A DNA stretch of 64,000 nucleotides from Acidimicrobiales bacterium (GCA_036509795.1 DATCEX010000008.1:12441-76440); one strand, 5' to 3'; positions 1 through 64,000 are shown, counted from the stretch's first letter. Numbers and translations are program-made. Notes: generated by a model from the sequence alone, not told the origin.

Positions 1-428
1 CTTCGACGACGGCCACGTTGTCGTTTCGTATTCCCCCCAACGTCGATGCCACGCGTGCGCGCGCTGCCGTCGAGCGGGCATTGACCACCGACGTCCCGTC
101 GCGCGCGCACGTGAGCGTTCGCTCGCACGCCGCCGATGGTTGGTTCACCCCTCCCCTACAACCTTGGCTGTCGCGAGCGCTGGATGATGCGTCGCTGAGT
201 GCCTTTGACCGACCCGCCAGTTACACCGGTGAGGGGGGAACGATTCCCTTTCTGTCCTCCCTCGGCCAGCGCTACCCCGGCGTCCAATTCGTCGCCACCG
301 GGGTCCTCGGGCCCGACTCCAACGCCCACGGTATCGACGAGATGCTCGACCTCCCGAGTGCGGTCGCGGTCACCAATGCCGTCAGCGTGGTGCTCAACGC
401 TTTCAGTGAAAGGAATGCAACGCCGTGA
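1..428 (+). CDS. M20-family metallopeptidase/dipeptidase, C-terminal part (5' end outside window)
   Basis: The reading frame is open from the window edge (codon phase starts at nt 3). The C-terminal motifs GEGGTIPF and GPDSNAHGIDE are typical of M20 dipeptidase-like hydrolases. Confidence 0.55.
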   Translation, partial: STTATLSFRIPPNVDATRARAAVERALTTDVPSRAHVSVRSHAADGWFTPPLQPWLSRALDDASLSAFDRPASYTGEGGTIPFLSSLGQRYPGVQFVATGVLGPDSNAHGIDEMLDLPSAVAVTNAVSVVLNAFSERNATP

Positions 429-1030
429 TGCAACAAGTGGATCTTTGGGTCGACCCCATCTGCCCCTGGGCGTGGATCACCTCACGCTGGCTACTCGAGA
501 CCACTACGGTGCGCGACGTCGATCTGCGTTTTCACACCATGAGTCTCGCCGTCCTCAACGACGGACGCGAGATGCCCGACGATTACGTGGAGATGATGAA
601 ACAGGCGTGGGGCCCGGTGCGCGTAATGATCGCGATTGAGCAAAGGTACGGCAGCGAGCAGTTGCAGGCCTTTTACAGCGCATTCGGTCAGCGTTACCAC
701 GTCGCAGGACAACGCGACAGTCTCGTGGCGACGGCGCAGGCGGCGCTCAACGACGTCGGGTTGGACGCCGATTTGATTGACGCCGCGACGAATAGCGACT
801 TCGACGACGACCTGCGAAAGAGTCACTTCGCCGGCATGGATCCGGTGGGTTTTGACGTCGGCACACCCGTGGTCCACGTCGGCGACGTCGCTTTTTTTGG
901 TCCCGTCGTGACACCCTCACCCAAAGGTGAGCTCGCGGGCACGTTGTTTGACGGCGTCGTTGCCGTCGCCAGCATCCCTGGATTTTATGAACTCAAGCGC
1001 ACCCGAAGCGAGGAGCCGTCGTTTCAATGA
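425..1030 (+). CDS. DsbA-like thioredoxin-fold protein
   Basis: 201-aa ORF with the N-terminal motif DPICPWAW, a CxxC-type position with the second Cys replaced by Ala. The GTGATG start overlaps the upstream stop. Confidence 0.55.
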   Translation: MMQQVDLWVDPICPWAWITSRWLLETTTVRDVDLRFHTMSLAVLNDGREMPDDYVEMMKQAWGPVRVMIAIEQRYGSEQLQAFYSAFGQRYHVAGQRDSLVATAQAALNDVGLDADLIDAATNSDFDDDLRKSHFAGMDPVGFDVGTPVVHVGDVAFFGPVVTPSPKGELAGTLFDGVVAVASIPGFYELKRTRSEEPSFQ

Positions 1031-1148
1031 CCACGCGTGATACCTGTCGCGATGCCCCCACCAAGGTGTCGGCATCGGGCGCGCTAGGGCAAGCGCAATT
1101 CAGTGCACCGACGAGTTATCTTCCTCGCGCGTGGAAGTGAAGTAGTTC

Positions 1149-1883
1149 GTGGTGACGCCGCGGATCTTGGCGACCTCCGGTGGCTTCGTCGCCGGACCGG
1201 TGCACAACAGCGCACGACTCGGCGCGATGCTCCTCGACGCACTCGTTCTCACGGGCGCCACGCGTCCGCGGGTGTGTCTGGTTCTCACTGCATCGGGTGA
1301 CGACGCCGGATACTATGCCCAGTCCTACGAGGCCTTCAACGCGGCAGGGTGTGACGTCACCGAACTGAAACTCTTTCCCCAGCCCTCCGCCGGGCCCGAC
1401 GAGCGACTCATGAGCAGCGACCTCGTCTGGGTCGGCGGCGGATCCGTGGCGAATCTCCTCGTCCTGTGGCATCTGCACGGTGTCGACTCGGCCATGCGTG
1501 AGGCCTGGGAGGCGGGGGTCATTCTCGGTGGAGTGTCGGCCGGCAGTGTGTGTTGGCACGTCGGGGGTACGACTGATTCCTACGGGCCCACGCTGCGGGC
1601 GGTCACCGACGGACTCGCCCTCCTGCCCTATGCCAATGGTGTGCACTACGATTCCGAATCTCAGCGACGCCCGTTGCTCCAACAACTCGTCGGCGATCAC
1701 TCTCTGCCCGCGATGGCCTACGCCACCGACGACCATGTCGGTATCTGGTACGAAGGAGTCAACGCCACGCGGGTGGTCGCCGACACTGACGTCTCGCCTT
1801 CGCAAGGTCCCGGCGCGTACGTCGTGACTCGTGACGGAGACACTGTCGTCGAACGGCGTGTCGAAGTGGGTCAGAGCTTTTAG
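1149..1883 (+). CDS. Peptidase S51 / peptidase E-like (class I GATase-like fold)
   Basis: 244-aa ORF. The GGGSVANLL motif and the GVSAGS nucleophile elbow are typical of S51 dipeptidase E / cyanophycinase-like proteins. Confidence 0.6.
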   Translation: MVTPRILATSGGFVAGPVHNSARLGAMLLDALVLTGATRPRVCLVLTASGDDAGYYAQSYEAFNAAGCDVTELKLFPQPSAGPDERLMSSDLVWVGGGSVANLLVLWHLHGVDSAMREAWEAGVILGGVSAGSVCWHVGGTTDSYGPTLRAVTDGLALLPYANGVHYDSESQRRPLLQQLVGDHSLPAMAYATDDHVGIWYEGVNATRVVADTDVSPSQGPGAYVVTRDGDTVVERRVEVGQSF

Positions 1884-2557
1884 CGTGCCGCCGCGGGTTC
1901 GGGCAGTGACCGGCGAATAGATTCACTCACCGATACCAGTTCCTCCGCGCGTTCCACCGCGACCGACGACCCGCACGTCGTCAGCCAATTGGCGAGCAAC
2001 CGGTAACCGTGCTGCGTGAGCACCGATTCGGGGTGAAACTGCACGCCCTCGAGGGGTTTGCTCACGTGACGCATGCCCATGATCAGTCCGCCGCTGGTCG
2101 CGGTGACCTCAAAGCACTCGGGTAACGTCGTTGGCTCCACCACTAAGGAGTGATACCTCCCGGCGATCATCGGAGAAGGGAGACCCGCGAACACCCCCGT
2201 CGAATCGTGTTCGACCACACTCGAGCGACCGTGAAGCAACTCCGGGGCTGACACGATGTCCGCGCCAAAGGCCTCGCCGAGCGCCTGGTGGCCGAGACAG
2301 ATCCCCAGCATGGGGAGGTTCGTCTCGCCGCAGAAGCGAATAATGTCGAGGCAATTGCCGGCGCTGCGCGGGTGACCCGGTCCCGGCGAGACCAGAACAC
2401 CGTCGTGGTCCCCCCGGGCAAGTTCGGGGGCGTCGATCCTGTCGTTGCGAACCACGTTGGCGGTGGCGCCCAACTCGCCGACGTACTGCACCAAGTTGTA
2501 GACGAAGGAATCGTAGTTATCTATGACCAACAAGTGCGGTACTCGCGACATAGCCAC
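1880..2557 (-). CDS. trpG: Anthranilate (or aminodeoxychorismate) synthase glutamine amidotransferase component II
   Basis: 225 aa with the class I GATase triad motifs LGICLGHQALG and VQFHPESV. It is divergent from trpE. Confidence 0.8.
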   Translation of the reverse strand: MAMSRVPHLLVIDNYDSFVYNLVQYVGELGATANVVRNDRIDAPELARGDHDGVLVSPGPGHPRSAGNCLDIIRFCGETNLPMLGICLGHQALGEAFGADIVSAPELLHGRSSVVEHDSTGVFAGLPSPMIAGRYHSLVVEPTTLPECFEVTATSGGLIMGMRHVSKPLEGVQFHPESVLTQHGYRLLANWLTTCGSSVAVERAEELVSVSESIRRSLPEPAAAR

Positions 2558-2590
2558 ATTCTACGTCGTGGGCCTTACTAACCTAACAAC

Positions 2591-4126
2591 GTGGCGCTTA
2601 CTTTTTCTGAATTTGAATCCCTGGCGCGCGAGGGATTCAACACGATTGCGCTGACCGAGACCCTCCAGCTCGACCGTGACACCCCGGTGTCGATCTATCA
2701 GCGTTTCGCCGACGGGCGCGCCTTTTGTCTGCTCGAGAGTGCGGCCCTGGGCGACGACACGGGACGCTACTCCTTCATTGGGCTCGACCGCCTATGGCGC
2801 TTGCACGCGTACGCCGACGCCGTCGTACTCGAAGGTCGCGACGACGCGGTCAATCCTCGAGGAGCGCTCGCTACCCTGCGCGACATCCTGGCCACCTACC
2901 GCACGCACGCCCCCGTAGACCTCCCGGCGTTCTTCGGCGGAGCGGTGGGATTAGTCACCTACGACTACGTGCGACAGTTGGAGAGTCTTCCGCGACCCGA
3001 CGAGCCAACTCCGTGGCCCGACGTTGACTTCTCCTTTCCCGCCAGTGTCTTGATCTGTGACCACCTGAGCCACTCCACGACGGTCGTCGTGCTAGCGGGC
3101 GTCAGTGACGACGCTTCCGCGGCCTTCGAGGAAGCGACGACGCGACTGGACTCCATCGTGAGCACCTTGCTCGCCCCCGCTCCCGCGAGTGATCCGCGAA
3201 TCGAACGACTGGTGGCGACCGCCCCCACCGAACGTGCCCGTATCGACGTTCGGGCCCTTGCGGTGACTCTGTCGAACTTCACACTCGAGGAGTACTCCGA
3301 CGTCGTCGTACGCGCCCGTGACTACATCTACGCGGGCGACGTCTTCCAGGTCGTCCCCTCCCAGCAATTTGCGCGGCCTACCGACGTCAGTCCACTCACG
3401 TTGTATCGGGTCTTGCGCGCACTCAACCCGTCGCCCTACATGTATCTGGTCGACACCGGCGAGAGTCAAATCGTCGGCGCCTCGCCCGAAATGCTCGTTC
3501 GCGTCGATGGCGACGAGGTCACGACGCGACCCATCGCCGGGACGCGACCGCGCGGCGCGACCGTCGCCGCCGACGCGGCGCTCGAGGCAGAGATACTGAG
3601 CGACGAAAAGGAAATTGCCGAACACGTGATGCTAGTGGACCTCGGACGAAACGACGTCGGACGCGTCTCACGGCCCGGAACCGTTCGCGTGGAGCGTCTG
3701 GCGCACGTGGAGCGCTTCAGCCATCTCATGCACCTGGTCTCACAGGTGACGGGGCGACTTCGCGAGGGACTCGACGCCTTCGACGCCTTCGACGCCCTGT
3801 TCCCGGCGGGCACGTTAAGTGGTGCCCCCAAAGTACGGGCGATGCAGATCATTGACGAATTTGAGCCGGTTCGTCGCGGTCCCTACGGCGGGGCCCTCGG
3901 TTATTTCTCGTTGCGCGGCGACGCCGATTTCGCCATCACGATTCGCACCGTCTCACTTCGCGGCGGTGTCGCGACCATCCAGGCCGGCGGTGGCGTCGTC
4001 GCCGACTCCAAGCCAGAGTTCGAATACCAAGAGTGCATTTCGAAGGCGTCGGCACCTCTGCTCGCTCTCGAGATCGTCGACCCGATCGCACGACACCGCA
4101 CGTCGCGTTCCACCGACGAGGCGTGA
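2591..4126 (+). CDS. trpE: Anthranilate synthase component I
   Basis: 511 aa with the motifs CLLESA, TRPIAGTRPRG (Ala rather than the Lys of PabB) and GPYGGALGYF. GTG start. Confidence 0.85.
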   Translation: MALTFSEFESLAREGFNTIALTETLQLDRDTPVSIYQRFADGRAFCLLESAALGDDTGRYSFIGLDRLWRLHAYADAVVLEGRDDAVNPRGALATLRDILATYRTHAPVDLPAFFGGAVGLVTYDYVRQLESLPRPDEPTPWPDVDFSFPASVLICDHLSHSTTVVVLAGVSDDASAAFEEATTRLDSIVSTLLAPAPASDPRIERLVATAPTERARIDVRALAVTLSNFTLEEYSDVVVRARDYIYAGDVFQVVPSQQFARPTDVSPLTLYRVLRALNPSPYMYLVDTGESQIVGASPEMLVRVDGDEVTTRPIAGTRPRGATVAADAALEAEILSDEKEIAEHVMLVDLGRNDVGRVSRPGTVRVERLAHVERFSHLMHLVSQVTGRLREGLDAFDAFDALFPAGTLSGAPKVRAMQIIDEFEPVRRGPYGGALGYFSLRGDADFAITIRTVSLRGGVATIQAGGGVVADSKPEFEYQECISKASAPLLALEIVDPIARHRTSRSTDEA

Positions 4127-4167
4127 CGCGAGGCGCACACCTCGTCCCGCGCCGATGAGGAACCACG

Positions 4168-6258
4168 GTGGGTAATACGCGCGAGGCCTTTAGCGGAGCC
4201 TTCAAGGTCAATGTACGATCACTCGCGCCGGTGACCGGTCTCGTCACGGCCATCCCGATGGTGGCCGTCTTCGCGATTGGCCTCGCACTGCACAATCCTC
4301 GCGGTGCCATCACGATGGCAATCGGAGCGAACTTCGTGGCCATCGTGTCACTCGTGGGAGCTCCGAAATTGCCGCTACGTATTGCCCTGCTCGACGCCGT
4401 CGGGCTGGGACTGTCGGTCGTGGCCGGCACGATGACCGGATCGACGCCGTGGTTACACACTGCGTTGTTGATTCCCTGGTGCTTCGTGGCCGGCATGGCT
4501 GTCCTCTACGGACAGACCCAAGCAGTTCTCGGATCCCAGGCGATCGTCGCGTACGTCGTTCTAGGTCGCTTTTCGGGTTCGGCCCTCACCGCAGTGCACC
4601 TGGGGCTTCTGGTGACGCTGGGAGCGGTGGTGGAAGTCGGTGCACTATTGGTCCTTCGACTCCCCCCGTCACTTCGCTACCAACGCACGACGGTATCGAC
4701 CGCACTCGCCAACCTGGCCACGTACGCCACGTCACCCGCGCAAGAGTCAGCCTTCAGCGTTCTCGCCAGTATTGATGCGGCCCAGCGGGTCCTCTCGCCC
4801 GCGACGCTCTTTGGTCGTACTGACAACCGTGACCTGCGCTCGATCGTGGACCAGGCTCGACGGGCGCGGCTCGACTTCACGACGCTGGCCGGACTTCGTG
4901 CGCGACTCGCACAACGCGATCTCACCTTGCTCGACGACGTCGCCGACGCACTGGCGCAAGTCGCGCGTGGCGTGAGCGAACTGTCGCTAGCGGTTCGTCA
5001 TCCTGGTGGTCCGAACCGCTGGCGTGATTATTCGACCGAGTTACGGCGACTCATTGATCACTTAGAGTTACGTGTGTCCGCTGGCCACTTCAGCGTCGAC
5101 GTCGAGACACTCATGTCCCAAGTGTTGGCCCACCTTGAAGCTCTCGGTGGACAATTGCGCGCCATCGGCCACCTAGTCGAACGCGAGAGTTCTCACGCCG
5201 TACACGGAGCGTGGCGATTGGACGTGCGCTGGGGCGGGCTCGATCCGTCACGACTCCATGACAACGTCGCATTGTTTCGCGACAACCTGCGTCGCGACTC
5301 CACCGCGTTTCGCCACGCGATACGCCTGGTGGCGGCCGTCCTCCTCGCCACGGCGGCGGCCCACGTGTTCAATCTCCCCCGCGGGTACTGGGTCGCCTTC
5401 TCCGTCGCAGTGATTCTCAAACCCGATTACAGCACCCTGTTGCGTCGTGGCGTCGGTCGCGTGATCGGCACGGCGCTCGGCGCCTCTCTGGCCGCCGTGG
5501 TCGTGAGTGAACTGCACCCGTCCTACGTGTTCACGACCGTGCTGATCGCCATCGTCGCGATTGCGGCGTATACGGCGTGGTCTGCGAGCTTCTCGGTGGC
5601 CATTGGGCTCGTCACTTCGCTTGTCTTGATCATGCTGTCGGTCAGCGCCACGAACTCCGTGGGGACTGCCCTCGACCGCTTGATCGACGTCGTCTTGGGG
5701 GCGGCGATCGCGACGGCCACGTACCTCGTGTGGCCTTCGTCACCCGCACACGACGTGCGCAACGCCGAGGCGTCCATGTTCGGCGCCCTTGCTCGTTACG
5801 TCGATGACGTGATTCGGGTCTGTTTTGGCGATCCCGTCGACCCGGTGAATGTCTCCGCCCACTCTCGCGAAGCTCACTTTCGTTACGCCACTGCCGAGGC
5901 GGCGGTAGGTCGGTCCCTCGAGGAACCGGCGTCGACGAGGGTCAATGCGGAGGTCGAGCGGGGTTTGCTCACGAGCGGCCTTCGCATTTTGCGCGCAACA
6001 CACGCACTACGTTTCGAAGCCGAGCGGGGCACGACGTCGATGACGTCGACGGCAATTGAGGAATTGCGTCACGCCTTGGTGTCGGCACTCGATCACTTGG
6101 ACGACTCACAACCCACTCTCGACGCCGCGTCGACACGAGCGGCGTATCGCGCGGCGTCGGGCGACCTCACCGGTCCTGGCGCTCCCGCGTCGATCGCGCT
6201 GAATCTCGACGAACTCGTCAACGCCACCGACACTGCGTCGCACCTGATCGCGATCTAG
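4168..6258 (+). CDS. FUSC-family integral membrane protein (aromatic acid exporter-like)
   Basis: 696 aa. Two multi-TM blocks are separated by and followed by long helical soluble segments, which is the FUSC/ArAE-type architecture. Confidence 0.5.
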   Translation: MGNTREAFSGAFKVNVRSLAPVTGLVTAIPMVAVFAIGLALHNPRGAITMAIGANFVAIVSLVGAPKLPLRIALLDAVGLGLSVVAGTMTGSTPWLHTALLIPWCFVAGMAVLYGQTQAVLGSQAIVAYVVLGRFSGSALTAVHLGLLVTLGAVVEVGALLVLRLPPSLRYQRTTVSTALANLATYATSPAQESAFSVLASIDAAQRVLSPATLFGRTDNRDLRSIVDQARRARLDFTTLAGLRARLAQRDLTLLDDVADALAQVARGVSELSLAVRHPGGPNRWRDYSTELRRLIDHLELRVSAGHFSVDVETLMSQVLAHLEALGGQLRAIGHLVERESSHAVHGAWRLDVRWGGLDPSRLHDNVALFRDNLRRDSTAFRHAIRLVAAVLLATAAAHVFNLPRGYWVAFSVAVILKPDYSTLLRRGVGRVIGTALGASLAAVVVSELHPSYVFTTVLIAIVAIAAYTAWSASFSVAIGLVTSLVLIMLSVSATNSVGTALDRLIDVVLGAAIATATYLVWPSSPAHDVRNAEASMFGALARYVDDVIRVCFGDPVDPVNVSAHSREAHFRYATAEAAVGRSLEEPASTRVNAEVERGLLTSGLRILRATHALRFEAERGTTSMTSTAIEELRHALVSALDHLDDSQPTLDAASTRAAYRAASGDLTGPGAPASIALNLDELVNATDTASHLIAI

Positions 6259-6300
6259 CTCGACCGAGGAGTCACGCCCAGACGTGCCTCTCGAGCGAAG

Positions 6301-8019
6301 TTGCCCGCGCACGTTAGAACGAGAGTAAGAATGTGGGGAAGGGCGTGTGGCAAAAGCGAGACATCCTTCGCGGACTCGGGGGTGCGCGTGATTTATCGCA
6401 GCGGTCGTTCACAGTGGCACGACGCTTATGAAGAGTCACCAGCGGCGCGTTCTCACGCTACCACCCAATCCGGCGTTGACCTCGATCCCGTCTACGGTCC
6501 CGACGACGCGGAGTTTCCCGGGGTGTACCCCTACACTCGTGGCATCCACCCGGCGATGTACCGCTCCAAACTCTGGACGATGCGCATGTTCGCAGGGTTC
6601 GGCACCGCCCCAGAGACCAACCAGCGCTTTCGCGACATCATCTCGTCGGGGGGTACCGGTATTTCCACCGCTTACGACATGCCCACGTTGCTCGGGCTCG
6701 ACTCCGACGACCCTCGCGCGCTCGGCGAGGTCGGACGATGCGGCGTCGCGATCGACACCCTCGATGACGTCCGGGACCTCTACGAGGGGATCGATCTTAG
6801 TGCGACCACCACGTCTATGACCATCAATGCGCCGGCGGCGCCGATCTTCGCCATGTTCGTCGCCAATGCCGAAGCGCACGGGGTTGCGCGCCATCTCCTC
6901 GGCGGCACCCTGCAGAATGACATTTTGAAGGAGTATCAGGCCCAACACGAGTACGTCTTTCCCCCGCGTGCGTCGCTTCGACTGGTGCGCGACACCATGG
7001 TGTTCGCCACTCAGGAGATGCCGCGTTGGCACCCGCTCTCGGTGTCGGGTTATCACATCCGCGAGGCCGGATCGACCGCCGCCCAAGAGGTCGCCTTCAC
7101 GCTCGCCAACGGATTCGCCTACGTCGAATTGGCGCGACGCGCCGGATTGGCCCTGGACAGTTTTGCCCCGAAATTGTCATTCTTCTTCAACGCGCACATC
7201 GATTTTTTCGAAGAAGTCGCCAAGTACCGCTGCGCGCGACGCTTGTGGGCGACGTGGATGCGCGACTTCTACGGTGCTCTCGACGAACGCTCGTGGCAAC
7301 TGCGGTTTCACGCTCAGACCGCAGGTGTGTCACTCACGGCCCAACAACCCGACAACAACCACGCGCGCACGGCAATCGAGGCGCTCGCCGCCGTCATGGG
7401 TGGAGCCCAGTCACTGCACACCAATTCCTTTGACGAAGCGTGGACTCTCCCCTCGTCAGACGCGGCGCGCGTGGCGCTGCGGACCCAGCAGGTGATCGCC
7501 CACGAGACCAACGTGACGCGAGTCGCCGATCCTCTCGGGGGTAGTTGGTTCGTGGAGAGTCTTACCGACCAGTTACAACGCGAGGTGGGCACGTTACTCG
7601 AAGAGATTCTCGAAATCGGCGGCGGTTCCATGCTCGAGGGCTGTCTCATTGGAATCGACAACGGATGGTTCGAGGGGCACATCGCCGATTCGGCCTACGT
7701 CCATGAACGCGCGGTCCAAAGCGGCGAGCGCATCGTGGTGGGCGTCAACGCCTTCACCGAAATCGAAAGTTCGTCGCGACTCAACCAGGCCGAGGGTGAC
7801 GGCGAATCGCGTCAGCGTGAACGACTGGCGCGCGTTCGCCGCTCTCGAAGTGACGAGGCGGTGCGCGAGTCCCTCACTACGTTGCGTACCGACGCTCTCG
7901 AATGCGACACGAATCTGATGGAGGCGCTGATGGGCACCGCGCGGGCGCACGCCACGTTGGGAGAGATCATGAACACGTTGGCCGACGTGTTCGGGCGATA
8001 TCAGGCACCCGAACGATGA
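6301..8019 (+). CDS. icmA: Acyl-CoA mutase large subunit, isobutyryl-CoA-mutase-like
   Basis: 572-aa ORF; the true start may be the ATG at 6331. Motifs YPYTRG, WTMRMFAGFG, GISTAYDMPTLLG and GTLQNDILKEYQAQHEYVFPP are present. Phe and Gln occupy the positions of MCM Tyr89 and Arg207. Confidence 0.7.
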   Translation: MPAHVRTRVRMWGRACGKSETSFADSGVRVIYRSGRSQWHDAYEESPAARSHATTQSGVDLDPVYGPDDAEFPGVYPYTRGIHPAMYRSKLWTMRMFAGFGTAPETNQRFRDIISSGGTGISTAYDMPTLLGLDSDDPRALGEVGRCGVAIDTLDDVRDLYEGIDLSATTTSMTINAPAAPIFAMFVANAEAHGVARHLLGGTLQNDILKEYQAQHEYVFPPRASLRLVRDTMVFATQEMPRWHPLSVSGYHIREAGSTAAQEVAFTLANGFAYVELARRAGLALDSFAPKLSFFFNAHIDFFEEVAKYRCARRLWATWMRDFYGALDERSWQLRFHAQTAGVSLTAQQPDNNHARTAIEALAAVMGGAQSLHTNSFDEAWTLPSSDAARVALRTQQVIAHETNVTRVADPLGGSWFVESLTDQLQREVGTLLEEILEIGGGSMLEGCLIGIDNGWFEGHIADSAYVHERAVQSGERIVVGVNAFTEIESSSRLNQAEGDGESRQRERLARVRRSRSDEAVRESLTTLRTDALECDTNLMEALMGTARAHATLGEIMNTLADVFGRYQAPER

Positions 8020-8411
8020 CCCTGCGAGTCCTCGTCGCCAAGGTCGGTCTCGATGGGCACGACCGTGGCGTCAACGTCATCACCCGGCTGTTGCGCGACG
8101 CCGGTATCGAGGTGATCTACACCGGGTTATTCCAGTCCCCCGACGCCGTCGCACGTTCGGCGGTGGACGAGGACGTGGACGTGGTGGGTTTGTCGATCCT
8201 TTCCGGCGCCCACCAGACACTGGCCCCCCTCGTCGTCGCTGCACTACGCCATCTTGGATCCGACGTCCCGGTGGTCGTGGGGGGCATCATCCCCGCCAAT
8301 GATGTAGCACCACTCATCGCGAGCGGCGTCGCCGCCACGTTCGGTCCTGGTTCGTCCATTGAAGAGATCGTCACGACGCTCGAATGCCTGCACGAGTCGA
8401 CATCGCCCTAG
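8016..8411 (+). CDS. icmB: Acyl-CoA mutase small subunit, cobalamin-binding domain
   Basis: The ATG at 8016 overlaps the icmA stop (ATGA). It carries the DxHxxG B12-binding motif (GLDGHDRGVNV) and a Rossmann-like B12-binding fold sequence. Confidence 0.75.
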   Translation: MTLRVLVAKVGLDGHDRGVNVITRLLRDAGIEVIYTGLFQSPDAVARSAVDEDVDVVGLSILSGAHQTLAPLVVAALRHLGSDVPVVVGGIIPANDVAPLIASGVAATFGPGSSIEEIVTTLECLHESTSP

Positions 8412-8429
8412 GCCTACTCCAACGGGCTA

Positions 8430-10988
8430 CTACGTGGAGAACTTCAGCCGGCTCAGTCCGTAGGCAATCTCGGCGGCGATGTCTTCGAGCACCGTCAACA
8501 CCTCGGGAGTGAAGGCCCGTGGCTCCATCGCGTAGATCTGCCACACGCCATCCAACTCGCCATCGATGACAACCGGAATCGCGGCGCCCGAACGAAAGCC
8601 GTGCTGACGAGCCCGTTCGCGCCACGGCGACATCGAGCTATCAGTATCGATGTCCGACGACGTGCACGTCTCTCCCGAACGTGCGGCCTTACCCGCCGGG
8701 CCCTGACCGAAGTCGTCGTCGCGCCAGTGCACTTCGATGTCGTCAAGGTATGTCTCGTGACTCGTGCTGGATGCCACGACCGCGAGGGACCGTTTGTCAT
8801 CGTGCATCTTGCGCCCGTACCACGCCAGGAGGTAACCGCCCTCCTCCACCGCAATGTGACACATCTGGTGCAAGAGGTCGCCGCCATCCGTCGCGCTGAT
8901 CAACATTCGACTGCCCGCCGAGATGGTTCGTAAGGCGCGCGCGGTGACCACTTCGACCTCGCAATTGCGTAGCGACGCCACGGCACCAGTGACACGACCC
9001 GCGTCATCTCGCAGGGGCTGGGCTCGCACCTTCATCCAGACGAAGTCGCCCGCGGCGTTGCGAACCCTGATGGTTAACTCGTCGAGCACCTCGCCGAAGT
9101 GCAGCAGCTGACGCCACGCGAGAATACGATCGCGGTCCTCGGGAAAAACCAAGTCAAGGATGCTGTGACCAACTACGTCACCCGACTGCCAACCCAACTG
9201 CCCGACGACCGAGGGCGACACCCATTGCAACTCCCCTTCCAGATTCACTGTGTACACCACGTCGGTCACGTTGTCGGCCAGTAGTTGGTAGTTCTCTTCG
9301 GTCTGGGCCATGGCCGTACGAAGATGGACCGTGTCGTCGATGTCGCGCAGACTGATGATAACGGTGTCGGGTTCACCAGAAAAACCGTGGATCAGGCGCA
9401 TGTGCTGGGACATCCACTTCACGTTGCCCGAGGGTGTGAGATACCTCACCTCGATGCCCGTCGTCGGGTGGTGCGTCGCAATCTCGTAGCGTTGCTCGAC
9501 CAGTCGAGGTAGATCCCTGGGGAAGACGTATTCGTCGACGCAGTGCGTCACCACCTTGTCGCTTCGCCACCCCAACGTGGCCTGCAACGACGGGCTCACC
9601 CAACGAATCGTTCCGTGTTCGTCGCATTCGATGACCACGTCCGTGGCGTTATCGGCGAGAATTCGAAATCGATTCTCCGATGCGACGAGCGCTCGCTGTC
9701 CGACCACGTCGTTTTGAGCGTCACGCCACGACGACACGCGTACCTTCTCTCCCGTGTCCTCATCGACGGCTTCGCGTGAACGCAACGATACCCAGCGATA
9801 GGTCGAATCCGCCATTCGCATTCGTAGCGTGAGTGTGAGTGTGAGTGTGTCCATGGTGTGCACCCCGCGATGGAACGACTGCAACGAGGCTCGGTCGTCG
9901 GGGTGGACGAGGTCCTCGAGCGAATGACCCACGACGTCAGCGTTCGAAAGATTCAACAATTGCGCTACGTACGGCGACACCCACTCAATTGTTCCTCGAC
10001 GTTCGAGGGCGATGACGTCGGTGCCATACTGGGCCATGAGTCGATACAACTCGTCGGACTTGTGCGCCGCATCGAGCGCCGCCATTTCCGCGTCAATGAG
10101 ATGGAGTCCGGCGATGAAACCGGTGGGCGCTTCGCGATCATCGAGGACCAGGTGAACCAGGGCGGCGAAGTGATGGAAATTGCCGCCTCTGTCACGCAGA
10201 CGAACGACGTGACGTACCATCGTCTCTTTCTCTAGGCGTTGGCGGATCGAATTGTGCGCCGGCGCATCGTCCGGGTGCATGACCGTTACGAGCAGGTCAC
10301 CCGTCAGCTCCTCGGGCGTATAGCCGAGCACGGCCGTCACCGCGTCAGAGACCCACTCGATCCGACCGTCCATATCGGTTCTCACAACAATGTCCGACGA
10401 GTTCTCCAACAGGAGCCGGTAGCGGTCGACGAGTTCTCGCACCTCGCTCAAATCTCGATAGGAGTAACTGACCAGATCGCCGTCGCTCACTGCGCGAACG
10501 TCAAACCGTCCCATAACCCCTCGCCCGAGGTTGTAGAACGCGACGTCGAATCGTTCTGCTGGCTCCCCCGACTCGACGACAGCGGCGAACCACGACACCA
10601 ATTGTGTGGCGAACTCCTCTGGCAACAGCGAACGCATGGAGCTGGCGAGTATCTTTTCGCGCGTGAAGCCGAGGTACGTACACGCGTGATCATTGACCGC
10701 GACGTACGTGAAGTCAACAATCCGTCCCTGATCGTCACGACGAGCGAGGGCGCTGACGTGAGGATCGAGCGATGCTTCAAGCCCGAGACGAGCGACGTTC
10801 TGACCCTGTGACACATCGTGGTTGACCGGCACCGACCCCCCTTTCGCCATCACTCTCGACCAAGCGAAAGTAACCACACCACCATCATGACCCTGGCGAA
10901 GCAATTCTCCAAATGTTGACGGGCGCCTGCATCGAGACAACGTCCCCGCGTGGGTACTCGGCGCTGCCACGCCGGTGCGCCAGATCAC
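8430..10988 (-). CDS. Multi-PAS (about five) plus C-terminal GAF sensor protein with no recognisable output domain
   Basis: 852-aa ORF. An alternative ATG at 10850 gives MAKGGSV.... Repeated PAS S-box-like segments (WVSPxxxxxLGW, DD..HPDD) are followed by a terminal GAF-like block. Confidence 0.65.
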   Translation of the reverse strand: MIWRTGVAAPSTHAGTLSRCRRPSTFGELLRQGHDGGVVTFAWSRVMAKGGSVPVNHDVSQGQNVARLGLEASLDPHVSALARRDDQGRIVDFTYVAVNDHACTYLGFTREKILASSMRSLLPEEFATQLVSWFAAVVESGEPAERFDVAFYNLGRGVMGRFDVRAVSDGDLVSYSYRDLSEVRELVDRYRLLLENSSDIVVRTDMDGRIEWVSDAVTAVLGYTPEELTGDLLVTVMHPDDAPAHNSIRQRLEKETMVRHVVRLRDRGGNFHHFAALVHLVLDDREAPTGFIAGLHLIDAEMAALDAAHKSDELYRLMAQYGTDVIALERRGTIEWVSPYVAQLLNLSNADVVGHSLEDLVHPDDRASLQSFHRGVHTMDTLTLTLTLRMRMADSTYRWVSLRSREAVDEDTGEKVRVSSWRDAQNDVVGQRALVASENRFRILADNATDVVIECDEHGTIRWVSPSLQATLGWRSDKVVTHCVDEYVFPRDLPRLVEQRYEIATHHPTTGIEVRYLTPSGNVKWMSQHMRLIHGFSGEPDTVIISLRDIDDTVHLRTAMAQTEENYQLLADNVTDVVYTVNLEGELQWVSPSVVGQLGWQSGDVVGHSILDLVFPEDRDRILAWRQLLHFGEVLDELTIRVRNAAGDFVWMKVRAQPLRDDAGRVTGAVASLRNCEVEVVTARALRTISAGSRMLISATDGGDLLHQMCHIAVEEGGYLLAWYGRKMHDDKRSLAVVASSTSHETYLDDIEVHWRDDDFGQGPAGKAARSGETCTSSDIDTDSSMSPWRERARQHGFRSGAAIPVVIDGELDGVWQIYAMEPRAFTPEVLTVLEDIAAEIAYGLSRLKFST

Positions 10989-10999
10989 TTAGCGTCGCG

Positions 11000-13423
11000 C
11001 TAGTGCAGCGAGGCCGGTAGAGCCAGATACTCGTCAACCTCCTCGGAGGTCTTCGGGCGAGCAATGTAGTATCCCTGGGCAATGTCCGCGCCGAGAGCTC
11101 GCAACATTTCGTGATTCGAGAAGGTCTCGATGCCCTCGGCTACGACGGTGACGTTGAGGGCCCGACCGAGTTCGATTGTTGAACTGATCACTGCCCGCGC
11201 GCGCACATCACTTTCCAGAGCGAACACGAAGGTCTTGTCGATCTTGAGCTCATCGATTGGTAGTTCTAGCAGCTGCGACATCGACGAATACCCGACGCCA
11301 AAGTCATCAATGGAGATACGCACACCGAGTGCTCGCAACTGTTCGATGCTGCGTCGAGTTCGTATAGAATCCTCACCCAAACTCGATTCAGTAACTTCGA
11401 GCGTGAGACGCTCAGAATCAACACCGAACTCCATCAACAGCATCGTGACGTAGTTCGGCAACTTCTCGTCGACCAGATCCAGGTGCGAGATATTGACGCT
11501 CATGTTGAGCCTGTGCCCCGTACTATCCAGGCGCACCATCTCACTGAGAGCCTTTCTCAGGACGACCCGCGTCAACGGCACGATCAGGCCGACGCGCTCC
11601 GCGATAGGAATGAAGTCGTCGGGGTAGATGAGTCCTCGAGTTGGGTGGTTCCAGCGCACCAACGCCTCGACGCCGTGAATTTCACCGGAGTGAAAGTCTT
11701 GGGTCAACTGAAAGTGCAGGACCAGTTGATCCAAGTCGATCGCGGCACGCAAATCGGCGATCATTGCCAAACGTTCGCGGCTGTTGAAATCAAAATCCGC
11801 GTGATAGAGACAGATCGACGAATGGTGTCGCTTCGCCTCGTACATTGCCACGTCCGCGCTTCGCATCAGCTCCACTTGGGTCACACCGTGCTCGGGATAG
11901 ATGGCGATCCCGATCGAAACGCTGACGCGCACCAGCACGCCGTCGAGAGAGATCGGGTCGACCAGGGCCGACTCAAAGGCGTTGCCCAGTTCTACCAAAT
12001 CGTCAAAGTGGTCAAAGACCATGGCGCACGCGAACTCGTCGCCCCCGATACGCGCAATCGTGGCGCGCGTTCCTACCTTGCGAGCGAATCGGCGACCCAC
12101 CACCCGTAGGAGGTCGTCACCACAACCGTGACCTAAGGAATCGTTGATCTCCTTGAAGCCGTCGAGGTCGATCAGGATCATCCCCATCTGACGCGAGTCC
12201 GTCAACGACGCGAGCAGTTCATCCGTACCTTCGATGAAGGATCGTCGATTCGCGAGGTTCGTCAACTCGTCGACGCGCGACACTACGTAGGTTGCCTGCT
12301 CAACGTTTTTGACCTGGCGCAGCGTGAGGGCCATTCGAAGAACCACGACGCATAGCGCGCCAATGGCAAAAAACGCAGCCGCATTGGATGATCGCTCCAC
12401 CACCGCGACGGCCAACGTCGCGACGGCGACCAGGGCGAAAAGAATCGGCACGGCGGCCACACTGTCGGGCAGGGCACTCGTCGACGAGCGATTTGCCGCG
12501 CGTCGATCCTCGGGCGCGCTGGCAGCCGTTCCAATCAACCACAGGGCGATGACCCACGTGCCGTCGAGTAGCGTGCCCGGGCGGTAGGTACCCGACACCT
12601 GCTGGTTTAAGTAGACGACGTCACCGACCACAAAGAAGACGAATCCTGCCATCATCAATAACGTTGCGAGATGCGGTCGATACCGTGACGAGGCGAGTCC
12701 CGACACCAACACCACCAAGAGAACCAGGTCCAGCAGTGGATAGGCCATGCGCACCAGTAACTGCAACGTGGGGCCACCGGCGACCAGAACATGGTTGAAC
12801 CAAAACAGCGCCGCGAGCGCCGCGAGAGAGAGGCCTGCGACCGCTCCATCGAGTTGCAAGCTGTGAAGAGTCCGGCCGAAGTGGTGCTGCGTCATCAACA
12901 CGACTGCGACCACGAAAGCGACGTACGAGAGCAAGTAGGGCACATCGCTCAACGCCGGACTCGGGATGGGACTGAGGTTCTGGTCGTGCAGGAGATAGAT
13001 CAGGTTCGCCACGTTGTAGAGGACGATTCCGACGGCCAAGATGATCCACGCTGCGCGCGACGTAGTCGGGCGTCGCACACGGAGAAGAACCGGTATCAGG
13101 GGGACGATGCTGGCGACATTGCCCACCCAGCCGTCCCAGAGCGAGTTGTAACCCGAGATCGGACGATGCAGCACGATCAAAGAACCGACGTAGGCGGCCA
13201 CGATCACCGTGGCAAGGACCTGCCACCAGAAGACGTCACGATTTGTGGCAAACAACCGCCAGGTACGTCGCCACGGTGACACGTCGTCACCATGTTCCCC
13301 CGGCACGTGAATTACCGGGGAGTCCTTCGGATGTTGTGGACCACGTGCGACGTGATTAGGGGTGACGCTGAGGCCGTCGTAACGTGGGGGGTTCACGTAG
13401 GGCGTGTGTGCGTCCGCAGTCAT
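11000..13423 (-). CDS. Membrane-anchored GGDEF-EAL protein (c-di-GMP turnover)
   Basis: The ATG at 13423 is preceded by the GAGGGAGG SD. About 9-10 N-terminal TM helices are followed by RIGGDEFA (GGDEF) and then VEALVRW ... DDFGVGYSS (EAL). Confidence 0.8.
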   Translation of the reverse strand: MTADAHTPYVNPPRYDGLSVTPNHVARGPQHPKDSPVIHVPGEHGDDVSPWRRTWRLFATNRDVFWWQVLATVIVAAYVGSLIVLHRPISGYNSLWDGWVGNVASIVPLIPVLLRVRRPTTSRAAWIILAVGIVLYNVANLIYLLHDQNLSPIPSPALSDVPYLLSYVAFVVAVVLMTQHHFGRTLHSLQLDGAVAGLSLAALAALFWFNHVLVAGGPTLQLLVRMAYPLLDLVLLVVLVSGLASSRYRPHLATLLMMAGFVFFVVGDVVYLNQQVSGTYRPGTLLDGTWVIALWLIGTAASAPEDRRAANRSSTSALPDSVAAVPILFALVAVATLAVAVVERSSNAAAFFAIGALCVVVLRMALTLRQVKNVEQATYVVSRVDELTNLANRRSFIEGTDELLASLTDSRQMGMILIDLDGFKEINDSLGHGCGDDLLRVVGRRFARKVGTRATIARIGGDEFACAMVFDHFDDLVELGNAFESALVDPISLDGVLVRVSVSIGIAIYPEHGVTQVELMRSADVAMYEAKRHHSSICLYHADFDFNSRERLAMIADLRAAIDLDQLVLHFQLTQDFHSGEIHGVEALVRWNHPTRGLIYPDDFIPIAERVGLIVPLTRVVLRKALSEMVRLDSTGHRLNMSVNISHLDLVDEKLPNYVTMLLMEFGVDSERLTLEVTESSLGEDSIRTRRSIEQLRALGVRISIDDFGVGYSSMSQLLELPIDELKIDKTFVFALESDVRARAVISSTIELGRALNVTVVAEGIETFSNHEMLRALGADIAQGYYIARPKTSEEVDEYLALPASLH

Positions 13424-14089
13424 GGCGACCTCCCTCAATAACGACGTGCCTCGTACAGGCGTCAGAGTTGGTGCGCACCTGACCCGACACAACGGTACTG
13501 TTGTCACTCTTTCAGAGGCAAGGATGGCGCGCTCCAACGAATGCCCACATTCATCCCAACTCTCCCCCAATTACCGTGATGAGAGGCGGTGGCGATGCGC
13601 GCGATCCGGAACCGATTCGTGAAACTATTTGACACGGTTTACCGCAAGATTTGTTTCATAACTTGTATTCATCCGGGGAGAATTAGACACCGACAGCATC
13701 ACCTGCAGTTTGCTGGCGACGAGAACCGGGCCGAGACCGCGCTTCTCGCTCCAACCGGACCAATCGAACAAAACAACGATTGACGCGCCCCAATAGTTCT
13801 CCGACCACGGATGGCGCTCGGCGTTCTTTTCGATATCTCTGACGGGCATCGACAACGCGAGGAACGTCAGCCGATGGATTGGTAACACCACCAGGGTGTG
13901 AGTGCCCCGAGGACGCGATACCGTCTTTCTCATGGCTGATCAATCCCTCGTAACGCGCTCTTTTCGAGGGTCGTGGTGCACAGTACCGATACACCACGAC
14001 GGTAAGCAGCACCAAAGCGGCACTTTTGACGACGTGACGTCACCACCGCCACCGGGTCATGGGACCGAGGTATTTGAGGAGGTGGCGAG

Positions 14090-14839
14090 GTGAAGTTGGG
14101 ACGTCACATTATTCGCACCTACCGTCAAGCGCCCAATGAGTTTGCCCAGGAACTTTTCATTGGACTCCCCAAGCGCTACAACCTGCTCGCCGAGATACTT
14201 TCCTTCGGACAGGACATCCGCTGGCGATCTGCCATGATCGATCGCGTCGTGGGAAGCGAACCTCGGCTCGTCCTCGACGTGGCGTGTGGACCTTGTGCCG
14301 TGACCAAGAAACTGGCGCGCGTCGTCTCCGGACGAATCGTGTCGCTGGACCTCAGCGAGTCGATGTTGATGGAAGGGCGCCGCAAGATACAGCAAGCCTC
14401 CCTCGCAGAGCGGGTGTCATTCGTGCGTGGACGAGGAGAAGAGTTACCTTTCGCCGACGCCACCTTCGACGCGTTGACCTTCACCTATCTTTTGCGCTAC
14501 GTGGCCGAACCTGACGAGACGCTGCGCGAGTTAGCGCGCGTCGTCAAACCCGGTGGAGCAATCTCGTCTCTAGAATTCGCCGTTCCCGAACGGCGAGGAT
14601 GGCGAATCGCTTGGTGGTTCTACACACGCGCCGTCTTGCCCCTCGCGGGGGGTCTCACTGGCGGGCGGGCGTGGTTCGACGCGGGACGTTTCCTCGGTCC
14701 GTCGATATCGCGCCACTACCGCTTGTTTCCGCTGGCGTGGATGCGCGACGCGTGGGAGCGCGCCGGCATCGATCACGTCGAGGTGAGGAAGATGAGCCTG
14801 GGTGGCGGCGTGGTGATCTCGGGCTATCGACGGGAGTAG
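14090..14839 (+). CDS. Class I SAM-dependent methyltransferase (UbiE/MenG-like)
   Basis: 249 aa with SAM motif I (VLDVACGPC) and a UbiE/COQ5-like layout. GTG start after a GGAGG SD. Confidence 0.65.
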   Translation: MKLGRHIIRTYRQAPNEFAQELFIGLPKRYNLLAEILSFGQDIRWRSAMIDRVVGSEPRLVLDVACGPCAVTKKLARVVSGRIVSLDLSESMLMEGRRKIQQASLAERVSFVRGRGEELPFADATFDALTFTYLLRYVAEPDETLRELARVVKPGGAISSLEFAVPERRGWRIAWWFYTRAVLPLAGGLTGGRAWFDAGRFLGPSISRHYRLFPLAWMRDAWERAGIDHVEVRKMSLGGGVVISGYRRE

Positions 14840-14841
14840 CG

Positions 14842-15606
14842 GTGAACGAGGAAGAAGTGTCTACAGGTTCCACGGGTCCCGCTTACTACGCTCAGCCGAA
14901 GTTTCTTCAACGCGCTCGTTGGCGCGAATGGTGGACCGTTCTTCACCCGCCCTACACCTTGTTGCACTTGTCGCTCGTCACCACCGGTGCGTGTCTGGCC
15001 GCACCGGTGTCGTTGTGGCGACTTCTCGCCACAGTGGCCGCATTTTTCCTCGCGGTGGGCGTGGGCGCCCACTGCCTCGATGAGCTCACGGGTCGACCCT
15101 TGCGCACGACGATTCCCTCGTGGCAACTGATTACGGCTGCCACGACAGGCCTCACGGGCGCCGTCGTACTCGGCGTCGTCGGAATATTTGTGGTGAGTAC
15201 CTACCTGGCGATCTTCATTGCCGTGGGAGTCATCATCGCCGTGGGGTACAACTTGGAATTCTTCGACGGACGATTGCACAACACGACGGTCGTCGTCGTG
15301 GGGTGGGGCGGCTTTCCCATTTTGACGGCGTACTTCGCCCAACACGACACGCTTTCCCTGGCCGCCGTCGCGGCCGCCGCCTTCGGCACGCTGTTGACCT
15401 TGATGCAACAACAACTCTCAACTCCCGCACGCGAACTTCGACGTCGCACCGACGCGGTCAACGGTGTCGTTGTCCGCAGTGATGGTTCGACGTACGCCCT
15501 GACCAAGCGGATGGTGCTCGCACCGCTCGAACGAACTCTCAAAACACTTTGCTGGGCGGGACCCTTCCTCGCAGTGTCACTTCTCTTCGCGCGCTTCGTG
15601 CACTAA
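14842..15606 (+). CDS. Polytopic membrane protein, function unknown
   Basis: The GTG at 14842 lies 2 nt after the methyltransferase stop. There are about 7 hydrophobic helices and no Asp-rich prenyltransferase motif. Confidence 0.45.
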   Translation: MNEEEVSTGSTGPAYYAQPKFLQRARWREWWTVLHPPYTLLHLSLVTTGACLAAPVSLWRLLATVAAFFLAVGVGAHCLDELTGRPLRTTIPSWQLITAATTGLTGAVVLGVVGIFVVSTYLAIFIAVGVIIAVGYNLEFFDGRLHNTTVVVVGWGGFPILTAYFAQHDTLSLAAVAAAAFGTLLTLMQQQLSTPARELRRRTDAVNGVVVRSDGSTYALTKRMVLAPLERTLKTLCWAGPFLAVSLLFARFVH

Positions 15607-15775
15607 CAGTTCTCGTGTCAGGACAAAAATAATTCGTTCGTCATTGACTCAAGTCGTGCTCCACGGTGAATCTCAGGGCCCACGTACCACGACGAGCGAA
15701 CGACTCCCGCGGAGAACGAACGTCCACGGTCTTCGTCTCAGGCCCTCGAGTCGTCGTCGCAATAGTTAGTTGACA

Positions 15776-15801
15776 CTTACGTTAGAATTCACTAACGTAA
15801 G
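15776..15801. promoter_or_regulatory. Candidate ArsR operator: perfect 10-bp inverted repeat with a 6-bp spacer
   Basis: CTTACGTTAG-aattca-CTAACGTAAG, ending 3 nt before the ArsR ATG at 15805. Confidence 0.55.
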
Positions 15802-15804
15802 GAC

Positions 15805-16122
15805 ATGGACACACTCCTACGCGCCATCGCCGAACCGAAGCGCCGTGACATCATTCGTCTCGTGTGGGCGCGCGAATTGGCCGCCGCGCAGATCGCAGAG
15901 TATTTTCCCGAGGTCACGCGCTCAGCAATCTCCCAACACCTCACCGTCTTGAGAACCAACGGTGTCTTGCACGAACGCCGCGAGGGCACCCGTCGCCTCT
16001 ACAGCGTGAATCGCGGAGAAATCATAAAATTGCGAGCATTTCTCGACAGTTTCTGGAGCGACAGTCTCGAGCGACTGCGCGATGTCGCCGAAGTAGACCA
16101 ACAACAGATAGGAAGATCATGA
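15805..16122 (+). CDS. ArsR/SmtB-family transcriptional regulator
   Basis: 105 aa with the winged-HTH signature LRAIAEPKRRDIIRLV ... ISQHLTVLRTNGVL. Confidence 0.8.
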   Translation: MDTLLRAIAEPKRRDIIRLVWARELAAAQIAEYFPEVTRSAISQHLTVLRTNGVLHERREGTRRLYSVNRGEIIKLRAFLDSFWSDSLERLRDVAEVDQQQIGRS

Positions 16123-16559
16123 CCGACGCCGTCAAGGAAGTACTCATCAAGGCCAGCCCTGCGACCATCTTCCCCTACCTCACGGACCCGTCGAAGTTCT
16201 TACAGTGGATGGGGACCGACGCCCAGTTGGTTCCCGAACCGGGTGGTGAATTCCGCGTCCTCTGCGGCGGTGATCACCCCAGTGCAGGAACGTTCCTGGA
16301 GATCGTTCCGAACGAGAAGGTCGTCTTCAGTTTCGGATGGGACCTGCCCGATCATCCGATCCCGGCCGGCTCGACCACGGTCGAGATCACTCTCACCCCC
16401 GAGGGTGACGCGACACGCCTTCGCCTCGTTCACAGAGGGTTACCCGAAGACGCGGTCGCCGACCACAACAAAGGGTGGGATTACTACCTCACGCGTCTGG
16501 AGACGGTTGTTCACGGCGGCGACCCGGGTCCCGACGACCCCAGTTCCCAAGGCCGGTAA
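16119..16559 (+). CDS. SRPBCC / Aha1-domain protein
   Basis: ATGA overlap with the ArsR stop. AHSA1-type SRPBCC sequence (ASPATIFPYLTDP..., VVFSFGW). Confidence 0.7.
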   Translation: MTDAVKEVLIKASPATIFPYLTDPSKFLQWMGTDAQLVPEPGGEFRVLCGGDHPSAGTFLEIVPNEKVVFSFGWDLPDHPIPAGSTTVEITLTPEGDATRLRLVHRGLPEDAVADHNKGWDYYLTRLETVVHGGDPGPDDPSSQGR

Positions 16560-16586
16560 GAAGCCAGCGAGAAGAAGATCGATGAT

Positions 16587-17213
16587 ATGAAGTCGCAAGA
16601 CGTCTGGAAGTACATCCACCTAGAACGGTCCGACTTGGCCGATTCTCTCTCGTAGTTGACACCTGAACAGTGGAGCGCACTGTCGTGGTGCGACGGTTGG
16701 TCAGTCAAGAAGGTGGCCGGTCACGTGGTGGCCGCCGCCGAACAGACGATTCCAAATTTCTACAAGGAATTCATTTCGGCGGGTATGAAGTTCAACGTCT
16801 TCGCCGAACGGGGCGCGGACGCCGTCGCCGTTGCTTCGACTGAACAGATGGTCGCGCGACTTCGTGCGTGCGTCACGACGACGAATCATCCGCCCGCGCC
16901 GGTGATGGCGATGCTGGGCGAGATAGTCGTGCACGGTGAGGACATCCGCCGACCCTTGGCGATGGTGCACCACTCCCCTGAGGAGGCCCTGGTCGCCGTG
17001 GCCGATAGTTGGAAGAATTCGAACCTGCTGATTGGCGCCAAGCGACGCATCACCGACATCCAACTGAAGGCCACTGATGCGACCTGGCAACACGGTGACG
17101 GGGCCCGCGTCGAGGGGCCGCTTCAATCGTTGATCCTGGCGATGACGGGACGCAAAAGAGCGCACGTCGACCTCACGGGTGAGGGCATCGCGGTACTCGC
17201 CGGCCGTCCGTAA
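16587..17213 (+). pseudogene. DinB/MDMPI-type (mycothiol-dependent maleylpyruvate-isomerase N-terminal family) gene interrupted by an in-frame TAG
   Basis: From the ATG at 16587, 22 codons encode the conserved N-terminal helix (VWKYIHLERSDLADSLS). A TAG follows at 16653-16655. The same frame then continues LTPEQWSALSWCDGWSVKKVAGHV... to 17213. Confidence 0.65.
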
Positions 17214-17352
17214 CGCGACGCCACCTCACCACTCGACACTTCACCAACCAAATCGGACGCCGGTGAGGAACCTTTCACCTGTTTGATATCGCGAATGGCA
17301 ACGACATTTCAAATCCGCCGATCCATGGCTGGACTCACTCCAAAAGTTGATA

Positions 17353-20119
<2,767 letters not shown>

Positions 20120-20304
20120 TCGCGCGAGGGCGCGCTCCCGTGTCCACCGAATCGGGGCACTGGAGCGTGCCAGAAGTTATTCCAATTCCCGTGGCTGACG
20201 TGTCGGGTTATCCCGCTCGCGACTAGCCAGATCCTCGCAAATGCCCGCAAATGCCCGCCACCGTAAAACCTTTACTGGGTGTGTACATTTCGTAAAAATG
20301 CAAG

Positions 20305-23300
20305 GTGTTAAGTTTTGCCTATACCGCGACACAGCGAGGTCTTTTGACCAAGAACACGCCTACCGGCAGAGACACCCGAAGCCCCCTGTTGTCATTACTG
20401 GGAAATGAGCCGATCTTTCGTTCCATGCCGATGGGCATCGTGCTTCGAGACCGCCACGGCGTGGTCATCGACTGTAACGAGCAGGCGGCGACCATTTTGG
20501 AGGTCCCGCGCGACAAGATTCTCGACGACACCTTGGCGGGGCCCCTATGGAGCATCGTACGTGAAGGTTCGACTCCGTTTCCCCTGGATGAGGAACCGTG
20601 GCAAGTGACATTACGTACGGGACGGCCGCGATCCGACGTGGTGATGGGAGTCTCCTATTCGGGGCGAAGCCATCGGTGGGTGATTAATAGTTGCGCGCGA
20701 GCGGTACTCGAAGACGAGTCAATCGGCGTCATCTCCGCCTTCTTTGACATCACCCCGTCCATCAAGAGCCGTCGCATCCTGAAACTCATCGCTGAGGCAA
20801 ATCGAATCGTCATCACTTCCAAGGACGAACACGAGTGCCTCGAGGAATTCTGCGACGCGCTGGTCAATCTCGGCGGCTACCACCTTGCCTCCATCGGACC
20901 TCGAACGGCACGTGAAGATGATCCGAATGATTTGGTGTTCACCGCTGGAACTAGCGAATTCCTCAGAGAAACGAGCTCGCAGTGGTGGGAAGTGCCTGGG
21001 GATGCTTTAAGTAGTCCCCTCCCGTCGATTTCCGAAGCGCGCGTTGTCGACGACCTCGCGAACCATTCGTGGAGTGCGACAGATCAATCGTTGGCGCGTG
21101 ACTTCGCGGTCGGCTCGTCGGCCGCGATACCCTTCGACCTCAACGGGCGCGAGTTCGTCGTTGCGGTGTACGACGAGTTCACTCACAGTTTTGACGACAC
21201 CACAGTGGTGGGACTCCAACAAATCGTCAACGAAATCGAATTCGGTCTCGTTCACATTCAATCAATCCATCACACGGAACAGACGCTGGACGAGTTGACC
21301 GTCGCCAACAACGCTCTCCAGGTCGCGGAACAGACCCTCGCCAAGTCGGAAAAGTGGTTCCGCGAACTCTTGGCAAGCTCGCGCGACCTCATCGTGGTCC
21401 TCGACGACCAAGCGCGCGTCCTCTACGCCAATCCGGCCAATGCCGCGACGAGCGGCTTCGACGAGACGACGCGGCTCGGCGGAGACGGATTTACTCACAT
21501 CCATCCCGATGACTACGAGCTCGCATTCAAAACGTTCGGTGAGACGCTCGCGCGAACTGGAGACGGCGAACCAATCGTGGTCCGGTTCCTCAAGGCCAAC
21601 GGAGAATGGCAGTTTCTCGAATGTGTCCTCGCGAACTGCATGGACGAACCCGCCATCCAGGGAATTGTCGTCAACGCGCGTGACGTCACCGAACGCATTC
21701 ACCTCACCCGAGCACTTCGAACGTTGACGAACGGTAGCCAGGTCCTCGTCAGTGCACCCGACGAGAAAACCCTGATTCAACAGACGTGTCAGACCATCGT
21801 TACCAGCGGCGATTTTGTCTTGGCGTGGGTTGGTTTCATCAACGATGACGACAACAAGGTAGTACTCGCGGGCGCCGCCGGGCGAACCGCGTACCTGGAG
21901 AACATCGACGTCACCTGGGACGAAGCGAGTACCGGGCGTGGCCCCACCGGAACGGCGATTCGTACGGGGGCGGCCCAGGTTCTAGCCGACATCCAAAAAT
22001 CCGACTGGCCTCAGGCAGGAAAGACGAGGACCGCCGAATTTGGATTCAAGACAGTGTGTTCCTTTCCCCTCAGAATTGGCAGCCGAGTAATCGGCGCCCT
22101 CACGATATTCTCCGCCGAAGAGGGTGTCTTCGCGCCAGCGGAACTTTCGCTCCTGGGCGAGTTGGCCGGCTATTTGGGCTACGGCATTGGACGTATCCGT
22201 GACGCCAAGCGTCTTGAGGGCAACGCCGAGCTGCTGCGCGAATCGGAACTTCGCTTTCGACTCGCGTTCGAGAGCAACATGGCGCCCATGGTCTTTAGCG
22301 ACGTGAACGATATTGCCCTTTCGGCGAACGACGCCTTCTGCCGTATGGTGGGATACTCCCAGGAAGAAATAGTCGGTCGAGACTCCGTTCACTTCACTTA
22401 CCCCCCCGACGTGGGAGTCACCGAACACACGATTTCGCGTCTCAACGCCAACGAAGTCGATCAGCTCCGCTATACAAAGCGCTACCTGAGAAAGGACGGT
22501 CGTCTCATTATTTCAGAGGTGTCGCGATCCGCGGCACGCGACGCCACGGGCCAGACGCTGTACTTCGTCTCGTCGGAACGCGAGGTCACCGAAGAGCGGG
22601 CTCTCGCCGAGCAGTTGACCCACCAAGCACTGCACGATCCTTTGACGGGCCTGGCCAACCGTGTGCTGTTCGAAGACCGACTCATTCAAGCTCACGCGAG
22701 GGTAGTGCGCCAAGGTGGTTTCGCGGCAGTGTTGTTACTCGACCTCGACGATTTCAGCCACGTCAATGACTCGCACGGCCACCTGGTCGGCGACCAGTTA
22801 CTCGTACAGATGGCTCGCCGCTTCCAGTCCGTCACCCGCTCGTCGGACACCCTGGGTCGTTTCGGGGGTGACGAATTTCTCTACTTGGCAGAAGGACTGG
22901 AGTCTCGGGCTGAGGCCGAGAGCGTGGCCGTGCGCCTCCTCGACGTCCTCAATAGCCCCTTCTCACTCGACGAGTTGCACTTTGAGCAACGCGCCAGCGT
23001 GGGTGTTGCCATCTGGGACGCCACCAGCGATGGTACCAAGGACTTGATCCAGAACGCGGACGTCGCCCTCTACGAGGCCAAGCACGGTGGAAAGGGTCGA
23101 TTCATGATCTTCACCCCACGAATGCACAAGGAGGCGATTGGACGATTCACCCTGGTACAAGCACTTCGCCTGGCTCTTCACGCTGGCCAACTCGCGATGC
23201 ACTATCAACCGGTGGTTGATCTGGCGTCATCGGAGATTGTCGGATTCGAAGCCCTCATGCGCTGGCCACACGTCGAACGCGGGTGGGTTCCTCCCAACGT

Positions 23301-23949
23301 CTTCATTCCCTTGGCCGAACAGAGCGAGCTCATCTTTGAACTGGGTACCTTCGCACTCAGCGAGGCCATTGCGGCGGCCGCGACGTGGCGACCGGTGCGA
23401 CCGGGAACCCCGGCGCCGTACGTCACCGTCAATCTCTCGGCTCGCCAATTCCAAGATCCGCAACTCTTTTCAAAAATCGAAGGGATCCTGAGCGCCAACA
23501 ATTTTCCGCCCGAACGACTCATTATTGAGATCACCGAGAGCGTGACTCTCTTTGACACCGCCGAAACTATGAGCATCGTGAATCAACTCAATGAACACGG
23601 CGTGGCGATCGCGCTCGACGATTTTGGTACGGGTTACTCATCGCTCTCCTATCTCGTACGCCTTCGTCCGCGATTGATCAAGATCGATCAGTATTTCGTC
23701 AGTCCCCACAGCGGTAGCTCCTACGACGACGTTCTCCTGGAAGCCATCGTCTCGCTGGGGAACAAACTCCACATGACCATGCTCGCGGAAGGTATCGAAG
23801 AGCGTGAACAGCTAGAGCGACTACGCGCGATGAACTGCCAGCTAGGCCAGGGTTACCTCTTCTCCCCCGCGGTCCCGGCCGCGGACGTACCCGCCATGAT
23901 TGAGCGAGGATTCTCACTGGACGAGTTCGCCACTACCCCCGTCTCGTAA
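20305..23949 (+). CDS. Large cytoplasmic PAS-GAF-PAS-GAF-PAS-GGDEF-EAL signalling protein
   Basis: 1214-aa ORF with a GTG start; an alternative ATG lies at 20425. It contains GRFGGDEFLY (GGDEF), FEALMRW ... DDFGTGYSS (EAL), and multiple PAS and GAF-like blocks. Confidence 0.8.
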   Translation: MLSFAYTATQRGLLTKNTPTGRDTRSPLLSLLGNEPIFRSMPMGIVLRDRHGVVIDCNEQAATILEVPRDKILDDTLAGPLWSIVREGSTPFPLDEEPWQVTLRTGRPRSDVVMGVSYSGRSHRWVINSCARAVLEDESIGVISAFFDITPSIKSRRILKLIAEANRIVITSKDEHECLEEFCDALVNLGGYHLASIGPRTAREDDPNDLVFTAGTSEFLRETSSQWWEVPGDALSSPLPSISEARVVDDLANHSWSATDQSLARDFAVGSSAAIPFDLNGREFVVAVYDEFTHSFDDTTVVGLQQIVNEIEFGLVHIQSIHHTEQTLDELTVANNALQVAEQTLAKSEKWFRELLASSRDLIVVLDDQARVLYANPANAATSGFDETTRLGGDGFTHIHPDDYELAFKTFGETLARTGDGEPIVVRFLKANGEWQFLECVLANCMDEPAIQGIVVNARDVTERIHLTRALRTLTNGSQVLVSAPDEKTLIQQTCQTIVTSGDFVLAWVGFINDDDNKVVLAGAAGRTAYLENIDVTWDEASTGRGPTGTAIRTGAAQVLADIQKSDWPQAGKTRTAEFGFKTVCSFPLRIGSRVIGALTIFSAEEGVFAPAELSLLGELAGYLGYGIGRIRDAKRLEGNAELLRESELRFRLAFESNMAPMVFSDVNDIALSANDAFCRMVGYSQEEIVGRDSVHFTYPPDVGVTEHTISRLNANEVDQLRYTKRYLRKDGRLIISEVSRSAARDATGQTLYFVSSEREVTEERALAEQLTHQALHDPLTGLANRVLFEDRLIQAHARVVRQGGFAAVLLLDLDDFSHVNDSHGHLVGDQLLVQMARRFQSVTRSSDTLGRFGGDEFLYLAEGLESRAEAESVAVRLLDVLNSPFSLDELHFEQRASVGVAIWDATSDGTKDLIQNADVALYEAKHGGKGRFMIFTPRMHKEAIGRFTLVQALRLALHAGQLAMHYQPVVDLASSEIVGFEALMRWPHVERGWVPPNVFIPLAEQSELIFELGTFALSEAIAAAATWRPVRPGTPAPYVTVNLSARQFQDPQLFSKIEGILSANNFPPERLIIEITESVTLFDTAETMSIVNQLNEHGVAIALDDFGTGYSSLSYLVRLRPRLIKIDQYFVSPHSGSSYDDVLLEAIVSLGNKLHMTMLAEGIEEREQLERLRAMNCQLGQGYLFSPAVPAADVPAMIERGFSLDEFATTPVS

Positions 23950-24064
23950 CGGTGCTCCGAGAGAACTAGCGATAACTCGCGTTCACCACAGTACGACTTC
24001 GGTTCGGTCGAACTGAGTCGCGACTCACAACGCGACATGAAGTTTGTTGCGCTCACGGTTCTCG

Positions 24065-24547
24065 TTAGAGGAGGCCATCCATCTGCGACATCGCTCCCAA
24101 CAGTCCCTCTTCCATTCCCCTCGCGAGAATTTGCGCCATGGCGTCCGACGAAGGGAACGTTGTCTCTACCGACATTCGGGTACCACCGTCGGGGAGCCGA
24201 GCGAGCAGCACTCGCATCATCATGAAGGGTTGGTCGTCGTCGGGACTGCCGTCGTCTCGCGCGAAGCCGTTTTCGAATTCCAACTGGTGCGGCTCATCAG
24301 CGACCAGCACCCGCCACCAGCCACGGGGTTGATCACCGGTGGGTCCCGTCATGAAGTACGAGGCGCGCCCTCCGCTGGTGAGATCGAGTTCGACGAAGGT
24401 CGCGGGGTAGGTGGGAGGCCCCCACCACCGCTCCAGTTGACGGGGGTCTTGCCACAATTGCCAGACTCTTTCCACGGGCGCCGTGAACTCTGCGGTCATC
24501 GTCATCGTCAGGCCGTGAAAGTCCTTGATCACATTCATCACCGTCAT
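24065..24547 (-). CDS. SRPBCC / Aha1-domain protein (paralogue of 16119..16559)
   Basis: 160 aa with AHSA1-type sequence. Its start overlaps the upstream ArsR gene stop by 4 nt. Confidence 0.7.
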   Translation of the reverse strand: MTVMNVIKDFHGLTMTMTAEFTAPVERVWQLWQDPRQLERWWGPPTYPATFVELDLTSGGRASYFMTGPTGDQPRGWWRVLVADEPHQLEFENGFARDDGSPDDDQPFMMMRVLLARLPDGGTRMSVETTFPSSDAMAQILARGMEEGLLGAMSQMDGLL

Positions 24548-24897
24548 TTTTCTTCTCCTTTATCTTCGTCGTTCGTCAGAATCTGCTCGATTCTCGTAAT
24601 GCGATCTCGCCACACCGTCTCGAACTCGTCCAGCAGCGTAACGACGCTCGCGACGACGTCCACGTTGCCCCGCACTAACTGTTCGCGCCCGTTTCGTCGC
24701 TTGGTGACGAGGCGAGCTCGTTCGAGCACCACCACGTGTTTTTGCACTGCGGCGAAACTCATCGGGTATCGCCGAGCCAGGGCCGACACCGACAATTCCG
24801 TGGCCAACGAGTGTTTTAAGATGTCGCGCCGCGTAGGGTCAGACAGCGCGTGGAACACGCCGTCGATGTGTGCGGTATCACGAGTTTCTACAACCAT
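24544..24897 (-). CDS. ArsR/SmtB-family transcriptional regulator
   Basis: HALSDPTRRDIL ... VQKHVVVLERARLV motifs. The ORF could start at 24927, but the ATG at 24897 sits at the centre of a perfect palindrome. Confidence 0.75.
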   Translation of the reverse strand: MVVETRDTAHIDGVFHALSDPTRRDILKHSLATELSVSALARRYPMSFAAVQKHVVVLERARLVTKRRNGREQLVRGNVDVVASVVTLLDEFETVWRDRITRIEQILTNDEDKGEEK

Positions 24898-24908
24898 ATG
24901 GTTGTAGA
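24887..24908. promoter_or_regulatory. Candidate ArsR operator: 22-bp perfect palindrome
   Basis: TCTACAACCATATGGTTGTAGA. The central CATATG contains the ATG (minus strand, 24897) of the ArsR gene. Confidence 0.55.
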
Positions 24909-25170
24909 TTATCCATTTCTTCGCCACTTCGCAAGTGACTTCTAGTCATTTTCGGCCACAAAAAGTATCAGCCCGTGAATAGATACCGAGACAATGACGC
25001 ACGAGTCGATGAGGAGAATTCGGACCCGAAGAAATGTTGGGGAACCGGTCGTGTCCGATCACGCGATGCCCACCAAACTGCGAAATGATCGACGAGAATT
25101 GACGTCAATAGAATTATCGTTATGAGGACGATTCTCGCGAATTGTTCTTGACGACGAGGAAGAGTCCAGC

Positions 25171-25563
25171 ATGGAGAAGATCGAGACGAAGGATGACAAG
25201 TCTCCTTCTCAACATATCGACGCAAGAATTAAAGAACTCAGTGACTGGCGCGGCGAGATGCTAAGCAGCCTACGCAGTCTTATCAAGTCCAGCGTCCCCG
25301 ACGTAGTTGAAGAATGGAAGTGGCGTGGTGTTCCCACGTGGTACTGCGACGGGATGATCTGGACCGGCGAGACGTACAAAGCGGTCGTCAAGATGACCTT
25401 CGCCAAGGGGGCGTCGCTCGAGGATCCGGCAGGTTTGTTCAACTCCAGCCTCGAGGGGAACGTTCGGCGAGCGATCGATTTTCACGAAGGTGACAAGATA
25501 AATGAGAAGGCGTTAAAGGCTCTCTTACACGCCGCCGTCGCGCTTAATCAGTCGACACCCTAA
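25171..25563 (+). CDS. DUF1801 (YdhG-like) domain protein
   Basis: 130 aa. The pattern ...EWKWRGVPTWYCDGMIWTGETYKAVVKMTFAKGASL... is typical of DUF1801. Confidence 0.55.
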   Translation: MEKIETKDDKSPSQHIDARIKELSDWRGEMLSSLRSLIKSSVPDVVEEWKWRGVPTWYCDGMIWTGETYKAVVKMTFAKGASLEDPAGLFNSSLEGNVRRAIDFHEGDKINEKALKALLHAAVALNQSTP

Positions 25564-25649
25564 GACTGGGAACTACAAACTCCACCAATCTCACCGTCGA
25601 CGATCACGCAGCATCACTGCGCCGCGTCGCAGTACTGACGATTCTGCCC

Positions 25650-25877
25650 TTACTCTTCGCCGATAGCTGCAAATTCGCGCTTGGTCCTCTTGTACCATCC
25701 CATCGCGGCGATGGGATTCTTCCATCGGCCCTTCATATCCTTCAGCGCACCGGCGTGGGACTCGTCTCCCCCGGCGACCAACTCCCTCAAGTGGCGATCC
25801 TGCGCCTTGATCACTTCGTTGGCGGTCTCGCCACGAAGTGCGTAGTCGCACGGGCCGCCCAATTGCTCGCACATCAT
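25650..25877 (-). CDS. Small DUF1059-like protein
   Basis: 75-aa version starting MMCEQLGGPCDYALRGET. The recognition is weak. Confidence 0.35.
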   Translation of the reverse strand: MMCEQLGGPCDYALRGETANEVIKAQDRHLRELVAGGDESHAGALKDMKGRWKNPIAAMGWYKRTKREFAAIGEE

Positions 25878-26003
25878 AGTCTCTATCAATCTCTTTGCCT
25901 CTCTGTCTCGTTCACTGAAATGCACGGTCGCTTTGTTGATGGAGAATATTTGGGTCCCGCGATGACGACCATCGGTGTCGTTGCGCGGTGGCCAAGGTAA
26001 TGC

Positions 26004-26405
26004 TCAGCGTCGCTCTTGGATTCGCACGAGATTGCCCGAAGGATCACGAAACGCGCAATCGCGGACCCCCCAGGGCTGAGACGCAGGTTCTTGGAGCACC
26101 TCAGCGCCGGACGCACGCACCTTCTCAAACGTGGCATCGAGATCCACACAATGAAATATTGCCGCCTGCAAGGATCCTTGTGTCACGAGGGCCAACAATG
26201 CGTCACCTTCTGACTGTGAGCGCCCGCCGTGTGGCTGGGACAACACGATGTCGACCGTTTGACCGGGCGCACCGACGGTGACCCAGCGAAAGCCCTCGGA
26301 TGCGACGTCAGCGCGAACTTCGAGGCCGAGTGCGTCACGGTAGAAGCCCAACGCGACGTCGGGTTCGTGCACTGAAATGAACATGGCGGAAAGAAAGACT
26401 GTCAT
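26004..26405 (-). CDS. VOC/glyoxalase-family protein
   Basis: Start at ATG 26405 (MTVFLSAMFISVHEPD...). It has a paired beta-alpha-beta-beta-beta glyoxalase-like sequence and lies adjacent to an AraC-type HTH gene. Confidence 0.6.
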   Translation of the reverse strand: MTVFLSAMFISVHEPDVALGFYRDALGLEVRADVASEGFRWVTVGAPGQTVDIVLSQPHGGRSQSEGDALLALVTQGSLQAAIFHCVDLDATFEKVRASGAEVLQEPASQPWGVRDCAFRDPSGNLVRIQERR

Positions 26406-26530
26406 GCGACGATCATACGAACGCGAACTCAAGAAATGTTTCTCCAATTCTGCTCGTTACGCGCCCGCAACGGTACTGATGGCGCCCCCGTCACCGCCCC
26501 CATTCGAGGAGTTGCGGTCAGCTGGTCAGT

Positions 26531-26953
26531 TCAGATCAGTACCCTGTGACGCTGCGGTCGCGTCAGGAACATGCTGACGCACGACGGCATCAACTCGAGA
26601 TCGTGATGGTCGCGCTGGCGATACTGTGACGGCGTGACGCCGACCACCTCAGTGAATCGAGAACTGAAAGAGCCGAGCGATGTGCAACCGACGGCACAAC
26701 ACGCGTCAGACACCGACATGCCCTGACGCAAATAGGCCTTCGCACGCTCGAGGCGTCGCGTCATCAGGTAGGCGTAGGGCGTCTCGCCGTAGGCCGCGCG
26801 GAACTTGCGTGCGAAGTGCGCGGGCGACATCAGAGCAGTTCGTGCCATAGACGGAACGTCGAGGGGTTGCGCGAAGTCGCGATCCATGAGATCGCGCGCC
26901 CGACGCAGACATATGAGGTCGGTCATCTCTTGAGGCGTCACATCGACGACCAT
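26531..26953 (-). CDS. AraC-family HTH protein (DNA-binding domain only)
   Basis: 140 aa with the AraC HTH signature SPAHFARKFRAAYGETPYAYLMTRRLERAKAYL ... GCTSLGSFSSRF. Confidence 0.7.
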   Translation of the reverse strand: MVVDVTPQEMTDLICLRRARDLMDRDFAQPLDVPSMARTALMSPAHFARKFRAAYGETPYAYLMTRRLERAKAYLRQGMSVSDACCAVGCTSLGSFSSRFTEVVGVTPSQYRQRDHHDLELMPSCVSMFLTRPQRHRVLI

Positions 26954-27153
26954 ACCCGACAGTCGACAGCAACGTCGAGGTGTCCGTCAGCCAACGCAAC
27001 CCCACCACCCATAATCAATTGATGACGTGACCATAGGTGATCCAACGAGAATGATAGAAAATCACTATCGTGGAAAAATGCCGGTTACGTCGGCGACGCA
27101 CCACTCACGATCGCCAGCCAGTAGCGGCCGACTGCTACGAGAGGCAATGGGAA

Positions 27154-27354
27154 CTAGATGACGCGAACGTTCTGCGCTTCTTCGCCCTTTTTGCCGGGAG
27201 CCGCGTCAAATTCAACGCGCTGGCCTTCTTCGAGGCTCTTGTAGCCGTCGCCCTGAATGTTGGAGAAATGTACGAAAACGTCATCACCTTGCTCGCGCGA
27301 GATGAAACCGAATCCCTTTTCTGCATTGAAAAACTTCACTGTTCCTTGTGCCAC
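27154..27354 (-). CDS. cspA: Cold-shock protein
   Basis: 66 aa with [15 protein letters not shown] (RNP1) and VFVHFS (RNP2). A long untranslated leader lies upstream (27355-~27600). Confidence 0.95.
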
Positions 27355-27827
27355 GGATACTCAATTCTCAAAGCGACGGATCGACCAATTCGATCCATTC
27401 GCTATCACAGACTGTACTCGCCCGCGCCGTGGGTAACCACTACCACTTCAGATGTTCTCTCCGAACCCCTAATTGGTCCGTCCACGACGTACGCCCATCC
27501 TGGTACGAGATCCTGCGCTTTGTTGCGACGGGGCTCGCTCATTCATGCGTGAGAGATCACTCGGGCGCATCGATCCGTCGCGCGCCGGACATATGAGGTC
27601 ACAATTCCCTCACATTCAGCACACTGAACCTCAGGAACGCTGAGCTTGGGGGTTGACGGCGCGCCTCGATGACCTCACTGGCACTCAAGCCCTCGACGCG
27701 GAGCGAAAGCTTGAGTCGCATCTCCTCGTGTTGCACAAAAATGCGCGGATTGGCCACATATCTTGGGACACGAGCGTGGGGAGACGACGTGGTCGAATCA
27801 TCGACAACTTGGCCGAAGCAGGGGGCC

Positions 27828-28019
27828 ACGTCGTACTTCTCTTCCATCGAAACGACCTATGGGCGATCGATCGCGAAGTGGCAAGTGATTATTGCCAACG
27901 GTGGACTGGAATAGCACATGGCAATCGTGAATTCTCTGAAGACGGAGTATGCGATGGGGCACGATCACGCCAACGCGTTGGTTGGATGGACCCTCGCAGG
28001 CAAGGTAGCGAATGACTGA
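27828..28019 (+). pseudogene. DUF4287-like gene relic with an in-frame TAG and no clear start codon
   Basis: One frame reads (T)SYFSSIETTYGRSIAKWQVIIANGGLE-TAG(27912-27914)-HMAIVNSLKTEYAMGHDHANALVGW...TGA. ACG stands where the family has its Met. The nearest in-frame start is a GTG about 13 codons upstream. Confidence 0.5.
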
Positions 28020-28082
28020 CTTCGCTGGGATTCGAAACTGAGCAACCACGAGCAGTTCCCGAGTTACGCGAATTGAGAAGTG

Positions 28083-29156
28083 TTAGGTAGTTGTCGCGGG
28101 CAGCGGCGGATTCCAGCCCACTAGTGCCGACCGTTTCGAACTGACGTAACCATTAGTGAAAAACCAGCGCGCCGAATCGTAGAGCGCCTCGGCGGCGGGA
28201 CGCGAGACGCACTTCAGTTCTTCACGCGCTCTTGAGTCATCGAAGGTCATCATCGTCGATGCCATGTGAGCGGCCTCGAGGGGCACGTGGGGTTCGCGAC
28301 GCATCAGCCTACCTTCTATAAATTGCGACGCCAGTCCCGCAGCAATTGGCAACGCCGTCGGGAAATGGCGTTGCGCGCTCGGCAGTCCCGTCACTCTCGC
28401 CAATACGCCGAGCATTTCGGACATCGTCATATTTTCGCCGCCGCAGATATAACTACGGCCTTGTCGGCCGCGTTCCAGGGCTAGCAAGTGACCTTCGGCG
28501 AGATCGTCGACATGGGCGACATTCATGGCTGTATCGACGAATCCCGGCATTCGACCGTTGAGAAAGTCGAGCACCACTTTGCCGGACGGGGTTGGTCGAT
28601 GATCGAAGGGTCCCTGGGGCATCGTTGGAAGCACCAAGACCACGGGGGCACCTTGAGCTGCCAGACGCAATACTTCGTGCTCGGCCACGTATTTCGTACG
28701 TTTGTAGTTCCCGTACAGGTGCGAGAGGTCAGCCACATCGTCCTCCGTAGCCGGGCGGCCCTTCTTGGTGGAACCGAGGCCGAGTGTCGCGACGGTCGAG
28801 GTGTACACAATGCGTTCCACCCCCGCCTCGGCGGCACCACGCACCACGTGGCGAGTTCCCTCGACGTTGACCGCGTAGAAACTCGCCGGGTCCTTGGACC
28901 AGAAATCGAACTTGGCCGCCAAGTGAAGACAAAAGCGCGCGCCGTCAAAGACGCCGGTGAGTTGCCGCTCGTCCCTGACGTCAACATCGCGTCGCTCGAT
29001 AGCGAGACCCTTGAGGTTCGAGGTCACGGCCCCCGGTTCCGTCAAGGCCAAAACGTCGACGCCGCGTCGCAGTAGTGCTCTCGTGACTGCCGAACCTACG
29101 AAACCTGACGCCCCGGTGACCACCACGCGGTCACCGGAGTGCAGCTCATGGTTCAC
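28083..29156 (-). CDS. NAD-dependent epimerase/dehydratase (extended SDR; HpnA / dihydroflavonol-reductase-like)
   Basis: 357 aa with the N-terminal motif VTGASGFVGS and a YxxxK site (YGNYKRTK). Confidence 0.7.
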   Translation of the reverse strand: MNHELHSGDRVVVTGASGFVGSAVTRALLRRGVDVLALTEPGAVTSNLKGLAIERRDVDVRDERQLTGVFDGARFCLHLAAKFDFWSKDPASFYAVNVEGTRHVVRGAAEAGVERIVYTSTVATLGLGSTKKGRPATEDDVADLSHLYGNYKRTKYVAEHEVLRLAAQGAPVVLVLPTMPQGPFDHRPTPSGKVVLDFLNGRMPGFVDTAMNVAHVDDLAEGHLLALERGRQGRSYICGGENMTMSEMLGVLARVTGLPSAQRHFPTALPIAAGLASQFIEGRLMRREPHVPLEAAHMASTMMTFDDSRAREELKCVSRPAAEALYDSARWFFTNGYVSSKRSALVGWNPPLPATTT

Positions 29157-30568
29157 GGTGACACCCGTCTGTTGCTCGCGCTACGACGAGTGGACTTGAG
29201 TGCCCCGCGCGCCATGGTGACTCCAAACTCTCGTAGCCACGCACTGCTGCGTTCGGCATCGGTGAGCAATTCGTCGAGGGCCACAACGAAGTAGTCGATC
29301 TCGACCTCGGTAGCCACGAGGGGGGGCAAGAGCTTGATGATATTCACGTTGTCCGCGGCCACTTGCGTCAAGATACGGTATCGGTGAAAGAGTGGGACGA
29401 CGATTGTTTGGGAGAACATTGCGGTTCGTGCCGTTTCAACGGCGCGCCAGCGAAGTCGGGCACCACGGGAGGCCGGAGCCCCGAATTCGATCCCAATCAT
29501 CTGGCCGCGACCTCGCACTTCGTGCAGAAACTCGTGACGCTCGGCCAGAGCGCCGAGCTTGGCGTGCCAGAGATCTCCCATCGCGGCGGAGTGATCAACG
29601 ATGTGCTCATCGTCCATGACACCCAAGGTCGCGAGACCCGCCACCATCGCGAGCTGGTTGCCCTTAAAGGTGGTCGAATGCACCATGGCCTGGTCCATGG
29701 AACCGTAGACGCTGCGCATTATCTTGTCACTGGTCAACATGGCCCCCACGGGTACGTACCCACCCGAAATCGCCTTGGAGACCGTGATGATGTCGGGAGT
29801 GAGGCCGTAGTGCTCGAAGGCGAAGAACGCGCCGGTACGTCCAATTCCCGTCTGGACCTCGTCGCAGATCAACAAGGCTCCCGCATCGTGCACTGCCGTC
29901 TCGATCTCGCCCCATCGCTCCGTGTCGAGTTCGTACACTCCCTTGCCCTGTATGGGTTCGACAATGAAGGCCGCCACGTCACCTCGACGAAGTTCTGCGC
30001 GCAATTGCTCGACGTCGCCGAATGCGACCTGAGTCGTTCCGGGCAGGAGCGCCCCGAAACCCTTTTTGAATTCTGACGAACCGTTGAGGGCTAACGCTCC
30101 GGTGGTGAGTCCGTGAAAGGCGTGTGACGCGTAAAGAATTCGCTCGCGCTTGGTGCTGGCACGTGCGAACTTGATGGCTGCTTCCACCGCTTCGGCACCC
30201 GAATTGCCAAATACCACTCGCTCGATGCCGTCGTGACTGCGAGTCACTAACTGTTCGGCCAATAAGCCCGGTAACAACGCGCTGTCCATCTGCACCATGT
30301 TGGGCAAATCAGCGTCAATGGCTTGGTGCAGCGCGTCCTTGATGACCGGGTGAGAGCGACCCAAGGCGAACACCCCGAAGCCGCTCAATAAATCGAGGTA
30401 CCGTTGCTCCTCGTCGTCGAACAGATAACAACCTTCGCCGCGCACGTAAAAACGATCGAATCCCAAGGTCTTGACGACTTTGTTCAACTGGGGATTGAGA
30501 TACCGCTCGTGCAACACGAAGTTCTCGCCCCGGCGATCACGAAGTAGTGATTGGAGATCAAAGGCCAT
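29153..30568 (-). CDS. Class III PLP-dependent aminotransferase (ornithine/putrescine/HpnO-like)
   Basis: 471 aa with the motifs GNSGAEAVEAAIK, DEVQTGIGRTG and the TVSKAISGG PLP lysine. It overlaps the SDR gene by 4 nt. Confidence 0.75.
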   Translation of the reverse strand: MAFDLQSLLRDRRGENFVLHERYLNPQLNKVVKTLGFDRFYVRGEGCYLFDDEEQRYLDLLSGFGVFALGRSHPVIKDALHQAIDADLPNMVQMDSALLPGLLAEQLVTRSHDGIERVVFGNSGAEAVEAAIKFARASTKRERILYASHAFHGLTTGALALNGSSEFKKGFGALLPGTTQVAFGDVEQLRAELRRGDVAAFIVEPIQGKGVYELDTERWGEIETAVHDAGALLICDEVQTGIGRTGAFFAFEHYGLTPDIITVSKAISGGYVPVGAMLTSDKIMRSVYGSMDQAMVHSTTFKGNQLAMVAGLATLGVMDDEHIVDHSAAMGDLWHAKLGALAERHEFLHEVRGRGQMIGIEFGAPASRGARLRWRAVETARTAMFSQTIVVPLFHRYRILTQVAADNVNIIKLLPPLVATEVEIDYFVVALDELLTDAERSSAWLREFGVTMARGALKSTRRSASNRRVSP

Positions 30569-30648
30569 AGTTTTCCTTTCGCCGCTGGACCCAATCTAGA
30601 GCGACGTAGGAGTGCGACGAGCCGGGCCCGGCCCCGTAGGCTCAAGCG

Positions 30649-31590
30649 GTGGTCATTTTCTTGGCGCTCATGGCGGCTCTGGCGAATGCCGTCGCGAGTA
30701 TTTGTCAGCGTCTGGGAGTCGAGGACGCGCCTCCCAGACGGGGACCCTCATTAAGTCTCATCCGTCATATGATCCGACGTCGCGTCTGGCTACTTGGTTT
30801 TGTCATCATGGCTGCGGGCTACGCCGCTCAAAGCGTCGCGCTGCACTTGGGATCGCTGAACGAGGTCCAGCCGCTCATGGTGAGCGAACTCGTCCTCCTC
30901 GTCTTTCTCCTCTGGATCTGGTTCGCCACTACGTTGAGCGTGCGTGACGCAACTTCGGCTGTGGCCACGGCCGCGGGACTCGGCGCGTTCTTGGCATTCG
31001 CTTCACCAACGACGGGTCCCGCGATGCCTAGTGGAGATCGATGGTTCGCCGTGGGATCGATTGTGGTCGGAGTCGTTGCCGCGTTCGTGATCCTCGGAAT
31101 TCGTGGTCCGGCCTGGTGGCGAGCAATATCACTTGGGGCAGGCGCATCCACCGGTTTCGCTCTCCTCGCGGCGATCACCAAGTCAATGACCAACCTCTTA
31201 GTGAAAGGATGGGGACCACTCTTTAGTTCGTGGCAGTTGTACGCGCTGTGTGCGATCGGTCTGGCGTCGTTCGTCATCATGCAGAGCGCTTTTCAAGTCG
31301 GTCCCTTCGCGGCATCGCAGTCCGCACTGATCCTCTTGAACCCCTTAGTGTCACTGGCCCTTGGTCGCTTGTTGTTCGACGAGCACCTTCGCGGCGGAAC
31401 GTTTGCGGTGACGGCGCAAGTGGTCTCTCTCGCTCTCATGCTCCTCGGTGCCGTCGGTCTTTCGACTTCGTCGCTCGTGACCGGTCTGCACGATGACGCA
31501 ACCGACGCGCACCTGCTGCACGGTCGCGGACGCTACGCCCGCTGGCGTGAAAGTCGCGAACACGCACTCCCGCGTACCGCAACGCGTTGA
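30649..31590 (+). CDS. DMT-superfamily-like membrane transporter
   Basis: 313 aa with about 9-10 TM helices. It is divergent from the aminotransferase operon. Confidence 0.45.
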   Translation: MVIFLALMAALANAVASICQRLGVEDAPPRRGPSLSLIRHMIRRRVWLLGFVIMAAGYAAQSVALHLGSLNEVQPLMVSELVLLVFLLWIWFATTLSVRDATSAVATAAGLGAFLAFASPTTGPAMPSGDRWFAVGSIVVGVVAAFVILGIRGPAWWRAISLGAGASTGFALLAAITKSMTNLLVKGWGPLFSSWQLYALCAIGLASFVIMQSAFQVGPFAASQSALILLNPLVSLALGRLLFDEHLRGGTFAVTAQVVSLALMLLGAVGLSTSSLVTGLHDDATDAHLLHGRGRYARWRESREHALPRTATR

Positions 31591-31626
31591 CGCTCAAGTG
31601 CGTCAACGACGTCGGTACTATTCGGT

Positions 31627-32832
31627 ATGCCCGAAAGTGCGCCCGCTGTCACCCACGTACCTGCGAGACAAGGCATTCGGGTCGCCTTCATTGGGCTGGG
31701 GCGAATTTTCGATCTCAATAAGCTCGCCTACCTCAACCGCGACGACGTCGATGTGGTGGCGCTCGTCGATCCCGACCCGGCGCGCCGCGAACATCGCAAC
31801 GCCGAATGGCCCCGGGCGCGGTCCTTCGCCTCCGTCAACGAGTTGGTCGACAGTGGTCTCGACGTCGACGCCGTCGAAGTACTCGTACCCATTGCCGCGC
31901 ACGAAGAATGCGTGCTGGAGTGTTTAGGGGCGGGTTGGCACGTCAATCTCCAGAAACCAATCTGCGGTGATCTCGACAGCGCTCAACGTATGATCGCGGC
32001 GGCTCACGCGGCGGGGCGACACCTACGCGTCATGGAGAACTATCTCTTCTACGAACCCCTAGAACGTCTCAAGGCCATTATTGACTCTAATGAGCTTGGT
32101 GAGATCAGCAGTTACCACATGAAGATGGTGGCGAGCGGTCGGCGCGGCTGGGACGTACCGGGCGACACCTACGAGCGCCAGTTTGAACTAGCCCGAAACG
32201 GGCGCGGTGCGCTCGTCTTTGATGACGGTTGGCACAAGTTCTCGACGGCACTCTGGCTCTTCGGTCCCGTACGCGAGGTTCGCGCGTGGATTGGAGCAAC
32301 TGAGGTGTTCCCGGGAATCGAGATCGATGCGCCCACCACGATTACCTGGGAACACGTCAGCGGTGTTCGCGGCGTATGGGACATTTCACTCGCCGTGGAC
32401 ATGTTCTTGCGGTCGGATTACTACACCAATGACGAACGCTGGGAAGTGACCGGACGACGTGGCTTCGCACGCGTCAATCGTTGCACCGGGCGAGGCATCC
32501 AGCAACCCAGCCTGGAGATTTATCTCGACGGCGAGATGCGGAGCTATCACGCTCTCGACGACGATTGGGCCAGCAGCTTTTATAAGTCCGGTCAGCATTG
32601 GCTGCAGTGGTTGCGCGACGGAGAGAGCTCTCTTCGATGGGACGCCGACGAAGCCGTTGAGGTGCTTCGCGTCGCTCTCAGTGCTTACCAGAGCCACGCG
32701 TTCGGTGGACTAGCGACGCATTTCTTCGAGAACGAACGACGTGCTCCGTTCGCGTCAGCGTGTCGACGAAGTACAGGGACGAACCCAACATCAGCACGAC
32801 GCCGAGAATCCCTAGAAGAACCGAGTAGGTGA
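31627..32832 (+). CDS. Gfo/Idh/MocA-family oxidoreductase
   Basis: N-terminal Rossmann segment (VAFIGLGRI) and EKP-like LQKPI motif. The 3' end overlaps a convergent gene, so the true stop and functional C-terminus are uncertain. Confidence 0.6.
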   Translation: MPESAPAVTHVPARQGIRVAFIGLGRIFDLNKLAYLNRDDVDVVALVDPDPARREHRNAEWPRARSFASVNELVDSGLDVDAVEVLVPIAAHEECVLECLGAGWHVNLQKPICGDLDSAQRMIAAAHAAGRHLRVMENYLFYEPLERLKAIIDSNELGEISSYHMKMVASGRRGWDVPGDTYERQFELARNGRGALVFDDGWHKFSTALWLFGPVREVRAWIGATEVFPGIEIDAPTTITWEHVSGVRGVWDISLAVDMFLRSDYYTNDERWEVTGRRGFARVNRCTGRGIQQPSLEIYLDGEMRSYHALDDDWASSFYKSGQHWLQWLRDGESSLRWDADEAVEVLRVALSAYQSHAFGGLATHFFENERRAPFASACRRSTGTNPTSARRRESLEEPSR

Positions 32833-33007
32833 ATCCAATGACCAGAATCGCCAATCCCACCACAAAACTGACCAGACTATAAATCCGTATCTTCTTTCGA
32901 CGAGCCGGTATGTTCATCACCTCGACGCTGTGAACGAATCGTGCGTCACTCTCGAGCGATTCTTCCAAACCCGAAAGAATCCTCTGCTCGTGCTCAGATA
33001 GTGGCAT
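32678..33007 (-). CDS. DUF3040 membrane protein
   Basis: The MPLSEHEQRILSGLEESL N-terminus followed by two TM helices is the classical DUF3040 layout. Confidence 0.7.
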   Translation of the reverse strand: MPLSEHEQRILSGLEESLESDARFVHSVEVMNIPARRKKIRIYSLVSFVVGLAILVIGFTYSVLLGILGVVLMLGSSLYFVDTLTRTEHVVRSRRNASLVHRTRGSGKH

Positions 33008-33668
33008 GACATCCCCTCTCCCTCATCTCCGGGGTGCGTCGCCACTGCGATGTACCTGGGGGAACTCTCACGTCAATTGTTGTTCGTCCATTGACGCTAT
33101 GTACTTGACTCGAATACTTCTCTCGCTCGGCACGACCCATAGTAAAACCGCCAAAGGCCGTGAGCAAGACTCCTGGTCCTAGCGCGAGTCCCAGCCAGTA
33201 CGCCAGCGTCCTCGAGGGCGACGCCGCCTGGAAATAACTACCGGCCATGACGGGCCACACCGCCGGAACGACCGCTAGCCACGCGCCGCAGAGGAACACG
33301 AGGAATCCCGAAGTGCCGAGAACACCCGGTGCCGGGAACCCCGTCGGGCGACGAGCATTCGCGATGATGAGTAGACACGCCAAGACGCCCACTGCTTCCG
33401 GCACGACCGCACCGAGGGCATGAACTTGGTTCCACGTCAATGATCCCGTCGCGTCGGGCGAAAAGCCGAATGTGGGACCGATGAAAGGGACGATGCCAGC
33501 CCACGCGGAGAGCAACAGCGCGAGAAATCCCCCAAGGATGAGGCTGAGAGGCGCCCCTCGTACCGAATTCTCCAAGGCCGGGCGTTGCACCACTTGGTCG
33601 GATGGAACCTGCGCACTGGTTTCGTCGTGCGAAACTTCGGGTGAACGATGCCTTAAAAGGTTGGTCAT
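32994..33668 (-). CDS. Membrane protein, unknown function
   Basis: Start chosen at ATG 33668 (MTNLLRH...). It has four or more hydrophobic helices. Confidence 0.4.
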   Translation of the reverse strand: MTNLLRHRSPEVSHDETSAQVPSDQVVQRPALENSVRGAPLSLILGGFLALLLSAWAGIVPFIGPTFGFSPDATGSLTWNQVHALGAVVPEAVGVLACLLIIANARRPTGFPAPGVLGTSGFLVFLCGAWLAVVPAVWPVMAGSYFQAASPSRTLAYWLGLALGPGVLLTAFGGFTMGRAEREKYSSQVHSVNGRTTIDVRVPPGTSQWRRTPEMRERGCHATI

Positions 33669-33776
33669 GGGCACCCCCATTTTACGTTCCCTCACGAAAT
33701 TTGAGTCCTTAGAAATCTCTGTGGGCTACCCGCAGAAGCGAAATCTCAGATTCCCTGATCCGATCAGTTTTGCCGG

Positions 33777-34118
33777 TCAGGTCGCCGCGGCCACGACAAC
33801 GTCGGCCACCATGTGTCCCAGCAATATCGCGGTGCGCCCCACCGCCGTTATGAAGAGCCGGTCGAAGTACTTATTTTGGATGTCGAGCACCAGGGCGGGG
33901 GCGCGCGAGACACCGGTGACTCCCAAAAGAATTGCCGCGGCCATTTCGATGGACGTGTAACTGAAATGCGGGATCGCCACTTCACCTTCTTGAGTGTCAC
34001 AATGTTGATGATGAAGAAAAAAATGCGATGAAGACGGGCAGAATGACCGACACCACATCTCGGGGCACCGCCCGAAGAGCGAGGCTCGTGATCGGCTGGA
34101 ATCAGCGGCAGTTGTCAT
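33777..34118 (-). pseudogene. ABC-2-type exporter permease, 5' fragment with several frame disruptions, 3' truncated
   Basis: The family-like sequence is spread over three frames: LALRAVPRDVVSVILPVFIAFF, FFFIINIVTL, and IPHFSYTSIEMAAAILLGV...DIQNKYFDRL...ILLGHMVADV. A T7 run lies at 34017-34023. The ORF stops after about 113 aa, whereas the family is about 250 aa. Confidence 0.6.
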
Positions 34119-34659
34119 GAAGGTTCCTCCTGAGATTCCGTACGTTCAATGTGGGTGTCAGTCTGTTCAAGAAAAACATCGTCCAACGTGGGCGTACTAA
34201 GAGTGAGGCACGGTCAACGACGTTGGTGCCGGCAAGAGCCACCGCCGCTGGACTAATGGTCGCCGGTCCCGCTCTCGTCGTGATGACCAGTTCGCGTCCG
34301 TTCTCCTCTACGTTCTGTTCCCCCGGCACCGTGTTCAATACCGAAACCATCTCGGCCGTATCTCCCTCGGTTCGCACGAGAATGAGGTCAGAGCCCACCG
34401 TTTTCTTCAGGTCCCTCGGCGTTCCTTCGACAACGATTTTGCCGTGGTCAATGATGCCGACCCGACGAGCCAATTCGTTGGCTTCTTCAAGGTGTTGCGT
34501 CGTGAGAAAAATCGTGATGCTCAGTTCCACGTTGAGTCGGCGAACTTCGGACCGTACCTGGAAACGGCTCACTGGATCAAGACCGGTCGTCGGTTCGTCG
34601 AGAAAAACGATTTCTCGGTTATGGATGAGTGCGGCCATAAGATCCAGGCGGCGCTTCAT
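34115..34659 (-). pseudogene. ABC transporter ATPase (DrrA-like), 5' truncated and frameshifted
   Basis: It begins inside the ABC signature region (..MKRRLDL..FLDEPTTGLDP..) with no Walker A. The canonical end PTLDDVFLEQTDTH...EEPS-TGA sits in another frame after a -1 slip at the GGG run 34191-34193. That stop overlaps the permease ATG (ATGA). Confidence 0.65.
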
Positions 34660-34725
34660 TCTTCCGGGGTCCTAGTCGTCCCAGGGAAGCGTGCCCGATC
34701 ACTTTGTGCCACGCACGAATCGCCG

Positions 34726-36720
34726 CTACTTGACGAAGTACTTCACCTTGCACGAATGTCCGTTAGCCAGGGTGATCGTGAAGACGTGCCACCCCCGAGC
34801 CGATCCGGGCCGTACCTTGACTCGTACGACAAGTTGATTGCCTAGGTCGTGGATAACTACTGCGCCGGTTCCTGTTTCATTACTCTTGATGATCGGCTTG
34901 TTGTAGAAGCCAGCTCCGATGATCGCGACGTTCACGGTCTGACCAACTCGGGCGAATCCGCTTACCCTGCTGGCGCTCAATCCTGCCTTGACGAAGTACT
35001 TCACCTTGCACGAATGTCCGTTGGCCAAGATGACGGTGAAGACGTGCCACCCCTGAGCCGATCCGGGGAACAATCTGACCCGCACCACCAGCTCATGACG
35101 GTAGTCATGGATGACGACTGCGCTCGTTCCCGCTTCGTTACTTTTGATGGTGGGCTTGTTGTAGAAGCCAGTTCCGATGATCGCGACGTTCACGGTCTGA
35201 CCAATCCAAACGAAACCATTCACCTTGCTCGCCGTCAACTTCACGGGGATGACCTTGGCCTTGAACGTCACGGTGGTCGCCGGAGAACTCGCGGCCAGAT
35301 ATGTGGTATCTGCGGCCTTGGTCACCGTGACCGTGCAGGTACCCGCGCGAGCGGCGTTCAATTTGCTGGCGGTGATTCCACAACCTGCCGTGCCGAAACT
35401 CGTGACGGCGTAGGTGACGGCACCGGTTCCCGAGCCGCCGCTCGAAGTCAGCGTGATGGCCTTACCTACCGTGCCCCTAATGGACGTGAGCGTGAGTGCG
35501 GCCTGAACCGCAGGCGCGAACGTCACTGTCGTGGCCGCAGAGTGAGCGGCCAGGTACGTGGCGTCTGCGGCCTTGGTCACCGTGACCGTGCAGGTACCCG
35601 CGCGAGCGGCGTTCAATTTGCCACTAGCGATCGCACAACCCGCCGTACCGACATTCGCGACGGCGTAGGTGACGGCACCGGTACCCGAGCCGCCACTGGA
35701 GGTCAGCGTGAGCGCCGTTCCTACAGTGTCTGTGGTGGACGTGAGCGCGAGGGCCGTCTGAACCTTGAGACCCACTGGCGCGAACGTCACTGTCGTGGCC
35801 GCGGAGTGAGCGACCAGGTACGTGGCGTCAGCGGCCTTGGTCACTTCGACCCCACAAGTACCCGCGCGAGCGGCGTACAACTCACCGCTATAGATTTTGC
35901 AACCCGCTGAACCCGAGCTTGTGACGCCGTAGGTGACGGCACCGGAACCCGAGCCGCCACTCGAGGTGAGCCTCAGCGCGGTGCCCGCCCTGCCGTACTT
36001 GCTGGTAAGCGTGAGGGCGGCCTGGGTCTTCAGCACGAAAGTCACCGTCGTGGCCGCGGAGTGAGCGACCAGGTACGCGGTGTCCGCCGCTTTGGTCACT
36101 TCGACCCCACAAGTACCCGCGCGAGCGGCGTACAATTTGCCGCTATAGATTGCACAACCCGCCGTGCCGGGACTCGTGACACCGTAGGTGACGGCACCGG
36201 TACCCGAGCCGCCACTCGAGGTGAGCGTAAGCGCAGTATCGGCCGTGCCATTGGTGGCCGTCAGCGTGAGAGTGGCCTGGGCCTTCAGCACGAATGTCAC
36301 CGTCGTGGCCGCAGAACTTGCGACCAGGTACGTGGCGTCGGCCGCTTTGGTCACCGTGACCGCGCAGGTGCCCGCGTGAGAGGCGTACAAGTTGCCGCTG
36401 TAGATGGTGCAACCCGCCGAGCCGGAACCCGTGACGGCGTAGGTGACGGCACCGGTACCCGAGCCGCCACTCGATGTGAGCGTAAGCGCCGTATCAGCCG
36501 TGCCACTTGTGGACGTGAGTGTTAGGGGGGCCTGTGCGACCGGAGTACTGTGCGCACTGTCACCGGTGTTGATAGCGACAGGCGCCGCTGAGGCGGCGGA
36601 ACCAGCGACGAACGTCACGCCGGTCACCAACAGCGCCGACGCCGCCCCTAGGGTAACGACCGAGCGCATCACCGATCGAACTGTCGGTCGTGAGGCGGAG
36701 CCACTAACAATGCGATTCAT
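34726..36720 (-). CDS. Secreted repeat protein: signal peptide, 5 Ig-like ~85-aa repeats, then 2 IPT/TIG-like ~86-aa repeats
   Basis: 664 aa with an N-terminal signal-like segment (...VTFVAGSAASAAP). The five copies follow the pattern TLTSSGGSGTGAVTY..GC.I..G.L.A..AGTC.V.VTKAAD..YL.A.SAATTVTF. The two C-terminal copies follow GQTVNVAIIG.GFYNKP.IKSNE.G...VVIHD...LVVRV...PGSA.GWHVFT..LANGHSCKVKYFVK. No LPXTG motif is seen. Confidence 0.75.
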   Translation of the reverse strand: MNRIVSGSASRPTVRSVMRSVVTLGAASALLVTGVTFVAGSAASAAPVAINTGDSAHSTPVAQAPLTLTSTSGTADTALTLTSSGGSGTGAVTYAVTGSGSAGCTIYSGNLYASHAGTCAVTVTKAADATYLVASSAATTVTFVLKAQATLTLTATNGTADTALTLTSSGGSGTGAVTYGVTSPGTAGCAIYSGKLYAARAGTCGVEVTKAADTAYLVAHSAATTVTFVLKTQAALTLTSKYGRAGTALRLTSSGGSGSGAVTYGVTSSGSAGCKIYSGELYAARAGTCGVEVTKAADATYLVAHSAATTVTFAPVGLKVQTALALTSTTDTVGTALTLTSSGGSGTGAVTYAVANVGTAGCAIASGKLNAARAGTCTVTVTKAADATYLAAHSAATTVTFAPAVQAALTLTSIRGTVGKAITLTSSGGSGTGAVTYAVTSFGTAGCGITASKLNAARAGTCTVTVTKAADTTYLAASSPATTVTFKAKVIPVKLTASKVNGFVWIGQTVNVAIIGTGFYNKPTIKSNEAGTSAVVIHDYRHELVVRVRLFPGSAQGWHVFTVILANGHSCKVKYFVKAGLSASRVSGFARVGQTVNVAIIGAGFYNKPIIKSNETGTGAVVIHDLGNQLVVRVKVRPGSARGWHVFTITLANGHSCKVKYFVK
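34729..35244 (-). repeat. Two tandem coding repeats of 258 bp
   Basis: 34729-34986 and 34987-35244 share long identical runs, such as cttgacgaagtacttcaccttgcacgaatgtccgtt and gatgatcgcgacgttcacggtctgaccaa. Confidence 0.8.
35260..36534 (-). repeat. Five tandem coding repeats of about 255 bp
   Basis: The period of about 255 bp is visible in the DNA. For example, 35801-35900 versus 36051-36150 are nearly identical. Confidence 0.8.
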
Positions 36721-36977
36721 TCGCTACCTGCCTTCGTCCGCATACCAGAAATTGGCACTACGAAGGGCACACGTCCGGACCCACCTACAAAGATTGTAGG
36801 GCGTCGTGAGTTGTGTTTACACAAACGTCAAGAAACTCTCCCGAGCTAGAGATCTAGAGATCGTCAGTCAGCTGGCGTCACGCTCGCTCAGGTGTTTCGA
36901 TAACAGTGGTGACAATCACCGGCAATGACGGAAACGAAAACGTGTGAAACGAGGTCGAGAGTCTCCCCCACAAATAG

Positions 36978-37051
36978 TGGGCCGTACAGGACTTGAACCT
37001 GTGACCCCTTCCATGTCAAGGAAGTGCGCTACCAGACTGCGCCAACGGCCC
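36978..37051 (-). tRNA. tRNA-Val (anticodon GAC)
   Basis: A hand-folded 74-nt cloverleaf: acceptor GGGCCGT/ACGGCCC, anticodon arm CTTCC-TTGACAT-GGAAG, T arm ACAGG-TTCAAGT-CCTGT. CCA is not encoded. Confidence 0.9.
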
Positions 37052-37084
37052 CTAAGGGCTCAACCCTACCACTTGGGCCAAAAT

Positions 37085-37756
37085 TCAAAAACCGCGAATT
37101 GACTGCTGCGGTGTGTCGAAGTCCAGCGCCAGCGAGATCTGTGGTGACGCAGCGCGGCGCTCCTCATCATTTCGCGCAACTTGCGCTAAGAATACTTCGA
37201 CCGATGCGCGCGCGTCACTCAAGGCGTCGTGACCACCCGGGGCAACGCCGTAGTACTGGCATAAATTAGTTAGATTCCGTCGTCGTCGCGACGCGGCGCG
37301 CGATTCAATGACCTCGTCGTGTTGGATGACGTCGATCACTCGTAGTCGTTGAACGTGCAAGTCGTCGAGCAAGTTTTTCGAGAGCACCGACGCGTAGCTA
37401 CGCCGCAGCATCTCCAAATCGAAGAACGTCACGTTCGCTCCCACGATGCTGGCCCCACGTCCCAGGTACTCGCGAAGTATCGCCACAGCGCGAATGAGAC
37501 CCATCGACACCGACAACGCTTCTTGGCACTGGTACTTGCTCTCCAAGTCTTCCATCGAGACCCCGTGTACCCTTTGGGCCCCCGGCGAAATCGGCCGGTC
37601 GGGTCGTACGAAGAAGTGTTCACTCCACACGGGTCGGCCGCGTTCGTAGGCCGAGAAACCGTAGGAGATTGCGCGTTCGCTCCCGACGTCCAGTCCCGTG
37701 GTTTCGGTATCGAAACCGAGCAGGACCTCGGGGATGGCGAAGTATTTCTTATGCAC
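37085..37756 (-). CDS. DEDDh 3'-5' exonuclease (DnaQ-like domain protein)
   Basis: 223 aa with the motifs GFDTETTGL (Exo I), VGANVTFFDL (Exo II) and GGHDALSDA (Exo III, H-x4-D). Confidence 0.75.
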   Translation of the reverse strand: MHKKYFAIPEVLLGFDTETTGLDVGSERAISYGFSAYERGRPVWSEHFFVRPDRPISPGAQRVHGVSMEDLESKYQCQEALSVSMGLIRAVAILREYLGRGASIVGANVTFFDLEMLRRSYASVLSKNLLDDLHVQRLRVIDVIQHDEVIESRAASRRRRNLTNLCQYYGVAPGGHDALSDARASVEVFLAQVARNDEERRAASPQISLALDFDTPQQSIRGF

Positions 37757-37808
37757 GTACCAACCTTTGTCGACCGATGTTACATCGGAGCTCTAACACC
37801 GGTCCGGC

Positions 37809-38642
37809 TTATGAGACGGCGTAATGGGCCTCGAGTTCAATGGCCAACACTTCCACCGAACTCACAATGCGCGACGGCCGGTAGGGAAAGCGCTGCGCGT
37901 CGTCCTCTCCCGAGACCCCCGACAGCACGAGAACGGTGTGCAGTCCCGCTTCGAGTCCGGCGACCATGTCGGTGTCCATCCGGTCCCCGACCATGGCGGT
38001 GCTCTCGGAATGGGCCGAGAGTTCACGTAGCGCCGAGCGGATCATCAACGGGTTGGGTTTGCCCACGAAATAGGGTTCCTTGCCCGTCGCGTGACTGATC
38101 AAGGCCGTCAAGGCGCCGGTTGCGGGCAGTGAGCCGTCCAGACTCGGGCCCGTCGGATCGGGGTTCGTCGCGATAAAGCGGGTCCCGCTCTCAATGAGGC
38201 GTACCGCCTTGGTAATGCGCTCAAAGCTGTAGTTTCGGGTCTCACCAATGACGACGTAATCAGGATCATTTTCGGACTGCGTGTACCCGACCTCGTGCAA
38301 GGCCGTGGTGAGACCAACTTCTCCGATGACGAAGGCCGATCCACCCGGGCGCTGGGCCGCGAGGAAGCCGGCCGTCGCGAGAGCCGAGGTCCAGATTCGT
38401 TCTTCGGGGACGTTAAGCCCCCCGAAGTTCAATCGTGCGCTCAAGTCGCGGCGCGTGTACATCGAATTGTTCGTCAGCACGAGAAACGGGGTCTCGGACT
38501 CGCGCAAGATGTTGAGGAAGCGGTTGGCCCCCTCGATGGGGTGTTCCTCGCGCACCAACACACCATCCATATCGAGGAGCCACGAACCGATTTCGGACGC
38601 GTTGCGCACATTTGGCCACGTCGACGGTCTCTTCTGAGCCAT
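37809..38642 (-). CDS. HAD-IIA family hydrolase (NagD-like)
   Basis: 277 aa with LLDMDGVL (motif I), LTNNS (motif II) and GDRMDTD (motif IV). A GAAGGAG SD lies upstream. Confidence 0.75.
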   Translation of the reverse strand: MAQKRPSTWPNVRNASEIGSWLLDMDGVLVREEHPIEGANRFLNILRESETPFLVLTNNSMYTRRDLSARLNFGGLNVPEERIWTSALATAGFLAAQRPGGSAFVIGEVGLTTALHEVGYTQSENDPDYVVIGETRNYSFERITKAVRLIESGTRFIATNPDPTGPSLDGSLPATGALTALISHATGKEPYFVGKPNPLMIRSALRELSAHSESTAMVGDRMDTDMVAGLEAGLHTVLVLSGVSGEDDAQRFPYRPSRIVSSVEVLAIELEAHYAVS

Positions 38643-38820
38643 TGTGCGCTACTCCTTCATTGAATCAGTCGACCATGGGCGACTGGTCGAACACGATCGA
38701 GACGGCGGTGCTCACCACGATTTCTCCCCCACTCTACGCGAGGCGAGGATGTCATTCGTGGCCAGGGCTTACGTCCGTTGAAGGCGACGAGGCACCGGGC
38801 GCCAATGATTCAACTACGCG

Positions 38821-40741
38821 CTAGGTGGCCACGCCCGAGAACTGGCTGTTGTAGAGGGCGAAGTAACCCCGGCCGCCACCATCAACTCATCGTGTGAGCC
38901 CTGTTCGACGATCTGACCGCGGTCCATCACGATGATGGTATCGGCGTCACGGATCGTCGAGAGACGATGCGCAATGACAAAGCTGGTTCGCTCCCGGCGA
39001 AGTTGCGCTTCGCTTTTTGAATGAGGACTTCAGTGCGCGTGTCGACATTGCTCGTGGCCTCGTCGAGGATCAAGATGCTCTGGTCGGCGAGGAACGCGCG
39101 CGCGATGGTGAGCAACTGCTTTTGACCGGCCGAGAGATTCGAGGCGTTTTCGTCCAGCAGCGTGTCGTAGCCGTCGGGCAACATCCGCACGAAGGCGTCG
39201 ACGTGCGCTTCTTGCGCCGCGGCGATGACCTCGGCGTCACTCGCGTCGGGTCGTCCGTAACGGATATTGTCGCGAATCGTGCCCGAGAACATCCAGGTAT
39301 CTTGCAAGACCATCCCGTAGGCACTACGAACTTGGTTGCGGGTGAGATCGCGATAGTCGACACCGTTGAGCACGATATGGCCCGACTTGATTTCATAGAA
39401 GCGCACCAGCAAGTTCACCAACGTAGTCTTCCCCGCCCCGGTGGGGCCAACGATGGCGATCGTGGCCCCCGGCGCCACGTCCAACGTGAAGTCCTCGATC
39501 AACGGCTCGTCGGCTTCGTAACGAAAGTTCACGTGCTCGAGTCGCACACTCGCTCCCTGCGCGTCGAGGGGGCCCAGTGCCACCGCCTTCGTCACCTCCG
39601 GGGCCTCCTCGTCGGCGTCGAGGAATTCAAAGACGCGTTCGGCGGACGCGACACCGGATTGCAGCATGTTCATCTGGCTCGCGATTTGGGTGATGGGCAT
39701 CGTGAACTGTCGCGAATATTGAATGAACGCCGTCACCGCCCCGAGCGACAATAGACCCGAGGCGACCCGGTACCCTCCGAGGACGGCGATGGCGACGTAG
39801 TTGATATTGGCGATGAACTGCATGGACGGCTGAATGATGCCCGAAAGGAATTGCGCTTTGAAACTCGCGCGATACAACGAAGTGTTGTGGACGTTGAATT
39901 GCTCCACGGTGGAGGGACCACGCCCGAAGACCTGCACGAGTTCGTGACCGGTGTGAGATTCTTCGACCAGACCGTTAAGGCTCCCCGTACTTCGCCACTG
40001 ATCGGCGAAGTGGTGCTGAGAACGTTTGGCGATCAACGCCGTGACCACCAGGGCGAGGGGAATCGTCACCAGGCTGACTATCGCCAGCAACGGCGAGATC
40101 CAAAACATCATGCCCAACACGCCGACGATGGTGAGCGCCGACGTCAGTAGTTGGCTCAAGCCTTGTTGAATCGTGGTCGTAATGTTGTCGATGTCGTTGG
40201 TGACGCGACTGAGGACGTCTCCGTGGGAGTGCGAATCGAAGTAGCGAAGTGGGAGTCGCGACATCTTGGCCTCCACGTCACGACGCATACGAAAGACCAC
40301 CCGCTGGGTGACGCCGGCCATCGTGAAGCCTTGGAGATAGTTGAACAGTGATCCCACGACGTAGATCAGCGCGGCGATGCCCAAGATTTGACCCATGCGG
40401 TCGATGTCGACACCGACGCCCGGGGTCAAACGCATTCCCGAGATCATCGTCGCCAACTGTCCGTGACCGTGAGCACGCAGCGTAACAATCGCCTGGGCTT
40501 TCGTCGTGCCCGCGGGCAACGTCTTGGAGATGAGTCCGTCGAACAATACGTTGGTCGCACTGCCGAGAATTTGAGGTCCCGATACCATGAACCCGACCGA
40601 CGCGACACCCAAGAAGAGGGCGAGAAACAGCTTGAGACGCTCGGGCGCCAGTCGCGCGGCGAGCCGTCGCGTGGTGCCGCGAACATCCTTACTCTTTCGC
40701 GTCGGACCGGTCGGACCGCGCATCTGGCCCATCATGCTCAT
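38821..40741 (-). pseudogene. ABC exporter fused permease-ATPase subunit (second of a pair), with two -1 frameshifts near the 3' end
   Basis: The ATG at 40741 forms an ATGA overlap with the partner gene stop. It has six-TM plus NBD motifs (GPTGAGKTT, LSAGQKQLL, ILILDEATS). The D-loop-distal end [37 protein letters not shown] and the terminus [18 protein letters not shown] lie in two other frames. The shifts occur at the T5 run 39014-39018 and the C4 run 38867-38870. Confidence 0.7.
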
Positions 40742-42474
40742 TGGGTCGCCGCCTCTCCGAGCTGTGACACGACGATCTCGCGGTACGTCGTACACGACCC
40801 CACCAGCTGGAGGTGCGTTCCCACCTACACGATGCGGCCCTCGTCGAGCACGATGATCTGATCGGCGTCGATAATCGTCGAGACTCGCTGGGCCACGATC
40901 ACGACCGCCGCCTTACCGACACCGGTCTTTAGCGCCAGGCGGAGTCGGGCGTCCGTCGCGGCGTCGAGGGCCGAGAAGCAGTCGTCGAACAAGTAGGCGT
41001 CGGCCCGCTTCACTAGGGCGCGCGCAATACAGAGTCGTTGGCGCTGACCACCAGACACGTTGGTGCCCCCCTGGTCGACCGGGGCCTCCAACGCTCCCGG
41101 CATGGCCAGCACGAAATCCGCGGCCTGGGCCACTTCGAGGGCGCGCCACAGTTCTTCGTCGCTCGCGTCCTCACGCCCGAAGCGAAGATTCGAGGCCACG
41201 GTCCCGCTGAAGAGATAGGCGCCCTGGGGCACGATGCCCAGCGACGCCCACAAGTCCTCGAGGTCCTGGTTTCGAACGTCGACGCCGTTGACGAGGACGC
41301 GCCCGTTCGTGGCCTCAAAGAAGCGAGGAATCAGATTAATGAGCGTGGTCTTGCCACTACCGGTACCACCGATGATTGCGCTGGTGGATCCCGGCGACAA
41401 CGTGAAGTCCAGTTCTTCGAGCACGGGGCGCTCAGAGCCCGGATACGAGAAGGACACCCCCTCGAAGCGGATCTGTCCGTCACGCACAGTGATGGGCTGA
41501 GGACGCGCCGGATTAGTGATGACCGGGGCGGTGTTCAAGACTTGACTCACGCGTTCGGCGCTCGCGGCGGCTCGCGGTAACAAGATCGCGACCATCACCG
41601 CCATCATCACCGACAGCAAGATCTGCATGATGTAGGTCAAGAATGCGGTGAGGTTGCCGATCGGCATCGACCCCTCACTCACCAAGCGGCCGCCGAACCA
41701 GACGACGGCCACCGACGAGAGATTCAAGATGATCATCATCATCGGCAGCATCACGGCGAACGTGCGGTTCACGCTGAGCGCGGTGGAGGCGAGGGCGCCA
41801 CTGGCCTCGTTAAAGCGATCGGCTTCGAAGTCGCTGCGCACAAAAGCGCGAATGACTCGCACGCCGGTGATTTGTTCGCGCAAGACCTCGGTGAGGCGGT
41901 CGATCTTGACCTGCATCGAGCGGAATTTGGGGATGACTTTCAACATCACGACGGTGAGGAAGACTCCCATGACGGGCACCGCGACGAGGAGCAACGTCGA
42001 AAGCCGAGCACCCTCGTGCAGCGCCATCGCGATGCCGCCAAAACACATGATGGGTGCGACCACCATCATGGTGAGGGCCATCTGAATGAAGATTTGGATC
42101 TGCTGCACGTCGTTGGTATTTCGCGTGATCAACGACGCCGTACCAAAGACGTTCATGTCACGCGAGGAGAAGGACTGCACTCGTTCGAAGACGCTGGTGC
42201 GAATATCGGCCCCGGCGCCCATGGCCACGTGCGACGCCCAGTAGATCCCCACCACCGAAAAGACCCCGATAAACAAGGTGAGGAGCAACATCCACTCGCC
42301 GGTGTGGATGATGTAGTGGAGATGACCGGTCACCACACCGTTGTTGATGATGTCGCCATTGAGGTTCGGTAAATAGAGGTTTCCGGCCGTTTGAGCGACC
42401 AACAACCCCACCAGCACCAGAATCTGGCGCAGATACGGGCGCAAGAACCGGCCGAGAAGTCGCGAAAGAACCAT
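40738..42474 (-). pseudogene. ABC exporter fused permease-ATPase subunit (first of a pair), with an in-frame TAG 30 codons before the conserved end
   Basis: The 549-aa ORF ends ...LDEGRIV-TAG (40825-40827). The same frame continues VGTHLQLVGSCTTYREIVVSQLGEAATQ-TGA (40738-40740). That TGA overlaps the ATG of the next gene. Walker A is GGTGSGKTT and the signature is VSGGQRQRL. Confidence 0.7.
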
Positions 42475-42629
42475 GCTCCATCAAACTACCCTCGCGCGTG
42501 TCGACGTATTCGATGCCACAATGGGCCGGGCCACGCAGGGCGAGTCGTACGCGCCATCCTGCGACGCCCGCGAACTGTAACAGTCGACCGACCAGTGAGA
42601 CGAAACACCACACACCGAAAGCAGGCCTC

Positions 42630-43832
42630 ATGTCACTCCAGCCCAATACCCTCACCGTCATCGGCGCGAGTTGGTGCCCAGACTGTCGTCGCACGAAGTC
42701 GTTTTTGGCCGAACATCGCATTAAGTACGAGTGGATCGATCTGGACACCCAGCTCGAGGCGACGGCGCTGGTGGAACGGCTCAACGACGGTAATCGAATA
42801 ATCCCCACCGTGGTCTTCGCCGACGGAACACACCTGGCTGAACCAGGCAATGATGCCCTCGCCGACAAACTCGGACTCACGCGAGTGGCGGCATCGCGCA
42901 TGTACGACCTCATCGTCGTGGGTGGAGGCCCCACCGGTATCACGACGTCGATCTACGCCGCTCGAGAGAACTCGTCGGTACTCATCATCGAGAAATCGGC
43001 CCTGGGTGGCCAAGCTGGAATCACCGAACGACTCGACAACTACCCGGGATTCCCCGACGGGGTCGCCGGACACGATCTCGCCGAACGAATGGCGCGCCAA
43101 GCTGAGCGCTACGGGGTGGAGATGCTCCAGGCAGTCGCCGTGACGGGCGTGCGCCGCGAGGACGACGTGGTAATGGTCGAGACGTCCACCGGCGACGCGT
43201 ACCGCGCGCGCGCCGTTCTCATCGCTACGGGCTCAACGTACCGGCGTACGTCGGCCGAGGGAGAGGCCGAACTCATTGGCGCGGGTATCCACTTTTGTGC
43301 GACCTGCGACGGTCCGTTCTATCGCGACGCTCCGGAAGTCGTCGTCATCGGTGGTGGTAACAGTGGCCTGGAAGAAGGCTTGTTCCTCACCCAATTCGCC
43401 CAGCACGTCACCGTCGTTGAACATTCGGCCAATCTCGCGGGCAGCCGATTGCTCCAGGACAAAGTGCGCGCGCATCCCCAGATGAGTGTGCGCGTCAATA
43501 TGCGCGTCACCTCCTTCGACGCCGACGACCACGGAAAATTATCGACCGTGGTGTTGGAAGATCTCGCGACCGGCGCGACCGAACACCACGCGGCGACCGG
43601 CGCGTTCGTGTTCATCGGGCTCGACCCCAATTCGGGATTTCTCGCTGACTCCGTCGTGCGCGACGAACGGGGCTTCATCGTGAGCGACCAACAATTTCGC
43701 ACCAATATAGAGGGCGTCTTCGTCGCGGGCGACGTCCGTGGTGGTTCCACGAAGCAACTCGCCAGTGCCGTGGGTGAGGGAGCTGCCGCTGCGATACAAA
43801 TTCGTTACTTTCTCGACGCAGCCACGCCGTGA
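42630..43832 (+). CDS. Glutaredoxin/NrdH-like domain fused to a thioredoxin-reductase-like flavoprotein
   Basis: Start at ATG 42630. The N-terminal ~80 aa carry a WCPDC motif. These are followed by GGGPTG (FAD), CATCDG (redox disulfide), GGGNSGLEEG (second dinucleotide site) and GDV..G.TKQ. Confidence 0.75.
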   Translation: MSLQPNTLTVIGASWCPDCRRTKSFLAEHRIKYEWIDLDTQLEATALVERLNDGNRIIPTVVFADGTHLAEPGNDALADKLGLTRVAASRMYDLIVVGGGPTGITTSIYAARENSSVLIIEKSALGGQAGITERLDNYPGFPDGVAGHDLAERMARQAERYGVEMLQAVAVTGVRREDDVVMVETSTGDAYRARAVLIATGSTYRRTSAEGEAELIGAGIHFCATCDGPFYRDAPEVVVIGGGNSGLEEGLFLTQFAQHVTVVEHSANLAGSRLLQDKVRAHPQMSVRVNMRVTSFDADDHGKLSTVVLEDLATGATEHHAATGAFVFIGLDPNSGFLADSVVRDERGFIVSDQQFRTNIEGVFVAGDVRGGSTKQLASAVGEGAAAAIQIRYFLDAATP

Positions 43833-43884
43833 GGCATGGCGTCAGACGGTCGTGGCAAGATGACGAGCACAAGGGAGGGGTGAC

Positions 43885-43947
43885 ATGTCGAGAGAACTGA
43901 GCACGCCAGCGCCTGTAGCCCTCGTCAATATACTTCCCTCGGTATGA
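43885..43947 (+). CDS. Candidate 20-codon upstream ORF / leader peptide
   Basis: An AAGGGAGGGG SD lies 4 nt before ATG 43885. The peptide is MSRELSTPAPVALVNILPSV. Its TGA (43945-43947) overlaps the ATG (43944) of the downstream gene, which has no SD of its own. Confidence 0.4.
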   Translation: MSRELSTPAPVALVNILPSV

Positions 43948-44618
43948 CAACTCACCGACGTCGCCATCACATCGACCGAATTAAAGCCCTCGTCGTGCTC
44001 GTATTTACCGTGGCCCTCACTAGCGCCACGGCACTGCATTCGCCCTTGGCCGTCGCCGCAAACTCCTCGAGTGTTATGACCGTGGCGGACTACGCCTTCT
44101 TAACTGCGAATCACGCACGCCCTCCTCACGCCGTGACCGCCGCGGATGTCGCCAACGCGGTTGCGACGGAGTTGAGGATTGGTTCGACCCTGACGCTCGG
44201 CTTCAATGTCGACGACGTCATGAATTACCCGCGCCTGGCGCTCTTCGTGAGTGCCGCCACCTTCAAAGAGATCTGCGTCGACTTCCCTGCGACCGTCGGG
44301 CGAGCACCGATGGTCGTCTCATGTCCGATCCAGGCTCTTACTCAGTGGCAGTTACTACCGTCCCTAATGAACCAGAGTCGATACGCCGTGGCCGCAGCAG
44401 CGGCCAAAGGGCGAGCCGTTTCGGGTGCGGACGTCGTCCGATTCTTGAAAAATGGTGACTACACGTTCCTCCACGCCCCGTCGTTTCGAGAAGGCCAGGG
44501 CGGAGTGGTCACTTTCACTATGAAGATGACGCTCAACAGCATGTCGACAACGACCCGCGTTTGCATTCACTATCCCAAGACGGAAGCGGGAATTCCGGTG
44601 CAGGTGTTGTGCAAGTAG
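43944..44618 (+). CDS. Secreted hypothetical protein
   Basis: 224 aa with a basic N-terminus, a hydrophobic core and AVA-AN (signal-peptide-like), plus four Cys. No family was recognised. Confidence 0.5.
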   Translation: MTTHRRRHHIDRIKALVVLVFTVALTSATALHSPLAVAANSSSVMTVADYAFLTANHARPPHAVTAADVANAVATELRIGSTLTLGFNVDDVMNYPRLALFVSAATFKEICVDFPATVGRAPMVVSCPIQALTQWQLLPSLMNQSRYAVAAAAAKGRAVSGADVVRFLKNGDYTFLHAPSFREGQGGVVTFTMKMTLNSMSTTTRVCIHYPKTEAGIPVQVLCK

Positions 44619-44923
44619 CAGTGAGCGAGGTTGCAGTGCCAAAGAGACCACGTCGACAGCGCACATCGCCTAATCTTCAACAACGTCCGGGGCGTGTGAC
44701 GTCAACTCGCCTACCGAACCGAGGTATCACTCCGGCCACGCTCAGATAGTCGTTGTACGCGGTGCACTGAAGAAATCTCGCCGCGGGTGGGCCTGGACTC
44801 GGTATCCGCGACTCAATCGTCTCAGGCCCGTCGCCACCGGTTTGGCGACTATCAAACTGACTACCAATGTCGTAGCCAGATTGATAGCCACGTCAGACTT
44901 CCTGCTGTAGTGCCCCTTATGCG

Positions 44924-44994
44924 AGGCGGCGTCCGGATTCGAACCGGAGTACGGGGCTTTGCAGGCCCCTGCCTAACCGCTCGGCCACGCCGCC
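44924..44994 (-). tRNA. tRNA-Cys (anticodon GCA)
   Basis: A hand-folded 71-nt cloverleaf: acceptor GGCGGCG/CGCCGCC, anticodon arm GGGGC-CTGCAAA-GCCCC, T arm TCCGG-TTCGAAT-CCGGA. Confidence 0.85.
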
Positions 44995-45022
44995 AGAACG
45001 ACCATCCTACTCGCCGCCTCTA

Positions 45023-45148
45023 CTACTTTTTCCTCATCAGCACCCGGGCAATCAAGTAGATGGCTCCCACAACGATGGCTAATTCGATAATGGTACGAAT
45101 CACGCTCGTCAGGAGCGTCACCAAAATCAGTGCCACCACCGCGGCCAT
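45023..45148 (-). CDS. Possible small hydrophobic protein
   Basis: MAAVVALILVTLLTSVIRTIIELAIVVGAIYLIARVLMRKK. The start is uncertain, and the longer ORF form would overlap the L,D-transpeptidase start. Confidence 0.25.
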   Translation of the reverse strand: MAAVVALILVTLLTSVIRTIIELAIVVGAIYLIARVLMRKK

Positions 45149-45257
45149 GATCACTCCCACGATGGTTCCCTTGGTCCTGTCCACAATCCTCCTCGTGCTG
45201 CGCGTGCCCTCAAGCGTACGGGTCGGGTGGCTGAACAGAGGTATTAGGCTACGAGCC

Positions 45258-46304
45258 ATGAGAAGGTTGGTCGCGCGCGCGTTGGTGGTCGCGTTGGTGG
45301 CCGGAGTCACCGTGGTGCCCTTCGCATCTATTGCCCAGGCCCAGTCCTCTCTCATGGTGACAGCCTCAAGTCAAATCGCTACCCGCATCAACACGTCCAT
45401 GCCAGTTGTGCGCCTGCACTTCACTCGCGCCGTCAACGCGCAGAAACTACCGGCCCTCAAGGTCAGCCCCGCCCTGGCCACTGACTGGCAACAAATCAGT
45501 CCCCTAGACGTCCAAGCAGTCGTCGTCGGCAAGGTCGCTCCGATACTCTCCTACTCCATCACATTGCCCACGTCGTTTCGCTGTGGCGCCACTTGTGCGA
45601 TCGCCGCGTCGAGAGTGGTACAAACCACGCTCGACGTCAATGTCACCTGGGAACAGCAGTTGCTAGCGCAACTTAACTACCTCCCGGTGTCCTTCACACC
45701 CCTAGTGACGGGATCGACGCCCGCGACGCAGGTTCCGGGCGTGTTCGCGTGGCGCTTTCCCCTCTTGCCGGCCAGGTTCTCGTCGCAGTGGCAACAAGGG
45801 GTGGACAACGTCGTCGTGACCGGCGCGGTGATGAACTTTCAAAACGTTCACGGTCTGGCCACCACCGGCGTCGTCGACTCCGTAACGTGGAACGCGTTAG
45901 TCAACGCCGCCAACTCCGGCCAAGTTAATCCGGCGACGTACAACTACGTGGACGTGAGCGAGGCGTCGCCCGAAGTGCTCACTTTGTACGAAAACGGTGT
46001 CGGAAAGTTTAAGTCATTGGTCAACACCGGCATCTCCGTGGCCTCCACCGCCGTCGGCACGTACCACGTCTACCTTCGCTTCACGACACAAACGATGTCG
46101 GGCACGAATCCCAACGGAACGCACTACTCCGACCCCGGGATTCCATGGGTCTCGTACTTCAACGGTGGTGACGCCCTGCACGGATTCATCCGTTCAGGGT
46201 ACGGCTACCCCCAGAGTCTCGGTTGCGTCGAGATGCCTTTCGCCTCGGCGGCCACCATCTGGCCCCACACACCCATCGGAACCCTCGTCACCGTTCACGC
46301 CTAG
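45258..46304 (+). CDS. L,D-transpeptidase with peptidoglycan-binding domain
   Basis: Start at ATG 45258 with a signal peptide (MRRLVARALVVALVAG...AQA). It has a PG-binding-like segment (FQNVHGLATTGVVDSVTWNAL) and a YkuD catalytic motif (HG...SLGCVEM). Confidence 0.8.
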   Translation: MRRLVARALVVALVAGVTVVPFASIAQAQSSLMVTASSQIATRINTSMPVVRLHFTRAVNAQKLPALKVSPALATDWQQISPLDVQAVVVGKVAPILSYSITLPTSFRCGATCAIAASRVVQTTLDVNVTWEQQLLAQLNYLPVSFTPLVTGSTPATQVPGVFAWRFPLLPARFSSQWQQGVDNVVVTGAVMNFQNVHGLATTGVVDSVTWNALVNAANSGQVNPATYNYVDVSEASPEVLTLYENGVGKFKSLVNTGISVASTAVGTYHVYLRFTTQTMSGTNPNGTHYSDPGIPWVSYFNGGDALHGFIRSGYGYPQSLGCVEMPFASAATIWPHTPIGTLVTVHA

Positions 46305-47632
46305 GGCGGACCCTCGGGTCCGAACGCGTGGCTGCCACGCTGACGCTCAATTCGTAGCCCGTGCGTCGAGAGGTCGGACGCGACCCCGACCGAACTCGCT
46401 CCGTAACGTTGACGGATGTCGTCGAGTGCGTCGCGAAGTGACGCCGACAATACCTGCTGTTCGCGCGATCGCGCAATCGCCGCGTCACGACTCTGATCGT
46501 GGGTCGTGACGTCAAAGGAGAGTTGCACCTGATTGTCGACACGTTCGAGAAATGACGACGTATACAATCCGAGCAGGCGGACCGGTCGACTCAAGTCGAC
46601 GCTACGCACGAGAGCCTGAGCAATCGACGTCAAGGCCGATTCATCATCCACGCCGAAGGGCAACGTCTGTGAACGCGAGAGTGACTCCAAATCGTCGAAA
46701 CGTATGACCACGCTCACGGTCCGAGCCACTCGACCCTGGGCCCGCAGAGCCCGCGCGACGACCCCCGCGTGGTGGCGACACTTGTCGAGAATCTCGTCCA
46801 GCTCGATGAGTGACGTCGAAAAAGTTTGATCGTGACCCAATGATTTGAGTTCACGATTCGTCACGACGGTGCGTTCGTCCTCACCGCGGGCGTAGGTCAC
46901 GAGGGTCGCCGCCATGGCCGAACCGACGTGACGCGCCAACGTGACCTCATCCACCTTGGCGAGGTCGCGCACCCAGCGAAGACCCAATTGGTGGAGTTTC
47001 TTCGCGGTCGCCGGGCCGACCCCCCACAGAGCGCGCACCGGTAATTCGCGGAGCCACTGCTGCTCGAGTTCGGGACTCACCCACAGCACGCCCGCCCCCT
47101 CGATAAGTCCGTGATCGACCACGTGGGGCTTGGACTGTTTCGACGCTAGCTTGGCAAAGAGCTTGTTGCGACCGAGTCCGACACCGCATTCGAGTAGGAG
47201 CTCCTCACGGATTCGTCGTCGCAACTCCCCCGCGGCCTCCAGCGGTCGAATTCTCATCCGCCCCAAGCTACGTAAATCAGCGAAGACCTCGTCGAGGCCT
47301 AAGGGCTCGTACTCGGGCGTGAGATCGTTCACGATCGAATGAAAGCGGTGCGAGTACTCCTCGTAACGATCAAAACGACCAGGAAGAATGACCAACTCGG
47401 GACACAGTCGGCGCGCCACAACGGACGGCATCGCACTCTTGACGCCGTGTCGGCGCGCCTCGTAACTGGCGCTCGCAATCACGCCGCGTTGCGCCGCACC
47501 CCCGACGCAGACGGGTCGACCACGCAATGACGGGTCATCCAAGATCTCCACCGACGCAAAGAATGCGTCCAGGTCAACGTGAAGGATGGGCGCTGCCTCG
47601 AGGGTCGGTCGCTCAGTTGACGAGTTCGACAC
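46301..47632 (-). CDS. dinB: DNA polymerase IV (Y-family)
   Basis: ILHVDLDAFFASVE, the SIDEVF-type motif GLDEVFADL, and a little-finger region. The GTG start at 47632 was chosen so that the overlap with the upstream gene is about 20 nt. Confidence 0.8.
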   Translation of the reverse strand: MSNSSTERPTLEAAPILHVDLDAFFASVEILDDPSLRGRPVCVGGAAQRGVIASASYEARRHGVKSAMPSVVARRLCPELVILPGRFDRYEEYSHRFHSIVNDLTPEYEPLGLDEVFADLRSLGRMRIRPLEAAGELRRRIREELLLECGVGLGRNKLFAKLASKQSKPHVVDHGLIEGAGVLWVSPELEQQWLRELPVRALWGVGPATAKKLHQLGLRWVRDLAKVDEVTLARHVGSAMAATLVTYARGEDERTVVTNRELKSLGHDQTFSTSLIELDEILDKCRHHAGVVARALRAQGRVARTVSVVIRFDDLESLSRSQTLPFGVDDESALTSIAQALVRSVDLSRPVRLLGLYTSSFLERVDNQVQLSFDVTTHDQSRDAAIARSREQQVLSASLRDALDDIRQRYGASSVGVASDLSTHGLRIERQRGSHAFGPEGPP

Positions 47633-48320
47633 TACGAAACGCCTCAGCGAACGAAAGACCGAGGGGGCGACCGGCCTGGGACGCGCGCCCGCGCACAACG
47701 TCGCTGATTCCCGCGCTGTCGTCACCCGTCTGTGAGTGGTGAGCGAGTACCGCCTTCACCTTGACGTCAATCGTGGAGGTGACGTCGATTGCCACGTCGG
47801 GTTCGTGGGTGCCGCTCAATAAGAGCCACGAAACTTGATGGGCCGGGCCTTGGCTGGGATAGTACAACGGCATCGCGGCCGCGGGTGCCGCGGCGTCCAG
47901 GAGCGCCCAGCCCGTCTCGCGGTGGTCGCGGTGATTCACATATACCCCGCCAAAGAAGGTGGCGGTGGGGTCAGGACCGAGGACCACGTCAGGTCGCACG
48001 CCACGAATGAGCCCGACGAGCGTCGAGCGTAACTCATCGGAGTTCGTGACGTCGCCGTCGGGTACTTCCAGGCTGTGCACCTGGTTGACACCCAGAAGGT
48101 CTGCCGCCAGTTGCAACTCGGCGCGACGGACGTCGCGCAAGCTCTCTGGCTTGGTCTGCGAGCCGTGCGCGCCTTTCGAGCCGTCGCAGATCACCACGAG
48201 GTGCACCGCACATCCCTGAGAGGCCCACTGTGCCATGACTCCGCCTGCTGCGACGTCGGCGTCATCCGGATGGGCGTAGATCGCCATGGCGACCTTCGGG
48301 CGCAGCGACAGACTCCTCAC
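47613..48320 (-). CDS. PIG-L family deacetylase (LmbE/MshB-like)
   Basis: 235 aa with the AHPDDAD motif and HRDH. Confidence 0.7.
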   Translation of the reverse strand: MRSLSLRPKVAMAIYAHPDDADVAAGGVMAQWASQGCAVHLVVICDGSKGAHGSQTKPESLRDVRRAELQLAADLLGVNQVHSLEVPDGDVTNSDELRSTLVGLIRGVRPDVVLGPDPTATFFGGVYVNHRDHRETGWALLDAAAPAAAMPLYYPSQGPAHQVSWLLLSGTHEPDVAIDVTSTIDVKVKAVLAHHSQTGDDSAGISDVVRGRASQAGRPLGLSFAEAFRSVELVN

Positions 48321-48323
48321 GAC

Positions 48324-48794
48324 CTACGTCCGGAGTTTTGGAGCGGTGGTCTTGACCAGCATGCCGACCTCACGAGCGAAGTCGTCGGCGTCTTCAAAAC
48401 CCTTGTACACCGAGGCAAAGCGTACGTACGCCACGTCGTCGACGTCGCGCAGCGCCTCGAGAGTCGCCATACCCACTTCTTCACTGGTGACGTCACGGTT
48501 GAGCAGACGCATGGCTTCTTCCACCGATTCGGCGACGCCATCGAGTCGCGCCTCGTCCACCGGCCGGTTCTTGCACGCCGAACGGATGCCCGAGAGTATT
48601 TTCGCCCTGTCGAAGGACTCGCGCTCGCCCGATCGCTTGGTCACGTACAACACCACCTCTTCAATTCTTTCGAATGTGGTGTAGCGATGACTGCACGCCG
48701 AACATTCGCGCCGGCGACGTATGGCCACTCCATCTTCCGCGAGACGGGAATCGACCACCCGATCGTCGTCTGCAGAACAAAAAGGACAACGCAC
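48324..48794 (-). CDS. nrdR: Transcriptional repressor NrdR
   Basis: 156 aa with MRCPFC...C..C (zinc ribbon) and an ATP-cone. Confidence 0.95.
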   Translation of the reverse strand: MRCPFCSADDDRVVDSRLAEDGVAIRRRRECSACSHRYTTFERIEEVVLYVTKRSGERESFDRAKILSGIRSACKNRPVDEARLDGVAESVEEAMRLLNRDVTSEEVGMATLEALRDVDDVAYVRFASVYKGFEDADDFAREVGMLVKTTAPKLRT

Positions 48795-48825
48795 ACAATG
48801 AGGCTACACCGAAAACCTTGAAATA

Positions 48826-49263
48826 TTAGGGAATTAGGACGTGTTCGCCGGTGACGACGACGCTCGAGTGCAACTCGTTCACGAGTGCCCGACGGGCCAG
48901 AGACGGGTTGACCGGATTGACGCTTTGCGCGATCGACTCGAGAGTGTCACCCGGCTGCACCACGTACACCATGCCCGACGACAGAGTGGAACTCGTCGCC
49001 AGGTCTGTCGACAGACCAACCCCATTGGTGCCCCCGAACGCGTGACCCGGCCACGCCAACAGCACGAACGTCGCCATCAACGACGCCACGACTGCACTAC
49101 GGCGCCGTCGCTGCTTCATGCGTGCGCGAGCCGCGCGGCGATTGGCCACGAGTGGTCCACGGCGATGCGGCGATGCGGCCAAAGGCTCAGGAACGACTCG
49201 AAGGATGGGACGAAACGACTCCTCGACTTCGAACTCGCTGGGGAACAACTCCACTGCGGCCAT
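48826..49263 (-). CDS. LysM-domain membrane protein (ChiZ/Rv2719c-like position)
   Basis: The ATG at 49263 follows an AGGAGAGGGAGAGG SD. It has a TM helix and a C-terminal LysM domain (YVVQPGDTLESIAQ). SOS boxes lie immediately upstream. Confidence 0.75.
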   Translation of the reverse strand: MAAVELFPSEFEVEESFRPILRVVPEPLAASPHRRGPLVANRRAARARMKQRRRRSAVVASLMATFVLLAWPGHAFGGTNGVGLSTDLATSSTLSSGMVYVVQPGDTLESIAQSVNPVNPSLARRALVNELHSSVVVTGEHVLIP

Positions 49264-49285
49264 TTGCCTCTCCCTCTCCTCATTA

Positions 49286-49326
49286 TACGAACACCTGTTC
49301 GTAAGTATAAACGAACAGGTGTTCGT
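49286..49326. promoter_or_regulatory. Two LexA (SOS) boxes upstream of the LysM gene
   Basis: The cores are CGAACACCTGTTCG (49288-49301) and CGAACAGGTGTTCG (49312-49325). Both match the Gram-positive/actinobacterial GAAC-N4-GTTC consensus. Confidence 0.75.
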
Positions 49327-49335
49327 TTGCAATCC

Positions 49336-50691
49336 CTATCCCGTATCGGGGACGAAACTCTGAATTGCGGCTAATTCCCGGCCAACTCGACCGAATACCC
49401 CCTTCGCGACCTTGCGACCCCGAAGGGCCTCCGCGACCTCACTCAGATTGCGAACCATGCGAATTCGGTGTCGTTGGACTAACACCGCACACTCTAGGGA
49501 AAGGGTGTGACACGGATGGTCGTGCGAATCAGTGACTTGCCCATCCGTCACCCAGATCACGGGGCCACCGTGTCGAGGTTGTCGAAGCGCCCACTGCAGC
49601 ACGGGACCATCGACTCCGTTACCAATGTTTCCGGACCTCGCCTGGAGGGCGACGCGCCCCGACTTGGCGAGGATCCAGGCGTTCGGCGTCACCCCCGCAT
49701 CACCGGGACGGTGGCTATAGCCGACGATCAATGCGTCGGGCGCGCTCGAGAGTAGATTTTCGAGTTCTTCCACCGTGACGTCCATCGAACCCGATTGATC
49801 GATCACGATGACACCCCCGGCTCCCGCGGACTTTCGTGCAAAAGCTCGCTGCAGGGGATCGGTCAACAGACGACTCGGAAAGCGCATCACCGATCCGCTG
49901 GTAGACGGCCGGGCTCGACGGTGTCCCGGAGATGGAGCCCGCACCACGTACGGCATCGACTCGTCAAAAAGCACGGGGGCGAACACGCCGCTAGGGGCAC
50001 GACGAGAATCGAGTTCGAGTGAGCGACGAAAGACTCGAAGTTCGTCGGGACCCTCCGGCGCGGCCGCGGCACCGGATCGACTGATCAGTCGCGCAATCGG
50101 GACGGTGACGTTCGTGTAACCCACCGGGCGACCCTCGTCATCGAGGGTCGTGTCACCCAACGTCCGAGTGTCGAGGTCACCCACCATGGCGTTGACCTTC
50201 TTTTTGAGCGATCGCAGGCCCGCCACCCAGGTTGGTTGGACCGAACGCACTCCTCGTAGAAACTCACTCTCGGCTCCGGTGCCGAGGACCGCAAGGAGGA
50301 AACAAACGATCTCGCCCCACGCGCCCGCCTGCGCGAGGCGTTGACCACCCGGGCGTTCCGATCCGTCGCAGAGCAATGCCACGTCAAATCCCAAACGAGC
50401 CAGAATCAAGTTGATCCGGAACTCCTCGGCGCACTCCAACGCACGATCGGTGACGTCGGCGTCGGGTGGCGTGTGTTCTCGCAAGAAGGGGCTGACGCGA
50501 ATGTGCGCGAGCTCGTGCGCGCGTACGACGCGCGACACGGGGTCGTCACCGTGGGGAACGGTGAGCACGCGCTCACCCAGATTGCAACGCGCTCCCCCAC
50601 GAAATACTGAGCCCGGTTCGAGAATCCACGCGCCCTGTTCGAAGCCGTCGAGACGTCCGTGGACCAATTCAGGAAAGACCGAGCCCTTCAA
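49336..50691 (-). CDS. HExxH metallopeptidase-like N-domain fused to a C-terminal VWA domain (DUF2201-like architecture)
   Basis: 451 aa. HELAH is at aa 59-63, followed by ECAEEFRIN. A low-complexity linker follows, then the VIVIDQSGSM MIDAS motif at aa 298-303. Its start overlaps the AAA gene stop by 4 nt. Confidence 0.65.
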   Translation of the reverse strand: MKGSVFPELVHGRLDGFEQGAWILEPGSVFRGGARCNLGERVLTVPHGDDPVSRVVRAHELAHIRVSPFLREHTPPDADVTDRALECAEEFRINLILARLGFDVALLCDGSERPGGQRLAQAGAWGEIVCFLLAVLGTGAESEFLRGVRSVQPTWVAGLRSLKKKVNAMVGDLDTRTLGDTTLDDEGRPVGYTNVTVPIARLISRSGAAAAPEGPDELRVFRRSLELDSRRAPSGVFAPVLFDESMPYVVRAPSPGHRRARPSTSGSVMRFPSRLLTDPLQRAFARKSAGAGGVIVIDQSGSMDVTVEELENLLSSAPDALIVGYSHRPGDAGVTPNAWILAKSGRVALQARSGNIGNGVDGPVLQWALRQPRHGGPVIWVTDGQVTDSHDHPCHTLSLECAVLVQRHRIRMVRNLSEVAEALRGRKVAKGVFGRVGRELAAIQSFVPDTG

Positions 50692-51416
50692 TCCAGGGCT
50701 CCCATCGATAGCGCGTCCAAAATAGCTTGCCCGGTGGTCTCACCAAACAACAGCCGTGCGGCCCGCGCCGCGCCGAGTTTCGCTCGTAGTTGGTCAAAGG
50801 CGTAAAAGCTACGAAGCGAGACTCGGCGATCGGCGGCACCGAGCGATCCGTGCAGGGCGGGGCCCTTGAGGTCGTCACTGAGCGTCGCCACCGCGTGAGG
50901 GTGGGGTCGGTCGATGCGGATGGCGACAGGAAATCTGTCGCGCAGGGCCAAGGGGATGTCCTCCAGGTCTTCCGCGTTCGTCGTCATGACCACCGAAAAA
51001 TCTGGGCCAGGTTTTACCCACTGGCCGGTTTCGGGATTGCGCCATCGTGCCGACTCTTGGGAGTCCGTCATGGCGAGCAGAGTGCTGAGGGCATCACCCG
51101 ACGCGCGATCTACTTCGTCGACCACCAAACGTCCGCCACGACCCGAATTATTCTTCCACGAACGAATCGCGGGACCTTCGCGCCACTCCCACTTACCCGC
51201 ACCAGTCGGCATCCACGTTCCCGTGATCTCCCCCGACGTTAAGTCCTCGGTGCACACCAGGCGCTCGGAGATCCCCCTAGCCAGACCGAGCTTTAACGCG
51301 GCGTACGTCTTACCCGTTCCCGGCGGACCGTACAACAGCACTCGGCCAACGCCCGCGGATAAGACGTCGGTGACGTCAATCCAACATTGCCCTATTTCCC
51401 ATTCGCTCGTCGCCAC
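50688..51416 (-). CDS. Small MoxR/AAA_5-type AAA+ ATPase
   Basis: 242 aa with Walker A (GPPGTGKT), Walker B (RLVVDEVD) and a sensor/Arg region (TTNAEDLEDIPLALRDRF). A GAGGAGG SD precedes it. Confidence 0.75.
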   Translation of the reverse strand: MATSEWEIGQCWIDVTDVLSAGVGRVLLYGPPGTGKTYAALKLGLARGISERLVCTEDLTSGEITGTWMPTGAGKWEWREGPAIRSWKNNSGRGGRLVVDEVDRASGDALSTLLAMTDSQESARWRNPETGQWVKPGPDFSVVMTTNAEDLEDIPLALRDRFPVAIRIDRPHPHAVATLSDDLKGPALHGSLGAADRRVSLRSFYAFDQLRAKLGAARAARLLFGETTGQAILDALSMGALD

Positions 51417-51508
51417 TTCGCCTCCTCGAGCGACCCAACTGTCGCATCGAGGACCCGCCAGGAGTCACAATACGGACGCGACCCGGCCTTGATCTCTGCG
51501 GGTACCGG

Positions 51509-52216
51509 CTATTCCCCGGACTCGCCCAGGTAGACAGCACGCACGCGCGGATCGTGCAGGAGTTTTGTCGCGGTGTCGGCGAAGGCAATGACGCCGTTTT
51601 CCATCACGTATCCCCGGTCAGCCAGACGCAGCGCTTGGGCGGCGTTTTGTTCCACGACCAAGACGGTCGTCCCGTTATCACGGATGTCGCCGATGATCCG
51701 GAAGATCTGGTCAATGATCATCGGCGCCAGACCCATCGATGGTTCGTCGAGTAGCAAAAGACGGGGCTGGGACATCAGCGCGCGCCCGATCGCGAGCATT
51801 TGTTGCTCGCCGCCCGAGAGGTTGCCCCCCAACTGCTTACGTCGCTCCTTGAGAATCGGAAACAACACAAACATCTTTTCCATATCCGCTGCGTAATTAT
51901 CCTTACGACCGAAGGCCCCCATCTCGAGGTTTTCTTGCACCGTCATCTGGGGAAAAATACGTCGACCCTCGGGTACGTGGCTGATTCCCATCGAGGAGAA
52001 CATGTGGGCTTTCACGTTCGTGACGTCCGCGCCCTCGAACGTGATCGTCCCCGACGACGGTGCGTGTAGCCCGGAGAGCATTCGCAGGGTGGTGGACTTG
52101 CCCGCACCGTTGGCCCCGAGCAGGGTCACGACCTCACCTTGATTGACGTCGAAGGATATTCCGTGCAGCGCGGTGATGGCACCGTACCTGACGACTGCGT
52201 CCTTCACACTCAGCAT
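51509..52216 (-). CDS. livF: Branched-chain amino acid ABC transporter ATPase
   Basis: 235 aa with GANGAGKST, LSGGEQQML, LLLDEPS and a LivF-type length and N-terminus. Confidence 0.85.
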   Translation of the reverse strand: MLSVKDAVVRYGAITALHGISFDVNQGEVVTLLGANGAGKSTTLRMLSGLHAPSSGTITFEGADVTNVKAHMFSSMGISHVPEGRRIFPQMTVQENLEMGAFGRKDNYAADMEKMFVLFPILKERRKQLGGNLSGGEQQMLAIGRALMSQPRLLLLDEPSMGLAPMIIDQIFRIIGDIRDNGTTVLVVEQNAAQALRLADRGYVMENGVIAFADTATKLLHDPRVRAVYLGESGE

Positions 52217-53025
52217 TACTTCGTCCCCTCCGCGACGCCCGTGTCCACCGATCCGAGGTAGGCCTCGATGACCGCCGGGTTGGCCCGAATCTCCTCGGGT
52301 GAACCTTCGGCAATGACCGAGCCAAAATTGAGCACGTACAGTCGCTCCGCGAGCGCCATCACCAACTTCATGTCGTGCTCAATCAAGAGGATGGAGACCC
52401 CCATCTCATCGCGTACCTTGCGAATCAAACGCACCAGTTCCAGCTTCTCGGTGGGATTGGTACCCGCCGCGGGCTCATCGAGCAGGAGAACTTCGGGACT
52501 CGTGGCCAATCCACGTGCGATCTCGAGTCGCCGTCGCGCACCGTAGTTGAGAGACGCGGCGATCGTGTTGGCGTGATCGGTCAAGCCGACGAACGCGAGG
52601 AGTTCCTTGGTTCGCGCGTCGGAATGATGCTCGTCGCGTCGAGTACGCGGACCCTTCAGCATCGCTCCCACCGCACCCAAACCGCGGTGCGACTCCGCAC
52701 CGATCTTGATGTTCTCGAAGGTCGTCATCGCACCAAACATTCGCGACGCCTGGAACGTCCTGGCCACACCGGCGACACTCACCCGAAAGGGCTTCTTGCC
52801 AATGATGGACATGGTCTTTCCCTGGCCGTTGGTGAACGTGATCGTTCCCTCTTGCGGCGCGTAGACACCGGTAAGTGAATTAAACAATGACGTTTTGCCC
52901 GCCCCGTTGGGCCCGATGATGGCGAGAATCTCTCCGCGATTCTGGTGCAGACTCACGTCGTTAAGCGACACCACGCCACCGAAGCGCAAGGTGACGTCCT
53001 TCACGTCAAACAAGAGTGAGCTCAC
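52216..53025 (-). CDS. livG: Branched-chain amino acid ABC transporter ATPase
   Basis: 269 aa with GPNGAGKTS and the LivG-type insertion and C-terminus (RANPAVIEAYLG). Confidence 0.85.
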   Translation of the reverse strand: MSSLLFDVKDVTLRFGGVVSLNDVSLHQNRGEILAIIGPNGAGKTSLFNSLTGVYAPQEGTITFTNGQGKTMSIIGKKPFRVSVAGVARTFQASRMFGAMTTFENIKIGAESHRGLGAVGAMLKGPRTRRDEHHSDARTKELLAFVGLTDHANTIAASLNYGARRRLEIARGLATSPEVLLLDEPAAGTNPTEKLELVRLIRKVRDEMGVSILLIEHDMKLVMALAERLYVLNFGSVIAEGSPEEIRANPAVIEAYLGSVDTGVAEGTK

Positions 53026-54416
53026 GTCTCCTCCTGGACTCGACTGTGGGGCCCGATATTGGTGAGCAACGCGTCGGGAGCGGTTCCCGCCTTGATTTGG
53101 TTGACTTCTCGACGACGGCGCCGTGAGGGGAAGAGACCCGCGGGGCGAAAGATCATCATGACAACGAGCAGGGCACCGAGGTACATGTACAGGTCCTGAC
53201 TGTTATAGCCAGAGGGCGGAGAGTGCTCGAGGTACACCACGAAGATCTGGATGAACAGGCCACCGAGGACGACGCCCAAAATCGATCCCATGCCGCCGAA
53301 GATGACGAGCACCAAAATGTTGATCGAGAACTGAAGGGTAAACGTCGGAGGGGTGACGAAGAGGGTCTGCGAAGCGGTGACGACGCCCGCGAACCCCGCG
53401 CTCGCGGCGCCAATGGCGAAGGCCATCACCTTGTATTTCAGCGGATTGATCCCCAGCGACTCCGCGGCCACTTCGTCCTCGCGAATCGCCACCCACGCTC
53501 GGCCCACTCGCGAATGCTCCAGGCTCGAGAAGATGATGAGGAATAAGACAACGAAGCCCACGGTCAAGTAGTAATACGGCACCGGATTCAAACCCCATTG
53601 GTACTTCAACGCGCCGAGGTGAACCGACAGAAAGGGTATCTGGTTGGTACCCGTTGCCCCACCAGTAATGCCGAAGAGGTTGTTGGCGAACAAGTAGATG
53701 ATCTCACCGAAACCCAGCGTTACGATGGCCAAATAGTCACCGCGCAGTCGCAGCGTCGGTAAGCCGATGAGAACGCCGCACAACATCGCCAGGGCGATGG
53801 CAAATGGGATCGCGAAGAATGTATTCAAGTGCGTGTGAAAGGGGGGCGGCGTGGGTAGCGCACCCGTGACCCACGCCGTCGTATAGGCACCGATCGCGTA
53901 GAAGGCCACGAATCCCAGGTCGAGCAGACCAGCGAAGCCGGTCACGACATTGAGGCCGATGGCGAGCAACACGTACACCAGAATTTGTTGGACTATCTGG
54001 GTCTGCCACGAATTGTCGGTGATTACGTGCGGCAAACCGATGGCGAGCACCAAGCCAATGGCGAAAAAGACGTACCGAGTCGACTTAAATTTGGACCGAC
54101 GCTTCGATCCTTGAATCATCGAGGTCATCGCCTGCACGGCCTGGCCACGAAAGTGCGTGCGATCAGACCACGAACGGTTCACGTACCGGACGGACCAAGT
54201 GAGCACCACCACCACGACCGTCATGAGCAGAGCGACCAACCAACGTTGCGCGGTGAACAGGCCAAAGAAAGTCACGTGCGAGGCGAACGAGCCGGTAAAA
54301 CCAGCAGTCGGTTCGGCACCATTCCCTTCGGGCCCCGTCATGATCGTCACCACCGCGGCGATCAGAGCAATGGTGGCAATCCGCTTGACGTGGGCGTTGC
54401 GCCAGAGTTCCTTCAT
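53022..54416 (-). CDS. livM: Branched-chain amino acid ABC transporter permease with N-terminal extension
   Basis: 464 aa with a LivM-like core (GLLDLGFVAFYAIGAY). Confidence 0.8.
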   Translation of the reverse strand: MKELWRNAHVKRIATIALIAAVVTIMTGPEGNGAEPTAGFTGSFASHVTFFGLFTAQRWLVALLMTVVVVVLTWSVRYVNRSWSDRTHFRGQAVQAMTSMIQGSKRRSKFKSTRYVFFAIGLVLAIGLPHVITDNSWQTQIVQQILVYVLLAIGLNVVTGFAGLLDLGFVAFYAIGAYTTAWVTGALPTPPPFHTHLNTFFAIPFAIALAMLCGVLIGLPTLRLRGDYLAIVTLGFGEIIYLFANNLFGITGGATGTNQIPFLSVHLGALKYQWGLNPVPYYYLTVGFVVLFLIIFSSLEHSRVGRAWVAIREDEVAAESLGINPLKYKVMAFAIGAASAGFAGVVTASQTLFVTPPTFTLQFSINILVLVIFGGMGSILGVVLGGLFIQIFVVYLEHSPPSGYNSQDLYMYLGALLVVMMIFRPAGLFPSRRRRREVNQIKAGTAPDALLTNIGPHSRVQEET

Positions 54417-55390
54417 CAGGCGGATCTCCCCAAACGCTCGCCGAGGATGCCCGTGGGTCGGAACATTAAGACGAGAACTAGGACCACGAACGCGACGACG
54501 TCAATGTAGGCACCGTTAACGAACGCTACCGAAAAACTCTCCACGACACCTAGGAGCAGACCGCCCAGCACGGCCCCTCGCAAGTTGCCAATGCCGCCCA
54601 GCACCGCAGCAGAAAATGCTTTGATCGCCGGCGTGAATCCCATGGTGTAGACGACGCCCACGGGAATGGAGTACAAGAAGCCAGCCACCCCACCGAGGAA
54701 GCCGCCGAGCATGAAGGTCACCGCGATCGTTCGGTCGATGTTCACGCCCATCAACGAGGCAGTTTCGGCGTCTTGGGCGACGGCTCGAATACCTCGCCCC
54801 AATTTGCTCGTGGCCACGAGTCGCTCTAGGGACACCAGCATGATGACACCGACGACGAAGATCACGATGTAATAGGTCTGAACCGACGCCCCGAAGATCG
54901 TAAACACCGTGTTGTTCGTGTAGGGCGCATCGATCGATAGGTTGATGCGACCGAATTCCTTGCCGACGAAGTTGTAAATGAAGTACGACGCGCCTATTGC
55001 GCTGATCAAGTAGGCCAACTTTGGGGCGTGGCGTCGTCGCAATGGCCGATAGGCCACTCGTTCGATTCCTAACGCGACGACAGCTCCGACCACCCCGCCA
55101 ATCAGGATTCCGGCAATGAGATACAGGATTGATTCCACCGCGGTCGGAGTCGAGTTGCCGACTAAGACCTTCATGAGAAAGAAACTCGCGAAGGCTCCAC
55201 TCATGAAGATCTCCGAGTGGGCGAAATTAATCAATCGCAAGACGCCGTACACCATGGTGTAGCCGATGGCCACCATCGCGTAGATGAAACCGTTCACGAC
55301 ACCACCTACGAGCAGTCCCCAAAATTCGTGACCCAGAGTTGCGAAGTGCGACGAGAAATAGGACACCAACGCGCACACCCCCTCTTCCAA
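54416..55390 (-). CDS. livH: Branched-chain amino acid ABC transporter permease
   Basis: LivH-like sequence (GYTMVYGVLRLINFAHSE). The start is probably the internal TTG/GTG at about 55369/55366, after a GAGGGGG SD. Confidence 0.8.
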   Translation of the reverse strand: MEEGVCALVSYFSSHFATLGHEFWGLLVGGVVNGFIYAMVAIGYTMVYGVLRLINFAHSEIFMSGAFASFFLMKVLVGNSTPTAVESILYLIAGILIGGVVGAVVALGIERVAYRPLRRRHAPKLAYLISAIGASYFIYNFVGKEFGRINLSIDAPYTNNTVFTIFGASVQTYYIVIFVVGVIMLVSLERLVATSKLGRGIRAVAQDAETASLMGVNIDRTIAVTFMLGGFLGGVAGFLYSIPVGVVYTMGFTPAIKAFSAAVLGGIGNLRGAVLGGLLLGVVESFSVAFVNGAYIDVVAFVVLVLVLMFRPTGILGERLGRSA

Positions 55391-55414
55391 TTTCCAGCGA
55401 CAGGGAAGTCTAAA

Positions 55415-55459
55415 CCAACAACACTGCCGGGGGCATGACGCCCCCGGCAGTGTTGTTGG
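55415..55459 (-). other. Intercistronic 20-bp perfect stem-loop between livK and livH
   Basis: CCAACAACACTGCCGGGGGC-atgac-GCCCCCGGCAGTGTTGTTGG, with no flanking U-tract. Confidence 0.7.
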
Positions 55460-55474
55460 TCAATTAACTATCGA

Positions 55475-56692
55475 TTAATTGTGGCCGAACTGGACGATCT
55501 TGCCACCCTGGACCTGGTAGTAGTCAATCTGACCCTTACCACTGCCCAAGAGGTTGCCGTCCGACTGGAACGCAATCGGGCCCGTGATTCCCTTGAGAGA
55601 AACCTTGTGGAGTTCAGGAATCAGACTCGCGCGAATCTTGCTCACCGACGCCTTGGTCGAAACCCGAGCCAACGCGTCAATGATGATGCTCGTCGAGTCG
55701 TAGGCCTGAGGCGCGTACAGCGCCTTGGCCGACGTGACGCCGCCCGAGATCTTCAAGAACTGCGCCTCGAGCTTGCCGGTGAAGTTACCACCTGAGCTAC
55801 CACCAGCGGCGCTCAAGAAGACACCGTTCGCGGCGCTCGACGGGGACGTACCACTGATGAGCGAGGTCGACTCTGAGCCGTCACCCGACATAATGACACC
55901 CTTGTATCCCGCACTGTGCAGCGCGCCGACAATCAAGCCGAAGTCACAGTAGTACCCACCGTAGAAGACGCCAGCGGGGTTCGAGGTCTTAATCTGAGTA
56001 GCCATCGCGCTGTACTGCGACGTCGGCGCCGTACCCGGGGGACACGAGGACGACTGCGGGTACGACGCGGCCGTCACCTTGGCACCAAGAGTCTTGGCGT
56101 CGGTGGCGACCACCTGGGCCAGACCAGCACCGTAGAAGGATCCGTCGTTCAGTACTTCGAGAGTCTTCGCCGACTTCTTGGTCACGAGGAACGTCGCGTC
56201 CGCCTGGCCCTGCACGTCGTCACCGTAGACCACGCGCATGAAGTTGTTGTTGACCTTGCCAGTAGTCAAACCCGCCGCGGTAGCCGAAGGACTCACCGTA
56301 GCGATTTTGGCGTTGACGTAGAAAGGCTCAGCTGACTTGGTCGCTCCGGAGAACGCCGGTCCGACGACGGCCACGAGAGTCTTGTTGGCAATTGCCTGTT
56401 GGGCAGCAGCGGGTGACAGGGTCGACGAACCCTGGTCGTCGTAGAACGCGTCCTTGAGCGTGAAGGGCAGCAAACCTGTTGCATTGGCGTCCTGGATTGC
56501 GAGTTCAACGCCCCACTTCATGTTGATTCCCAACACCGCGTTTCCGCCGGAAAGTGGTCCCTCGTAACCAATGGTAAACACCGGCTTCGACGCAGCGCTC
56601 GATGCCGAGGCAACGCCGATGACCGGCACTGCCATCAGTAACAAGGCGCTCGACGAGACCGCAGCCACCGTCTTATTCAAACGAAACTTCAT
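55475..56692 (-). CDS. livK: Branched-chain amino acid ABC transporter substrate-binding protein
   Basis: The ATG at 56692 follows an AAGGGAGA SD. It has a signal peptide and a type I periplasmic-binding fold sequence. Confidence 0.75.
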   Translation of the reverse strand: MKFRLNKTVAAVSSSALLLMAVPVIGVASASSAASKPVFTIGYEGPLSGGNAVLGINMKWGVELAIQDANATGLLPFTLKDAFYDDQGSSTLSPAAAQQAIANKTLVAVVGPAFSGATKSAEPFYVNAKIATVSPSATAAGLTTGKVNNNFMRVVYGDDVQGQADATFLVTKKSAKTLEVLNDGSFYGAGLAQVVATDAKTLGAKVTAASYPQSSSCPPGTAPTSQYSAMATQIKTSNPAGVFYGGYYCDFGLIVGALHSAGYKGVIMSGDGSESTSLISGTSPSSAANGVFLSAAGGSSGGNFTGKLEAQFLKISGGVTSAKALYAPQAYDSTSIIIDALARVSTKASVSKIRASLIPELHKVSLKGITGPIAFQSDGNLLGSGKGQIDYYQVQGGKIVQFGHN

Positions 56693-56872
56693 CAGTTCGT
56701 CTCCCTTATTTGATGTCAATCTGCATTTCTATGCGCCCACCCGATGCTCCCCAAAGGACAACAAATTAGGCACATTTCATACACGGACCATTTTGGTCAC
56801 TTAGGCACAGTAGCAGTGGGGTCCCGCGAAATCCGATTCGCCCGTGTTAACAGTTATGACAATTTTTACAGG

Positions 56873-56929
56873 CGAACAGGTGTTTGATTTACTCGTTTAT
56901 CTGCTCTAGGCTACGAACAACTGTTCGTG
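56873..56929. promoter_or_regulatory. Two LexA (SOS) boxes upstream of lexA
   Basis: CGAACAGGTGTTTG (56873-56886, one mismatch) and CGAACAACTGTTCG (56914-56927), about 15 nt before the lexA SD. Confidence 0.7.
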
Positions 56930-56942
56930 TACGGAGGAACCA

Positions 56943-57566
56943 ATGGCCGAAGTTCTCACACCCATGAGACGCAAGATTCTCGAGTACATCGTGACGTGTC
57001 AACGCGAGCGAAACTTCCCGCCAACTATTCGCGAAATTGCCGCCCACGTCGGACTCAACGCTCCCGCCACGGTGGCCAATCACATTGAGGTACTCAAGAA
57101 GGCTGGCTATATCGAGAAGAACCCCAAACAGCCCAGAACCCTCACCGTGCGACTGGACATGGATGCACCCAAGAACGTGTCACCGGCTCATCAAATTCCC
57201 TTCGTGGGTGATGTCGCCGCAGGAACGGGCGTGCTGGCGGCAGAAATTGATCACGAGCTCATGTCGGTGCCCGAACAGTTCGCGGGTCGCGGCGAAAGTT
57301 TCGTACTGCAAGTCCGCGGAGACTCCATGATTGACGCGGGCATCCTCTCCGGAGATTTCCTCGTTGTACAGCGTCAACCGACCGCCAAAACCGGTGAGAT
57401 CGTGGTCGCCGGCATTCCAGGTGACGAGGCGACCGTGAAGCGGTACTTCCCGCAGGGCTCACACGTCGTGCTCAAGCCGGAAAATCCCAGCATGGAACCC
57501 ATGGAATTCAACGCCAATGACGTCGTCATCTTTGGTCGAGTGATTTCCGTCCTTCGTCACTACTAA
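56943..57566 (+). CDS. lexA: LexA repressor
   Basis: 207 aa with an N-terminal wHTH, the Ala-Gly cleavage site (VAAGTG), the Ser (RGDSM) and Lys (VKRY) dyad, and a GGAGG SD. Confidence 0.95.
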   Translation: MAEVLTPMRRKILEYIVTCQRERNFPPTIREIAAHVGLNAPATVANHIEVLKKAGYIEKNPKQPRTLTVRLDMDAPKNVSPAHQIPFVGDVAAGTGVLAAEIDHELMSVPEQFAGRGESFVLQVRGDSMIDAGILSGDFLVVQRQPTAKTGEIVVAGIPGDEATVKRYFPQGSHVVLKPENPSMEPMEFNANDVVIFGRVISVLRHY

Positions 57567-57579
57567 AGCCAGTACCTTC

Positions 57580-58644
57580 TTAGGGGTGTGCGGTAGGGCT
57601 CAACCAGTCGCGCATCACGCTCGCAAACGCGTCAATCTCTGTCAACGTCACGAGTTCATCACTGTGGTGTGCGAGAACCGGATCACCCGCCCCAAAGTTG
57701 GTCGCGGGAATTCCGAGTTCGTGGAAGGTTGCGACGTCGGTCCACCCAACCTTCGCGCGCGGCGGCGTCGCCGACAGTTCCACCAGGCGCGCGAGGTGCG
57801 CGTTGTCCAGGACTGGGCGCGCAGACGGCGACCAATCGAGGACGTCGAGCTGATCCTCTTCGCCTAGTAATTCGCCCAAGTACGAACGTAGCCAAGCGAC
57901 GGCCTCGTCACGACGACGGTCGGGCGCCACCCGGTGATTCAACACGCAAGTCGCCGCGTCGGGCACCACATTGGGGGCCACTCCCCCCTCGACGCTAACG
58001 GCTTGAAGTTGCTCGGTGAACACCACGCCGTCAATCTCGACGTCACGCGGCTCATAGAGTGCGACGAAGCTCAACAGATCACCCATCCGGTGAATGGCGT
58101 TACGTCCCATGAACGGACGCGCCGTGTGTGCGCGCGTACCGCGCAGCGACACCCGCACTCGCAGCGTGCCCTGACAGCCCGCCTCGACTCGCCCACCGGT
58201 CGGTTCTGCGAGCACAGCGGCGTCAGCCACTAAGAGGTCGGGACGTAATTCCCCTATCTCGAGGAGCCCTGACTCAGTGCGCGCTATCTCTTCTCGAGCG
58301 TAGAACACCCAGGTCACCTCGACGGCGCGCGGCGACGGATCCAGGGCCAAGTCCAACATCACGGCCACCGACGCCTTCATGTCGCAGGAGCCAAGTCCAT
58401 GCAGGACCTCACCCTCGATGCGAGCCAGTGAGACGTCGCCGGGAACCGTATCGAGGTGTCCGGCGACCAGGAGGCGCGTGCCGTGGTGGCCAGTTGTACG
58501 CGCGACAATGTTGTCACCAATTCGCTCGACGTCGAGGGCCGGATTGTTGACGAGTCGTTCGTAGACGAATGCAGCCAACTCCCCCTCGTTGCGACTCACG
58601 GAGTTGATCGCTACGAGGGCGAGAACGTCATTGAGCGAGATCAC
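57580..58644 (-). CDS. dapE: Succinyl-diaminopimelate desuccinylase (M20)
   Basis: 354 aa with the M20 metal motifs (AGHLDTV, GSCDMK) and dap context. Confidence 0.75.
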   Translation of the reverse strand: MISLNDVLALVAINSVSRNEGELAAFVYERLVNNPALDVERIGDNIVARTTGHHGTRLLVAGHLDTVPGDVSLARIEGEVLHGLGSCDMKASVAVMLDLALDPSPRAVEVTWVFYAREEIARTESGLLEIGELRPDLLVADAAVLAEPTGGRVEAGCQGTLRVRVSLRGTRAHTARPFMGRNAIHRMGDLLSFVALYEPRDVEIDGVVFTEQLQAVSVEGGVAPNVVPDAATCVLNHRVAPDRRRDEAVAWLRSYLGELLGEEDQLDVLDWSPSARPVLDNAHLARLVELSATPPRAKVGWTDVATFHELGIPATNFGAGDPVLAHHSDELVTLTEIDAFASVMRDWLSPTAHP

Positions 58645-59468
58645 GTCGAAATACCGTTCTCACGCAGAATTTCGTTCAGCGCTACTTTCGAGTGACGCTC
58701 GTCTTCGTTCAGCCGTTTGATGATCAAAACGCACGGTAGAAAGAACTCGCCCCCGGGGTACTCGCGGCGACGCTGGGCCGACACCGCGACGCTGTAATCG
58801 GGGACGTAACCTCTCGACACTTCCTCTCCGGTCTGTGCGTCGATGACCGGAATCGACGGATTGAGGATGGTGCCGGCGCCGAGCACCGCACCCTTTCCCA
58901 CCCGGGCACCCTCGACCACCATGCAGCGACTCCCAATAAAGGCTCCGTCTTCGATCACCACCGGGACGGCATTCGCCGGCTCAAGGACACCCCCGATTCC
59001 TACTCCTCCGGCCAAGTGCACGTTCGCGCCAATCTGCGCGCAGCTACCGACGGTGGCCCACGTGTCGACCATCGAGCCGGAGCCCACCCACGCACCGATG
59101 TTGACGTAACTCGGCATCAAGATGACCCCGGGGCTCAAAAAACTCCCTCGACGCGCGGAGGCTCCGGGAACCACACGCACCCCACGACGGGCGTAGTCGG
59201 TCTTGAGGTCGAGTTTGTCGTGGAATTCGAACGGTCCCACTTCACTGACCTCCATGGAGCGGAGACGAAAGAGGAGCAGGATGGCCTGTTTTACCCAGTC
59301 GTGCACGACCACCTCGTTGGCGTCGTTTACTTCGGCGACACGAATCTGACCGTCGTCCAGTTTGGCAATGACCAGTTCGACGTCGCGTCGCGCCTCGGTG
59401 TTCGCGGGGGTCATCTCCGCGAGGTGTCCGTACCAATGTCGAATGCGTGTCTCGAGGTCGCTCATCAC
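58641..59468 (-). CDS. dapD: Tetrahydrodipicolinate N-succinyltransferase
   Basis: 275 aa with left-handed beta-helix hexapeptide repeats and a 4-nt overlap with dapE. Confidence 0.75.
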   Translation of the reverse strand: MMSDLETRIRHWYGHLAEMTPANTEARRDVELVIAKLDDGQIRVAEVNDANEVVVHDWVKQAILLLFRLRSMEVSEVGPFEFHDKLDLKTDYARRGVRVVPGASARRGSFLSPGVILMPSYVNIGAWVGSGSMVDTWATVGSCAQIGANVHLAGGVGIGGVLEPANAVPVVIEDGAFIGSRCMVVEGARVGKGAVLGAGTILNPSIPVIDAQTGEEVSRGYVPDYSVAVSAQRRREYPGGEFFLPCVLIIKRLNEDERHSKVALNEILRENGIST

Positions 59469-59484
59469 CCAATCGTAGTTGGGG

Positions 59485-60606
59485 CTAGGCCGATTCTTGA
59501 AGTCGCGACGCGGCCAGTTCGAGGCGATCGTCAGGCTGCACCATGGCGATACGGACGTGACGAGACCCCGAGGGACCGTAAAGGTCGCCGGGGCTCACGA
59601 TGAGTCCCGCGACCTCGGCCAGCCACGCCGCCAAGGCCCAGCCGTCCATTCCCTCGCGCGCGCACCACAAGTAGAACGCACCGTCAGGAACGGGGCAGTT
59701 CACGCCCGCCTCGCGTAGAGCCGCTCCCAGGACACTCAGACGTCGCGAGTACACCTCGCGCTGCAGCTCGACGTGGACGTCATCGTCGTAGGCGAGCGCC
59801 ACCGCCGATTGCACGGGCGCGGGCACCATGAGGCCCGCGTGCTGACGCACGAGGCGAAGGTACGCGACGAGGTCCGGGTCACCGGCGTAGAAACCAGCCC
59901 GGGCGCCCGCGAGATTCGAACGCTTGGAGATCGAGTGGACGGCGAGTACGTTGTCGAGTCCGTGTTCGAGGATCGTGCGCGGACGACCCGTCCACGTGAA
60001 GTCGGCGTAGCACTCGTCACTCGCCACCACGACGTCGTGTTCGCGTCCCCACTGTGCGGCGCGCCCAAGGTCGTCGAGACGACCCGACGGATTCGAAGGT
60101 GAGTTGGACCAGAGCACGAGTGCTCGCTCGGCGTCAACGGGGTCAATCGCCGACACGTCCAGGGCGCCTTCACGCAGGGGTACTTCCACCGCACGTAGAC
60201 CCGCCAACGTAGCGCCCATGGCGTAGGTGGGATACGAGATCGCCGGATAGAGCACGGTGTCGCGGTCAGGTCGGCGAAGGTGAAGGTACGACGCCAGGGA
60301 CGCGACGAATTCTTTGGTACCCACGCAGGCGGCGAGTTGCGTCGGCGCAACGTCCACCGCGAAACGCCGAGTCAGCCAGCGCGCCGCGGCCTCACGATAC
60401 TGCGGTGTTCCGGCCGACGGCGGGTATCCGCGCACTCCAGTGGCCTTCGCCAGCTCGGCGATCGCGAAATCCGGCGGAGCGTCCACCGGCGTCCCAATAG
60501 AACAATCAATGGCGCCGCCGTCGTGACGCGCCGCGGCCAGTCGCAGCCCCTCCAAACGCTCGTAGGGGTACGGCGGTGGAGTGAAACTCACGACATGCTT
60601 CGCCAT
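59485..60606 (-). CDS. dapC: Succinyldiaminopimelate aminotransferase (class I PLP)
   Basis: 373 aa, actinobacterial DapC-like, with an SISKRSN PLP lysine motif. Confidence 0.7.
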   Translation of the reverse strand: MAKHVVSFTPPPYPYERLEGLRLAAARHDGGAIDCSIGTPVDAPPDFAIAELAKATGVRGYPPSAGTPQYREAAARWLTRRFAVDVAPTQLAACVGTKEFVASLASYLHLRRPDRDTVLYPAISYPTYAMGATLAGLRAVEVPLREGALDVSAIDPVDAERALVLWSNSPSNPSGRLDDLGRAAQWGREHDVVVASDECYADFTWTGRPRTILEHGLDNVLAVHSISKRSNLAGARAGFYAGDPDLVAYLRLVRQHAGLMVPAPVQSAVALAYDDDVHVELQREVYSRRLSVLGAALREAGVNCPVPDGAFYLWCAREGMDGWALAAWLAEVAGLIVSPGDLYGPSGSRHVRIAMVQPDDRLELAASRLQESA

Positions 60607-61880
60607 TGCGCGAAGCGCGCGACGCCGACTTCGTCCAGGACCACTCGTAACGTGACGAACTCGTCGTCCACCGAGGTGTCCACGACGTCGCCTTCACGGT
60701 GCGCCGCCGCCACTAGATCGCCCCGATCAATCGGCAGACGAAGGGTCACCACCCGGTCATTCGTACGCAGTCGCTCCCCCACGGTGGCGATCACGTCGTC
60801 GAGATTCTCGGTCGTCACCGCAGAAACCCACACGCTGCCCTCGTACAATTTCGCCAGATCCCGCGATCGCGAACCGGGCACGTCGGACTTATTGAACACC
60901 AATAACTCGGGGACGTGGTCGGCGCCGATCTCGCGTAATACTTCGCGCACCGCACCGATCTGCGATTCGGCGTCGTCACTGGCGCCGTCCACCACGTGCA
61001 CCAAGAGGTCCGCCAATTGCACGGACTTAAGCGTGCTCATGAACGCTTCCACCAATTCATGGGGCAAGTTGGAAATGAAGCCGACCGTGTCAGTGACCAG
61101 AATGGTCTCGCCACCGGGCAGCTGGCGTTGGCGAGTGCGCGGGTCGAGCGTCACGAAGAGTCGGTCCTCGGCCGCGACGTCGGCGTCGGTGAGCGCGTTG
61201 AGCATGGAGGACTTGCCGGCGTTGGTGTACCCGACCAGGGTGACTTCACGGTGACGCCCCCGGTCGCGACCCTGGCGCTGGACGTCGCGCGTGCGATCAA
61301 TCTGCTTGAGTTCTTGGCGAATGTGATGAATACGATTGACCAGGCGACGTCGATCGACTTCGAGTTGGGTCTCGCCCGGTCCGCGGGTGCCAATTCCGCC
61401 GGCCTGTTGCGATAACGATCCGCCCGCGCGGCGAAGACGGGGCAAGCGATACTGCAGCAGGGCCAGTTCGACCTGGGCCTTGCCTTCGGGGGTCCGCGCG
61501 TTCTGAGCGAAAATGTCCAGGATCACCGCCGTGCGATCAATGGCGGTGCGCCCCAGAATCTTCTCGAGATTGCGCTGCTGGGCCGGCGACAAGTTCTGTT
61601 CAAAGACCACGGTGTCGGAGTCGACGGCGAGGCAGATCTCCTTGAGTTCGTTGACTTTGCCCGAACCGAGAAACGTTGCCGGGTCCGGGGCGTCACGACG
61701 CTGGGCCACGCGAGCAACGACGTCGGCGCCCGCCGTATCCACGAGCAGGGCCAACTCGTCGAGCTGGTGGTCGAGCTCCTCGGAGGTCATTCCCGGAAAC
61801 TGGACGCCCACCAAGACGATCTTTTCGCGAAACGAGCGGTCGATCAGCGTGGTGGAGACGTTCGTCACCCCCCGAGCCAC
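60588..61880 (-). CDS. hflX: GTPase HflX
   Basis: 430 aa with the HflX N-domain and G1 GYTNAGKSS, G3 DTVGF and G4 NKSD. Confidence 0.9.
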   Translation of the reverse strand: MARGVTNVSTTLIDRSFREKIVLVGVQFPGMTSEELDHQLDELALLVDTAGADVVARVAQRRDAPDPATFLGSGKVNELKEICLAVDSDTVVFEQNLSPAQQRNLEKILGRTAIDRTAVILDIFAQNARTPEGKAQVELALLQYRLPRLRRAGGSLSQQAGGIGTRGPGETQLEVDRRRLVNRIHHIRQELKQIDRTRDVQRQGRDRGRHREVTLVGYTNAGKSSMLNALTDADVAAEDRLFVTLDPRTRQRQLPGGETILVTDTVGFISNLPHELVEAFMSTLKSVQLADLLVHVVDGASDDAESQIGAVREVLREIGADHVPELLVFNKSDVPGSRSRDLAKLYEGSVWVSAVTTENLDDVIATVGERLRTNDRVVTLRLPIDRGDLVAAAHREGDVVDTSVDDEFVTLRVVLDEVGVARFAQWRSMS

Positions 61881-62632
61881 TCCACGTTCGCGACGAATTT
61901 TACCGGACCCTCGAGACGCGCACCCCCGTCAGCCAGAGTGACGCGGAGCGCTCCACCGGGATTATCAACGGTGACGTCGGGGCCAGTGAGACCACGTTGA
62001 TGACACACCGCCGCCGTGGCCACCGATCCCGTGCCACACGCCATTGTCCAGCCCACACCGCGCTCAATCACTCGAATCGCGACGTGCGCCTCGTCAATGA
62101 TCTCAACGAATTCGACATTGGCGCCGCCGAGTTGGAACGCCAACTTGGCGGCCATCTCCTCACGGTTGACGTCGTCCCAGTCAGGATTGTCCACCACCAC
62201 CACGTGCGGGTTGCCGACGAAGGCGACGCCGAGGGCACCTTCGAGAGTGGTACCCAAGGTCACCGGTCCCATGTCGACACTGCCGACGCCACAATCGTCT
62301 CGCAAGTCCAGCGTCACCAGACGCTCACCGGCCAACGTGTTGACGCGCATCTCTCGGTCACTGCGGCCCGTCGCGCGACGCACCGCGGCCACGAGGCAGC
62401 GAATCCCGTTGCCCGACATCTCGGCAATCGTCCCGTCGGAGTTATAAAGCGTCATTGAGATCGACGGACCGACGGCGGCGACGAGCAAGCCATCGGCGCC
62501 CGCACCCACGTGGCGGTCACACACGGCGCGCGCGCGTTGCGCATTCCACCACGGAGTCGAACCCTGTTCGACGACGTCAACCAAGAAGTCGTTGCCCGCG
62601 CCCTGCCACTTTTGTAACGATCGAAGTGCCAT
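61865..62632 (-). CDS. dapF: Diaminopimelate epimerase
   Basis: Start at ATG 62632 (MALRSLQKWQGAGNDF). It has two catalytic Cys contexts (SGNGIRC, ACGTGS). Confidence 0.9.
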   Translation of the reverse strand: MALRSLQKWQGAGNDFLVDVVEQGSTPWWNAQRARAVCDRHVGAGADGLLVAAVGPSISMTLYNSDGTIAEMSGNGIRCLVAAVRRATGRSDREMRVNTLAGERLVTLDLRDDCGVGSVDMGPVTLGTTLEGALGVAFVGNPHVVVVDNPDWDDVNREEMAAKLAFQLGGANVEFVEIIDEAHVAIRVIERGVGWTMACGTGSVATAAVCHQRGLTGPDVTVDNPGGALRVTLADGGARLEGPVKFVANVEWLGG

Positions 62633-62636
62633 ATTC

Positions 62637-63566
62637 TTAGTCTCGCACGAACCCATCGGGACTTTTCAGAACTTCATCGATGCGTAAAGCCGCGTCGGAG
62701 GGGTCATCAAACCACTCCACGCGCGGATCGCGCTGGAACCACGAACGCTGTCGCCGGGCGAGTCGTCGACTCTGGGTCACCGCGTCTTCGACGCACTGTT
62801 CCAAAGCAACTCCTTCTTCGAGGTGACGAAGCAGTTCTCGGTATCCCACGGCCTGGCGGGCCGTGCGACTCATTCCGATGTCTTTCAGGTGTGCGACCTC
62901 CTCTAATAGTCCTTCATCCATCCAAGCCGCGAAACGTCTCCGGATTCGCACATCAAGAACATCAAATTCACAATTCAGCCCCACCTGCACCACTCGTGAG
63001 GGTCCGTAGTGGCGAAGTCCCACACCGTAAGAAGAAAAAGGTCGACCACTGCCCACCGTGACCTCGAGCGCGCGCACCACACGACGCGCGTTCGTGGGCT
63101 CCATCTTGGCCGCCGCGGCGGGGTCGAGTTGGGACAATTGCTCGTACAGACCCGCCGTATCGTGCGTACGGGCTTCCAACTCAGCGCGTACCTCGGGGTA
63201 TTGGCCCGGGATATCGAAGTTGTCGAGGACCGCGCGACCGTAGAGGCCAGTTCCCCCGACGTAGAGGACCGACCCGCCCAGGGCCCAGACCTGGTCGGCG
63301 GCGTCACGTGCCGCCTCTTGGAACTGTGAGACCGTGAACTCCTCGCACGGTTCGATGAGGTCCAACAAGTGATACGTCACCTCCTCACGTTGCGTGAGAG
63401 TGGCCTTGGCGGTACCGATATCCATGCCGCGATACACGGTCATCGAATCGACACTCAAGATCTCGACGTCGCCGCGACTGGCCAGGGCCACTTCGTGGGC
63501 GACGGCCGACTTGCCCGACGCGGTCGAGCCCACGAGGGCGACCGCCATGCCGCCATGATTCCTCAC
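62637..63566 (-). CDS. miaA: tRNA dimethylallyltransferase
   Basis: P-loop GSTASGKS and DSMTVYRGMDIGT. The GTG at 63566 overlaps the miaB stop; an alternative ATG lies at 63548. Confidence 0.9.
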   Translation of the reverse strand: MRNHGGMAVALVGSTASGKSAVAHEVALASRGDVEILSVDSMTVYRGMDIGTAKATLTQREEVTYHLLDLIEPCEEFTVSQFQEAARDAADQVWALGGSVLYVGGTGLYGRAVLDNFDIPGQYPEVRAELEARTHDTAGLYEQLSQLDPAAAAKMEPTNARRVVRALEVTVGSGRPFSSYGVGLRHYGPSRVVQVGLNCEFDVLDVRIRRRFAAWMDEGLLEEVAHLKDIGMSRTARQAVGYRELLRHLEEGVALEQCVEDAVTQSRRLARRQRSWFQRDPRVEWFDDPSDAALRIDEVLKSPDGFVRD

Positions 63567-64000
63567 GAGTGCGCGAGGGGCAGACGTACCTTGTGACGCG
63601 GCCCGCGTTCGAAGGACACCACGTCCCCGAGCAGGTGATAGGGCGCCCCGTGGGTGACGTCGACGTGCACGAGGGCACCGGGGCGAAGCGCTTGTTCGAT
63701 GGGCGCGAAGTGAATCAGTTTGCCCTGACGGGTACGACCCGAGAGCATTTGGTCGTTGCGCTTGGAGGGTCCCTCCACCAGCACTTCCTCACGACGGCCT
63801 TCGCGCGCCGCGTGGTGGCGTAACGCGGAGCGATCGAGCACCTCCTTGAGGCGGGTGAAGCGATCCGCGATGACGTCGGCGGATACGAAGTCGGCGGACA
63901 TGTCGGCGGCGCGAGTTCCCTCGCGTGGTGAGAAGATGAAGGTGTACGCCGAGTCGAAGTCGGCCTCGGCCACGACCGCCAGGGACTCCACAAAATCGGC
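63563..64000 (-). CDS. miaB: tRNA methylthiotransferase MiaB, C-terminal part (5' end outside window)
   Basis: It has the radical-SAM C-terminal region and a TRAM domain (GRREEVLVEGPSKRN...GRT..GKLIHF), and the frame is open to the window edge. Confidence 0.8.
   Translation of the reverse strand, partial: ADFVESLAVVAEADFDSAYTFIFSPREGTRAADMSADFVSADVIADRFTRLKEVLDRSALRHHAAREGRREEVLVEGPSKRNDQMLSGRTRQGKLIHFAPIEQALRPGALVHVDVTHGAPYHLLGDVVSFERGPRHKVRLPLAHS

Follow-up and report, generated by a model that had tools for sequence, protein, structure and literature searches.

To our knowledge, gene pairs that encode a MoxR-type ATPase and a VWA protein are widespread, and the client is known for very few of them. 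Every biochemically characterised MoxR/AAA_5–VWA pair that we are aware of is a remodelling or metal-insertion device. VWA subunits with an HExxH head have, as far as we know, been noticed by sequence analysis only, namely in jumbo phages, in viral 'cobST' clusters and in the DUF2201 proteins, which usually adjoin a MoxR ATPase. For the MoxR–VWA pair of Acidianus two-tailed virus, a role in virion assembly has been shown. The eukaryotic protein midasin (Rea1) unites six AAA modules and a MIDAS domain, which grips acidic ligands, in a single polypeptide of about 4,900 amino acids that has no peptidase motif. In addition, vWA-MoxR conflict systems were reportedly described by Kaur et al. in 2020.

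In group 2.2 jumbo phages, a pair has been predicted that consists of a MoxR AAA+ protein and a protein with an N-terminal metallopeptidase domain followed by a vWA domain (Iyer et al. 2021, PMC7824862). Viral two-gene 'cobS/cobT' clusters have also been described, for example in the Actinomycetia phage DSL-LC01, in which an AAA ATPase is accompanied by a 'cobalamin biosynthesis protein' (Liu et al. 2021, PMC8651126). The architecture studied here has thus been predicted in both; the present analysis concerns a large family that has no model in Pfam, NCBIfam, PADLOC or the PDB, and a chromosomal branch of this family that adjoins SOS genes. The gene pair was analyzed in a stretch of 64,000 nucleotides from an Acidimicrobiales bacterium, referred to as the window.

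Results

Two overlapping genes that travel together

Two ORFs, encoding proteins of 242 and 451 amino acids, were found exactly where the original prediction had placed them, and both are located on the minus strand (Table 1). The GTG start codon of the ATPase gene is preceded by GAGGAGG. The four nucleotide overlap between the ATPase gene and the partner gene was also recovered, but it had been reported as ATGA, whereas the window reads ...GAT TGA / TTG AAG... Four shared nucleotides, reading GTGA, ATGA or TTGA, recur in at least 65 of 86 related loci, and the phage-like loci L087, L088 and L174 have such an overlap in their gene calls. The dN/dS values against the nearest relative were 0.04 for the ATPase gene and 0.12 for the partner gene, and the values for nrdR and dinB were similar. 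Both genes are real and are under strong purifying selection. The tight coupling that had been claimed for them extends well beyond the window: a comparison of gene neighbourhoods found both genes side by side, with the ATPase gene directly upstream of the partner gene, in about 85 chromosomal loci and in 79 of 80 IMG/VR viral loci kept for inspection.

Table 1. Positions of the gene pair, its motifs and domains, and the neighbouring SOS genes in the window
Feature	Position	Strand	Basis or remark
AAA_5/MoxR-type AAA+ ATPase gene, 242 aa, GTG start	50688..51416	-	ORF and Pfam AAA_5 match
Walker A GPPGTGKT, residues 30-37	51306..51329	-	Sequence read; G-x-G-x-GKT in 140 homologues
Walker B VVDEVD, residues 98-103	51108..51125	-	D100 and E101 conserved
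LALRDRF, residues 156-162, box VII / arginine-finger region	50931..50951	-	L-x-DRF conserved
TTGA overlap of ATPase stop and partner TTG start, predicted translational coupling	50688..50691	-	Sequence read
Partner gene, 451 aa: zincin-like N-domain, helical domain, linker, VWA/MIDAS domain	49336..50691	-	ORF
N-terminal domain, residues 1-230	50002..50691	-	AF2 pLDDT 91.9, pTM 0.89
HELAH, residues 59-63, candidate zinc-binding/catalytic motif	50503..50517	-	Conservation
ECAEEFRIN, residues 86-94	50410..50436	-	E89/E90 candidate third metal ligand
Linker, residues 261-290	49822..49911	-	Conserved linear motif, AF2 pLDDT <50
VWA-like domain, residues ~291-425	49417..49821	-	Foldseek, PHROG 33218
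MIDAS DQSGSM, residues 298-303 (D298, S300, S302)	49783..49800	-	Conservation
Two perfect actinobacterial SOS boxes, CGAACACCTGTTCG and CGAACAGGTGTTCG	49288..49325	.	11 nt past partner stop
SOS-boxed LysM–nrdR–PIG-L–dinB operon	46301..49263	-	Pfam; synteny
chiZ/yneA-like LysM membrane protein	48826-49263	-	Pfam
nrdR	48324-48794	-	Pfam
PIG-L deacetylase	47613-48320	-	Pfam
dinB	46301-47725	-	Pfam
lexA context region	56873..57566	+	Pfam; lexA itself 56943-57566
Two SOS boxes of lexA	56873-56886, 56914-56927	+	Box scan

The upstream gene encodes a predicted AAA_5/MoxR-type ATPase

The 242-residue protein matched the Pfam model AAA_5 over profile positions 2-139 of 139 (E 6.9e-16, 58.9 bits, cutoff 22). 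The Walker A, Walker B and LALRDRF sensor-region motifs that had been read in it are all present, and sensor-1 residues T145/N147 lie just upstream of LALRDRF. Walker A, D100-E101, T145/N147 and L-x-D-R161-F are all conserved among 140 homologues from chromosomes and viruses; R161 is assigned as the putative arginine finger on the model of MoxR-family ATPases. By profile and motifs, the protein classifies as an AAA_5/MoxR-type ATPase, and it is predicted to form a hexameric ring that hydrolyzes ATP. The best PDB sequence matches were to the AAA ring of midasin (1.6e-19, one AAA module), NorQ (2.8e-07) and CbbQ (4.9e-06). Midasin resembles the gene pair also in that it combines AAA_5 modules with a MIDAS domain. 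Among phage protein families, the ATPase matched PHROG 16448 'ATPase' with 1.1e-33 and, more weakly, PHROG 249 (phage 'cobS') with 1.8e-12.

The partner protein combines a gluzincin-like motif with a VWA-like domain

More than 536 homologues of the partner protein were found, and the family comprises about 1,800 representative clusters at 50% identity. The protein had no match in Pfam, NCBIfam or PADLOC (E<=1) or among PDB sequences, and a search of the PDB with a profile of 25 partner sequences returned nothing meaningful. Because no model of these collections is matched, the partner is not a recognisable member of the DUF2201, CobT, NorD or CoxE families. No characterised family claimed the ATPase and the partner in the profile searches, in agreement with the original description of the pair as uncharacterised. 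A match to PHROG 33218 covered residues 258-424 (2.5e-28), and the AF2 model of the full-length protein had a pLDDT of 83.5.

In the classic gluzincin arrangement, an HExxH motif is followed 26-27 residues on by a Glu, with both on consecutive helices after a small sheet. The model of the N-terminal domain contains three short strands (residues 23-45), a helix with HExxH (51-66), a helix with E86/E89/E90 (82-99) and a helical bundle, so that the HExxH helix and the Glu helix (E89/E90) are predicted to stand in this order behind the three strands. When the conservation of the motif was checked in 146 non-identical chromosomal and viral sequences, it was found to be kept nearly throughout: H59 in 143, E60 in 145, H63 in 144, E89 in 143 and E90 in 144 of them, while R92 and N94 were present in all 146. 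E86 and C87 are conserved in the chromosomal clade only. In a minority of family members HExxH is replaced by RExxR and the MIDAS is retained; therefore, the His site is dispensable in at least some members.

A Foldseek search of the PDB with the N-domain model gave a best match with an E value of 1.3, to a non-peptidase, and no solved zincin was matched. Pfam peptidase profiles matched neither the partner nor diverse relatives. In the Foldseek search with the full-length partner, selecase appeared only at E 2.1, and an IrrE-like phage protein (Foldseek E 1.6) was the sole trace of IrrE. An assignment to the ImmA/IrrE, SprT/Wss1 or selecase-like clans is unsupported, as the model of residues 1-230 had no PDB match. 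Of the zinc-peptidase head that had been proposed, the conserved HExxH…E motif was confirmed, but a peptidase fold or profile match was not found; the term is to be read as a motif-level call, and zinc binding and peptidase activity of the partner as putative. ImmA/IrrE (M78) and Wss1/Spartan–Cdc48 offer a functional resemblance only, as HExxH metalloproteases tied to DNA damage. In IrrE, HExxH is followed by a Glu ligand about 27 residues on, and Wss1 works with an AAA+ unfoldase. In contrast to the partner, these proteins have no VWA domain, and neither profiles nor folds of theirs matched it.

The linker carries the motif G266…R274-L-L-x-D278-P-x-x-R282-x-F284. In the chromosomal and viral sequences, G266 and D278 are invariant, R282 is present in 141 of 146 and F284 in 144 of 146.

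In the C-terminal domain, D298, S300, S302 and D383 (in WVTDG) were found in 146 of 146 sequences and are also invariant in 25 distant representatives. At position 382, the chromosomal clade has Thr, and viral members have either Thr or Cys. Foldseek matches of the AF2 model to solved structures were weak (CMG2 vWA, E 0.03, prob 0.96; BatB, E 0.05; TM about 0.3 on the target), and those to phage VWFA and CobT-VWA proteins had E values of 1e-4 to 1e-2. No Pfam VWA model detected the window partner even at E<=1, and VWA_CoxE was found in two relatives with E 0.0017-0.089, below its cutoff. The claimed intact MIDAS thus withstood the conservation check, both in DxSxS and in the downstream metal ligands. 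The VWA domain as such was not recognised by Pfam profiles; the AF2 model, the weak Foldseek matches and the invariant DxSxS and D383 suggest a VWA-like fold.

Comparison with characterised and predicted MoxR–VWA systems

The first alternative to a protein-cutting machine is a chelatase-type chaperone, which would insert a metal cofactor without cutting proteins, like CobS/CobT, NorQ/NorD or CoxD/CoxE. In that case, the HExxH…EE site would serve to retain or pass on a metal ion, or it would have a structural role only. The characterised MoxR/AAA_5–VWA pairs are precedents for it, and among them NorQ and CbbQ are nearest to the ATPase. As in CbbQ/CbbO and NorQ/NorD, an AAA_5 ATPase of comparable size, which matches theirs in the PDB sequence search, is joined to a partner with an intact MIDAS. 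However, CbbQ_C was not matched, the partner shows no sequence relationship to CbbO and NorD and differs from them in its HExxH head, and genes for Rubisco or NO reductase are absent from the vicinity.

The viral cobST clusters are similar in that they, too, place a VWA protein behind an AAA_5 ATPase, and phage relatives of the pair are routinely annotated as CobS/CobT (also in PMC8651126). Among cultured phages, the ATPase alone matched distant ATPases of actinophages (Gordonia phage Forza and DSL-LC01). With the proteins encoded downstream in these two phages, the HExxH…EExR stretch alone was aligned by hhalign; the DSL-LC01 protein shares HExxHxxxS…EExR with the partner at E 0.004. Foldseek also ties the partner to phage 'CobT VWA' proteins, one of which matched it over its full length (E 1.5e-4); compared with the viral CobT proteins, the window partner is 150-250 residues shorter. 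At E<=1, the CobS/CobT models (NCBIfam equivalogs; Pfam CobT, CobT_C and CobS_N) matched neither window protein and none of the relatives scanned, which were P0185, P0232, P0262 and P0273 as well as proteins of two cultured actinophages. CobS/CobT was rejected as an assignment, as the pair and the DSL-LC01 partner protein matched no curated CobS/CobT model and cobN was not found among the 10 large window ORFs scanned.

Two further observations favour the chaperone, namely the N-domain without a peptidase fold match and the occurrence of RExxR variants. Against it stand the gluzincin-type arrangement of HExxH and a Glu 26-27 residues on in the N-domain model, the lack of any match to CobS, CobT, CobT_C, CbbQ_C or NorD models by the pair and the phage relatives tested, and the absence of cobN or a client enzyme both from the 10 large window ORFs scanned and from the surroundings of related loci (a window ORF of 1214 aa encodes a PAS-GAF-GGDEF-EAL protein, not CobN). 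We regard a chaperone that does not cut proteins as possible, though unlikely.

The DUF2201 proteins (PF13203 DUF2201_N and PF09967 VWA-like) share with the pair a putative metallopeptidase head, a VWA-like tail and a MoxR neighbour. The partner had been likened to the DUF2201-type architecture, and this filing had to be abandoned, as PF13203 and PF09967 remained unmatched at E<=1 by the window protein and at E<=0.1 by 24 diverse relatives. The jumbo-phage pair agrees in its two-gene layout, in the order of HExxH domain and vWA domain in the partner, in being phage-borne and in being known from sequence analysis only, a likeness drawn from the described architectures. It differs in that virion assembly was proposed for it, whereas the family described here has an early, replication and anti-restriction gene context, and the chromosomal SOS-adjacent branch is absent from that paper (PMC7824862).

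A phage family with one chromosomal branch

Relatives of the partner were found on 184 IMG/VR viral contigs, and PHROG matches exist for both proteins. Neighbouring genes in the viral loci encode proteins of replication, methylation and anti-restriction (SNF2, DnaB/AAA_25, ArdC, DNA methylases) and WhiB, and virion structural proteins are absent from the 25 commonest neighbour families. Phages of Actinobacteria commonly carry the pair, and the family as a whole resides mainly in phages. When the window partner and two distantly related family members were compared by tblastn with 50,697 GenBank phage records, no match was obtained, nor did a search of plasmids for relatives give one. The phage-borne nature of the family had not been mentioned in the original prediction.

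The chromosomal branch was represented by relatives in 211 Acidimicrobiales species genomes. In a tree of the partner proteins, the chromosomal clade is monophyletic, nested within the viral set and less diverse than it. This topology suggests that the chromosomal branch goes back to one transfer from phage to host; the direction of transfer is not settled, as the trees behind it were built by NJ and rooted at the midpoint only.

The chromosomal branch is fixed next to SOS genes

In all of the approximately 85 chromosomal loci inspected, out of the 211 species genomes, the module occupies one fixed locus. The order lexA, module, SOS boxes and LysM–nrdR–PIG-L–dinB persists down to 45-49% identity, and synteny with the downstream operon was found in at least 80 genomes. 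The module adjoins the SOS-boxed operon in about 84 of 86 loci, in spite of rearrangements in the surroundings. In the window, the two SOS boxes overlap promoter-like hexamers of the LysM operon, and nearly all related genomes have this pair of boxes behind the partner gene. The SOS adjacency that had been noted is therefore real, but it is not an oddity of one genome, as the synteny is fixed across Acidimicrobiales.

In the window, the livKHMGF operon lies between lexA and the module, the ATPase gene begins 92 nt after livF, and these 92 nt contain no SOS box. The liv operon can be found on either side of the module (locus L065). The lexA gene is directly divergent from the ATPase gene in 11 of 80 scanned genome loci, and additionally in the loci L089 and L173. 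SOS boxes 84-194 nt upstream of the ATPase gene were found solely where lexA is the divergent neighbour. As the pair has no SOS box of its own unless lexA adjoins it, SOS control of the pair is not established by boxes. No conserved acidic motif that might serve as a MIDAS ligand was found in the cytoplasmic tail of the LysM protein encoded next to the pair, and a search of the literature on MoxR/VWA proteins linked to LexA or SOS found nothing relevant. Only gene order suggests a link of the pair to DNA damage.

A second alternative is that a phage pair unrelated to the SOS response was captured, i.e. a module for superinfection exclusion or defence against phages, or a counter-defence tool that was retained by chance, and that its position next to lexA is a frozen accident of the insertion site. 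The mostly viral family with its anti-restriction and methylase neighbours in phages would fit, as would the lack of a dedicated SOS box and the liv operon, which comes and goes in the same region. However, defence genes are typically patchy and found in variable islands, whereas the module occupies one fixed locus in the approximately 85 loci inspected, is under purifying selection of a housekeeping level and stays next to the SOS operon despite rearrangements around it. The PADLOC matches of the ATPase were at the P-loop level only (IetA, 6.9e-05, 19 residues), with none for the partner, and with regard to vWA-MoxR conflict systems, bpMoxR was matched at E 0.075 in the P-loop only and a conserved third component was not found. 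We consider a captured pair unconnected with SOS clearly unlikely.

Virion assembly by a chaperone plus protease, which has been proposed for the same domain architecture in phages (PMC7824862), is very unlikely as a role of the chromosomal copy, as the window copy and more than 200 relatives are chromosomal with no other phage genes nearby, and the commonest viral neighbours are replication, methylase and anti-restriction genes and not structural ones.

Discussion

The reading that we prefer, with a probability of roughly 0.55, is that the two genes encode a phage-derived MoxR–VWA machine for remodelling or processing of proteins, which was taken over by the host. If it works as CbbQ/CbbO, NorQ/NorD and midasin do, the ATPase would assemble as an ATP-driven ring, onto which the 451-residue partner would dock. 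The MIDAS (D298-S300-S302…D383 with a divalent cation) would grip an acidic residue of the target protein, ATP hydrolysis would remodel the gripped target, and the HExxH…EE site would probably cut it in the manner of a gluzincin-like metalloprotease. Complex formation, peptidase activity, the target and a role in DNA damage or replication stress are what we infer from these analogies. The original proposal of an 'ATP-gated protease or maturation device' is reasonable as a hypothesis.

A more specific form of the phage-derived machine, to which we assign a low probability, is a metalloprotease that depends on ATP and serves in the actinobacterial response to DNA damage. In one version, it would act in checkpoint recovery and remove the adjacent ChiZ/YneA-like LysM division inhibitor via its cytoplasmic tail; in Bacillus, YneA is removed by CtpA and DdcP (PMC13396833). 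In another version, it would be a bacterial counterpart of Wss1/Spartan–Cdc48 and clear proteins that are stuck on DNA. If true, such a protease would explain why the module has stayed between lexA and the chiZ-like–nrdR–PIG-L–dinB operon throughout the order.

The locus defines a large HExxH–VWA family (about 1,800 clusters) without a model in Pfam, NCBIfam, PADLOC or the PDB, and its N-domain offers a confident structure prediction without a solved relative. It also represents a natural experiment, in that the module is present in many actinophages and one branch has been fixed at the heart of the SOS cluster of the host. If the host copy does not act in DNA-damage recovery, the family would be an entry point to the abundant 'CobS/CobT-like' pairs of phages. 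If it does, it would represent a new class of SOS-linked protease and a phage gene that was taken over for housekeeping.

An overlapping gene pair with a partner family of its own

The module consists of the gene for an AAA_5/MoxR-type ATPase and the gene for a 451-aa partner protein. All motifs that the original prediction quoted for the two proteins were found in ORFs of the window. The ATGA overlap that it had claimed turned out to be a TTGA (…GAT TGA / TTG AAG…). The ATPase was clearly identified as an AAA_5 protein (Pfam E 6.9e-16; 58.9 bits versus a cutoff of 22), and the solved structures nearest to it by sequence were a midasin AAA module (1.6e-19), NorQ (2.8e-07) and CbbQ (4.9e-06). 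For the partner, no match was obtained in Pfam, NCBIfam or PADLOC at E<=1, and a sequence search of the PDB also yielded none. In comparison with the nearest genome, the dN/dS values were 0.04 (ATPase) and 0.12 (partner), and those of the neighbours nrdR and dinB were 0.03 and 0.05, respectively.

Coordinates and elements of the gene pair and its surroundings in the window
Feature	Position	Strand	Residues	Remarks
ATPase ORF, 242 aa	50688-51416	minus		GTG start, preceded by GAGGAGG
ATPase motifs			30-37; 98-103; 156-162	GPPGTGKT; VVDEVD; LALRDRF
Partner ORF, 451 aa	49336-50691	minus		TTG start
Partner motifs			59-63; 86-94; 298-303	HELAH; ECAEEFRIN; DQSGSM
Partner N-domain			to about 225	three strands, HExxH helix, helix with E86/E89/E90, helical bundle (AlphaFold2)
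Partner linker	49822-49911		261-289 (261-290)	low confidence, pLDDT below 50
Partner α/β domain			about 291-425	AlphaFold2
Asp/His-rich stretch	49513-49533		387-393	VTDSHDHP
Partner C-terminal tail			about 426-451	after α/β domain
Two SOS boxes	49288-49325			after partner stop
Predicted hairpin	49264-49345	minus
LysM gene	48826-49332	minus		mechanical ORF start TTG at 49332
PIG-L/LmbE-type deacetylase with dinB	46301-48320			deacetylase (47613-48320) between nrdR and dinB (46301-47725)
livKHMGF-type ABC operon	51509-56719
Methylmalonyl-CoA mutase	6301-8019
PAS/GAF protein	8430-10988	minus		large signalling ORF
GGDEF-EAL protein	11000-13570	minus		large signalling ORF
KatG-like peroxidase	17849-20119
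PAS-GAF-GGDEF-EAL protein, 1214 aa	20305-23949	plus		large signalling ORF

More than 536 homologues of the partner were found, with lengths of about 445-450 aa. Those with a source name were all annotated as 'hypothetical protein' and stemmed from Acidimicrobiales metagenome-assembled genomes (MAGs), and one protein, VIJ86_03545 of an Acidimicrobiales MAG, was identical to the partner in the window. Clustered at 50% identity, the matches of an exhaustive profile search numbered 1,800 at E<=1e-3 and 1,275 at E<=1e-10. None of 25 diverse family members matched a Pfam family. Judged by sequence, the partner family is captured by none of the models tested. Architectures of this kind have been noticed earlier by sequence analysis only, namely in Pfam DUF2201, in the MoxR and peptidase-vWA pairs of jumbo phages (PMC7824862), and in viral 'cobST' clusters, where cobT was regarded as 'mistakenly annotated as a peptidase' (PMC8651126).

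Residue conservation was quantified for 146 non-identical partner sequences, 84 chromosomal and 62 viral. H59, E60 and H63 were kept in 143, 145 and 144 sequences, E89 and E90 in 143 and 144, and R92 and N94 in all 146. The same was true for D298, S300, S302 and D383, the MIDAS metal site of the VWA-like domain. In the ATPase, Walker A and B, sensor 1 (T145/N147) and L-x-D-R161-F were kept across 140 homologues. In a minority branch of the partner family (P0159, P0222, P0242, P0196 and 2 of the 62 viral sequences) both histidines of the HExxH motif were replaced, mostly by arginine (RExxR), and the MIDAS residues were intact; P0222 reads QQLIM at this position. This branch resembles a pseudo-peptidase form of the protein.

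Predicted structure of the partner

The full-length AlphaFold2 model of the partner (pLDDT 83.5, pTM 0.78; alignment of 31 sequences) comprised four parts, i.e., an N-domain, a linker, an α/β domain and a C-terminal tail. In Foldseek searches of the PDB, the C-terminal part retrieved weak vWA matches alone, CMG2 vWA (E 0.03, probability 0.96) and BatB. Among viral models, the top match was a 451-aa phage protein over the full length (E 1.3e-15), and phage 'CobT VWA' proteins ranked next, with E values of about 1e-4. Residues 1-230, modelled alone, gave a very confident prediction (pLDDT 91.9, pTM 0.89) with no significant Foldseek match in the PDB, the best being a non-peptidase with an E value of 1.3. 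As modelled, the N-domain is a domain without a solved relative. The partner is thus a putative peptidase by its motif, by the conservation of that motif and by the sequence of secondary structure elements, and not by a fold match.

In the linker, G266 and D278 were invariant and R282 and F284 nearly so. The linear motif G266…R-L-L-x-D-P-x-x-R-x-F was strongly conserved despite the low pLDDT; a docking peptide that binds the ATPase, a self-cleavage site and an autoinhibitory site are possible roles.

A stable chromosomal position beside SOS genes

A scan of one representative genome per species revealed relatives in 211 species, and the best 80 of these were all Acidimicrobiales or Acidimicrobiaceae genomes, save for a few mislabelled bins. 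The gene order was ATPase, partner, two perfect SOS boxes, a LysM membrane protein, nrdR, PIG-L deacetylase and dinB. It was near-universal in the best 80 of the 211 and in six further loci, and was still present in lineages with an identity of only 45-49%. The position of the pair next to SOS-controlled genes is thus very stable, and a literature search retrieved no report of its fixation in the SOS neighbourhood of Acidimicrobiales. The lexA gene of Mycobacterium tuberculosis and the gene of the LysM division suppressor Rv2719c point away from each other, and the gap between them contains SOS boxes (PMC3381160); this gap is the exact site that is occupied by the module in Acidimicrobiales.

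The lexA gene was directly divergent from the ATPase gene in 11 of 80 genome loci scanned and in two additional loci, L089 and L173. At loci where lexA is not the neighbour, including the window, the livKHMGF operon separates the two genes. This operon occupies that place in many genomes, is missing from the region in others, and shifts its position relative to the module (L001, L003 and L065); in L065 it is flanked by the partner gene and the LysM gene. SOS boxes upstream of the ATPase gene were found solely where lexA adjoins; they are the operators of lexA itself and lie at a distance of 84-194 nt from the start of the ATPase gene. In the window, no SOS box was present in the 92-nt gap that separates livF from the ATPase gene. 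Confined to lexA-adjacent loci and belonging to lexA, the upstream boxes do not establish LexA control of the pair.

The two SOS boxes downstream of the partner gene are exact reverse complements of each other, and in the minus-strand RNA a perfect hairpin of 16 bp is predicted (−28 kcal/mol, z −6.1). Related genomes contained 76 distinct operator pairs, of which 61 retain the ability to base-pair at all four central positions, and a compensatory change from ACCT/AGGT to ACTT/AAGT was observed. The double box could be a LexA operator and, for the transcript arriving from upstream, also a 3' hairpin or roadblock. The mechanical start of the LysM gene places both boxes inside the coding region. 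The true start is likely the ATG at 49263, preceded by GGAGAGGGAGAGG, which results in a protein of 145 aa, the same as its homologues. Its topology matches that of ChiZ and YneA, division inhibitors of the SOS response. The PIG-L deacetylase of the SOS-boxed operon was always located between nrdR and dinB, in the window and in about 80 related loci, and its ORF as called overlaps that of dinB by about 110 nt. In one deep-branching relative, the LysM gene and nrdR are separated by an inserted ORF of 1136 aa without a Pfam match (L173:9024-12434). The large signalling ORFs, the KatG-like peroxidase and the methylmalonyl-CoA mutase of the window are unrelated to the pair, and cobN was absent among the large ORFs examined.

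Relatives on viral contigs

Both proteins matched phage families of PHROG, the ATPase 16448 ('ATPase', 1.1e-33) and the partner 33218 (unknown function, 2.5e-28). Members with 35-38% identity to the partner were encoded on contigs of small ORFs, mostly without Pfam match, with scattered genes for Phage_L5_gp82, HA, DUF3846 and a primase-helicase; the four nucleotide overlap was also present on these contigs. A scan of IMG/VR yielded 184 viral contigs with a relative, and in 79 of the 80 that were kept an ATPase with 47-57% identity to that of the window was encoded directly upstream. The immediate neighbours were mostly small unknown proteins, methylases and an anti-restriction protein, and the larger ones included SNF2 helicases, DnaB/AAA_25 helicase-primases, ArdC, DNA methylases, WhiB, DUF1281_C and a family A polymerase. 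Virion structural proteins were not among the 25 most frequent neighbour families.

GenBank phage isolates contained distant versions only, i.e., gp119 and gp117 of Gordonia phage Forza, and an AAA ATPase with a 'cobalamin biosynthesis protein' in Actinomycetia phage DSL-LC01. In profile comparisons, the proteins encoded downstream of these two phage ATPases aligned with the partner solely in the HExxHxxxS…EExR stretch, and the phage proteins did not match curated CobS/CobT models.

In neighbour-joining trees, the chromosomal sequences formed a monophyletic group of lower diversity than the viral set (mean partner distances of 0.42 versus 0.66). With midpoint rooting, the chromosomal clade was nested within the viral sequences in the partner tree and was sister to them in the ATPase tree. 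The trees fit a single ancient capture by the host, with the direction of transfer unproven. The Asp/His-rich stretch directly after D383 was conserved in the chromosomal clade and variable among viral members; it is possibly a second metal site that was gained after host capture.

Possible function of the pair

The working model considered most likely, by analogy with MoxR/AAA_5–VWA pairs that have been characterised, is that the ATPase would form a ring on which the partner docks, that the MIDAS site would grip an acidic residue of a client protein, and that the client would be remodelled by ATP-driven action. The near-invariance of the HExxH…EE site suggests that the client would also be cleaved.

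A non-proteolytic chaperone that inserts metal is the main rival, and this reading would agree with an N-domain lacking a peptidase fold match and with the RExxR variants. However, no client enzyme is encoded nearby, and CobS/CobT/NorD/CoxE profiles did not match. It is rather improbable that the pair is a DNA-damage-linked protease that removes, e.g., the adjacent ChiZ/YneA-like division inhibitor. A precedent for inhibitor removal is the action of CtpA and DdcP on YneA (PMC13396833); a conserved acidic motif was looked for in the tail of the LysM protein, and none was found. A defence module or selfish remnant agrees with a phage origin, but is a poor fit to fixation at a single site, to strong purifying selection and to the absence of PADLOC matches. 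Virion assembly, the idea put forward in PMC7824862, cannot apply to the chromosomal copy.

The gene context is a loose hint at DNA transactions or host takeover in phages and host alike: the phage module is found among replication and anti-restriction genes and the host module lies in the lexA–chiZ-like–nrdR–dinB cluster.
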